Made by a program: the position numbers and the translations under genes
Notes under the pieces: model-generated
Database searches by the model: none
What the model saw: the letters and a program-made list of their open reading frames with translations, nothing else
What the model was told of the DNA's origin: nothing
Origin: a virus
Taxonomy: Duplodnaviria; Heunggongvirae; Uroviricota; Caudoviricetes
DNA length: 15,464 nucleotides
Virus record (IMG/VR): IMGVR_UViG_2671180268_000006
Strand: one strand, 5' to 3'
Shown here: in pieces, positions 1-15,464 of the stretch
Numbering within the stretch: the first letter of the stretch is position 1
How the letters are laid out: the number at the start of each line of letters is the position of its first letter

Positions 1-14
1 CTGTCCAATGTGCA

Positions 15-50
15 TAAAAAAATCCGGAAACAAGTGAGCGTTTCCGGATT
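15..50 (-). terminator. Candidate rho-independent terminator downstream of portal gene
   Basis: On the minus strand, hairpin TCCGGAAAC/GTTTCCGGA (plus 23-50) followed by a T-run (plus A-run 15-22), about 35 nt after the portal stop at 83-85. Not folded computationally. Confidence 0.4.
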
Positions 51-82
51 CTTACACAGCCACTGGATCGGTCAACTGATCC

Positions 83-1330
83 TTAACTGATCGGCATTAC
101 ACCACCGGGACGCGGATTCATATCTTCCAGGTCGCGGCAGTCATTGGAAGAGTAAATTCCCCAGTTGATCCCGGTGGCGTAGGCTTCAAAACGGGACTTC
201 ATATCCCCGCGCAGTAACGCCCCGGCGTTAAATTTGGCGTAATAAACGCCCTGCTTACTTTTTCGTACCAGTCCGGTGTTGATCCGCTGTTCGATGCGGG
301 TCAGATACGGCACCAGTGAATAGTTGATAAATCCCAGCCCCAGCTCTTCGATATTGTTGAAGGTGGCGCGATCGGTGTTCTGCACCATGTGCAACGGCAC
401 CCGGAACAGACGACAGATTTCTTCCAGCTGAAACTTGCGGGTTTCCAGGAACTGACTGTCCTCGGCGTTCAGCGCCATCGACTTCCAGTCCAGCCCCATT
501 TCCAGAATCATCGGGCGGTGAGCATTGCCAAGCCCCGTGTGACACTCCTCAAAATCTTTCTTCAGACGCTCGTAAGCATCCGGCGTGAGCTTTTGTTCCG
601 TACGCAACACACCGGATGTCACCGCACCATTACTAAACAACCTGGCACCGTGCTCCTCGGTTGCCGCTGCCAGTGAAATGGCCTCACGCGCATACGCAAT
701 GGGATTCAGCCCGACAAGTCCATCCAGCGTCAGGGTGCGCACATGCCAGATTTCATTCTGGGTCAACACATCCACGGAACCATCCGGAAACGTCACCTGA
801 TAAACCGGCTGCCACTGGCTGTTCAGCTTCGGTTCCACACAGCCCGGATCTATCGGAAGAAGCTCCACCACTTCTCCCAGTGCCTTTACCTTGTAGGCGT
901 AAAAATTCCCCCGTAGACACAGGCAGACAATAACCAGCTCCCAGAATTCCTGCGGTGTCATGTAGCCATTAGGTTTTGCCGAAACCAACTTATGCAGTCG
1001 TTCATCCACCGCCCGTGTTTTCAGGGTACCGCTGATTTTGTAGAGACTGCAGGGCAGCATACCAACAGACTCTGCCAGCACCCTGACGCAAGAATAGACC
1101 GCCGTCAGGCGCATGGCCCGCTGGCTACTGATCCGCTTTCCGGTATAGGTGTCGTATGACAGCCCGATAGCATCAGCAGTTCTGCTGGCGTGGTCACCGG
1201 CACATCGCTTTTTCGTTGAAATAATCCCGAAAAGAACACTATTTACCTCCGCCGACAGACTGCCGTGTACGGTCGAGATATCGCGCCACCAGCCACGACC
1301 AGAACAGGCACAGCGCCCCGGCAACAACAA
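83..1330 (-). CDS. Phage portal protein (HK97-like family)
   Basis: 415-aa ORF immediately downstream of the large terminase; [14 protein letters not shown]-type motif near the N-terminus and overall portal-like composition. Start is uncertain: the codon at 1330 is TTG, and no ATG/GTG/TTG lies between the end of the overlapping small ORF (1239) and the first internal ATG at 1114. Confidence 0.75.
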
Positions 1331-1421
1331 AACCCGCCGGGGGATAAATCAGCCAGGCACCATACGCCAGCAAAAGCGCACCCAGCACGCCCACCAGAGG
1401 CGCGAGAATCAGCATGATCAT
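1239..1421 (-). CDS. Small predicted membrane protein (two hydrophobic segments), function unknown
   Basis: 60-aa ORF with ATG start preceded by GAGG 5 nt upstream, placed 11 nt after the terminase stop. Product [49 protein letters not shown] is strongly hydrophobic. It overlaps the first 91 nt of the portal ORF in another frame. Confidence 0.45.
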
Positions 1422-1432
1422 AATTACCTCAG

Positions 1433-3166
1433 TTAAAGCGAGCGGATCCCGTAGGACTCAATGTGGTCAGACAGCGTGTCTTCTTTCTCGTACAGCATGG
1501 CTCTGCCAACCGCCATAATCAGCGCAACTGCACCATCGATTTTGTTTTCCGCCTGCTCTTTGACGGGTTTCACCACATCATCGTTACCCGGCATGTTTTT
1601 GCCGACCACGTTGCCGATACACCAGGTCATGATGGGATTGCCGTCATGATGAAAACGTCCCGATTCAATCGCTGCTTCCAGCTCTTTCATCGGATCGGAC
1701 ATATTGGTGAAGTTCTGGACGATAGTGACGGGATTCAGGTCTTCATCAGCAAGGTCATGTGACAACCCGGTCGCCCCGAAGGGGTCGATGGGTGACTCAC
1801 TGACCGGGCTGATTTTGTTCGCCGCTTTGGCCTCCTCGAGGATGTAGCGATAATCCACCTCCGCACCATCGGTAACGGTCAGAACGCCCATTTCCACCCA
1901 TTTCTGAAAGCGTTCGGCTGTCCGTCGATCTTCATTTTTCTCGACGCTGTACACCGTGTCATACGGTACCCAGAAACGCGGGGCCACACTGTAGTAATGC
2001 GTTTTACCGTCAATCTCGCGGGTATAAAGTCGCGCCATGCTGTTCATATCCAGCTTACGCGCCAGGTCAAAGGCCAGAATGCACGGCTGCCCCTCGAACT
2101 GCTCAAGGGTCAGTGATTTATCCTCGCAGCTCTGCCAGCTCACCAAGTTGAAATACGCCGAACGCGCCGACACCCAGATATTGAGGTGTTTTGTTTTAAA
2201 GACGTTTGCCAGACGGGCGTTATTTTTCGCACGCTGCTGCTGACTTAACAAAAATTCGCGATAAACCGACACGCCAATATTTGGATTGGCTTTTTCCAGC
2301 ACCTGCGGGCCGGTCCAGTCGTCACCTTCATCAACGGTATAGATGATCCCGAACAGTTCATCGTTAGGCACCGAGCCGTTGAGCATCTCGATGACTTCCC
2401 GCCGCTTGTCGTAGCACGGCCCCTCAATGTTGTACCCGGCGGTGGTGATGGCCCACATCAGTGGCTGACGTCGCGCCCCCATCCCGGTAAGCATTGTGGT
2501 ATAAAGCGCATCGGTGGCATGCTCGTGATATTCATCAACCACGGCACAGTGGGGTGATGAACCATCACCTGGGTTGCCGATCAGCGGTTCAAACCGCGCG
2601 CCATCCTCCGGACGGTTCATGTTTGAGGCGTTAACCTCAATCCCGAACGCTTCCGTCAGCATGGGTGTGCGTTTACACATCAGTCGCGCCGGGCGAAAGA
2701 CTTCCCACGCCTGTTTCTCTGTCGTGGCACCGGAATACACTTCCGCGCCAAACTCGTTATCACAGGCAAAACAATACAGGGCAACACCGGCAGAGATTGC
2801 TGATTTGCCGTTCTTACGGGGGATTTCGGTGTACACCTCCCGGAAGCGGCGCAACCGGGTGCCTTTATTGACCCAGCCAAACGCACAGCAGATCACAAAT
2901 AGCTGCCACGGCTCCAGCGTGATGGGCATCCGTTTGAATGCCCACTCCCCCTTGGTGTGCGGCAACAGCTGAATAAATTTCGCGGCCCGTTCAGCCAGGT
3001 CCTTGTCGAAGCGGTAACGAAACGACTTACTTTTTTCCGCCATCAGGTCATCAAGATGGCGCTGGCAGGCCTGAATCACAAACTGGCAGGCAACAATCTT
3101 TCCGCGCACGACATCCCGGGCATACTGATTTGCAGCATTTACGTTGGGGTAAGATTTCCGGCTCAT
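1433..3166 (-). CDS. Terminase large subunit
   Basis: 577-aa ORF with ATG start overlapping the small-subunit stop (ATGA). Size and position between small terminase and portal; family assignment is from recognition, not a search. Confidence 0.88.
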
Positions 3167-3657
3167 GATTCGATAATTTTCAGAAACGGGTTAGTGGCTT
3201 TCTTCTGCCCCGCCAGGCCAATCAGACGCTGGCGGCTGCTGGGGTCGAGTCCGAGCATTGCCCCCGTGCTGCTCATCTCGGACTCCTGTTCTTTTTTGGC
3301 GGTCAGCTCCGGATTTTTGACCCTGCCGCCCATTGCACCGGTGATGGTGTTGCCCTGTATGGCAATATTTTTCACGGCACGTCGCCAGAACTCATAGGCC
3401 ACGCACCACCGCTCAAGTACCGCCAGGTCAGTCACGCACAGCAGGCCCTGACCGCAGAGTTCTTTGGTTGTCAGTTGCCACATGATCGTGGCGAGAGGGA
3501 GATCTTCTTCAGCGAACCACTCTGGTGGCTCAACACCTTTGATGGGCGTAAAAACAGGTTCATCTTTGTTCAGGGCTCGCTTGCCGGGGTTTCCGGCCAG
3601 CGCCTTGCGCGCCGTTGGCTTGGGGCGACGCCCGGAACGCCCCGCCGTTCCAGCCAT
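3163..3657 (-). CDS. Terminase small subunit (P27-family-like)
   Basis: Track ORF 3163..3666 begins at GTG with no spacing from AGGAG; the ATG at 3657 sits 8 nt downstream of AGGAG, giving 164 aa. Basic N-terminus ([13 protein letters not shown]) and position directly upstream of terL. Confidence 0.8.
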
Positions 3658-3666
3658 ATGCGGCAC

Positions 3667-3778
3667 TCCTGGTTAAATTTCATTTTTCGCGGGTATAAAA
3701 AAACGATGGGGCGGGCAGTCCGGAAGACGTCAGGTCACAGGGATTTGCCCCGCCCCTCCCTACAAGTGAGAATAATTA
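3667..3778 (-). other. HNH-terS intergenic region with GC-rich inverted repeat; candidate cos site and/or terminator
   Basis: Plus 3708-3718 GGGGCGGGCAG and 3747-3756 GCCCCGCCCC form an imperfect inverted repeat, followed on the minus strand by a T-run (plus 3696-3703). In HK97-like phages cos lies between the HNH gene and terS. Inference only. Confidence 0.3.
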
Positions 3779-4129
3779 TCACCGGATTCGTTCGCGCGCT
3801 GTTTTCGCTTTATGGCAGGGCCAGCACAGACTCTGCAGGTTGCTGTCTGCGTCTGTTCCGCCATGCGCTTTCGGGATGATGTGGTCGACGGTTTTCGCCT
3901 CGCTCACCACACCGACACGCAGACACAACTGACACAGACCTTTATCGCGCTTCAGAATACGGGCACGAATCACCGTCCATTTTGAGCCATAGCCACGCTG
4001 GTGGCGGCTCAGTCCGCGCTGGTGCTGCACCCAGCCTTCACCGCGATGTTTATCGCAGTAACCCGAACTGTCTGTGGTTGTACCTGCACATCCACGCTTA
4101 CGGCAGGCACGTGGGATTAGTGATGGCAT
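3779..4129 (-). CDS. HNH endonuclease (terminase-associated)
   Basis: 116 aa, ATG with GAGG 6 nt upstream. Cys pairs (CRKRGC, CDKH) and DHIIPKAHGG...N...CWPCH motif typical of HNH nucleases; adjacent to terS as in HK97-like packaging modules. Confidence 0.85.
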   Translation of the reverse strand: MPSLIPRACRKRGCAGTTTDSSGYCDKHRGEGWVQHQRGLSRHQRGYGSKWTVIRARILKRDKGLCQLCLRVGVVSEAKTVDHIIPKAHGGTDADSNLQSLCWPCHKAKTARERIR

Positions 4130-4171
4130 AAATACCTCATACCCTGCGAAATGTTTACCACGATAAAAAGG

Positions 4172-4636
4172 CTACTTAATGCACTGAGTGCGGATATACT
4201 CCTGTGCCCCTTCCAGTTGCATCTGCATCGTCATCAGCCGCTCTCTGAGGGTGAAATAATCCCGTTCAGCGGTGTCTGCCAGTCGGGGGCTGGTTGCATT
4301 ATCCACGCCGGAGGCGGTGGTGGCTTCACGCACTGACTGACAGACTGCTTTGATGTGCAACCGACGACGACCAGCGGCAACATCAGCGCGCAGAGTTTCA
4401 TTTTCAGCTTTCGCATCAGCTAACTCCTTCGTGTATTTAGCATCGAGTGCATTAACATCACGCTGTCTCTGCTGCATGTCAGTAATGGTTGCGTTCGCCA
4501 GCTTCAGTTCTCTTGCGTTTTTGTCGCGCTGCTCTTTGTAGGTAATGGCGTTATCACGGTAATGATTAACAGCCCATGACAGGCAGACGATGATGCAGAT
4601 AACCAGAGCGGAGATAATCGCGGTGACTCTGCTCAT
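4172..4636 (-). CDS. Rz: Rz i-spanin
   Basis: Translation [34 protein letters not shown]... closely matches lambda Rz as I recall it; start ATG overlaps the R stop (ATGA). Track ORF starts 4 codons earlier at GTG. Confidence 0.9.
4234..4416 (-). CDS. Rz1: Rz1 o-spanin (lipoprotein) embedded in Rz in the +1 frame
   Basis: 60 aa, [38 protein letters not shown]...; lipobox LVVVGC and proline-rich stretch as in lambda Rz1; lies wholly inside Rz. Confidence 0.85.
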
Positions 4637-5130
4637 TGCTGCCCCCACAAACAGACTTCACGCTCAATCTCACGACGGGTCATCAGCCCTTTCCATTGCT
4701 TACCGCCAGCATATGTCCAGCGACATAGCTGGTCACATGCGCCTTTGATATAGCCCTGGTTTATTTTGCGAAGAAGCGTCGATGTTCTGAAATTGCCAGC
4801 GCCCACGTTGTAAACGAACGAGTAAAGAGCGCCGCGCGTTGTTTCCGGTATATCGACTTTGATGTACGGGTTAATTTGTCTGGCGACAGTGGCAAGGTCT
4901 TTATTCAGGAGGGCTTTGCATTCTGCTTCGGTATACGTTTTACCGAGCATGATGTCTTTTCCGGTGTGTCCGTGACATACAGTCCATACACCAATGATAT
5001 CTTTGTATGGTATGTAGCTGACACCTTCCAGACCATCGTTACCACCTGGGCCAGTGATTAACACAGATGCTATAGCAACAGCCCCACCACCAATAGCAGC
5101 TGCAACAGCCTTGCGTAATGATGGCGACAT
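4633..5130 (-). CDS. R: SAR endolysin (phage-21 R-like lysozyme)
   Basis: 165 aa; N-terminal Gly/Ala-rich weakly hydrophobic SAR-like segment ([20 protein letters not shown]) followed by a lysozyme-like domain. Start overlaps S stop (TAATG). Match to phage 21 R is from memory. Confidence 0.88.
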
Positions 5131-5345
5131 TATTCACCTCTCGCAGCCTTACGCTTGTCTTCTCTTATTTTGAAATACAGATTTGTCAGATAAGTCAGAA
5201 GCCCCAGAAGCAGACTTCCCAGCACACCAATCGCAGCCCACTGTGATGGACTGACCTGATCCAACCACTGCAAAAACCAGTAGCCGGCACTGCCGGCGGA
5301 GGTGCCGTAGGCAATGCCTGTTGATATTTTTTCCATCTGATACAT
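5130..5345 (-). CDS. S: Class II holin / pinholin (phage-21 S-like) with dual-start motif
   Basis: 71 aa, [53 protein letters not shown]...; two in-frame ATGs at codons 1 and 4 (5345 and 5336), matching the S21 antiholin/holin arrangement as I recall it. Confidence 0.88.
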
Positions 5346-5376
5346 ATCCCGCCCCCCGACAGACCTGTGCTATCGG

Positions 5377-5411
5377 AAAGAAAAAAGGCCATCAGCAAAA
5401 CTCTGATGGCC
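5377..5411 (-). terminator. Candidate rho-independent terminator upstream of S
   Basis: Minus-strand hairpin GGCCATCAG(8-nt loop)CTGATGGCC (plus 5387-5411) followed by TTTTTTCTTT (plus A-run 5378-5386). Q-modified polymerase would be expected to read through. Confidence 0.45.
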
Positions 5412-6025
5412 TGAATCACCTTTACCAATATTGTATGAAAAAACACGCACGACTAATTGACAATAATTTTCATTTCCATTAAAAAAGATCGCGTAGCATT
5501 CTTAATTCATGAGGAACTTTACCCGCCAGCAATCTGAGTAGCGAAAGCTGTTCATCCCCAATGTTTTTGCTGGCGGGTCCTTTTTTCTACGGTCCTCCTC
5601 CCCGGAGGGGGGCATTTCATTATTTTTCTAATCGTTACTGGTGAGAAGGCGGAAGAAAAAGCCAGTTCTTCGCCCCTAAATAACAGCATGATTCCAGTCC
5701 ATGCAAAATCTGATTTCCAGCTCACACATACCGAGCACTGTACAAAAAACCGCCAGCCAAGGCAGTTAAGAGTGTGTTCCCGGGGTTTGCTTAGAATATT
5801 TTGTAAGTTGTCCGAAGAGATATTTACAACACCAGAATGATGAATCATCAGTCCCCTGCCAGAGGTTCACTACGTAACCTGACCGACAATGCACCATTCT
5901 GGTGCTGAAAAAAGAGCACTGGAACTGCAACAAAACAACATCACAGAACAGGAGATGGTAAGGAGTCAGACATTCCCACACAATATTGTGTCAGTGCAAA
6001 TAACAACCTTCGTCTCAAATCTCGC

Positions 6026-6100
<75 letters not shown>

Positions 6101-6103
6101 ATA

Positions 6104-6179
<76 letters not shown>

Positions 6180-6181
6180 GC

Positions 6182-6258
6182 TGGCCCACCACCGAGGACT
6201 CGAACCTCGCACCGTCAACTTAGAAGGTTGATGCTCTATCCGGATGAGCTAGTGGTGG
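6182..6258 (-). tRNA. tRNA-Arg (anticodon UCU), atypical C1-G72 acceptor pair
   Basis: TAGCTCA D-arm, anticodon stem TCAAC/GTTGA, loop CTTCTAA, T-arm CGAGG-TTCGAGT-CCTCG, acceptor CCACCAC/GTGGTGG, discriminator G, CCA encoded. The 5' nucleotide is C, not the usual G. Confidence 0.78.
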
Positions 6259-6259
6259 T

Positions 6260-6336
6260 TGGTGGCCCTTGCTGGACTTGAACCAGCGACCTGGCGATTA
6301 TGAGTCGCTCGCTCTGACCAACTGAGCTAAAGGGCC
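6260..6336 (-). tRNA. tRNA with CAU anticodon, ileX-like (tRNA-Ile2 via lysidine, or elongator Met)
   Basis: GGCCCTTTAGCTCAGTTGGTCAGAGCGAGCGACTCATAATCGCCAGGTCGCTGGTTCAAGTCCAGCAAGGGCCACCA; acceptor GGCCCTT/AAGGGCC; anticodon loop CTCATAA. Similarity to E. coli ileX is from memory. Confidence 0.85.
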
Positions 6337-6525
6337 GGAGGCAGAATAATAACCATATGTCATCACATCTGCAAACTCATCTGACCACCAGCACGTTTAA
6401 CGTCCTGTGCCGTTTTTCAGGTATAAAAAAACCCGCTCATCGGCGGGTTTAAGCTGTGTGGCGTAGTAACCACTCTTAACAGGATATTCAACTTTTTACG
6501 ATCGTAAAGTTTTCGGAAAAAATTT

Positions 6526-7095
6526 TTAAAACCGCATCAACCGCTCCACCAGTTGCTCTTTACGGGCAACGATCCACCCGTGTTGCTCCAGATAAAATTT
6601 AAACCGTTCCAGAGTACATACCATCGCATCGGCGGGTACCTTTTCCGTGAACTCAACCTGACCGTGTTTATCGAAGTGGCTCAGTAATGCGCATCCATCA
6701 TTTTCGATAGATGTGTTTTGTGCCGCTGGTGGCTGTTTCTGGTTGAAATAACAGTCTTCCAGTTTTTCGAACACTTCCCACGCCTGATCGGTTTCGAGCA
6801 TTTTGGCGTGACGGGCTGCGCCACGTTCTGTCCAGAGGATGAGGGAGCGAACGTTACGGGCAATTTTCACAGAAACTCTTAAAGAGTTTTCGTTCTTCAA
6901 CTCTCGTAACGCATCACCTTCTATCAGGAAAAAATGTTTACCTTCTATAAACCGTTCTTTGTTTCGATTGAAATTGTTTGTCAAACGCTGGCGCTCTGTT
7001 CCGTACAAATCAGCCAGCAGCTCTGTTGTCATGACAGGAAGATGGTTATGCGTAAGTGACGGGAGTTTTTCAATAGACGTGCGATTCATAGACAT
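6526..7095 (-). CDS. ORF6N-like (Bro-N/antirepressor-like) domain phage protein, function unknown
   Basis: Track ORF 6526..7287, but the first ATG with an upstream AAAGGA is at 7095 (MSMNRTSIEKLPSLTHNHLPVMTTELLADLYGTERQRL...), about 189 aa. Domain name is from recognition of this N-terminal pattern, not a search. Confidence 0.65.
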   Translation of the reverse strand: MSMNRTSIEKLPSLTHNHLPVMTTELLADLYGTERQRLTNNFNRNKERFIEGKHFFLIEGDALRELKNENSLRVSVKIARNVRSLILWTERGAARHAKMLETDQAWEVFEKLEDCYFNQKQPPAAQNTSIENDGCALLSHFDKHGQVEFTEKVPADAMVCTLERFKFYLEQHGWIVARKEQLVERLMRF

Positions 7096-7448
7096 GTCCT
7101 TTCGAATATTTTGATTTACCCCTTTTGAGAGGGTGACCGGGCGCTCAAAACCGTCGAAAGTCGGCGGGCGTATTTCCATTGCTGGTATTGTATTAGCCGC
7201 ACACCCGGTCATAAACCAAGAATTCTGGACACAAAAAAACCACATGGCTATCGGGTGTGGATACCGCTTTCGAGGTGTTTTGAGCACCGCGGGGAAATGT
7301 AAACTGCAAACCTGAAACTGTCAACACCGTCAGGTTCCAATCATCGGGTGGTGAGACGCACAGGGTTGGAACTACCGGGAAACCGACCGGCGAGCTTTTC
7401 AGCTCCCCCATGCGCCCCACCATAATTCAGATGTGCGCGTGCATACGA

Positions 7449-7475
7449 CAATAAAAAACACGCTCGCGGCGTGTG
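7449..7475 (-). terminator. Candidate tR'-like terminator downstream of Q
   Basis: Minus strand CACGC-CGCGA-GCGTG hairpin (plus 7459-7473) followed by TTTTTTATT (plus A-run 7451-7458), about 60-70 nt downstream of the candidate pR'. Confidence 0.45.
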
Positions 7476-7535
7476 TCTGTCGCGGTCTCTATCCGGGGTT
7501 CCAATCCCGACGCCAGATTTTGCTGGCGCGTGAGG

Positions 7536-7565
7536 AATATAGCCCCGGACAATGTGTCTGGTCAA
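7536..7565 (-). promoter_or_regulatory. Candidate late promoter pR' (TTGACC-18 nt-TATATT)
   Basis: On the minus strand just after the Q stop (7570): -35 TTGACC (plus 7560-7565), 18-nt spacer, -10 TATATT (plus 7536-7541). Position matches the lambdoid Q/pR'/tR' arrangement. Confidence 0.4.
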
Positions 7566-7569
7566 GCAC

Positions 7570-7956
7570 CTACATAATTCGTTCTACGTATCTGTCCATC
7601 TCCAGCCGGATATCAAGCATCATCAACATGCCATCAATAACCCCTTCCGCTTTCTGCAGGCGCTTGCCAATACAGGTATCCGAACACCCATGTTTCCGTG
7701 CCAGACTCATAAAAGTCATTCCACCTACGTAATAATCCACCAGCAAATCGTGCAAATCCTGATTTTTCTTGTTCAACCGGGCCATACAGCCACAAATTAT
7801 CATTGCATCATCATCAGAACACTGAGGGCGTGATTTCACTTTCGACGGAATTAACCCTTTAAAACCAGCAGCGATCGACGCCCAGGATACATCTTCATGA
7901 GTGTTTGCAGCCCAAGCCCCCCACCGTTCCATAACCTGCTGAATATCACGCGCCAT
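7570..7956 (-). CDS. Q: Antitermination protein Q (82/21-type)
   Basis: [64 protein letters not shown]... is typical of the non-lambda Q family. Start chosen at ATG 7956 (AGGTGA 6 nt upstream); track ORF begins 7 codons earlier at 7977. Confidence 0.85.
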
Positions 7957-8317
7957 CGTTATCACCTGTGATTTCATAAATCTTCACGCCCAGTCGCCCA
8001 CCAGGAACGAGCTGACCGCGCACAATATTGATTTCATCAAACTGCTCGTCGTCTATGAGTAGTCCGGCATGCGTCAGCGCATCCAGTGGTGCTTTCAGGA
8101 TATTGTCCAGGTCACGACGGCGCTTATCCGGTGGCTCTGCAATAATCTTTATCGCCAGCCTTCCGGACAGGTTTAATTTCAGCCGCTGCTGGCGAACAAT
8201 TAGCGTCACATCACGGCGATAACGCTCACCAACTTTTGATACAAAATATGTGCTGCCACGACGTCGCCAGTAAGTATTCACCGTCGGCGGATAAGGTAAA
8301 ATAAACTCATGGCGCAT
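7946..8317 (-). CDS. rusA: RusA Holliday-junction resolvase
   Basis: 123 aa; [14 protein letters not shown]-terminus and [29 protein letters not shown] acidic catalytic region characteristic of RusA. Start overlaps the stop of the upstream 85-aa ORF. Confidence 0.9.
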
Positions 8318-8693
8318 CAGCGCAGCACCTCCTGCACCATTTTTTCAAACTTTCCAACTTTGGTTTCCAGCTCTGCCACACAATCAACGAGCTCATCCAC
8401 CGCTTTTTGTGCGCGATGTTTCGCCTGCATCAGTTCCCTGAGCGCTGGCACCATATCCCGACGAATGGCATCTTTTGTTACACCTGTTTTTTCCAGTTGT
8501 TCCGCCTGTCGCAACATTTCCTGCGCGTGTTTACGCAATTGTTCAGAGGTAAAAGTCATTGTCTGGTTGTTCAAAAGAAACGCTCCATCTTACTGCTGTC
8601 GGTACGTGTATTGCTGTATCTGCGCGGCTGGGGCTGCCGCATTGGGGTGGAAAGAACCTGTGCGCTTTCCTGGTCCACAGGCAGAAAATGTCC
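8211..8693 (-). repeat. Inverted repeat copy A (helicase 3' end, 85-aa gene, rusA 5' end)
   Basis: Reverse complement is highly similar to 12018..12500. Judged from aligned translations (helicase C-terminus ...SSKMERFF, about 6 substitutions in the 85-aa protein, first 35 RusA residues nearly identical). Exact identity not computed. Confidence 0.8.
8317..8574 (-). CDS. Conserved small phage protein with coiled-coil character, function unknown
   Basis: 85-aa ORF (MNNQTMTFTSEQLRKHAQEMLRQAEQLEKTG...). Track start at 8574 is TTG overlapping the helicase stop; the first ATG is at 8559. A near-identical copy lies at 12137..12394 on the plus strand. Confidence 0.6.
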   Translation of the reverse strand: MNNQTMTFTSEQLRKHAQEMLRQAEQLEKTGVTKDAIRRDMVPALRELMQAKHRAQKAVDELVDCVAELETKVGKFEKMVQEVLR

Positions 8694-9962
8694 GTTATAA
8701 AAACGCCGGTAAATCGTCCCCAGAGAACCGTTACGTTGTTTCGTGATATTAATTTCTGCTATGCCTGTAGCCTGTGTATCCGGGTTGTACACTTCATCCC
8801 TGTAAAGCATCAGAATGATGTCTGCATCCGCCTCTATTTCTCCGGAATTTTTCAGGTCTGAGTTCATGGGACGTTTATTGGGTCTGGACTCCACACCGCG
8901 GGAGAGCTGGCTCAGCGCAATCAACGGAAAACCACCGGATTTTGCCAGGCCTTTAAGCCCCTTTGAGATTTCACCCACGGCAAGGTCATGACGCCCCGTG
9001 GTTCGGGTTTTTATCAGCCCGAGATAATCAACCACCACCAGCGCCGTTTCCGGATGTTTAATCAGATGGTGTTTCGTTGTTGCGCATATCTCATCAATGG
9101 TCAGGTTCGCCTGGTCCACCATCCAGATATTGCGCCCGGTCATCCGCCCCACCCCTTGTGAGAAACGCGCCCAGTCTTCATCTTCAAAGTGAGCCACAGA
9201 TTTCAGGCGTGATACTGGCATCCCTCCAGCCGCAGACACCATACGTTCACCAATCTGGATGTTCGCCATCTCCATGGTGAACAGAAGCACACCATGCCCC
9301 TGCTCAGTCACCTTGTCGATGATGTCCAGCGCAAGTTCGGTTTTCCCCATCGAAGGACGGGCGGCAATGAATACCAGGTCTCCGGGCTCCATACCGCCTG
9401 TTTTTGCGTCCAGTTCATCAATACCGGTCATCAACGTCCTGGATTTCTCCAGCCCCTGATTCCGGCATTCAACACGCTCAACCACTTCCGGAAGCACATC
9501 ATCAATATGTACCGGCTGAATGACGCCCTTTCCTGTCGACAGTGTGACCATCATGTTCTGCGCATCCTTCAGGGCATCTTCAGCTGCTTCACAGGTATGC
9601 GCATCACGTAATTTCTGCAGCGCCTCATTCAGTGTTTTTTCTGCATCGCGCAGTGCGGCATTGCGCCGCAACGCTGCAACATAGTGCTCCAGTGAAGACT
9701 TCACCCAGGTTTTACGCCCGGTATCAGTAATCACCGGGGCAAGTTCCGGCATCTCATTACACAACAGCACGGGGTCAATCACTCCTGAAACACGGGCCTG
9801 TCTGCAGATGCCTGTGTAGATATCCCGATACGCTCGTACAGAAAAAATGTCCGCCGGTAGTGTGATCAGAATATCCATCACTTCATGATCTGCCCCACGC
9901 AGAAAGAATGCGCCAATGACAGCGCCTTCCAGGTCATCATTACGCCAGACTGGTGTTGTCAT
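8571..9962 (-). CDS. Replicative DNA helicase (DnaB-like)
   Basis: Start set at ATG 9962 (GAGGTG 8 nt upstream), 463 aa. Walker A region DLVFIAARPSMGKTELAL and later LSQLSRGVESRPNKRPMNSDL, EADADIILMLYRDEVY match DnaB-family motifs. The track ORF extends into IS2 and those 47 codons are not part of the gene. Confidence 0.85.
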   Translation of the reverse strand: MTTPVWRNDDLEGAVIGAFFLRGADHEVMDILITLPADIFSVRAYRDIYTGICRQARVSGVIDPVLLCNEMPELAPVITDTGRKTWVKSSLEHYVAALRRNAALRDAEKTLNEALQKLRDAHTCEAAEDALKDAQNMMVTLSTGKGVIQPVHIDDVLPEVVERVECRNQGLEKSRTLMTGIDELDAKTGGMEPGDLVFIAARPSMGKTELALDIIDKVTEQGHGVLLFTMEMANIQIGERMVSAAGGMPVSRLKSVAHFEDEDWARFSQGVGRMTGRNIWMVDQANLTIDEICATTKHHLIKHPETALVVVDYLGLIKTRTTGRHDLAVGEISKGLKGLAKSGGFPLIALSQLSRGVESRPNKRPMNSDLKNSGEIEADADIILMLYRDEVYNPDTQATGIAEINITKQRNGSLGTIYRRFYNGHFLPVDQESAQVLSTPMRQPQPRRYSNTRTDSSKMERFF

Positions 9963-10077
9963 GCAGCCACACCTCTGATACAAGAACGGTAGCTGGGCCA
10001 GTTGAACGACAACCAGTTGCGCCCCCCGTCTGTGATCCTGTCGGCAATGCGGGGGCTGATGAACGCTGGATTTGCCC

Positions 10078-10983
10078 CTATATTTCCAGACACCTGTTAT
10101 CACTTAACCCATTACTGGCTTGCTGCCGTAGATATTCCCGTGGCGAGCGATAACCCAGTGCACTATGCGGATGCCATTCGTTATAATGCTCGAACGCCTC
10201 TGCAAGGTTCTTTGCTGCCGTTAACCCGTCTGGTTTGGGCATGACACTGATGTAGTCACGCTTTATCGTTTTCACGAAGCTCTCTGCTATGCCGTTACTC
10301 TCCGGACTCCGCACCGCCGTGCTCTTCGGTTCAAGCCCCAACATCCGGGCAAACTGCCGTGTTTCATTAGCCCGGTAGCATGAACCATTATCCGTCAGCC
10401 ACTCTACTGGAGACGCCGGAAGCTCGTTGCCGAAGCGGCGTTCCACCGCTCCCAGCATGACGTCCTGTACTGTTTCACTGTTGAAGCCGCCCGTAGTGAC
10501 CGCCCAGTGCAGTGCCTCACGGTCACAGCAGTCCAGCGCGAACGTGACTCGCAGTTTTTCTCCGTTATCACAGCGGAACTCGAACCCGTCAGAGCACCAT
10601 CGCTGATTACTTTCTTTCACAGCCACTCTGCCTGTATGTGCCCGTTTCGATGGCGGTACAGCAGGTTTTCGCTCAAGCAACAGCGCATTCTGGCGCATGA
10701 TCCGGTAAACACGTTTGGCATTGATCGCAGGCATACCATCAAGTTCTGCCTGTCTGCGAAGCAGCGCCCATACCCGACGATAACCATACGTGGGCAGCTC
10801 TCCGATAACATGGTGTATACGGAGAAGCACATCCGTATCATCAGTGTGACGACTGTGGCGGCCATCCATCCAGTCATCGGTTCGTCTGAGAATGACGTGC
10901 AACTGCGCACGCGACACCCGGAGACAACGGCTGACTAAGCTTACTCCCCATCCCCGGGCAATAAGGGCGCGTGCGCTATCCAC
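10078..10983 (-). CDS. insD: IS2 transposase OrfB (InsD), normally made as InsCD fusion by -1 frameshift
   Basis: 301-aa ORF with rve/DDE-type integrase core (…WCSDGFEF…, …LTDNGSCY…, …ESNGIAESF…); overlaps orfA over 10941-10983 where the A6G slippery site sits. Confidence 0.85.
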
Positions 10984-11306
10984 TTTTTTGCCCGTCCATA
11001 TTCAACGGCTTCTTTGAGGAGTTCATTTTCCATCGTTTTCTTGCCGAGCAGGCGCTGGAGTTCTTTAATCTGCTTCATGGCGGCAGCAAGTTCAGAGGCA
11101 GGAACAACCTGTTCTCCGGCGGCGACAGCAGTAAGACTTCCTTCCTGGTATTGCTTACGCCAGAGAAATAACTGGCTGGCTGCTACACCATGTTGCCGGG
11201 CAACGAGGGAGACCGTCATCCCCGGTTCAAAGCTCTGCTGAACAATTGCGATCTTTTCCTGTGTGGTACGCCGTCTGCGTTTCTCCGGCCCTAAGACATC
11301 AATCAT
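10941..11306 (-). CDS. insC: IS2 OrfA (InsC)
   Basis: 121 aa from [41 protein letters not shown]... (helix-turn-helix region); track ORF starts 15 codons earlier at a non-ATG codon. Confidence 0.85.
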
Positions 11307-11397
11307 CTGTACTCCAATGACTAGTCTAAAAACTAGTATTAAGACTATCACTTATTTAAGTGATACTGGTTGTCTGGAGATTCAGGGGGCCAGTCTA

Positions 11398-11417
11398 NNN
11401 NNNNNNNNNNNNNNNNN
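11398..11417. other. Assembly gap (20 N)
   Basis: Run of 20 ambiguous bases starting immediately after the IS2 left end; the classic signature of a scaffold join at a repeat. Confidence 0.95.
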
Positions 11418-11514
11418 GAAGGGAAAGGGCCTTCCCGAGAGTGGTAAAGGAGAGGCCCTGGAAATACCCCACTCCCCCTCTGCCAACCCAATACAGATTT
11501 TAAAGATTATATAG

Positions 11515-11802
<288 letters not shown>

Positions 11803-11860
11803 CGAAAGTATTTAGCGGGCATGAAAATGGCAAATAACGGTCAAACATCGTGGCGTTGAC

Positions 11861-12016
11861 ACAATTGCGATCTTTTCCTGTGTGGTACGCCGTCTGCGTT
11901 TCTCCGGCCCTAAGACATCAATCATCTGTACTCCAATGACTAGTCTAAAAACTAGTATTAAGACTATCACTTATTTAAGTGATACTGGTTGTCTGGAGAT
12001 TCAGGGGGCCAGTCTA
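11861..12016 (-). mobile_element. IS2 left-end fragment (156 bp, same orientation as the complete copy)
   Basis: 11861-12016 is identical or near-identical by eye to 11242-11397 (IS2 left inverted repeat plus first ~21 codons of orfA), ending in the same ...GGGGGCCAGTCTA terminus. Confidence 0.8.
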
Positions 12017-12017
12017 C

Positions 12018-12140
12018 GGACATTTTCTGCCTGTGGACCAGGAAAGTGCACGGGTGCTTTCCACTCCCATGAAGCCCGGCAATCCGCGCAGATACAGTAA
12101 TAAACGAACTGACAGCAGTAAGATGGAGCGTTTCTTTTGA
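12018..12140 (+). pseudogene. 3' remnant of DnaB-like helicase gene (last ~40 codons), truncated by IS2 fragment
   Basis: In-frame translation GHFLPVDQESARVLSTPMKPGNPRRYSNKRTDSSKMERFF* parallels the C-terminus of the intact helicase at 8571..9962; the upstream part is replaced by IS2 sequence at 12016. Confidence 0.7.
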
Positions 12141-12394
12141 ACAACCAGACAATGACTTTTACCCCTGAACAATTGCGTAAACACGCGCAGGAAATGCTGC
12201 GTCATGCTGAACAACTCGAAAAAACGGGCATAACAAAAGACGCTATCCGTAAAGATATGGTACCCGCGCTTCGGGAACTGATGCAGGCGAAGCATCGCGC
12301 ACAGAAAGCAGTAGATGAGCTGGTGGACTGTGTGGCAGAGCTGGAAACCAGAGTCGGAAAGTTTGAAAAACTGGTGCAGGAGGTGCTGCGCTGA
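12137..12394 (+). CDS. Conserved small phage protein (second copy of the 85-aa coiled-coil protein)
   Basis: 85-aa ORF differing from the 8317..8574 product at about six positions; GGAG 8 nt upstream of the TTG at 12137, first ATG at 12152. Confidence 0.6.
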   Translation: MNNQTMTFTPEQLRKHAQEMLRHAEQLEKTGITKDAIRKDMVPALRELMQAKHRAQKAVDELVDCVAELETRVGKFEKLVQEVLR

Positions 12395-12500
12395 TGCGCC
12401 ATGAGTTTATTTTACCTTATCCGCCGACGGTGAATACTTACTGGCGACGTCGTGACAACACATATTTTGTATCAAAAGCCGGTGAGCGTTATCGCCGGGA
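12394..12500 (+). pseudogene. rusA 5' fragment (about 35 codons) joined to a Q gene
   Basis: [35 protein letters not shown] parallels the RusA N-terminus at 8317-8211, then diverges at an ambiguous base (n at 12501); the catalytic region is absent. Confidence 0.7.
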
Positions 12501-12513
12501 NGCAGGTCAAAAA

Positions 12514-13368
12514 ATGAAACTGGAAGATTTACCGAAATACTACTCCCCAAAATCCCCTTGCCTGACCGATGCATCGGCCTCAACGTCAAAAGATGCGCTG
12601 AGTATCACTGATGTGATGGCCGCGCAGGGCATGACACAGAATCGGGCTGAGATGGGGTTTTCTGCGTTCCTGGGGAAAATGGGCATCAGTATGAATGACA
12701 GGGCGCGGGCAACAGAATTACTGGCAGATTATGCACTCAGTCGGTGCGATCGTGTGGCGGCGTTGAGAAAACTTCCGGCAGAAATAAAACCGGTAGTGAT
12801 GCGCATTATGGCTTCGTACGCTTTTGAGGATTATGCCCGCAGCGCAGCGAGTAAAAAGCAGTGCCCTTGTTGCTATGGGGAAAAATTTATTGAAAGCGTA
12901 GTTTTTACAAACAAGGTCCAGTATCCGGATGGTAAGCCGCCGGTATGGGCAAAGTGTACGAAAGGTGTGTATCCGTCTTACTGGGAAGAATGGAAAAAAG
13001 TCAGGGAGGTGGTAAAAGTTGCCTGTCCGGAGTGTGGCGGAAAGGGTGAGGTTTCCACCGCCTGTAAGGATTGCCGTGGGCGTGGTGTCGCCATTCATCG
13101 TGAAGAGTCGGTAAAACGTGGTATGCCTGTTATCAGAGACTGCCAGCGTTGTGGTGGTCGTGGCTATGAAAGACTACCATCAACGGAGGCATTTAATGCT
13201 ATATGCGAGGTGACAAACCAGATAACACGCGCGTCATGGGAAAAAACAGTTAAGAAATTCTATGATGCGCTGGTGACTCGGTTTGATATTGAAGAAGCAT
13301 GGGCTGAGCGGCAGTTAAAAAAGGTAACTAGGTTGATTTTTCCGGAATCTGTGGTAAATTCGTCATAA
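12514..13368 (+). CDS. Q: Antitermination protein Q, lambda-type, with expanded Cys-rich (CxxCxGxG) region
   Basis: From ATG 12514: MKLEDLPKYYSPKSPCLTDASASTSKDALSITDVMAAQGM... parallels lambda Q (HSPKSP...DVMAAMGM, recalled from memory). Three CxxCxGxG-like motifs (CPECGGKG, CKDCRGRG, CQRCGGRG). 284 aa, longer than lambda Q; no strong SD upstream, so start is tentative. Confidence 0.72.
   Translation: MKLEDLPKYYSPKSPCLTDASASTSKDALSITDVMAAQGMTQNRAEMGFSAFLGKMGISMNDRARATELLADYALSRCDRVAALRKLPAEIKPVVMRIMASYAFEDYARSAASKKQCPCCYGEKFIESVVFTNKVQYPDGKPPVWAKCTKGVYPSYWEEWKKVREVVKVACPECGGKGEVSTACKDCRGRGVAIHREESVKRGMPVIRDCQRCGGRGYERLPSTEAFNAICEVTNQITRASWEKTVKKFYDALVTRFDIEEAWAERQLKKVTRLIFPESVVNSS
13333..13360 (+). 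promoter_or_regulatory. Candidate pR'-like promoter overlapping the Q 3' end (TTGATT-16 nt-TAAATT)
   Basis: -35 TTGATT at 13333-13338, 16-nt spacer, -10 TAAATT at 13355-13360, just before the Q stop (13366-13368). Pattern only. Confidence 0.3.
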
Positions 13369-13407
13369 CTATGGGCGTTTTATGCCTGACGTTAGAAGAG
13401 TTTCTAC

Positions 13408-13434
13408 AACCCGCCGCCGAGCGGGTTTTTTATT
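13408..13434 (+). terminator. Rho-independent terminator downstream of Q (tR'-like)
   Basis: AACCCGC-CGCCGA-GCGGGTT hairpin followed by TTTTTTATT, about 40 nt after the Q stop. Confidence 0.55.
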
Positions 13435-13470
13435 GCGGAATTAATTACGGACCGTTATTATTCTGCTCCC

Positions 13471-13546
13471 GGCCCTTTAGCTCAGTGGTGAGAGCGAGCG
13501 ACTCATAATCGCCAGGTCGCTGGTTCAAATCCAGCAAGGGCCACCA
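13471..13546 (+). tRNA. tRNA with CAU anticodon, ileX/ileZ-like (tRNA-Ile2 or Met)
   Basis: GGCCCTTTAGCTCAGTGGTGAGAGCGAGCGACTCATAATCGCCAGGTCGCTGGTTCAAATCCAGCAAGGGCCACCA; acceptor GGCCCTT/AAGGGCC, anticodon loop CTCATAA, CCA encoded. Differs at a few positions from the 6260..6336 copy. Confidence 0.85.
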
Positions 13547-13646
13547 TCACAAACCGCCATTAGCTTATCAGGAAGAGCAGACGACACGATAACAGGGTTG
13601 TTGGTGCGGGGGCGGGTCCCCGATGGCGGTCCATTATCGGTATTCA

Positions 13647-13723
13647 GCGTTGTTAGCTCAGCCGGACAGAGCAATTGCCTTCTAAGCAATCGGTCACTGG
13701 TTCGAATCCAGTACAGCGCGCCA
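13647..13723 (+). tRNA. tRNA-Arg (anticodon UCU)
   Basis: GCGTTGTTAGCTCAGCCGGACAGAGCAATTGCCTTCTAAGCAATCGGTCACTGGTTCGAATCCAGTACAGCGCGCCA; acceptor GCGTTGT/ACAGCGC (one G-U), anticodon loop CTTCTAA, T-loop GGTTCGAATCC. Confidence 0.85.
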
Positions 13724-13860
13724 TATTCATTCTTCCAGATTCCTTCCGGCAGAGCCTTATACTGAAATATACCTGGCTCAGGATATTGTTGAAAATATTT
13801 TATGTTTGTCAAAAATAAAAGTTCTGTTAAGTATTGATTGAGTGTTTGTTATACGGTCTA

Positions 13861-14187
13861 ATGGTTTTTTCAGCATTAAATATTTATCATTCATATGGTG
13901 TGGGTAGAGTGAATATTGATGAGGCGTCGGGGTGTTTCATCCTTAGGCAGCGTATTGATATAGTCAATGCAGCACGAGCAAAGGCCTTCAGCCGTTTGAC
14001 AGTTTTGTTCTGTACTCCTGATCGTCTTTCGGGAAGAGACGTTATTATTCTGAATAGTGATGCTATACAGAGGGTTTGCGATGAGTTCATGGTTGCTAAT
14101 TCAGAATTATTTGCTCTTGTTCAGGAGTACAACAGAATAGCCAGGACCTGTGGTATGGATGAACTTCGGATTACTCATCTGGGGTAG
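13861..14187 (+). CDS. Hypothetical protein in AT-rich cargo island, function unknown
   Basis: Track ORF 13834..14187 starts at TTG; first ATG at 13861 gives 108 aa (MVFSALNIYHSYGVGRVNIDEASGCFILRQRIDIVNAARAKAFSRL...). No recognisable motif and weak SD; coding status uncertain. Confidence 0.4.
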   Translation: MVFSALNIYHSYGVGRVNIDEASGCFILRQRIDIVNAARAKAFSRLTVLFCTPDRLSGRDVIILNSDAIQRVCDEFMVANSELFALVQEYNRIARTCGMDELRITHLG

Positions 14188-14222
14188 ATACATATCTGGA
14201 TTATCACCTGTTACGGTAAAAA

Positions 14223-14354
14223 GTGATTGCTTACTGTTTTTGTGAATGGCATTGCAGCAGCCGGATAATGTCAGTGCTGGCTGACGGTGTGCTGGTGGCG
14301 GGTGTGGTGGTTGTTGCTTTCCCGTTGCTGAAAAAGAAAACGCCAGACTGTTAG
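14223..14354 (+). CDS. Candidate small hydrophobic peptide (28 aa from ATG 14268, 43 aa from GTG 14223)
   Basis: ATG at 14268: MSVLADGVLVAGVVVVAFPLLKKKTPDC*, a single hydrophobic stretch with a polybasic tail. Weak SD (GCCGGA). Highly speculative. Confidence 0.2.
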   Translation: MIAYCFCEWHCSSRIMSVLADGVLVAGVVVVAFPLLKKKTPDC

Positions 14355-14578
14355 CCGGGTATCAGTTAGCGGGAGAAATTTTTAAATACTTCACAATTCA
14401 GGCGGTTGACTGTTGTCTGGTTTGCGGGGAGTTTGTTAAAAGAAACTGGCATGGTGAATCCCCCTGTGCGGAGGGGCAATCAGCGAGTAGGTATATGGGA
14501 TAATCGCGGATTCAGGTGCTGGTACTGAATTCACCGGGAGGCACCCGGCACCATGCAATGGCACATAGCGCCACTCTC

Positions 14579-14614
14579 CAGCCCCTCTCCGGAGGGGCTG
14601 TTTATATTGATTTT
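14579..14614 (+). terminator. Rho-independent terminator in cargo island
   Basis: CAGCCCCT-CTCCGG-AGGGGCTG hairpin followed by TTTATATTGATTTT on the plus strand; on the minus strand the same hairpin has no T-run after it. Confidence 0.5.
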
Positions 14615-14634
14615 GTCAGATGTGAGTAAACTCC

Positions 14635-14970
14635 TTATGGACTTTGTTGTTTTAGTCCATAAGGACATATTTGCAGAGTGCAACGGTTATTAAAGCATTC
14701 ATTCAATACGTTATCTGTATTTGTAGGGCATTCCTGGCTATTTTTGATTGAATTCCAGAATGTTTTATTGAATGGTACTACGTTGTAAATGGTTACAGGT
14801 AGCACTTTGTTATTGAGCATGATGCCTGTGTGAGTCAGTGTAAATATACTTTCAGGAGGTAAGAAAGCATCCGATTGATACCAGATTATTAATTTTATTT
14901 TACTCCATATGACTGAAAAAGATATTCCGCATGATGGCTGGATAACTGTATCAATCACAATCCACTTCAT
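14635..14970 (-). CDS. Hypothetical low-GC protein (111 aa), function unknown
   Basis: ATG start with AAGGAAAC 5-6 nt upstream; markedly AT-rich with several Cys residues near the C-terminus; no obvious signal peptide. Convergent with the 108-aa ORF. Confidence 0.55.
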
Positions 14971-15230
14971 TTAGTTTCCTTGTTTATGCCTTGCTGGTGA
15001 TGTTCTGAAAAGTATAAATGATATTTTTGAATGTAAACCATAGAGCAGAATTATTTTTCTGATGTTGTTTATTGTTTATTTAAATGCAGGGTGGTTTATA
15101 TCTCGTCTTGTAGTTTATCCATGCATATCTGCTTGATAATCAGGTTTTTATTTAAGGTATGGTTTTGTGTTTTTTCTGTATTACATGTCAGGTATTTTAA
15201 AGAATTATTTTTCAGATGGTGGAAAGAACC

Positions 15231-15404
15231 ATGGCATTTAAACACTATGATGTTGTCAGGGCGGCGCCGCCGTCAGATCTTGCGGAAAAGCTGACACATA
15301 AACTGAAAGAGGGCTGGCAGCCGTTTGGTAGTCCGGTGGCCATAACCCCTTATACCCTGAGGTGTACTGGCAATAGCGGACACTACCATTTGTTCTTTTT
15401 TTAA
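15231..15404 (+). CDS. Small phage protein, function unknown
   Basis: Track ORF 15216..15404; second ATG at 15231 has GGAAAG upstream, giving MAFKHYDVVRAAPPSDLAEKLTHKLKEGWQPFGSPVAITPYTLRCTGNSGHYHLFFF (57 aa). I could not confirm a family name. Confidence 0.45.
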   Translation: MAFKHYDVVRAAPPSDLAEKLTHKLKEGWQPFGSPVAITPYTLRCTGNSGHYHLFFF

Positions 15405-15464
15405 GCAGCCATCTGATGATATTTTTCCCTGAAGGCTGCCGGGGAGATATTCCCCAGACGAGAG

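Follow-up and report, generated by a model that had tools for sequence, protein, structure and literature searches.

Lambda oop and P22 sar are phage cis-antisense RNAs, short transcripts with their own promoter and intrinsic terminator that run against a phage operon. Each overlaps its target gene in the coding sequence or the ribosome-binding site. Esr41, whose gene lies in the EHEC island SpLE1, is an Hfq-dependent sRNA that acts or interacts in trans. Moron-site prophage sRNAs (AsxR, AgvB, Esr41 and the Pas RNAs) rewire core regulation in pathogenic E. coli. AsxR (RF02703) and AgvB (RF02702) are 51-60 nt long, carry the conserved core GUAUCUCAUGC..CCCGAACCCAYUCGGGC and are convergent with an STnc100-type RNA.

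'Convergent sRNA' units have been described in the lambdoid moron site, and variable 5' regions are the rule among prophage anti-sRNAs (PMC4104026). EcOnc32, from prophage Sp3 of E. coli O157:H7 Sakai, crosslinks to Hfq, is ~112 nt long and was verified by northern blot (Tree et al., 2014, Table S2; PMC4104026). PasA and PasC are encoded by EPEC E2348/69 (Pearl Mizrahi et al., 2021, PMC8550237; Zhu et al., 2026, preprint, doi 10.64898/2026.05.13.724894), and interaction in trans with Hfq has been reported for PasA (PMC8550237).

Here we describe a locus in a 15,464-nt stretch of Caudoviricetes DNA (the window; IMG/VR record IMGVR_UViG_2671180268_000006) that resembles these systems in several respects. 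We consider it probable that the locus is a lambdoid-prophage small-RNA gene of ~95 nt, with its own promoter and placed opposite the late operon, for which we infer transcription, transcript ends, Hfq binding and action in trans. It is most likely a diverged, as yet unnamed relative of the known prophage sRNAs EcOnc32 and Esr41, to judge from alignments.

Layout of the unit and its surroundings

A first-pass annotation of this DNA had proposed a small-RNA unit between the tRNA genes and S, with no plus-strand protein gene nearby. The setting is as stated (Table 1): the interval 5346-6025 contains no credible coding gene on either strand, and the unit occupies the moron-site position, 3' of Q/PR' and 5' of the lysis genes, and lies antisense to the late operon. 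Open reading frames of 10-37 codons do occur at the unit, and they would be frame-shifted by the indels that separate its variants. A small peptide encoded by the 10-codon frame at 5508-5540 was rejected (it has no Shine-Dalgarno sequence, and every difference between variants changes an amino acid), as was a type I toxin-antitoxin pair of the hok/sok kind, the frames being only 10-37 codons long and not hydrophobic. Related prophages have plus-strand genes inside the lysis cassette or past it, among them iss/bor and a 90-aa open reading frame located between lysozyme and ydfR.

On the sense strand, the terminator T2 is part of a conserved cassette and is 100% identical across three intact prophage variants; a counterpart starting GGCCATCAG is found at the equivalent place in Sakai Sp3, and a terminator starting GGCCGTCAG is similarly placed in E2348/69 PP2. 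In the convergent pairs of the moron site, the sense-strand partner is an sRNA of STnc100, EcOnc13 or EcOnc27 type. No STnc100 was matched by Rfam in 5250-6100 even at E 10; the side on which such a partner would lie is taken up in the window by a different structured sense-strand hairpin (5826-5907) and a terminator, T1. The AR0086-type homologue is convergent with an STnc100 gene (L002 3500-3688), as the published architecture requires.

Table 1. Positions of the putative sRNA unit, its parts and its neighbours in the window
Feature	Position	Strand	Remarks
S21-type holin	5130-5345	-	followed by lysozyme and Rz
Sense-strand intrinsic terminator T2	5386-5412	-	just upstream of holin; 45 nt from antisense -35
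sRNA unit	5457-5588	+	between tRNAs and holin, antisense to late operon
-35 hexamer TTGACA	5457-5462	+	invariant in 5/5 sequence variants
-10-like hexamer TAAAAA	5480-5485	+	17 nt past -35; weak, no T at position 6
5' body	5486-5520	+	variable, mostly single-stranded; candidate seed region
Predicted primary sRNA	5491-5588	+	~92-98 nt, from promoter/terminator geometry
Terminator hairpin 1	5521-5578	+	outer stem, inner helix and bulge
U-rich tail CCUUUUUUCU	5579-5588	+	mean identity 0.96 across variants
Hairpin 2	5592-5613	+	9 bp; variant-specific, possibly a back-up terminator; called by terminator scan
Four tRNA genes	6026-6336	-	border the sRNA unit opposite the holin
Q	7570-7977	-

The promoter-like element proposed earlier, TTGACA and TAAAAA on the plus strand separated by 17 nt, was found at exactly the positions given for it. 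Its -10 had been called weak, and rightly so: the hexamer has no T at position 6, which is why a generic promoter scan misses the site. The TTGACA-17-TAAAAA composite matches once in the window and in 0/200 shuffles, for a pattern picked after seeing the sequence. Of the variants examined, nearly all retain TAAAAA at this 17-nt spacing, the exception being Ecol656 (TAAAAG), and in the AR0086 variant the generic scan does call a promoter, TTGACA-18-AAAAAT, at 10/12. An RNA from this promoter would start 6-8 nt past the -10, at G5491 or G5493, and have its 3' end in the U-tract. Moron-site sRNA units have their own sigma-70 promoter and a Rho-independent terminator that bound an RNA of ~50-270 nt; the window unit shows this layout, the predicted RNA being ~95 nt and the -10 the weak element.

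Hairpin 1 had been described as a long hairpin with an 11-bp stem; hairpin and tail (CCTTTTTTCT) were both found, but the outer stem is 12 bp long (ACCCGCCAGCAA, 5521-5532, and TTGCTGGCGGGT, 5567-5578), with 100% complementary arms separated by 34 nt and UCCUUUUUU lying directly 3' of the inverted repeat. The 34-nt interval itself folds into an 8-bp helix capped by GAAA on the plus strand (UGAGUAGC, 5535-5542, and GCUGUUCA, 5547-5554), followed by a C-rich 12-nt bulge (5555-5566, CAUCCCCAAU), and hairpin 1 is therefore a long interrupted hairpin. With 8 G-C pairs in its 12-bp stem and the tail CCUUUUUUCU behind it, it has the GC-rich stem and U-tract of an intrinsic terminator, but not the short loop, which is typically 3-8 nt; with a loop longer than 8 nt, it is missed by the terminator scan.

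The inner helix depends on G.U pairs, and only the plus strand can form it. Folding of the plus-strand RNA 5492-5588 gave -31.6 kcal/mol (z -4.1, with 0/200 shuffles as good), and the minus strand of the same interval, which lacks the inner helix, gave -28.3 kcal/mol (z -2.7); on the minus strand no U-tract follows hairpin 1. The tail, CCUUUUUUCU in the window, is UCUUUUUUCU in other variants, and is probably both the termination site and the Hfq-binding 3' end.

A second hairpin followed by T-rich sequence is likewise present. In the window its energy is -15.5 kcal/mol and it is followed by CATTTCATTATTTTTC; elsewhere the corresponding values are -4.8 (AR0086 type) and -6.9 (the plasmid, iss-associated type), its mean identity is 0.75, and the length of its G-run differs between copies. 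The earlier description of tandem terminators is thus half right: hairpin 1 is conserved, whereas hairpin 2 is not and, in the variants met most often, is either weak or disrupted.

Conservation and distribution

About five variants of the unit were available, and because they are closely related and their stems almost invariant, no within-family covariation test is possible. Conservation was gauged from variable alignment columns. Hairpin 1 and its tail have 10/70 variable columns and the promoter 5/29, against 97/226 in the other, flanking non-coding DNA (Fisher p 8e-6 for the hairpin with its tail; p 0.008 for the promoter). The first-pass annotation had made retention of the hairpin in related phages a check on its proposal, and hairpin 1 is indeed conserved above its flanks. 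Even the 34-nt expanded loop is conserved, with 8/36 variable columns vs 43% in the flanks (p 0.027), and contains the GNRA-capped helix. Identity across hairpin, tail and promoter is 0.90-0.96, compared with 0.915 for the holin coding sequence; the 5' body is the least conserved part, with a mean pairwise identity of 0.77.

A scan anchored on the hairpin loop, in which the stems were free to vary, returned 49 viral loci with true matches in E. coli and Shigella flexneri only, and the stems were essentially invariant across these matches. The plasmid variant has an uncompensated A.C mismatch in the stem. Occurrence appears restricted to Escherichia and Shigella, with little diversity. Within E. 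coli the unit is widespread, being present in 1427/5426 complete genomes (about 26%), and there are >640 plasmid copies, of which the one examined adjoins the serum-survival gene iss. In prophage remnants that have lost holin and lysozyme, including the one on the iss-carrying plasmid, the cassette keeps the -35 and -10 intact and retains the hairpin. Strains with the window type of the unit include CFSAN029787 and Shigella flexneri SFBU1023; IHE3034, APEC O18 and strains with iss-carrying plasmids have the AR0086 and plasmid types.

Searches of more general collections yielded little. Megablast of 5340-6030 against phage records (n=50,697) gave no match, and sensitive blastn gave short pieces only; Rfam gave no match for 5346-6025 at the gathering threshold, with chance-level matches only at E 10. 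The exact sequence of the unit was not found in the searchable literature, and the name 'EcOnc32' likewise gave nothing useful there. In K-12, DLP12 has only the holin in common with this locus, and the idea of an nmpC-promoter relic was discarded; at the equivalent spot in Qin lies the small-protein gene ynfU, which has no similarity to the unit.

Relation to EcOnc32, Esr41 and the Pas RNAs

The Sp3 unit of Sakai is EcOnc32, as established by its coordinates and the northern-probe sequence, with an Hfq-CRAC peak at 901574-901662 (-). It reads TTGACA-17-ATAGAA ... GCCAGCGCAGA[18]TCTGCGCTGGC-TCTTTTTT and has a sense terminator on its holin side and an STnc100-like RNA on the other. The window unit resembles it in its place, next to the sense terminator that precedes an S21-type holin, in its antisense orientation and in its promoter, where an identical 12-nt string (ATTGACAATAAT) at the -35 is followed by a 17-nt spacer and an A-rich -10. 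The Sakai Sp5 unit also has TTGACAATAA at the -35 and keeps TAAAAA at 17 nt (CATTAAAAA); a hokW/sokW identity for this Sp5 relative was rejected, the neighbouring open reading frames being DUF1378 and DUF826, not Hok.

The terminators of the window unit and EcOnc32 have GCCAGC / GCTGGC arms and a UCUUUUUU-type tail in common, although the outer stem in the window is extended by CCC/GGG and encloses 34 nt with an inner helix, compared with an 18-nt loop in EcOnc32. The bodies are of similar length, with 65 nt in the window and 74 nt in EcOnc32 separating the -35 from the stem, and their sequences are largely different. Hfq-CRAC and northern support exists for EcOnc32, and RIL-seq and northern data exist for the Pas RNAs.

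Alignment of whole units gave z 5.3 for the window against EcOnc32 (0/1000 shuffles), 4.3 against the Sp5 unit and 2.8 against Esr41 (13/1000 shuffles), and 7.0 for the AR0086 variant against EcOnc32. Most of this signal comes from promoter and terminator; for the RNA part alone, the window scored z 2.6-3.2 against EcOnc32, the Sp5 unit and Esr41. EcOnc32 and the Sp5 unit align with Esr41 at z 7.8 and 8.9, respectively, and EcOnc32 scores 32.3 bits (E 1e-4) against the Rfam Esr41 model. By these comparisons the two are clearly relatives of Esr41, and they would bridge the window unit to it.

The covariance model CM R1, derived from sequences of EcOnc32 and Sp5 type, has its best match in the window at 5476-5589 (+), over its full length but with marginal significance (13.8 bits, E 0.36 in 57 kb); the AR0086 homologue reaches 18.1 bits (E 0.033). 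The Esr41 model (RF02676) aligns end-to-end at 5487-5584 (+) with a score that is not significant (11.9 bits, E 4.5), and its gathering score of 102 bits lies above both this value and that of EcOnc32.

With Esr41 the window unit has in common a TTGACA-17-(-10) promoter and a CGCC(G/A)GC...GCUGGCG terminator with a U-tract. The predicted window RNA lacks the 5' hairpin, the UUUUCUCCAU seed and the GGGG-UAU-CCCC helix of Esr41, and differs from it in length (~95 nt vs 74 nt) and in setting, a prophage late region rather than an island. A single-stranded UUCUCCA block upstream of the terminator is invariant in the EcOnc32 and Sp5 types and also belongs to the Esr41 consensus; the window lacks it and has UUCUUAAUUCAUGAGG. 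Taken with the shared synteny, the whole-unit alignment to EcOnc32 and the conservation of promoter and hairpin 1 support the earlier proposal of a roughly 100-nt plus-strand sRNA unit antisense to the late operon.

PasA and PasC, too, run against the late operon. PasA lies ~220 nt ahead of the holin, and PasC has come to be separated from the holin of its locus by two insertion sequences. Both share with the window unit a TTGACA -35, a -10-like hexamer 17 nt further on that contains T and A, and GCCAGC / GCTGGC terminator arms with a U-tract; PasA and the window RNA both contain CGAAAG in the terminator loop. Their bodies are unrelated to that of the window unit, and global alignment gave a z of about 2.2 only. 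BLAST similarity, the criterion for Pas membership used by Zhu et al. (2026), gave no alignment between the window and the PasA/PasC loci (L004, L005) better than E 0.05, and none at the Pas genes. CM R1 scores PasC at E 0.019 and PasA at E 0.31. PasB, which lies in a tail-gene region, is irrelevant to the unit.

In four reference loci chosen independently, the pattern TTGACA-N55-85-GCCAGC-N13-43-GCTGGC matches once per locus, at PasA, PasC, the Sakai Sp5 unit and EcOnc32, and always antisense to the late operon; the window also has one match, against 1/200 shuffles. By eye, the position after GCCAGC is A-U in the window and PasA and G-C in EcOnc32, the Sp5 unit and PasC, and the next stem position is A-U in the window, C-G in EcOnc32 and PasA, and U-A in a variant of EcOnc32. 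No model was built from a MAFFT alignment of EcOnc32, PasA, PasC and unit 2, in which the promoters were misaligned.

Like the window unit, AsxR and AgvB are encoded by prophages at the moron site against the late operon; each has a promoter of its own and combines a conserved 3' end with a variable 5' one. Their core differs and is absent from the window sequence, and neither family was matched there by Rfam at E up to 10, in a search that recovered AsxR in Sakai Sp5 as a positive control. The unit thus appears to be an unnamed branch of the moron-site prophage sRNAs, absent from Rfam and undetectable by BLAST from PasA/PasC, and annotation pipelines would miss it. If expressed, it would be a widespread accessory regulator with a seed unlike those of its characterised relatives. 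The practical gain is modest, this class of sRNA and the logic of its genomic placement being established already.

Proposed mode of action and competing explanations

We propose that a sigma-70 promoter, TTGACA-17-TAAAAA, would start an RNA near 5491-5493 and that RNA polymerase would halt at the GC-rich hairpin and U-tract, releasing an RNA whose 5' region is variable and single-stranded and whose 3' stem-loop, which ends in U6, is highly conserved. If it behaves like its relatives EcOnc32 and Esr41, the 3' hairpin and U-tail would bind Hfq, and the unpaired 5' body, possibly together with the C-rich terminator bulge, would base-pair with RNAs in trans. Perfect complementarity to the late transcript, 150-250 nt ahead of the holin start, may let the sRNA damp read-through into the lysis genes as well; unlike oop and sar, it overlaps only this untranslated stretch.

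The same complementarity, corresponding to a duplex of -59.8 kcal/mol, could instead mean that the RNA works in cis only, pairing with or being transcribed against the late transcript and, with T2, keeping leaky transcription from the lysis cassette in a lysogen. The promoter lies 45 nt from T2, the sense terminator guarding the holin, and this pairing of T2 with an antisense promoter recurs in Sakai Sp3 and E2348/69 PP2. No other pairing within the window beats shuffled controls (the best duplex of the 5' body is -25.8 kcal/mol, and the controls are better, with a mean of -27.4), but this search for trans targets covered the 15-kb window only. That Esr41 acts or interacts in trans argues against a purely cis role, as do the cassette's survival in remnants that have lost holin and lysozyme and the interaction in trans reported for PasA with Hfq (PMC8550237), and we therefore consider such a role rather improbable.

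A different possibility, and in our view a highly improbable one, is that there is no gene here, hairpin 1 (and hairpin 2 where present) being orphan plus-strand terminators against antisense read-in, with TTGACA-17-TAAAAA inactive. The first-pass annotation had offered a version of this as an alternative, and hairpins that merely stop read-in are less likely than an sRNA gene. The weakness of the -10, passed over by the generic scan, would fit, and the plus-strand genes in or past the lysis cassette of related prophages (the 90-aa frame, iss/bor) could supply such transcription; the window, however, has no plus-strand gene between holin and hairpin. Moreover, the -35 is invariant and its 17-nt spacing to TAAAAA nearly so, the promoter region is conserved above background, and the same promoter architecture precedes EcOnc32, a verified discrete RNA.

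The missing UUCUCCA seed and the expanded terminator loop lend themselves to two further readings, both within the Esr41/EcOnc32 type. One, which we think unlikely, is a distinct sub-family with a swapped seed in which the unusually conserved 34-nt insert forms a second functional module that might sponge a core sRNA, bind G-rich ribosome-binding sites or brake holin read-through in cis; the cassette would then benefit the host and for this reason be kept on iss-carrying plasmids that no longer have the lysis genes. The other, somewhat harder still to accept, follows from the loss of the seed, whereby the unit could be a decayed copy, perhaps transcribed but functionless and hitch-hiking with the lysis cassette and iss. 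Decay would account for the weak -10, the uncompensated stem mismatch of the iss-associated plasmid variant, the insertion-like nature of the loop expansion and a distribution confined, with little diversity, to Escherichia and Shigella. Yet variable 5' regions are usual in this class (PMC4104026), the expanded loop with its capped helix is itself conserved above the flanks, and hairpin, tail and promoter are about as conserved as the holin coding sequence.

A candidate sRNA unit antisense to the late operon

On its minus strand the window carries lambdoid prophage late genes, and beyond the holin gene no credible ORF is present for ~680 nt. The first-pass annotation had proposed a small RNA unit within this non-coding stretch, antisense to the late operon, and all of the elements that it listed are found in the sequence: a promoter-like element, hairpin 1, and hairpin 2 with T-rich sequence downstream. 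Hairpin 1 is a perfect inverted repeat with a stem of 12 nt rather than the 11 bp claimed; 34 nt lie between its arms and CCTTTTTTCT follows the 3' arm. We refer to the promoter, 5' body, hairpin 1 and U-tail together as the unit.

Features of the window and of remnant loci (remnant positions refer to their own locus)
Feature	Position	Strand	Remark
Late genes, in order: portal, TerL, TerS, HNH endonuclease, Rz, lysozyme, S21-type holin	holin 5130-5345	-	
Intrinsic terminator T2	5386-5412	-	late-operon strand, ~40 nt upstream of holin start
Promoter-like element	TTGACA 5457-5462, TAAAAA 5480-5485	+	17-nt spacer
Hairpin 1, stem	5521-5532 / 5567-5578	+	
Hairpin 2	5592-5613	+	9 bp
Intrinsic terminator T1	5748-5767	-	late-operon strand, after tRNA cluster
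Long interrupted hairpin	5826-5907	-	late-sense strand, between tRNA-Gly and T1
Four tRNA genes	6026-6336		beyond the non-coding stretch
isrK, C4 antisense RNA, c4-a1b1, sRNA-Xcc1, then ORF6N-domain antirepressor	6526-7542	-	Rfam matches
P1-immI-like module (ORF6N antirepressor, C4, isrK), then Q	Q 7570-7977		
Second late fragment: Q of PF03589 type	12394-13368		
Second late fragment: two tRNAs	13471-13723		
Second late fragment: STnc100	14420-14609	+	
Second late fragment: 111-aa ORF	14635-14970	-	unannotated
Remnant L010	1456-1745		plasmid of strain 2013C-4991
Remnants L008 and L011			chromosomal

The 34-nt "loop" is itself structured on the plus strand, where UGAGUAGC and GCUGUUCA form an 8-bp, GAAA-capped helix that leaves over a C-rich 12-nt bulge; this inner helix relies on G.U pairs and is absent from the minus-strand fold. 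The plus-strand RNA folds at -31.6 kcal/mol (z -4.1), compared with -28.3 (z -2.7) for its complement. As the U-tract follows the stem on the plus strand only, the hairpin 1 terminator is directional, just as had been proposed. Neither element was called by generic scans, the promoter because its -10 lacks a T at position 6 and hairpin 1 because its loop is long.

Distribution and conservation

The 240 nt around the unit were found in 1427 of 5426 complete E. coli genomes, at 915 chromosomal and 643 plasmid places; nine carrier genomes have the exact window type, the remainder being 82-88% identical. When one genome per species was searched, true matches came from E. coli and Shigella flexneri only. 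The chromosomal unit lies upstream of holin in prophages with differing morons. The single plasmid copy examined, and two of the chromosomal ones, have lost holin and lysozyme; these remnants keep, beside an Rz fragment, a ~350-bp cassette of T2, the unit and ~130 nt downstream, which on the plasmid adjoins iss. The deletion endpoint in the remnants is the exact edge of T2.

Sequence types number only about five. All of them share the -35; 17 nt downstream, almost every variant examined has TAAAAA, and one has TAAAAG. Stem changes are limited to a G.U-compatible one and, in the plasmid type, one uncompensated A.C mismatch due to a G-to-A change. Conservation differs between the parts in an informative manner: 10 of 70 columns vary in hairpin 1 and its tail, against 97 of 226 when spacer, 5' body, hairpin 2 and the DNA downstream are pooled (Fisher p 8e-6). 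In the promoter, 5 of 29 columns vary (p 0.008).

Variation is greatest in the 5' body and in hairpin 2, with identities of 0.77 and 0.75, respectively. Hairpin 2 is strong in the window type (-15.5 kcal/mol) and is nearly gone (-4.8) in the commonest type, so the tandem terminators of the first-pass annotation are a trait of the window variant and not of the element generally. Its G-run (5607-5612) ranges from 4 to 6 G among otherwise identical copies (L013, L015, L024, L045 and others), which could be homopolymer slippage or sequencing error.

Relationship to moron-site sRNAs and interpretation

In E. coli O157, the moron site of lambdoid prophages, which lies downstream of PR', has been shown to contain "convergent sRNA pairs", each consisting of one late-sense and one antisense RNA (Tree et al., PMC4104026). 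We confirmed this architecture in Sakai Sp5, where Rfam matches to STnc100 (+) and AsxR (-) meet tail to tail. The conserved core of AsxR, AgvB and EcOnc03 is a different one, and these RNAs gave no match to the window; membership of the Rfam AsxR or AgvB families was rejected.

Antisense units of a second kind do match. One of them lies in Sakai Sp3 between holin and an STnc100-like RNA, where the antisense strand carries TTGACA-17-ATAGAA, ~68 nt and GCCAGCGCAGA[18]TCTGCGCTGGC-TCTTTTTT; its coordinates and a published northern probe identify it as EcOnc32. Among the Hfq-CRAC peaks of Table S2, that of this Hfq-crosslinked sRNA is exceeded by AgvB1 alone; a Rho-independent terminator is predicted for it, and its band runs at ~112 nt (PMC4104026). 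Common to it and the window unit are the 12-nt ATTGACAATAAT at -35, 17-nt spacing, an A-rich -10, comparable body length, GCCAGC / GCTGGC arms and the tail, and both adjoin a sense-strand terminator starting GGCCATCAG. In promoter (TTGACAATAA ... CATTAAAAA) and terminator (CCGCCAGC / GCTGGCGG), a unit in Sakai Sp5 matches the window unit more closely. The Esr41/EcOnc32-like Sp5 unit (L006 8097-8202, minus strand; TTGACAATAA..CATTAAAAA..UUUUUCUCCAUAGG..CCGCCAGCG/CGCUGGCGG-U7) lies in the Stx2 prophage, between an IS-disrupted esterase gene and DUF1378/DUF826 ORFs upstream of holin, and is absent from the Hfq peaks of Table S2 (Tree et al. 2014). PasA and PasC, prophage sRNAs of EPEC E2348/69, have the same region, orientation and design as the window unit (PMC8550237; doi 10.64898/2026.05.13.724894). 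The pattern TTGACA-N55-85-GCCAGC-N13-43-GCTGGC has one match in each of four independent loci (EcOnc32, Sp5 unit, PasA and PasC), always antisense to the late operon; the composite pattern matches once in the window and in 1/200 shuffles.

In whole-unit global alignments judged against dinucleotide shuffles, the window unit scored z 5.3 with EcOnc32 (0/1000 shuffles), 4.3 with the Sp5 unit and only 2.2 with PasA or PasC, and its E. coli AR_0086 homologue (the AR0086 variant) scored 7.0 with EcOnc32; with the promoter removed, the window RNA scored z 2.6-3.2 against EcOnc32, the Sp5 unit and Esr41. EcOnc32 is a sub-threshold relative of Esr41 in Rfam (32.3 bits, E 1e-4, full length). A TTGACA-17-(-10) promoter of the same form is present at the Esr41 locus, together with a CGCCGGC...GCUGGCG-U7 terminator; aligned to Esr41, EcOnc32 gave z 7.8 and the Sp5 unit 8.9. 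The window RNA matched the Esr41 model end to end and on the correct strand, at a non-significant 11.9 bits (E 4.5), and membership of that family was rejected. A covariance model built from EcOnc32 and Sp5 types only (CM R1) had its best window match exactly on the unit (5476-5589, plus strand; 13.8 bits, E 0.36) and gave 18.1 bits (E 0.033) on the AR0086 homologue. The UUCUCCA block, invariant in EcOnc32/Sp5-type relatives, is other sequence in the window unit. Given the shuffle z scores, the marginal model scores and this replaced block, we treat the unit as what is probably a distant homologous member of the EcOnc32/Sp5/Esr41 group with a different body.

The main interpretation of the first-pass annotation, an sRNA unit, holds, its expression being predicted. 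The locus falls within an established class, that of prophage sRNAs at the moron site, and seems to form a widespread branch of it that has no name. Transcription from ~5491-5493 into the U-tract would yield a ~95-nt RNA, with some read-through as far as hairpin 2 predicted in the window variant; the 3' hairpin and U6 would bind Hfq, and base-pairing may occur via the variable 5' region or the C-rich bulge. A search within the window found no trans target.

The RNA is antisense to the late transcript upstream of holin, beside T2, and a cis contribution to lysis-cassette silencing is therefore possible. A purely cis-antisense role is less well supported, as the unit is apparently intact where the lysis genes have been deleted. 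Two further readings, orphan terminators with a fortuitous promoter match and a decaying relic whose seed has been lost, are likewise less well supported than an sRNA unit. Seen directly are promoter-like elements and a terminator that share one strand, a fold particular to that strand, conservation concentrated in promoter and terminator, and both synteny with and similarity to verified sRNA genes. A small peptide or type I toxin-antitoxin system was rejected.

Neighbouring and equivalent features

T2 is 100% conserved across three intact variants and has counterparts in Sakai Sp3 (start GGCCATCAG) and E2348/69 PP2 (start GGCCGTCAG). For the long interrupted hairpin, the minus-strand fold reaches -40.4 kcal/mol (z -6.3) and the plus-strand fold only -23.2; it may be the sense-strand partner that stands in for STnc100 in the window prophage. 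Its region shares 71% identity with the stretch that follows tRNA-Gly in phage SerU-LTIIb, where the hairpin is only partly kept.

Tandem antisense sRNA genes seem common at moron-site loci. Downstream of the unit homologue in AR_0086 is a second, shorter antisense unit (L002 3405-3500, plus strand; TTGCAA-18-TATTAT and a terminator at 3472-3493) that abuts the STnc100 terminator, and downstream of PasA in E2348/69 is an unnamed unit 2 (L004 2762-2864, minus strand; TTGACA ... GCCAGCG/CGCTGGC-U7; CM R1 E 1e-4). At the equivalent position in K-12 Qin (L012 4806-4976, plus strand), in antisense orientation a short way upstream of the holin gene essQ, there is instead of an sRNA the small zinc-binding protein gene ynfU, without sequence similarity to the window unit.

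The Rfam-matched stretch that ends in the antirepressor is a P1/P7 immI-like (Gifsy-1 isrK-like) module that occupies the PR' position immediately downstream of Q. The tRNA gene at 6260-6336 (minus strand) is tRNA-Met (CAT) according to ARAGORN, and the near-identical CFSAN029787 gene is tRNA-Ile in RefSeq, the ileZ-like lysidine tRNA that lambdoid prophages usually carry. Farther on (10078-15464), an IS3-family element (10078-11351) cuts short a DnaB-like helicase, and beyond an IS21 IstB fragment (11518-11802) lies a second prophage late-region fragment in the opposite orientation.

Follow-up and report, generated by a model that had tools for sequence, protein, structure and literature searches.

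Inversions mediated by insertion sequences (IS) are frequent in Shigella, and lambdoid prophages with mosaic replication, nin and Q modules are found both in this genus and in E. coli. As lambdoid we consider here the gene order helicase, nin-region genes including rusA, Q, tRNAs, lysis cassette and terminase/portal. For S. sonnei, about 45 IS2-group and about 50 IS21 elements have been tabulated per genome (PMC6836418). A pipeline of Velvet, SSPACE and GapFiller has been used for 299 S. sonnei assemblies, and greedy tools are said to risk false joins (PMC5320598). Gap closure by GapFiller requires an overlap of at least 10 nt between both extensions (PMC3446322).

The stretch of DNA analysed here, called the window, has 15,464 nt and is identical over its full length to CWVV01000102.1 (GCA_001250815.1), a 15,464-bp record of a Shigella sonnei short-read draft. 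It is built of three contigs, A (1-11397), B (11418-12500) and C (12502-15464), with 20 N at 11398-11417 and 1 N at 12501, and it shows two prophage segments head-to-head around an IS2 element. In a previous sequence-only reading, a real inversion and an assembly artefact were held to be equally likely. Our results strongly favour the artefact and leave the inversion unsupported; namely, the head-to-head arrangement is very probably a short-read scaffolding misjoin via the multi-copy IS2. The features of the window are as follows.

1..11397, minus strand: contig A, prophage remnant 1 plus IS2, which is S. sonnei locus 1 (99.9% identical to and collinear with locus-1 references)
7570-7977: Q antiterminator of remnant 1 (PF06530)
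7946..8317, minus strand: rusA(1), complete, 123 aa (PF05866 RusA; phrog_34)
8211..8695, minus strand: arm 1 of the inverted repeat, with the helicase(1) 3' end, the 80-aa gene and the rusA(1) 5' end
8317..8559, minus strand: 80-aa gene copy 1, phage protein (phrog_2565, E=3.6e-30)
8571..9962, minus strand: DnaB-like replicative helicase of remnant 1, intact, 463 aa (PF03796 DnaB_C, E=7.8e-73; phrog_19)
10067..11397, minus strand: complete IS2, 1331 bp, right end at 10067 and left end at 11397 (Pfam; 99.7% to annotated IS2)
11398..11417, no strand: 20-N scaffold gap, the join of contigs A and B (N run)
11418..11513, plus strand: chimeric filler, 96 nt (plasmid-collection and IS matches)
11514..11860, plus strand: IS21 3' end, with the C-terminal 94 codons of istB and the right terminal repeat ...GGCGTTGACA (PF01695 IstB_IS21)
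11861..12016, minus strand: IS2 left-end stub, 156 nt (100% identical to 11242-11397, the last 156 nt of contig A)
12016..12500, plus strand: arm 2 of the inverted repeat, with the last 41 codons of helicase(2), the 80-aa gene and the first 107 nt of rusA(2)
12018-12141, plus strand: last 41 codons of helicase(2)
12152-12394, plus strand: 80-aa gene copy 2
12394-12500, plus strand: first 107 nt of rusA(2)
12501..12501, no strand: single-N join of contigs B and C (window 12500/12502 = L006 10349/10602)
12502..15464, plus strand: contig C, remnant 2 continued (100% identity to L006 10602-13564)
12514..13368, plus strand: Q antiterminator of remnant 2, 284 aa (PF03589 type)

The two segments had been proposed to come from two different lambdoid prophages, which agrees with their distinct Q antiterminators (PF06530 vs PF03589) and distinct downstream modules. 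Contig A carries portal, terminase, HNH, lysis cassette, tRNA, ORF6N protein, Q, rusA, 80-aa and helicase genes, and contig C carries Q, tRNAs, DUF3927, IraM/PmrD-like and DUF1737 genes. The lambdoid gene order is complete on the minus strand in remnant 1 and runs from the truncated helicase (helicase') through the 80-aa gene, rusA and Q to the tRNAs in remnant 2. The two copies of the 80-aa protein are identical at 75 of 80 residues; the gene would encode 85 aa if started at the upstream TTG. Pfam contains no family that matches this protein, and PHROGs gave only a family of unknown function.

The repeat was described earlier as about 483 bp of high but imperfect identity, and the alignment confirms this, giving an ungapped inverted repeat of 485 nt between 8211-8695 (minus) and 12016-12500 (plus) with 434 identical positions (89.5%). 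The longest exact run between the arms is 83 nt, and their similarity is far above the chance level. The content of the repeat is also as claimed, that is, the helicase 3' end (41 codons), the small gene and the rusA 5' end (107 nt). The two IS2 copies, the full element at 10067-11397 and the stub at 11861-12016, do lie in the same orientation, both on the minus strand. It was further suggested that both repeat copies end at IS2 termini. This holds for copy 2 but not for copy 1, where helicase(1) extends a further 1.27 kb, as far as 9962, before the right end of IS2 is reached at 10067. Arm 1 ends at 8695 because IS2 cuts copy 2 at that point.

It should be pointed out that the repeat appears shorter than the true homology of about 720 nt, because the N at 12501 stands for 252 bp of rusA. 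In the finished genomes compared, the homology between loci 1 and 2 reaches 7977, giving 722 nt at 89.3%. It is sharply bounded and ends where rusA gives way to Q, the two Q genes belonging to different families. Relative to the finished locus-2 sequence, these 252 bp of rusA(2) are replaced by the single N, which also produces an in-frame RusA'-Q fusion ORF of 324 aa (12394-13368) that is artefactual. We have also considered whether the boundary at 12500 reflects mosaicism or a true loss of part of rusA. Both were rejected, since every finished genome and the sibling scaffold L030 contain the missing 252 bp. At the same spot of rusA(2), the sibling scaffold L029 has 250 N, and rusA is complete in L030. 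The 20-N gap between the segments, now located at 11398-11417, was recognised in the sequence-only reading; the N at 12501, the IS21 3' fragment at 11514-11860 and the filler at 11418-11513 were overlooked.

The two remnants were placed in finished genomes, all from isolates other than the source isolate. Contig A was compared with the locus-1 references L013, L014 and L015 (CP037997.1, AKNE01000059.1 and CP022459.1). Over window positions 11514-12500 and 12502-15464, arm 2 included, the identity to locus 2 of the same finished chromosomes is 100%. CP037997.1, which is S. sonnei FC1653 (PMC6836418), has its two 80-aa genes at ~2.66 and ~4.27 Mb, and CP022459.1 at ~1.51 and ~4.71 Mb, in each case on the same strand. 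The two loci are separated by 1.59-1.61 Mb in direct orientation in both chromosomes, and the misjoin is favoured for this reason. Beyond the left end of IS2 at locus 1, the finished genomes and long draft contigs have a 459-aa gene (flank GCAACTAAAGCACTGCC... / GCAACTAAAGC...), which differs from the sequence following IS2 in the window. Locus 2 shows the parental order of IS2 body, full IS21, 156-nt stub and helicase' in each of 11 chromosomes that are finished or of megabase scale (CP037997.1, CP022459.1, CP041322.1 and eight others of more than 4 Mb). None of 11 S. sonnei-type chromosomes, finished or of megabase scale, has the head-to-head junction. None of 5,426 complete E. coli genomes, a collection without Shigella, had at least 80% of the window by megablast, and a junction-probe megablast found the IS2/helicase' junction in 0 of the 5,426.

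The element at 10067-11397 has the 1331 bp and the HTH_Tnp_1, HTH_21, rve and rve_3 domains (Pfam) of IS2, a member of the IS3 family with terminal inverted repeats and overlapping orfA (HTH_Tnp_1) and orfB (rve), the annotated comparison being the RefSeq 'IS3-like element IS2 family transposase'. Remnant 1 adjoins the right end of this full IS2, remnant 2 adjoins an IS2 left end, and contig A terminates precisely at the left terminus (11397). The stub at 11861-12016 is part of the locus-2 IS2 split by IS21. A 5-bp target-site duplication of CGGAC is found on both sides of the locus-2 IS2 in the finished genomes. No such duplication was found at the locus-1 IS2, where the flanks are AACGC in the window and GCAAC in the finished genomes, and an old IS2-associated deletion or rearrangement at locus 1 is therefore suggested. 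In the helicase gene at locus 2, another IS end is located 41 nt upstream of the IS2 insertion. The IS21 fragment is 99.4% identical to annotated IS21 and 100% to L005-L007. The window contains only its last 347 nt, with the full istA-istB present at locus 2 in the finished genomes; this truncation is the start of a contig and not biology.

A real inversion of ~1.6 Mb, specific to this isolate, could also bring the remnants head-to-head, by homologous recombination between the locus-1 IS2 and the inverted IS2 body of locus 2. Its product would be helicase(1), IS2 to ~11195, IS21, the 156-nt stub and helicase'(2), and the N gap would then conceal the 5' 1.7 kb of IS21. The two IS2 copies can be deduced from the finished chromosomes to lie in opposite orientations, so an exchange between them gives the observed order, and a S. 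sonnei genome contains tens of IS2 copies. The window IS2 is, in addition, a hybrid. At six positions, which lie without exception in the last 275 nt, it departs from every one of the four locus-1 references. Its SNPs are those of locus 1 as far as 10856 at least, and from 11124 onwards they are of the common or locus-2 type. Five of the six differences (11289-11356) agree with the locus-2 stub, and the one at 11124 agrees with the locus-2 IS2 body. This switch between 10856 and 11124 is also what a real crossover with the locus-2 IS2 body would give. We nevertheless judge the inversion to be unlikely. The segment 11196-11397 stays intact IS2, including ~45 nt absent from locus 2, and does not enter IS21. 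The parental locus 2 in all 11 chromosomes also argues against the inversion. Repeat collapse over a SNP-free stretch, here 267 nt long, would itself be expected to give a hybrid IS2, and such a hybrid is seen in the sibling L030 as well.

Another option considered was an adjacency of the two remnants reached by other routes, either a crossover in the 156-nt IS2 left end or an IS2 transposition-associated rearrangement, with the gap concealing an insert. At the five differing positions in 11289-11356, the left-end 156 nt of the complete IS2 do agree with the locus-2 stub and not with the locus-1 references. However, helicase'(2) keeps its parental IS21-stub neighbour with 100% identity to the finished genomes, and the objections to the inversion from finished genomes and sibling scaffolds hold equally here. 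We therefore regard these routes as highly improbable. A crossover inside the stub would give helicase(1), a single IS2 and helicase'(2). This candidate was rejected, since position 11124, outside the stub, is also not of the locus-1 type and the parental IS21-stub order is kept.

An uninterrupted sequence, as a genuine junction would have, is not what is found across the join, since the 20-N gap is followed by a 96-nt chimera from three sources. Positions 11418-11472 come from within an IS4 transposase gene and 11462-11524 from within an IncI1-type plasmid CDS, after which IS21 follows. The source switches at two exact 11-nt shared words, AAATACCCCAC and GCCGATGAACA. All finished locus-2 sequences lack the filler at 11418-11513 and have continuing IS21 in its place; the sibling scaffolds lack it too, and megablast gave no near match to 11418-11503 in the 5,426 complete E. 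coli genomes (without Shigella). In an exact scan of species-representative genomes, the sole match of a 36-nt filler core was a 626-nt contig labelled Acinetobacter idrijaensis; it was the plasmid collection that identified this piece. We also asked whether the filler could be a true junction of nested IS elements. This was rejected because the switch points lie off the IS termini, all pieces are gene interiors, the switches occur at exact 11-nt words and neither finished genomes nor sibling scaffolds have the filler. The misjoin is favoured by the chimeric filler coming right after an N gap at the IS2 end, and the non-biological IS4/plasmid/IS21 sequence after the gap is difficult to reconcile with the inversion.

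In the sibling scaffolds CWTF01000002.1 and CWTK01000006.1, the same right-hand contig is joined via IS2 and 1 N or 250 N to other partners, namely pdu microcompartment genes in the former and an AIDA-type autotransporter in the latter. The outer flanks of all three scaffolds, that is, the window and the two siblings, are mutually unrelated. Such linking of one contig to unrelated partners is a further reason to favour the misjoin, since under the inversion three independent recombinations at one IS2 would be needed. Together, the window has Ns at a repeat boundary, flanks that are not adjacent in finished genomes and a repeat shared by the joined ends.

In remnant 2, IS2 inserted into the helicase gene and was later divided by IS21. 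The following course of events would then account for the record. During assembly, contig A would have been extended across IS2 to its left terminus with reads from many IS2 copies, which would explain the hybrid SNP pattern. Because the last 156 nt of contig A match the stub in contig B, read pairs from the stub sequence could then have tied A to B. Gap filling would have left the 20 N and the 96-nt chimera stitched at 11-nt overlaps, and a second mis-sized gap, the N at 12501, would have lost the 252 bp of rusA and fixed the apparent end of the repeat. We infer this read-pair mechanism, and the software behind the record, from the assembled sequence. The contig structure, what each piece is, the distance between the loci in finished genomes and the varying sibling partners are direct observations. 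The two remnants themselves are genuine and, on this reading, unlinked, sharing a replication/nin module of ~720 nt and 89% identity.

The main value of these results is one of caution, as public collections contain both the record and the artefactual 324-aa RusA'-Q fusion protein derived from it. Analyses of prophage structure, IS-mediated rearrangement or synteny would be misled by what looks like an inverted duplication of prophage DNA around IS2. In biological terms, the pieces are of a kind that is usual in S. sonnei, namely degraded lambdoid prophages, an 89%-identical nin-region module and many IS2 and IS21 copies. If the adjacency were true, it would merely be another IS-mediated inversion in Shigella, a genus noted for such events.

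Compared with the mosaic replication/nin/Q modules of E. coli and Shigella lambdoid prophages, both arms are alike in having a DnaB-like helicase, phrog_2565, RusA, Q and tRNAs. There is no unusual difference from these modules, both remnants being degraded and IS-truncated. Locus 2, with IS2 in the helicase and IS21 within that IS2, and locus 1, with its IS2 lacking a target duplication, correspond to the IS-mediated rearrangement and prophage decay of S. sonnei. These IS events are real and common to all S. sonnei genomes examined, but they do not create the head-to-head arrangement. Judged from the assembled sequence alone, the window resembles SSPACE/GapFiller-type misjoins in having Ns exactly where a multi-copy IS ends and flanks from distant loci, and likewise in the differing sibling partners and the 11-nt filler overlaps, which are just over the 10-nt threshold.

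The window was compared by local BLAST with finished Shigella sonnei chromosomes, which were found by exact-protein look-up of two 80-aa genes, one from each prophage remnant, and which carry both copies. Window 1-11397 is collinear with locus 1 (the remnant in CP037997.1, AKNE01000059.1 and CP022459.1), with 99.9% identity, and 11514-12500 matches locus 2 (the second remnant, references L005/L006/L007) with 100% identity. The segment 12502-15464 is also 100% identical to locus 2, shifted 252 bp onward, which means that the single N at 12501 stands for 252 bp of the locus-2 rusA. Three contigs make up the record, namely A (1-11397), B (11418-12500) and C (12502-15464). The last 110 nt (15355-15464) match repeated sequence elsewhere in the locus-2 region (L005 5215-5324), so that the record probably ends at another repeat boundary. 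The features around the junction are as follows.

10067-11397, minus strand, complete IS2 of 1331 bp, left terminus adjoining the Ns
11398-11417, run of 20 Ns
11418-11472, 55 nt exact match to the interior of an IS4 transposase gene
11462-11524, 63 nt exact match to the interior of a CDS beside excA of IncI1-type plasmids
from 11514, interior of IS21 istB
11861-12016, same orientation as the complete IS2, IS2 left-end stub of 156 nt, 100% identical to 11242-11397

The 20-N gap and the shared IS2 orientation had been recognized in the sequence-only reading. Overlooked there were the single N at 12501, which sets the other end of the repeat, the IS21 3' fragment at 11514-11860, and 96 nt of unplaced sequence at 11418-11513.

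That reading had also proposed an inverted repeat of about 483 bp with high but imperfect identity, and this is borne out. The segment 8211-8695 aligns without gaps to the reverse complement of 12016-12500 over 485 nt, with 434 matches (89.5%) and a longest exact run of 83 nt. The content of the two arms is also as described:

each arm, last 41 codons of a DnaB-like helicase gene
each arm, small gene of 80 aa (85 aa from an upstream TTG), phrog_2565, function unknown
each arm, first 107 nt of rusA

The two 80-aa proteins share 75 of 80 residues. The further statement, that IS2 termini bound both copies, is incorrect for copy 1: its helicase gene is intact and continues to 9962, and 1.37 kb separate the end of the arm from the IS2 right end. 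Arm 1 ends at 8695 solely because IS2 cuts copy 2 at that point. When the hidden 252 bp are put back, the homology between the two loci covers 722 nt (89.3%), including the whole of rusA, and stops at the rusA/Q boundary, beyond which the Q families are unrelated (PF06530 vs PF03589). Such a boundary is normal for lambdoid mosaics. The repeat therefore owes both of its limits to outside causes, the IS2 insertion in copy 2 at one end and the assembly gap, the single N, at the other. Both remnants also have tRNA clusters 3' of Q, Gly-Thr-Arg-Met(CAT) at 6026-6336 on the minus strand and Met(CAT)-Arg at 13471-13723 on the plus strand, which account for the shorter inverted repeats 6260-6374 / 13433-13546. 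The CAT-anticodon tRNA called as Met by ARAGORN has a homologue in L001 that RefSeq annotates as tRNA-Ile.

We now turn to the finished chromosomes. The 80-aa genes lie at ca 2.66 and 4.27 Mb in CP037997.1 (S. sonnei FC1653, 4,807,231 bp; PMC6836418) and at ca 1.51 and 4.71 Mb in CP022459.1. In each chromosome the two genes share a strand and are 1.59-1.61 Mb from each other, so that the modules form direct repeats far apart instead of inverted neighbours. Past the IS2 left terminus at locus 1, the three finished or long-contig references and a 53G-type draft continue with GCAACTAAAGCACTGCC..., within a 459-aa gene. Locus 2 is unrearranged in CP037997.1, CP022459.1, CP041322.1 (also S. sonnei; PMC8209639) and eight further chromosomes larger than 4 Mb.

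In the finished genomes, the order at locus 2 is IS2 body, full IS21 (istA, istB), the 156-nt IS2 stub, the truncated helicase gene, the 80-aa gene, rusA and Q. The IS2 is flanked by a 5-bp CGGAC duplication and is a bona fide insertion into the locus-2 helicase gene, of which 41 nt are left beyond its far side, followed by another IS end, TTAAACTCAGGCTACCTCA. Within ca 6516-9865 of L005-L007, this IS2 is itself split by IS21. Its two parts lack ca 45 nt between them (corresponding to window 11196-11241), so that a simple insertion of IS21 does not account for the arrangement. The locus-1 IS2 stands ca 100 nt ahead of the start of the helicase gene, at the place of a DnaC-like loader gene in intact relatives. 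No target duplication flanks it (AACGC vs GCAAC; window 10062-10066, L013 ca 7159-7163), which indicates an old IS2-associated deletion that took the early region of remnant 1, common to all S. sonnei genomes examined. The IS events at the two loci are real, but they are species-wide and do not unite the two remnants.

The 96 nt that follow the gap are not biological. The filler at 11418-11513 is not present in the finished genomes or the sibling scaffolds, in which IS21 runs on at that point, and both of its switches sit on exact 11-nt words common to the adjoining sources, AAATACCCCAC and GCCGATGAACA. GapFiller closes a gap once the extensions from its two sides share 10 nt or more (PMC3446322). 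The paper on a Velvet+SSPACE+GapFiller pipeline, which assembled 299 S. sonnei isolates into 405 contigs on average, cautions that these greedy tools can yield false joins (PMC5320598). The present record may have been made with that pipeline. The plasmid piece, also found in the S. sonnei plasmid CP022458.1 (36022-36084), suggests that the isolate carried an IncI1-type plasmid as well, and that reads from it found their way into the gap filling. A 626-nt contig labelled Acinetobacter idrijaensis MII (JQCU01000477.1, 150-185) matches this enterobacterial plasmid gene exactly over 36 nt, which could be contamination or a shared plasmid.

The IS2 itself is a hybrid. Over 10067-11123 it is identical to the locus-1 copy. 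Beyond this it departs from all four locus-1 references at six positions, one being 11124, with the base found in the locus-2 IS2 body, and the others 11289, 11310, 11311, 11355 and 11356, with the bases of the locus-2 stub. The switch lies within a 267-nt stretch with no distinguishing SNPs. One option is a real exchange between the locus-1 IS2 and the locus-2 IS2 body, that is, an inversion in this isolate. The two copies are mutually inverted in the finished genomes, so that an exchange would yield locus-1 helicase, IS2, IS21, stub and truncated locus-2 helicase, the order seen in the window, and would also place the SNP switch within the observed interval. However, 11196-11397 stays intact IS2 and does not enter IS21, and the sequence after the gap is chimeric. 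A crossover within the 156-nt stub is less likely still, as 11124 is non-parental as well and the truncated helicase retains its parental IS21-stub neighbour. Repeat collapse produces such an element, locus-specific by its unique flank and 'consensus' deeper in. FC1653 is tabulated with ca 45 IS2-group and ca 50 IS21 elements (PMC6836418). The locus-2 type is the common IS2 variant, since the IS2 of the sibling scaffold CWTF01000002.1 agrees with it at every position over 1,129 nt; that of CWTK01000006.1 is likewise hybrid, with the switch near the opposite end.

These two siblings, from assemblies of neighbouring accession series, share the right-hand contig (IS21 interior, 156-nt stub, truncated helicase, 80-aa gene, etc.), and in both its left side is a complete IS2 ending at the left terminus plus Ns. 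The partners differ:

CWTF01000002.1, pdu/BMC microcompartment genes, joined via a single N at 9972
CWTK01000006.1, AIDA/pertactin-type autotransporter, joined via 250 N at 9741-9990

The outer flanks of the three scaffolds are mutually unrelated, and the siblings' IS2-mediated joins are probably misjoins too. The rusA gap is 250 N in CWTF01000002.1 (10980-11229), correctly closed in CWTK01000006.1 and one N in the window. One shared contig thus has three partners in three scaffolds, compared to one consistent arrangement in eleven finished or megabase-scale chromosomes. A single artefact mechanism covers all of this, while under the alternative this one IS2 must have recombined three times independently.

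The most likely course is that contig A, anchored in the sequence upstream of the locus-1 helicase, was extended through IS2 up to its left terminus. Its last 156 nt would then have become identical to the stub within contig B, and because of this, read pairs with mates in the stub and the truncated helicase would have tied A to B in the orientation seen, gap filling producing the 20 Ns and the chimeric filler. The B-to-C join would be a correct adjacency with a badly wrong gap size.

The inverted juxtaposition is therefore best classed as not a real feature. The sequence-only reading had held inversion and scaffold artefact to be equally fitting; given the chimeric filler, the siblings and the finished genomes, the artefact is much the likelier and a genuine inversion is quite improbable. 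The practical value is a warning, as both the scaffold and a spurious RusA'-Q fusion are in public databases. The single N preserves the frame of an ORF at 12394-13368, called as a 324-aa RusA(1-35)-X-Q protein, which exact look-up finds on the public record from one contig only, CWVV01000102.1 of assembly GCA_001250815.1. This contig has 15,464 bp and the same sequence as the window, which is thus the entire record. The components are all well known, from IS2, IS21 and lambdoid modules (replication/nin/Q) with prophage tRNAs to the decay of S. sonnei prophages through IS elements.

Follow-up and report, generated by a model that had tools for sequence, protein, structure and literature searches.

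A resident IS2 isoform as the probable left boundary of a P27-like prophage remnant in Shigella sonnei

The window analyzed here is a stretch of 15,464 nucleotides, recorded as a virus of the class Caudoviricetes (IMG/VR record IMGVR_UViG_2671180268_000006). It is DNA of Shigella sonnei, and its positions 1-11397 align end to end with S. sonnei assemblies at 99.9% identity. An IS2 isoform of the IS3 family, located at 10067-11397 on the minus strand, is very probably a resident element that delimits, on the left, a phage P27-like prophage remnant of ~10 kb. IS2 cuts the gene for a helicase loader directly upstream of a helicase gene, and the block of genes that follows, encoding the helicase, an 85-aa protein, RusA and the antiterminator Q, is, judging from its sequence, best seen as prophage debris that is silenced or transcribed weakly at most.

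The IS2 element measures 1331 bp, with the right terminal repeat (IRR) at 10067-10107 and the left one (IRL) at 11356-11397. Compared to IS2A of Escherichia coli K-12 it shows 28 differences in 1331 bp, corresponding to 97.9% identity; isoforms are delimited in ISfinder by a threshold of ~95% nucleotide identity, and the copy lies above it. On its own strand the element runs from TAGACTGGCC... to ...GGGGCAAATCCA, the same termini as in K-12 IS2A, whereas the plus strand reads TGGATTTGCCCC... from position 10067 and ...GGGGGCCAGTCTA up to position 11397. The match to IS2A is perfect over the first 30 and the last 21 bases, and each terminal repeat carries a single change (positions 32 and 1305). 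For IS2, terminal inverted repeats of 42 bp (IRL) and 41 bp (IRR) have been described (PMC3299598). Both the length and the terminal repeats of the window copy are those of the IS2 group of the IS3 family, in agreement with a preliminary description of this DNA that had reported a complete IS2 at these coordinates.

That description had also called both transposase genes intact, which they are. The gene insC (orfA) at 10941-11306 on the minus strand encodes a protein of 121 aa, made up of the HTH regulator and the N-terminal transposase part, which is the same as K-12 InsC1 and matches Pfam HTH_Tnp_1 with E = 1.8e-19. The intact ORF insD (orfB) at 10078-10983, likewise on the minus strand, encodes 301 aa including the DDE (rve) catalytic part and matches Pfam HTH_21, rve and rve_3; its product is the same as that of the S. 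sonnei 53G copy and ~9 aa off K-12 InsD1. The two genes overlap in the 0 and -1 frames at an A6G heptamer (AAAAAAG), the programmed -1 frameshift site that joins orfA to orfB, as described for IS2 in PMC3299598. The heptamer is intact, as had been stated, but the end given for it, 10990, was one base too long: it occupies 10983-10989 on the minus strand, that is IS positions 409-415, in the same context as in K-12 IS2A.

Length, termini, InsC, the orfA/orfB overlap and the heptamer at 409-415 are all shared with K-12 IS2A, and the copy possesses every defining feature of IS2 that is open to a sequence check. IS2 copies that differ by only 1 base in 1331 (99.9% identity) are found within several different genes of complete E. 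coli genomes, and a fimbrial usher gene of S. sonnei holds an IS2 with identical InsD and a perfect 5-bp duplication, GAACG/GAACG. The element at 10067-11397 is plausibly mobile and looks able to transpose. Its intactness in the source strain is taken from nine closed or near-closed S. sonnei genomes and not from the window by itself, where the left 274 bp of IS2 carry the alleles of another copy and a gap takes the place of the left flank.

The spacing between the end of IS2 and the helicase ATG (9960-9962) amounts to 104 bases. IS2 had correctly been placed upstream of the ATG at 9962; the distance of 105 bp given before is the difference of the two coordinates. The intervening bases had been taken for the leader of the helicase gene, which they are not, because loader residues 258-292 are encoded there. 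Translation of 9959-10066 on the minus strand yields AFISPRIADRITDGGRNWLSFNWPSYRSCIRGVAA*, i.e., 35 codons and a stop, and 34 of the 35 residues are identical to residues 258-292 of a DnaC/IstB-like helicase loader of 292 aa from an uninterrupted E. coli prophage. This 3' remnant is cut by IS2 after codon 257. The loader matches Pfam IstB_IS21 and Bac_DnaA, and its best NCBIfam match is 'replicative helicase loader DnaC', at a score under the cutoff of that family.

A comparison with uninterrupted homologous prophages had been suggested as a check, and it identifies the 292-aa loader gene as the native upstream gene. Prophages with a match to the segment 8571-10066 are present in 352 complete E. 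coli genomes, in 347 of which the match spans at least 80% of the helicase-segment query with up to 96.9% identity; the E. coli matches listed carry the annotations 'replicative DNA helicase', 'ATP-binding protein' and 'hypothetical protein'. In the best intact prophage, the loader CDS (6389-7267, 292 aa, 'ATP-binding protein') lies upstream of the helicase CDS (5001-6392) and overlaps it by 4 bp, the stop and start codons sharing the sequence ATGA. Homology between this prophage and the window reaches exactly position 10066 and then carries on within the loader CDS. Judged from these alignments, IS2 sits inside the loader gene, the first 257 codons of which, including the AAA+ core, are gone from the locus. 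The view that IS2 parts the helicase-RusA-Q block from its native upstream genes is thereby upheld, the gene that was cut being the loader gene.

The DnaB-family replicative helicase is encoded at 8571-9962 on the minus strand. It is intact with 463 aa and matches Pfam DnaB_C with E = 7.8e-73, while NCBIfam DnaB families match under their cutoffs; the Shine-Dalgarno sequence GAGGTG is kept 7 nt 5' of the ATG. Downstream on the same strand, the ORF list gives the 85-aa ORF (8317-8574), RusA (7946-8317) and the antiterminator Q (7570-7956). The genes identical to the latter two in closed genomes match Pfam RusA and Pfam Phage_antitermQ, and NCBIfam RusA is matched under its cutoff. A longer ORF of 510 aa at 8571-10103, starting at a GTG within IS2, was considered as an IS2-helicase fusion and rejected: the start at 9962 agrees with all homologues, and the open frame upstream of it is the loader region read out of frame.

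The same 463-aa helicase protein is found in many S. sonnei assemblies including that of strain 53G (HE616528), and the exact protein is retained in thousands of them. This retention fits recent clonal descent, and selection is also possible. In the chromosome-scale S. sonnei assembly L026 (JBEAAB010000011.1, 4022-6680) the helicase gene is further split by an IS3-family element, which argues against strong selection to keep the helicase.

The IRR junction, at which GCAAATCCA meets GCGTTCATCAGC, is real, since nine S. sonnei assemblies of chromosome scale, closed or near-closed, carry it in identical form, whereas an assembly artefact had previously been considered at this site. In all nine, the flanks are arranged as ...TTTAGTTGC, IS2, GCGTTCATC..., so that ...TGCTTTAGTTGC on the left side is followed by IS2 and then by GCGTTCATCAGC.... 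The left flank in closed genomes consists of the 5' third of a chromosomal autotransporter gene (adhesin-like), ypjA/ehaD, which is truncated there. This ypjA' is a 459-aa ORF that runs into IS2, with DNA 99.5% identical to E. coli ypjA and with Pfam AIDA repeats. The order at the S. sonnei 53G locus (HE616528) is ypjA', IS2, helicase, RusA, Q, lysis genes, terminase, and a portal gene interrupted by IS4. The window agrees with the closed genomes in the IRR junction and in the 99.9% identity over 1-11397, but differs from them by six alleles within IS2 1-274 and by an N gap and foreign DNA in place of ypjA'. The exact IRR junction was absent from the species-representative genomes scanned, the likely reason being that S. 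sonnei is not a separate species in that collection; among complete E. coli genomes, none has the junction and none covers more than 37% of the window.

A 5-bp target duplication, which had been thought to lie concealed in the N gap, was not found in the nine closed or near-closed genomes, where the bases next to IS2 are GTTGC on the ypjA' side and GCGTT on the loader side and the flanks are not contiguous. Duplications were readily seen in the positive controls, namely ATTAC/ATTAC around K-12 IS2A, which differs in this respect from the copy at the window locus, and the pair named above around the usher-gene IS2 of S. sonnei. A third IS2 copy, near ymgD, is likewise without one. Two unrelated flanks lacking a duplication point to an IS-mediated adjacent deletion or to IS2 x IS2 recombination and not to a simple insertion, and IS2 thus appears to mark a deletion or rearrangement boundary of the prophage remnant. 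From the window alone, one could picture a simple and recent insertion of IS2 into a non-coding leader, with both the duplication and the native upstream gene lying within the N gap, as the element is complete and the gap begins at its end. We consider this extremely improbable, since the 104 bp are loader coding sequence, the DNA beyond the gap comes from ~1.6 Mb away, and ypjA' at the IRL together with the mismatch of GTTGC and GCGTT refutes such an insertion for the closed genomes.

In the deletion or rearrangement reading that we favor, the first step would have been insertion of IS2 into the loader gene. The remainder of that gene, along with the integrase, immunity region and replication initiator, would have been lost or moved elsewhere in a later step mediated by IS2, for which an adjacent deletion and homologous recombination between this copy and a further IS2 are the two candidates. 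The predicted reciprocal junction would read CCAGTCTA + AACGC + CCACAACTCTTCCGG. The 5' part of the loader gene was sought in S. sonnei by a loader search and a cluster listing, from which 40 of 504 members were sampled. Among these sampled homologues none was named S. sonnei, a weak pointer to deletion; the full-length loaders in the sample were named E. coli, S. flexneri and S. dysenteriae, and further members were partial sequences at contig ends. That IS elements drive the decay and rearrangement of prophages in Shigella is well documented (PMC8072062).

The phage nearest to the remnant is the Stx2e phage phiP27, with 87.6% identity over 54% of the query. Over the helicase, the window is 96.9% identical to the intact E. 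coli prophage. From IS2 on, the order of the remnant is loader from codon 258, helicase, 85-aa ORF, RusA, Q, four tRNAs, holin, lysozyme, Rz, HNH, TerS, TerL and portal, and this order from the helicase to the portal gene is that of P27-like prophages, in which the replication module comprises an initiator, a DnaC-like loader and a DnaB-like helicase. Unlike these prophages, the window locus has nothing of the phage upstream of loader codon 258, and its portal gene is split by IS4. The window opens inside this IS4 (1-99), whose terminus ...GATCGGCATTA ends at window base 99, so that an IS flanks the remnant at either end, IS2 at one and IS4 at the other; more IS elements lie past the split portal gene. 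The portal/IS4 region was noted at window positions 1-99 and 83-1330. The tRNAs at 6026-6336, downstream of Q, are Gly-tcc, Thr-tgt, Arg-tct and a tRNA with a CAT anticodon, the last of which is annotated as tRNA-Ile in the intact E. coli relative. The locus lacks an integrase, an immunity region, a replication initiator and a full loader, and it does not have the make-up of an inducible lambdoid prophage. By its gene content the remnant is dead and would be unable to replicate, integrate or assemble.

What IS2 could mean for transcription of the helicase block depends on the sequence next to its IRR. In the intact phage, the helicase would be read from the early operon and would be translationally coupled to the loader via ATGA. 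After the event proposed above, the helicase-85aa-RusA-Q block would be cut off from the phage early promoter, the helicase would lose its coupling to the loader through the ATGA overlap, and the block would also lose the loader protein that a DnaB-type helicase needs. Only IS2 lies upstream of the block, in the same orientation. The IRR of IS2 carries an outward -35, and fusion promoters can form if a properly spaced -10 is present in the flank (PMC9330008). Such IS2-supplied -35 hexamers have been described for ampC, acrEF and neoR as well as for the minicircle junction promoter (PMC9330008, PMC3299598), the IS2-ampC case going back to Jaurin and Normark 1983 as cited in PMC9330008. The strong IS2 junction promoter is confined to the minicircle and requires a 17-bp spacer, and OrfA represses PIRL, the promoter of IS2 itself, which is weak and of the extended -10 type (PMC3299598).

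It had been suggested that a hybrid promoter at the junction could re-promote the block. IS2 would then act as a mobile promoter for helicase-RusA-Q, combining the IRR -35 with a -10 in the flank as in IS2-ampC, and indeed IS2 -35 hexamers are documented in fusion promoters (PMC9330008, PMC3299598) and the IRR is turned toward the helicase gene just as it is toward ampC. The -10 hexamer needed at 16-18 bp, however, is absent from the window flank. As the -35 we took the hexamer TGGAAA (10083-10088), assigning it to the junction-promoter type because 16 nt separate its end from the IRR tip. The flank hexamers at 16, 17 and 18 bp from it are GCGTTC, CGTTCA and GTTCAT, which match 0/6, 1/6 and 3/6 consensus positions, and none of them has the A at position 2. 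Of all hexamer pairs from the IRR to the ATG, the highest-scoring one reaches 8/12 with a spacer of 15 bp, and a consensus promoter scan returned none on the minus strand. We therefore regard a promoter of this kind as highly unlikely. Between the insD stop (10078) and the helicase ATG no terminator was predicted; a terminator-like site at 9925-9910 was discounted for its position within the helicase coding sequence and because the count of such sites is at chance level. Read-through from the weak, OrfA-repressed IS2 promoter would be the sole transcript source evident in the sequence, and read-through at a low level is possible.

The DNA beyond the gap has a different origin. In closed S. sonnei genomes, a second locus matches positions 11514-12500 and 12502-15464 with 100% identity; it lies ~1.6 Mb from the helicase locus in two of these genomes (CP045526.1 and CBDDMI010000001.1). 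This second locus is another P27-like remnant, in inverted orientation, and an inverted repeat of 485 bp with 89.5% identity links 8211-8695 to 12016-12500. The post-gap DNA was for this reason rejected as the original upstream region of the helicase block. Within it, 11514-11860 on the plus strand is the 3' part of an IS21-family element with the istB C-terminus in ORF 11518-11802; closed genomes hold complete istA and istB at the second locus, and the E. coli annotation is IS21 IstB. The IS21-family element is inserted in a second IS2 copy, the left end of which follows at 11861-12016 on the minus strand (156 bp, 100% identical to 11242-11397 in a self-BLAST). This second copy is interrupted after position 156, and its positions 157-202 are missing. 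Directly abutting it, 12018-12140 holds the last 40 codons of the helicase gene of the second prophage. Both P27-like remnants are cut by IS2 in the replication module, the first at the 3' end of the loader gene and the second at a point 40 codons short of the helicase stop. Also within the second remnant are tRNAs downstream of its Q at 13471-13723 (one with a CAT anticodon and Arg-tct) and a 111-aa ORF at 14635-14970 on the minus strand, the identical copy of which in closed genomes has Pfam PmrD.

The two IS2 copies also bear on how the window was put together. At IS positions 42, 43, 87, 88, 109 and 274 the IS2 of the window differs from the locus copy in every closed genome and matches another IS2 copy. 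All six informative sites (6/6) in 1-274 are of the second copy's type, all 25 (25/25) in 542-1331 are of the locus type, and the two copies do not differ over 275-541 (267 bp), the longest such stretch. As written, the left 274 bp of IS2, or more, may belong elsewhere. Positions 42-43 (window 11355-11356) are the center of a palindrome, TCACTTA-NN-TAAGTGA, which has AA in the window and in K-12 and TT in the locus copy of closed S. sonnei genomes. The binding sequence of the OrfA repressor falls within IS2 positions 39-48 (PMC3299598), and an effect of AA versus TT on IS2 autoregulation is possible.

Such a mosaic could be read as a real scaffold adjacency, in which a crossover of the helicase-side IS2 with the inverted, IS21-interrupted IS2 inverted ~1.6 Mb. 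In that case, the actual order would be helicase, IS2(1331..203), IS21, IS2(156..1) and the second prophage, and the left end of the 'complete' IS2 by the gap would be assembler fill. The clean two-part allele pattern speaks for a crossover, as do the mutual inversion of the two IS2 copies in two closed genomes, with order and orientation across the gap as predicted, and the frequency of IS-mediated rearrangements in Shigella reported in PMC8072062. Yet the arrangement is found in none of the sampled closed genomes, and the window contains IS positions 157-202, which are missing from the second copy. For these two reasons an artefact of the assembler or gap filler is more likely than a real IS2 x IS2 crossover. 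The switch moreover falls in 275-541, a place at which a graph assembler or gap filler would be expected to change copies, and the assembly is error-prone elsewhere, with a chimeric contig end and an N standing for 252 bp at 12501. Taken together, we consider the inversion rather unlikely. We hold it for unlikely, too, that such a ~1.6-Mb IS2 x IS2 inversion puts the two P27-like remnants head to head and that, separately or additionally, IS2 read-through could express a loader-less DnaB-type helicase, RusA and Q with a physiological effect.

Several features mark this assembly as unreliable near the gap, the mosaic IS2 among them. The 20-N gap at 11398-11417 starts directly after the last base of IS2, where the closed genomes run on into ypjA'. 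It is followed by an unreliable contig end at 11418-11513, consisting of 55 bp from the interior of IS4 and then a stretch of 63 bp. The latter (11462-11524) is identical to an E. coli plasmid region annotated as a TnsA-domain protein and is followed by the IS21 istB. The pieces at 11418-11524 are unrelated and overlap each other by ~11 bp, and this chain is missing from the closed genomes, in which istB is continuous; it has the look of debris from a gap filler or an assembly graph. At 12501 the window shows one N where the closed genomes have 252 bp, comprising the 3' part of rusA and the 5' end of Q. Because this N hides 252 bp, the 324-aa 'RusA-Q fusion' ORF at 12394-13368 is an assembly artefact. 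The right end of the window, 15355-15464, enters another repeated IS element with 99-100% matches at several sites in the S. sonnei loci.

IS2 is a well-characterized element, the locus is present in public S. sonnei genomes, and nothing here is new in kind; the significance beyond annotation hygiene is small. For annotation, the helicase 'leader' should be replaced by a loader pseudogene fragment, and the DNA to the right of the gap should not be taken as the neighbor of IS2 without read-level evidence. The window displays a number of pitfalls of draft assemblies, i.e., a gap at an IS terminus, a mosaic of two IS copies, chimeric contig ends and an N that hides 252 bp. For the biology of S. 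sonnei, it provides a case in which IS elements delimit and inactivate prophages.

Follow-up and report, generated by a model that had tools for sequence, protein, structure and literature searches.

The AT-rich stretch that follows the Q gene and two tRNA genes in the 15,464-nt phage DNA analysed here (the window) is accessory DNA of a lambdoid prophage from E. coli/Shigella, and most of it has already been described. Judged from sequence comparison, it is not one island but two independent insertions situated on either side of a conserved small RNA. IraL, the STnc100 RNA and the DUF3927 micro-protein were known before; the only new point is an unannotated gene, here called ORF92 after its conserved core of 92 codons. 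As an overall account we are highly confident of a decayed, IS-riddled prophage, in which the accessory segment reaches from the Q/PR'/tR'/tRNA block to the lysis cassette and the two insertions flank the sRNA.

The original prediction had regarded this segment as the best place in the window to look for something undescribed. This expectation does not hold for the segment, which is 98-99.6% identical to prophages of well-known strains: positions 13400-15360 show 99.4-99.6% identity to prophages of 042 and EC958 (ST131) and 98% to that of CFT073, and 862 of 5426 complete genomes cover at least 80% of this query. Nor does it hold for iraL, characterised in 2014 (PMC4045071), or for STnc100 and DUF3927, which are catalogued families. 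It survives for the 108-aa ORF only, a member of phrog_2873, whose function is not assigned. The finding itself therefore adds little, the copy being near-identical to those of the well-studied strains CFT073, 042 and ST131. Identities, positions, conservation and coding signature given below come from our analysis; the function and promoter of IraL and the expression of STnc100 are taken from literature. Coordinates of all features are collected in Table 1.

Table 1. Features located in the window between the Q gene and the IS600 end (positions in the whole stretch)
Feature	Position	Strand	Basis
PR'-like late promoter (putative)	13333..13360	+	read from sequence
tR'-like intrinsic terminator just 3' of Q	13408..13435	+	hairpin 13408-13427 plus tail
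tRNA, CAT anticodon; RefSeq tRNA-Ile (ileZ type)	13471..13546	+	
tRNA-Arg (TCT)	13647..13723	+	
ORF92, phrog_2873 member, conserved 92-codon core from GTG 13909	13909..14187	+	profile and conservation
DUF3927 / TciB-like micro-protein, 43 aa	14223..14354	+	Pfam PF13064, phrog_1470
STnc100-family small RNA (RF02076), 190 nt	14420..14609	+	Rfam covariance model
iraL, RssB anti-adaptor, IraM/IraL/RssC family	14635..14970	-	identity to CFT073, NCBIfam
iraL promoter: TSS 15003, -10 TATACT 15011-15016, -35 TTTACA 15032-15037	15003..15037	-	
DUF1737 N-terminal remnant of nanS-p sialate esterase gene	15216..15360	+	Pfam DUF1737, 57 bits
End of IS600 (IS3-family) element, cuts nanS-p remnant	15350..15464	.	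98-99% identity to IS600 copies

The block upstream of the segment is organised as predicted, with a lambda-type Q antiterminator (Pfam PF03589, 183 bits), a terminator and both tRNAs. The terminator consists of a 7-pair stem (AACCCGC...GCGGGTT) followed by TTTTATTG. A putative late promoter, which we take to be similar to lambda PR', combines a -35 element TTGATT (13333-13338), a 16-nt spacer and a TG-extended -10 element TAAATT (13355-13360), and the initial transcribed region behind it includes the -10-like AACTAT. Its score of 8/12 lies under the threshold of our promoter scan. An 8-bp deletion has removed the stop codon of the window's Q, which now carries 11 extra residues that run over the -35 element of PR'. 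With the lysis side cut by IS600 in addition, Q-dependent expression may no longer occur in this host.

The predicted drop of base composition behind the tRNAs is real: GC content of positions 13730-15215 is 39.4% against 50.3% for the whole window, so that the segment ranks among the lowest 0.3% of stretches of 1486 nt (minimum at 13761). The AT-richness is patchy. It resides in the spacer 13724-13908 (31% GC), in iraL (34.5%) and in the region upstream of iraL (14971-15215, 28.6%); the DUF3927 gene (51%) and STnc100 (55%) do not share it.

The two insertions become apparent when the window is compared with the stx-less phi296. Three blocks are common to both, i.e. the tRNAs (13431-13731), the sRNA (14382-14599) and the 5' end of nanS (15230-15338). 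Between tRNAs and STnc100 there are 57 nt in phi296 and 650 nt in the window, where ORF92 and the DUF3927 gene are found; between STnc100 and nanS there are 231 nt in phi296 and 630 nt in the window, where iraL is found. The gaps agree with the variable cargo position foreseen between Q, tR', the tRNAs and the lysis genes. Besides, mEp460_ev081 shares the first slot with the window and lacks iraL. Slot 1 (approximately 13732-14381) holds ORF92 and a TciB-like membrane micro-protein on the late-operon strand, and slot 2 (approximately 14600-15229) is a classic moron with AT-rich iraL. There are two aspects by which morons can be judged. Firstly, absence between the same flanking blocks of a relative is observed for both insertions in phi296. 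Secondly, a promoter of its own and atypical composition are found for iraL (mapped promoter, 34.5% GC), whereas no convincing promoter was found for ORF92 and DUF3927, with GC content of 44-51%. By analogy of architecture, slot 1 would correspond to the stx position of Stx2 phages, a cargo position that also ends with STnc100, although in the window it holds ORF92 and DUF3927 and no toxin. Two cargo slots flanking a conserved sRNA can help in reading the Q-to-lysis region of other prophages, including Stx phages.

The minus-strand ORF of 111 aa in slot 2 is, by its sequence, IraL. Its product is identical to CFT073 WP_000871291.1 (potB prophage) in 110 of 111 residues, the exception being Leu74 replaced by Ser74, and the genes differ in 2 of 336 nt; iraL was defined in PMC4045071 by at least 95% identity to the CFT073 gene over the whole coding region, and the window copy lies within this limit. 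NCBIfam model NF007393 (IraM) matches residues 1-110 of 111 with 162 bits against a cut-off of 121, and phmmer aligns residues 1-78 with IraM of PDB entry 8twd (E 6e-31). The original prediction described this ORF correctly, including the strong ribosome-binding site (AAGGAA, six bases 5' of ATG), but its statement that no recognisable motifs are present is contradicted by the IraM match. The CFT073 locus has the same neighbours (DUF3927, STnc100, iraL, DUF1737 remnant, holin). The prophage in the window has decayed further than that of CFT073, with IS600 on its downstream side and scars of IS elements on the upstream side.

The iraL promoter is conserved as well. In CFT073 cells in log phase, 5' RACE located a sigma-70 promoter (PMC4045071), and the published mRNA end ACATCACCAGCAAGGCATAAACAAGGAAAC exactly matches positions 14974-15003. 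Promoter hexamers and mapped transcription start are the same in both copies. There are three differences from CFT073 in the 245 nt upstream of iraL, none of them in the -10 and -35 hexamers; single-base changes are seen at -1 and in the 5' UTR. Identity of at least 96% is expected for this region among iraL strains, and the window copy is within this range. Experiments with IraL of CFT073 demonstrated its binding to RssB and the stabilisation of RpoS (Hryckowian et al. 2014, PMC4045071). By analogy, iraL in the window would be transcribed leftwards from its own promoter in the lysogen, and its product would bind the RssB adaptor, block ClpXP degradation of RpoS and so raise sigma-S in growing cells. 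IraM of E. coli K-12 belongs to the same family (NF007393) and is reported to be about 59% identical to IraL. Mg starvation induces IraM, which touches both domains of RssB; IraL is active in log phase and touches the N-terminal domain only (PMC4045071).

The element that separates both slots is a full-length STnc100 copy (132.4 bits against a gathering score of 47, model positions 1-206), with MFE of -74.6 kcal/mol (z -2.4). Its 3' end is a hairpin (14579-14600) followed by a T run. This is the plus-strand terminator noticed originally; the sRNA it ends was missed. Published STnc100 qPCR primers match the window at 14450 and 14523, and approximately 60 Stx-converting phages match the window over the sRNA stretch only. 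Stx2 phages carry a copy of STnc100 that follows the stx2 operon at a distance of 75 nt (PMC12370729), and EcOnc27, an Hfq-bound sRNA, partly overlaps the predicted STnc100 downstream of stx2B (PMC12711010). STnc100 copies of EDL933 were detected by RNA-seq and one of them by Northern blot (PMC5331693). Since transcription and Hfq binding are documented for other family copies in EHEC, the window copy would by analogy be an Hfq-type sRNA that ends at its own terminator. Like PasD, a prophage sRNA reported to be related to it and to be encoded directly upstream of the esterase gene (bioRxiv 10.64898/2026.05.13.724894), STnc100 typically sits at the end of a cargo slot, directly upstream of the nanS-p esterase gene; the window differs in that iraL lies between sRNA and esterase remnant.

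According to the original prediction, the whole island would be expressed with the late operon, as Q-dependent cargo like stx that stays silent in the lysogen. It is true that ORF92, DUF3927 and STnc100 occupy the late strand downstream of the PR'-like promoter and tR', that a copy of STnc100 follows stx2 in Stx2 phages, and that directly 5' of ORF92 no promoter scoring at least 9/12 is present except the weak TTGAAA-16-AAAAAT (13789-13816). But iraL is encoded on the opposite strand, so that late transcription would be antisense to it, and its promoter was mapped in uninduced log-phase cells; because this sigma-70 promoter is conserved, iraL is not a gene of the late operon. STnc100 copies are, moreover, abundant in uninduced EDL933 cultures (PMC5331693). 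We consider late expression of the complete island unlikely and favour the two independent insertions. Since ORF92 and DUF3927 have no convincing promoter of their own, we infer that they would be read mainly from PR' by Q-modified polymerase; the late promoter could well serve the 108-aa ORF.

That ORF is the only part of the segment that deserves to be called new. It was predicted as a plus-strand frame of 108 aa, and besides the ATG at 13861 that gives this length it has in-frame starts at TTG 13834 (117 aa) and GTG 13909, all ending at 14187. Homologues at 57-63% and at 32-40% identity begin at the GTG point. ORF92 matches phrog_2873 over its full length (E 3.8e-70, profile positions 1-108). 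Twenty cluster representatives of its family were found; relatives have 91-95 aa at 32-40% identity, and one of them (L012) is preceded by GGAGA four bases 5' of its ATG. Of 5426 complete E. coli genomes, 1185 (about 22%) contain ORF92 DNA, and one E. coli species representative was the sole match when genome contigs were searched with alignment A2.

Coding capacity of ORF92 could be disputed. RefSeq might be right to omit it, in which case we would be looking at a chance open frame or an element that acts at DNA or RNA level: the CDS is not called by RefSeq/PGAP in 042, EC958, CFT073, mEp460_ev081 and 30 sampled genomes of the 1185, all three candidate starts have weak ribosome-binding sites, and 99% identity among E. 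coli copies is uninformative. Comparison with the clade of 60% identity speaks against this. The alignment of 92 codons (276 nt, 67% nucleotide identity) includes no indels, differences accumulate at third positions (44 versus 25 and 23 at the other two), dN/dS is 0.27 (dN 0.31, dS 1.13), and both other frames contain stops. Intact homologues of 91-95 aa keep a TPDR...EYN pattern down to 32% identity. The AF2 model, although built from only 7 sequences, is a confident helical hairpin (pLDDT 83.9, helices 3-35 and 50-81). Absence of a gene is therefore quite improbable in our view, and we conclude from the sequence and the model that ORF92 is a real protein-coding gene under purifying selection, with a soluble cytoplasmic helical hairpin as its predicted product. 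Yet annotation of this gene is systematically missing from the E. coli genomes of RefSeq that were checked; tagging or deleting it in CFT073 or ST131 would cost little.

The hydrophobic micro-ORF considered possible in the original prediction is indeed present behind ORF92. Its product scores 95.6 bits with Pfam PF13064 (gathering threshold 25) and E 7.8e-13 with phrog_1470, contains one hydrophobic segment followed by KKK, and is annotated as WP_000562553.1 in 042, EC958 and CFT073. The micro-ORF has a recognisable motif, then, namely DUF3927. Both families are shared with TciB of the P1 module tciA-tciB-tciC (TerB-like plus DUF3927), and relatives of ORF92 are likewise followed by tciA-like and tciB-like genes. 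In contrast, P1 has no ORF92 homologue (a counterpart was looked for beside tciAB), and the window has no tciA. Functions of P1 tci genes (tellurite or colicin resistance, division inhibition) were assigned by homology only, and no functional study of TciB or DUF3927/YlcG was found in literature.

What ORF92 does can be approached mainly from its neighbourhood. Profile and structure searches, which had been suggested for both ORFs, named the 111-aa product and left the 108-aa one without functional anchor: Pfam, NCBIfam and PADLOC profiles gave no function, and a Foldseek search of PDB and BFVD with the AF2 model returned generic helical hairpins only, none of them at E <= 0.001. Members of this narrow family always follow a Q gene, and three different Q families are represented. 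It often adjoins tciA/tciB-like genes, and the order ORF92, tciA-like, tciB-like, holin is found in L017-L020. In clade B, L012 and L021 the linkage to DUF3927 is missing or degraded, clade B retaining only a degenerate remnant of 21 codons. Because tciA/tciB-like genes recur beside ORF92, directly upstream of holins, we infer, with low confidence, that ORF92 would act with their products on the envelope around lysis or exclusion. A still fuller scenario, in which ORF92 is genuine, comes first among the coding genes of the Q-dependent late transcript and is a partner of TciA/TciB in lysis timing, exclusion or protection from membrane stress, is tentative and rather doubtful as a whole; the adjacent STnc100 may then be released as the 3' end of ORF92 mRNA.

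That ORF92 is instead a DNA-binding protein of GapR/UPF0335 (DUF2312) type is very improbable, and we rejected it: GapR chains are the top PDB sequence matches of the family profile (E 0.05-0.25; hhalign probability 45% over 47 columns), but these E-values are not significant, the four matches represent one protein, GapR structure is not among the 50 Foldseek PDB matches listed, Pfam DUF2312 does not match, and the net charge of about -1 (counted by hand) is unlike that of a basic DNA clamp. P0034, considered as a very distant homologue, has 21% identity, lies among Mu-like tail genes and probably bears no relation to ORF92.

At the downstream end of the segment, homology to 042 stops at 15360. 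The nanS-p gene is a pseudogene also in 042, EC958 and CFT073; in L010 it is intact and encodes 653 aa with DUF1737, SASA and DUF6645 domains.

The AT-rich segment 13730-15215, which the original prediction treated as one cargo island of uncharacterised genes, consists, by sequence comparison, of two independent cargo slots flanking a conserved small RNA. The stx-less Sepvirinae phage phi296 served as reference for the architecture. Three blocks are conserved with it: the tRNAs, the sRNA (14382-14599) and the nanS start (15230-15338). The gap between tRNAs and sRNA is 57 nt in phi296 versus 650 nt in the window, where it holds ORF92 (the 92-codon core of a 108-aa ORF) and a DUF3927 micro-ORF; the gap between sRNA and nanS is 231 nt versus 630 nt, the latter holding iraL. 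Phage mEp460_ev081 has the first insertion in common with the window (98.7% identity up to 14557) and lacks iraL, and in about 60 Stx-converting phages the match is confined to the sRNA stretch. These comparisons argue for two slots rather than one island. The reading as a cargo position was right. In Stx2 phages, a STnc100 copy lies 75 nt 3' of the stx2 operon (PMC12370729).

Both ORFs, the micro-ORF, the plus-strand terminator, Q with its terminator and the two tRNAs are all present as originally listed. The visible drop in composition is real as well, though patchy: GC is 39.4% versus a window mean of 50.3%, within the lowest 0.3% of all 1486-nt stretches of the window (minimum at 13761), and it falls to 31% in the spacer ahead of the first ORF, 34.5% in iraL and 28.6% in the 245 nt upstream of iraL, while the micro-ORF (51%) and the terminator/sRNA stretch (55%) are not AT-rich. 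The observation is confirmed in part only, and calling the elements undescribed was wrong for three of the four.

Features of the segment and of neighbouring DNA in the window
Feature	Position	Strand	Remarks
Second prophage: portal, large and small terminase, lysozyme	within 1-10100	-	
Second prophage: ORF6N-domain protein	within 1-10100	-	
Second prophage: tRNAs Gly, Thr, Arg, Met	6026-6336		
Second prophage: Rfam matches	7127-7542		sRNA-Xcc1, C4 antisense RNA, isrK, c4-a1b1
Second prophage: Q	7570-7977		family PF06530
IS3-family orfA/orfB	10078-11351		overlaps 5' end of DnaB-like helicase ORF
IstB (IS21) fragment	11518-11802		
IS2 end	~11850-12017		by what we take to be the IS2 terminal repeat
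Q antiterminator	12514-13368		Pfam PF03589
Terminator after Q	13408-13427	+	
Two tRNAs	13431-13731		conserved block, upstream of segment
ORF92	13909-14187	+	putative start GTG
DUF3927 micro-ORF	14223-14354	+	
STnc100 (RF02076)	14420-14609	+	Rfam 132 bits vs gathering score 47, full model
iraL	14635-14970	-	
iraL promoter	start 15003; -10 TATACT 15011-15016; -35 TTTACA 15032-15037	-	RACE match

The 111-aa minus-strand ORF, far from undescribed, is IraL, characterised in strain CFT073. Against NCBIfam's curated model for IraM it scores 162 bits, above the cut-off of 121; it also matches the solved IraM chain 8twd with E 6e-31 and is separated from the CFT073 protein by one residue (Ser74 here, Leu74 there). 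The potB prophage of CFT073 shows the same order: Q, tRNAs, DUF3927, STnc100, "anti-adapter protein IraM", DUF1737 pseudogene and holin. CFT073 IraL binds RssB and stabilises RpoS in logarithmic growth (Hryckowian et al., PMC4045071), and the iraL transcription start was mapped by 5' RACE (PMC4045071). Because the published mRNA 5' end exactly matches window 14974-15003 on the minus strand, start and hexamers can be placed as tabulated; over the 245 nt upstream of iraL, three bases are not those of CFT073, and all three lie outside the hexamers. Gene and promoter are intact in the window copy, and a survey of 5426 complete E. coli genomes found their DNA in 1446. By identity, mapped promoter and strand, iraL is thus a characterised gene with its own promoter, opposed to the late operon, and the proposed late-operon expression does not apply to it; late transcription would run antisense to this convergent gene. 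For another IraL copy (locus L010, 6775-7110), precomputed Pfam annotation gives PF11183 (PmrD), a hint that IraM/IraL and PmrD are related in fold; a Pfam scan at E <= 1 did not report this family for the window IraL.

The plus-strand terminator (hairpin 14579-14600) belongs to STnc100, a catalogued sRNA family that the original prediction overlooked. Published STnc100 qPCR primers align to the window at 14450 and 14523. In EDL933, RNA-seq detected 11 copies, and Northern blotting confirmed one of them (PMC5331693); EcOnc27, an Hfq-bound sRNA immediately 3' of stx2B, overlaps part of a predicted STnc100 (PMC12711010). According to a 2026 preprint, PasD sRNAs are related to the family, and pasD lies directly upstream of a sialate esterase gene (bioRxiv 10.64898/2026.05.13.724894). 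Since copies elsewhere are abundant in uninduced cultures, the window STnc100 probably has its own transcription start besides read-through. Some prophages carry two copies per Q-to-lysis region, in tandem at L008 (5352-5547 and 5612-5718) or flanking an AraC-regulator/IS2/ORF92 block at L004 (2344-2556 and 5650-5839). In strains 042, EC958 and CFT073, RefSeq places a "hypothetical protein" pseudogene antisense to STnc100 (window 14436-14564, minus strand; also L001 5040-5165 and L003 23270-23395). This pseudogene is probably spurious, and ORF92 just upstream the missed gene.

The hydrophobic micro-ORF likewise belongs to a known family: it matches Pfam PF13064 (DUF3927; 95.6 bits) and phrog_1470 ("TciB-like"), the families of P1 TciB, and is annotated as WP_000562553.1 in 042, EC958 and CFT073. 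A literature search for DUF3927/TciB found no functional study.

With IraL, STnc100 and DUF3927 already known, the 108-aa ORF is the sole real unknown left among the four elements. To it alone the term undescribed applies, as an unannotated, conserved gene of a narrow family of unknown function. It matches the function-unknown family phrog_2873 (E 3.8e-70) and nothing in Pfam, NCBIfam or PADLOC. Among the 5426 complete E. coli genomes, ORF92 DNA is present in 1185, at >=99% identity in 1179 of these. An overlapping CDS is absent in 29 of 30 records sampled across the ranking of these genomes (the exception being a partial, 70% match), and none is annotated in 042, EC958, CFT073 or mEp460_ev081. 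Several results support ORF92 as a protein-coding gene. With a second clade, 57-61% identical in protein, the 92-codon alignment is gapless (67% nucleotide identity), and the differences number 25 at first, 23 at second and 44 at third codon positions (dN 0.31, dS 1.13, dN/dS 0.27); both alternative frames contain stops. Searched exhaustively with a profile, 1.8 billion representatives yielded only 20 clusters, including 91-95-aa relatives, 32-40% identical, with a common TPDR...ANxEL...EYN pattern. Homologues begin at GTG 13909 or three codons earlier, and the L012 homologue has GGAGA four bases ahead of its ATG. Since conservation sets in at this GTG and the 16-25 codons upstream are poorly conserved, we take the core to be 92 aa from this putative start.

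AlphaFold2 models ORF92 as a hairpin of two helices (residues 3-35 and 50-81, pLDDT 83.9), for which Foldseek against PDB and BFVD returned generic hairpins only, none at E <= 0.001. A profile search also linked ORF92 weakly to GapR/UPF0335 (E 0.05; hhalign 45%), but the match falls short of significance and lacks fold support, with no GapR structure among the 50 PDB matches that Foldseek listed. At L004 (4990-5003), an IS2 end adjoins the GTG start of ORF92 of clade B in at least 24 contigs; the junction yields an artificial 119-aa fusion ORF (P0017) and leaves the 92-codon core unbroken.

After Q follow TTGATT (13333-13338), a 16-nt spacer, TG-extended TAAATT (13355-13360), AACTAT and then the terminator; by its resemblance to the PR', pause element and tR' of lambda, this arrangement would include a putative late promoter. 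ORF92, DUF3927 and STnc100 all follow it in that orientation. Because the genes are on the late strand and a promoter scan found no strong promoter directly ahead of ORF92, Q-dependent read-through past the tR'-like terminator would be the likeliest supply of ORF92 and DUF3927 mRNA.

In every readable locus, a Q gene precedes ORF92, which lies on the late strand; these Q genes belong to three different Pfam families: PF03589 (window, L010, L017), PF06323 (L008) and PF06530/DUF1133 (L012, L019). Relatives of 63% and 38% identity show the order ORF92, tciA-like (phrog_632, TerB), tciB-like (DUF3927), holin, endolysin. In clade B the order is AraC-type regulator, ORF92, STnc100, and DUF3927 is degenerate or absent; the link between the two genes is thus recurrent, not obligatory. 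From this context we tentatively suggest that ORF92 might act with Tci-type envelope proteins near lysis.

This prophage copy is decayed. As in 042 and CFT073, nanS-p persists only as a DUF1737 remnant; here, an end of IS600 (IS3-family; 15350-15464, 98-99% identical to annotated copies) is also inserted into it. The stop codon that ends Q in 042 and CFT073 is missing from the window, where 8 bp are deleted near ~13328 (AGGTAACA, one of the copies of a short direct repeat); Q thereby gains 11 residues (LIFPESVVNSS), reading over the PR'-like -35. rusA (12394-12513) is cut to about its first 35 codons and fused just before Q, and IS2, IS3-family and IS21 fragments lie upstream. Because of this decay, late expression in the window's host is doubtful. 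Given where IS600 is abundant, it and the other IS scars suggest Shigella or a similarly IS-rich host.

The pause-like AACTAT reads AACGAT in 042. Homology to the 042 prophage starts at 12501, next to an ambiguous base N at 12502. The IS debris runs over 10078-12017, and its IS2 end is the same as that abutting ORF92 in L004. Window 1-10100, on the minus strand, is a second prophage in opposite orientation.

Follow-up and report, generated by a model that had tools for sequence, protein, structure and literature searches.

The open reading frame at positions 14635-14970 of the minus strand is almost certainly iraL, a moron carried by a prophage and coding for a small anti-adaptor protein. It begins with ATG and comprises 111 codons and a stop, as described in the original prediction for this 15,464-nucleotide stretch of viral DNA (hereafter, the window). 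Judged from its sequence, the product is predicted to be an RssB anti-adaptor of the IraM/IraL/RssC family. It matches the NCBIfam model NF007393, ‘anti-adapter protein IraM’, a subfamily model that spans both IraM and IraL, with 162 bits over residues 1-110 of 111 (curated cut-off, 121 bits), and it matches phrog_4407 with an E value of 3e-72. The gene had been taken for an orphan, which does not hold, since these families exist and 1446 of the 5426 complete E. coli genomes searched contain the coding sequence, always at an identity of 90% or more; 1440 of these genomes match it over at least 80% of its length. As iraL is already known and characterised, its occurrence here is a matter of annotation and no discovery. 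A current Pfam-A scan gave no match for either IraL or K-12 IraM, even at E <= 10, whereas precomputed Pfam tables assign PF11183.15 (PmrD) to the IraL protein. A weak match to Nairovirus_NSm (E 0.056) and matches to Kti11/Dph3 in the PDB (E 0.24-0.8) were not significant and were dismissed.

The identification draws on comparison with the uropathogenic E. coli strain CFT073. The homologue in that strain (NC_004431, 1343465-1343800; WP_000871291.1) is located on a lambdoid prophage and is the strain's only IraM homologue, and it is the gene named iraL by Hryckowian et al. (2014, mBio, PMC4045071), who assigned it to the potB island and gave the amino acid identity of its product to K-12 IraM as 58.9%. 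The protein encoded in the window is 99% identical to that of CFT073 (110/111 residues), the sole change being L74S (codon TCA here, TTA in CFT073, at 14750). A second, synonymous difference at 14740 brings the identity of the coding sequences to 334/336 nucleotides. Across the surrounding DNA from 14400 to 15360, identity to the CFT073 locus is 99.4%, and values of 99.4-99.7% were obtained for many E. coli chromosomes, among them those of CFT073 and 042, in which the gene bears the annotation ‘anti-adapter protein IraM’. The same RefSeq/PGAP label is carried by all of these proteins, and this automatic name conceals a functionally distinct IraL subgroup. In the published work (PMC4045071), the subgroup is delimited by a nucleotide identity of 95% or more to iraL of CFT073 across the coding sequence, with no overlap with iraM matches, and by upstream DNA, promoter included, that is at least 96% identical to that of CFT073 and in which the mapped start site is present. 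The coding sequence here agrees with CFT073 iraL at 334 of 336 nucleotides, the 245 bp upstream (14971-15215) contain three differences, and the start site is present.

The gene had also been described as an independently expressed, low-GC accessory gene with a strong ribosome-binding site, and these points are borne out by its composition, its position at a moron site and its own start site at 15003. The coding sequence has a GC content of 34.5% and the upstream region (14971-15215) one of 28.6%, against 50.3% for the whole window and 47% for the stretch from the Q antiterminator gene to DUF3927. In CFT073, 5'-RACE of iraL gave an mRNA with the 5' sequence ACATCACCAGCAAGGCATAAACAAGGAAACCA (PMC4045071), which matches 14972-15003 of the minus strand with one mismatch, where 0 matches would be expected by chance. 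The transcription start thus falls at 15003, inside the AT-rich region in which a promoter had been predicted, and the prediction is thereby confirmed. The resulting 5' leader (14971-15003, minus strand) is 33 nt long. The mRNA reads ACAAGGAAACTAAATG, in which a strong, well-spaced Shine-Dalgarno sequence (AAGGA, 14977-14981, minus strand) precedes the ATG at 14970 by 6 nt.

Read relative to the mapped start, a putative sigma-70-type promoter occupies 15011-15037 of the minus strand. Specifically, TATACT (15016-15011), which ends 7 nt ahead of the start site, would serve as the -10 element and TTTACA (15037-15032) as a -35-like element, separated by a 15-nt spacer. According to the published description, the iraL -10 and -35 elements resemble the sigma-70 consensus, the hexamers themselves being left unspecified (PMC4045071). 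A generic promoter scan did not flag the TATACT/TTTACA pair because it requires a spacer of 16-18 nt; the two promoters that it did call, at 15078-15050 and 14919-14892, were no more numerous than expected by chance and were set aside. The three upstream single-nucleotide differences from CFT073 lie at 14973, 15004 and 15161. The one at 15004 is promoter position -1 and the one at 14973 is located between the Shine-Dalgarno sequence and the ATG, and the expression level could therefore differ from that in CFT073. Farther upstream, the AT-rich intergenic region (15038-15215, ~29% GC) separates iraL from the divergent DUF1737 gene. A fur mutant of CFT073 has raised IraL levels (PMC7157518). Comparison of 14971-15215 with the 19-bp Fur consensus gave at best 11/19 matching positions, no better than in shuffled sequence, and thus no evidence here of direct Fur control.

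The AT-rich region also contains a PhoP-box-like direct repeat, TGTTTATTGTTTATTTA (15066-15082, plus strand), which has one mismatch to KGTTTA-N5-KGTTTA and is situated 63-79 nt upstream of the iraL start in inverted orientation. We regard this putative element as a lead only, and PhoP control of iraL is not addressed in the IraL paper (PMC4045071). The repeat bears on whether the gene could be IraM sensu stricto, that is, a PhoP/PhoQ-controlled protein induced by Mg2+ starvation that clamps both domains of RssB. The RefSeq/PGAP name ‘anti-adapter protein IraM’ and the subfamily model covering both proteins would also be in keeping with that assignment, which we nevertheless judge improbable. 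PhoP-box-like matches over the whole window occur at chance level (3 found, 3.4 expected), and comparison by eye of the regions upstream of iraM and iraL revealed no evident similarity. The protein is 61% identical to K-12 IraM by alignment and 99% identical to IraL, and the published BLAST matches of iraL and iraM do not overlap. Furthermore, log-phase cells in LB express iraL, and its product binds the RssB N-domain only (PMC4045071). Finally, the gene here lies in a lambdoid Q-lysis context, as opposed to the e14-adjacent site of iraM in K-12, a strain that has iraM and lacks iraL (PMC4045071). Neither the identity of at least 95% to K-12 iraM nor the cryptic prophage e14 context that would mark a K-12-type IraM was found.

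K-12 IraM (YcgW/ElbA) is nonetheless clearly related to IraL: the two proteins belong to a common NF007393 family, share a fold consisting of a beta-barrel and a helix, and have in common four cysteines in the C-terminal tail and an ICPYGLK ending, after which IraL carries a four-residue extension, QQSP, that K-12 IraM lacks. They differ in that IraM depends on PhoP and Mg2+ starvation, whereas IraL is expressed in log phase from another promoter at another genomic site, and in that IraM binds both RssB domains in the two-hybrid assay, whereas IraL binds the N-domain only.

For IraL, the published work gives direct evidence of function. His-tagged IraL of CFT073 and CBP-tagged RssB co-purify in both directions (PMC4045071). 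Two-hybrid assays revealed binding of IraL to full-length RssB and, among its domains, to the N-terminal one only, while IraM bound both (PMC4045071). The half-life of RpoS in log phase was ~5 min in the wild type and ~2.5 min in an iraL deletion strain, and single-copy iraL restored it (PMC4045071). Deletion of iraL lowered log-phase RpoS in both CFT073 and S. sonnei, the introduction of iraL on its native promoter into K-12 raised it, and the gene was transcribed in mid-log CFT073 (PMC4045071).

Based on these data, we propose the following mechanism for the protein encoded here. By analogy with its 99%-identical CFT073 counterpart, iraL would be transcribed in exponentially growing cells from a sigma-70-type promoter of its own, and its product would bind RssB, the adaptor of ClpXP, at the N-terminal receiver domain. 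With RssB blocked, RpoS (sigma-S) would be longer-lived and would accumulate in log phase. The ability of this L74S allele to bind RssB and to stabilise RpoS is presumed from the CFT073 protein; the substitution adjoins the position of L75, a residue of IraM that contacts the C-domain of RssB. The S. sonnei strain used in the deletion work presumably carried the L74S allele as well. Since iraL is antisense to late transcription, its expression in the lysogen is expected to be independent of phage induction, and the gene would represent a lysogenic conversion of host stress physiology. As already published, iraL is a prophage gene that rewires a core host regulator, so that growing cells of uropathogenic E. 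coli and of Shigella have more RpoS.

A structural basis for RssB binding is suggested by the crystal structure of IraM(1-78) with RssB (8TWD), in which the beta-barrel domain occupies the receiver domain at its alpha4-beta5-alpha5 face and keeps RpoS away from that face (PMC10844676). The protein from the window matches chain A of this entry (IraM) at E 6e-31 with phmmer. An AF2 model based on a 42-sequence family alignment had a mean pLDDT of 85.2 and superposed on 8twd_A with a TM score of 0.90 and an rmsd of 1.2 A; this run supersedes an earlier one on a shallow 16-sequence alignment (pLDDT 59.9, Foldseek TM to 8twd of 0.46). The model contains a PmrD-like antiparallel beta-barrel and a flanking helix within residues 1-78, and it also superposed on PmrD 4hn7 (TM 0.75, rmsd 2.5 A, with 13-14% identity in the structural alignment). 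Using the interface residues listed in PMC10844676, we found that all five IraM contacts to the RssB N-domain in cluster I (I4, I6, W22, K26 and I42) are identical in the IraL examined here. The contacts to the C-domain and linker are partly substituted relative to IraM (T13S, L75I, H63N and I64V, with L74S beside position 75). This pattern, in which the N-domain contacts are kept and the C-domain and linker contacts are substituted, would fit the published N-domain-only binding of IraL. By homology to the IraM-RssB complex, the PmrD-like barrel of residues 1-78 is thus predicted to dock on the alpha4-beta5-alpha5 face of RssB and to exclude RpoS.

These results also bear on the function that the original prediction had suggested, an immunity or defence factor. 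Homology and structure prediction, proposed there among the means of checking it, point to a known family and fold (NF007393, 8TWD), and the immunity or defence reading has no support. That the gene serves in phage immunity, in superinfection exclusion or in defence against phages seems to us very improbable. The moron position, low GC content, own promoter and lysogen expression would all suit such a factor, and raised RpoS could in principle alter phage susceptibility indirectly. However, a search of PADLOC-DB returned 0 families at E <= 1, the protein shares its fold with IraM and PmrD, connectors that bind response regulators, and its 99%-identical CFT073 counterpart has been shown to have a specific biochemical function of another kind. 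It is harder still to credit that the protein is a PmrD-like connector acting on another response regulator and not on RssB, for example by protecting phospho-PmrA: the family profile does reach PmrD (2jso/4hn7) over the whole N-domain at E 0.014, the model fits 4hn7 with a TM score of 0.75 and precomputed Pfam gives PF11183 PmrD, but identity to PmrD in the structural alignment is just 13-14%, the residues by which IraM contacts the RssB N-domain are all conserved, direct IraL-RssB binding has been published (PMC4045071), and PmrD has no four-cysteine tail.

Comparison with further known proteins places the RssB anti-adaptor IraL more precisely. PmrD (4HN7, 2JSO) resembles it in being small, in sharing the N-domain fold and in binding the receiver domain of a response regulator; it differs in being chromosomal and PhoP-activated, in protecting phospho-PmrA and in lacking the four-cysteine tail, whereas IraL is prophage-borne and targets RssB. 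Salmonella RssC and the homologues called ‘IraM’ in Citrobacter, Enterobacter, Klebsiella and Phytobacter fall into the same profile family, with a length of ~108-125 aa, the conserved W30 and W72 and the four-cysteine tail; their identity to IraL is 20-41%, and their cysteines usually follow an x10-x5-x4 spacing. The rssC gene has been described as specific to Salmonella, with 49% identity to iraL by ClustalW (PMC4045071). IraD and IraP lead to the same outcome as IraL, namely inhibition of RssB and stabilisation of RpoS, and are analogues, not homologues; the anti-adaptors of K-12 have no sequence identity with one another and bind RssB differently (PMC4045071).

The C-terminal part of the protein had been singled out as cysteine-rich, and C81, C92, C97 and C102 are indeed present. 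The codons of this tail (residues 81-111) occupy 14638-14730 of the minus strand, and the tail carries the four-cysteine motif C81-x10-C92-x4-C97-x4-C102-P103, whose cysteines are invariant or nearly so in the family. We examined the conservation of these residues in 44 full-length representatives of clusters at 50% identity, drawn from several genera of Enterobacteriaceae. C81, C97 and W72 are present in 44/44 representatives and C92, C102 and P103 in 43/44; no other positions in the set are as well conserved as the four tail cysteines, P103 and W72. Conservation in the remainder of the tail averages 0.33, versus 0.45 for the N-domain. The spacing most common in the family is C-x10-C-x5-C-x4-CP, and IraL and IraM have x10-x4-x4. 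A four-cysteine tail with a CP(Y/F)G ending is proposed here, and not taken from published criteria, as a mark of the family, and IraL in the window has both.

In the 42-sequence AF2 model, the pLDDT of the tail is 57 at residues 81-90 and 70-76 at residues 91-110, and the latter does not appear to be a disorder-like score. For crystallography of IraM, residues 79-107 were removed, as the full-length protein was proteolysed and insoluble, and the tail was called less conserved and flexible (PMC10844676). Cysteines or zinc are mentioned neither in that structural paper (PMC10844676) nor in the other anti-adaptor literature searched on IraM and RssC. We tentatively suggest that the tail might be a Cys4 metal-binding (probably zinc) or redox module that controls the stability, solubility or activity of the anti-adaptor, although we consider this less likely than the contrary. 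If true, it would couple RpoS stabilisation to metal or thiol-redox status, and the tail might explain the reported instability and insolubility of full-length proteins. The invariance of the tail cysteines is possibly new, and it may be the sole element of this locus that would repay more work.

The local genomic context of iraL is that of a lambdoid prophage remnant. On the plus strand, a Q antiterminator gene (PF03589, 12514-13368) is followed by tRNA-Met(CAT) and tRNA-Arg(TCT) (13471-13723), an ORF assigned to PHROG-2873 (13834-14187) and a DUF3927 gene (14223-14354); CFT073 has Ile-Arg-Arg at the site equivalent to this tRNA cluster. Beyond iraL, the 5' part of a divergent DUF1737 gene (15231-15360, plus strand; PF08410, E 1.5e-15) is cut at 15361 by IS600. 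The remaining 15361-15464 are the end of this IS3-family element, with 100% identity to sequences annotated ‘IS3-like element IS600 family transposase’. The identity to CFT073 stops at 15360, and the DUF1737 gene is also annotated in that strain. IS600 enters the DUF1737 gene 130 bp past its start and so takes away the lysis and structural genes of the prophage that carries iraL, and the same junction occurs in Shigella-type chromosomes. In both CFT073 and phage vB_EcoS-640R1, a holin-lysozyme-Rz cassette and a terminase come after DUF1737, and the phage has the same Q-tRNA-iraL-DUF1737-holin order. It follows that iraL sits antisense to late transcription at the classic moron site, with the Q/tRNA region on one side and the lysis genes on the other. 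CFT073 IraL corresponds to the gene here in its promoter, leader, start site, flanking DUF3927 and DUF1737 genes, antisense orientation and location on a lambdoid prophage island. The two loci differ by L74 (S here), the one synonymous change and the three upstream SNPs, and DUF1737 is not cut by IS600 in CFT073, whereas here the insertion truncates it and severs the rest of the prophage.

The gene had been predicted to run opposite to the late operon, which applies in part. It is indeed convergent with, and opposite to, the plus-strand genes of its own remnant; the late operon contained in the window, however, does not belong to the iraL prophage. The window lacks the late structural operon of that prophage, which is severed by IS600 at 15361, and the only structural and lysis genes of the window (83-5345, minus strand) are part of a different prophage fragment. 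Given that its host prophage is defective and IS-ridden, iraL could be heading for decay, although it is still intact.

Between the convergent DUF3927 and iraL genes, the terminator scan, RNA folding and an inverted repeat (I2) identified a GC-rich hairpin followed by a T-run (14579-14600, plus strand), which looks like a terminator for DUF3927. The same hairpin also forms within the iraL 3' UTR upon folding; the minus-strand RNA of 14560-14680 folds with -46.5 kcal/mol (z = -6.7). A further inverted repeat (I1; 14632-14665, minus strand), a perfect 12-bp repeat with a 10-nt loop, spans the last codons and the stop of iraL, and its 3' arm in the mRNA sense encodes the S-P-stop of the QQSP extension. 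This repeat may be a 3' stem that stabilises the mRNA or a weak terminator. Beyond the hairpin, downstream of iraL, lies a short ORF (14436-14564, minus strand) that corresponds to an incomplete pseudogene in CFT073 and to a 70-aa hypothetical protein in vB_EcoS-640R1.

To place the allele, we examined its distribution. The exact 111-aa sequence is present on at least 999 contigs, under the names ‘IraM [Shigella sonnei]’ and ‘MULTISPECIES [Shigella]’, and on complete chromosomes it adjoins IS elements and IpaH-type (LRR_TTSS/NEL) genes. In Shigella-type chromosomes an IS3-family transposase is found at the same place, and 12502-15464 is 100% identical to one chromosome with IpaH-type genes. 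The allele is thus the Shigella-type iraL, the one common in Shigella, and the window probably stems from a Shigella-type source. Disruption of the reading frame, absence from relatives or lack of expression would have argued against a functional accessory gene; instead, the gene is intact at 98-99% identity in the sampled genomes and is transcribed in mid-log CFT073. Four phage records match most of the 1065-bp region 14400-15464. More widely, an HMM search of 1.84 billion cluster representatives returned 97 matches at E <= 0.001, of which ~45 were full-length (108-125 aa), and the named full-length relatives are from Salmonella, Citrobacter, Enterobacter, Klebsiella and Phytobacter. Within the collection of complete E. 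coli genomes, none covers at least 80% of the window.

The remainder of the window is largely taken up by the second prophage fragment (83-10103, minus strand), which encodes an HK97-type portal, TerL, a P27-family TerS, HNH, an Rz/lysozyme/P21-holin group, four tRNAs, ORF6N, Q, RusA and a DnaB-type helicase. The tRNA cluster of this fragment, Gly-Thr-Arg-Met, is located at 6026-6336 and its Q antiterminator gene (PF06530) at 7570-7977, both on the minus strand. The window therefore holds two tRNA clusters, each downstream of a different type of Q (PF06530 versus PF03589). The helicase ORF overlaps at its 5' end with an IS3-family element (10078-11351). Together with an IstB fragment and 20 consecutive N, this element links the two prophage fragments. 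The run of N, at 11398-11417, and a single N at 12501 point to scaffolded or masked sequence, and the fragments on either side of 11398-11417 may not be physically contiguous. On the plus strand at 12394-13368, a 324-aa ORF unites the first 35 codons of RusA in frame with the full Q antiterminator. This fusion results from the lack here of 252 bp that are present in Shigella-type chromosomes (L005, 12470-12721); the RusA-Q junction sits exactly on the N at 12501, and it may be an assembly artefact and no real deletion.
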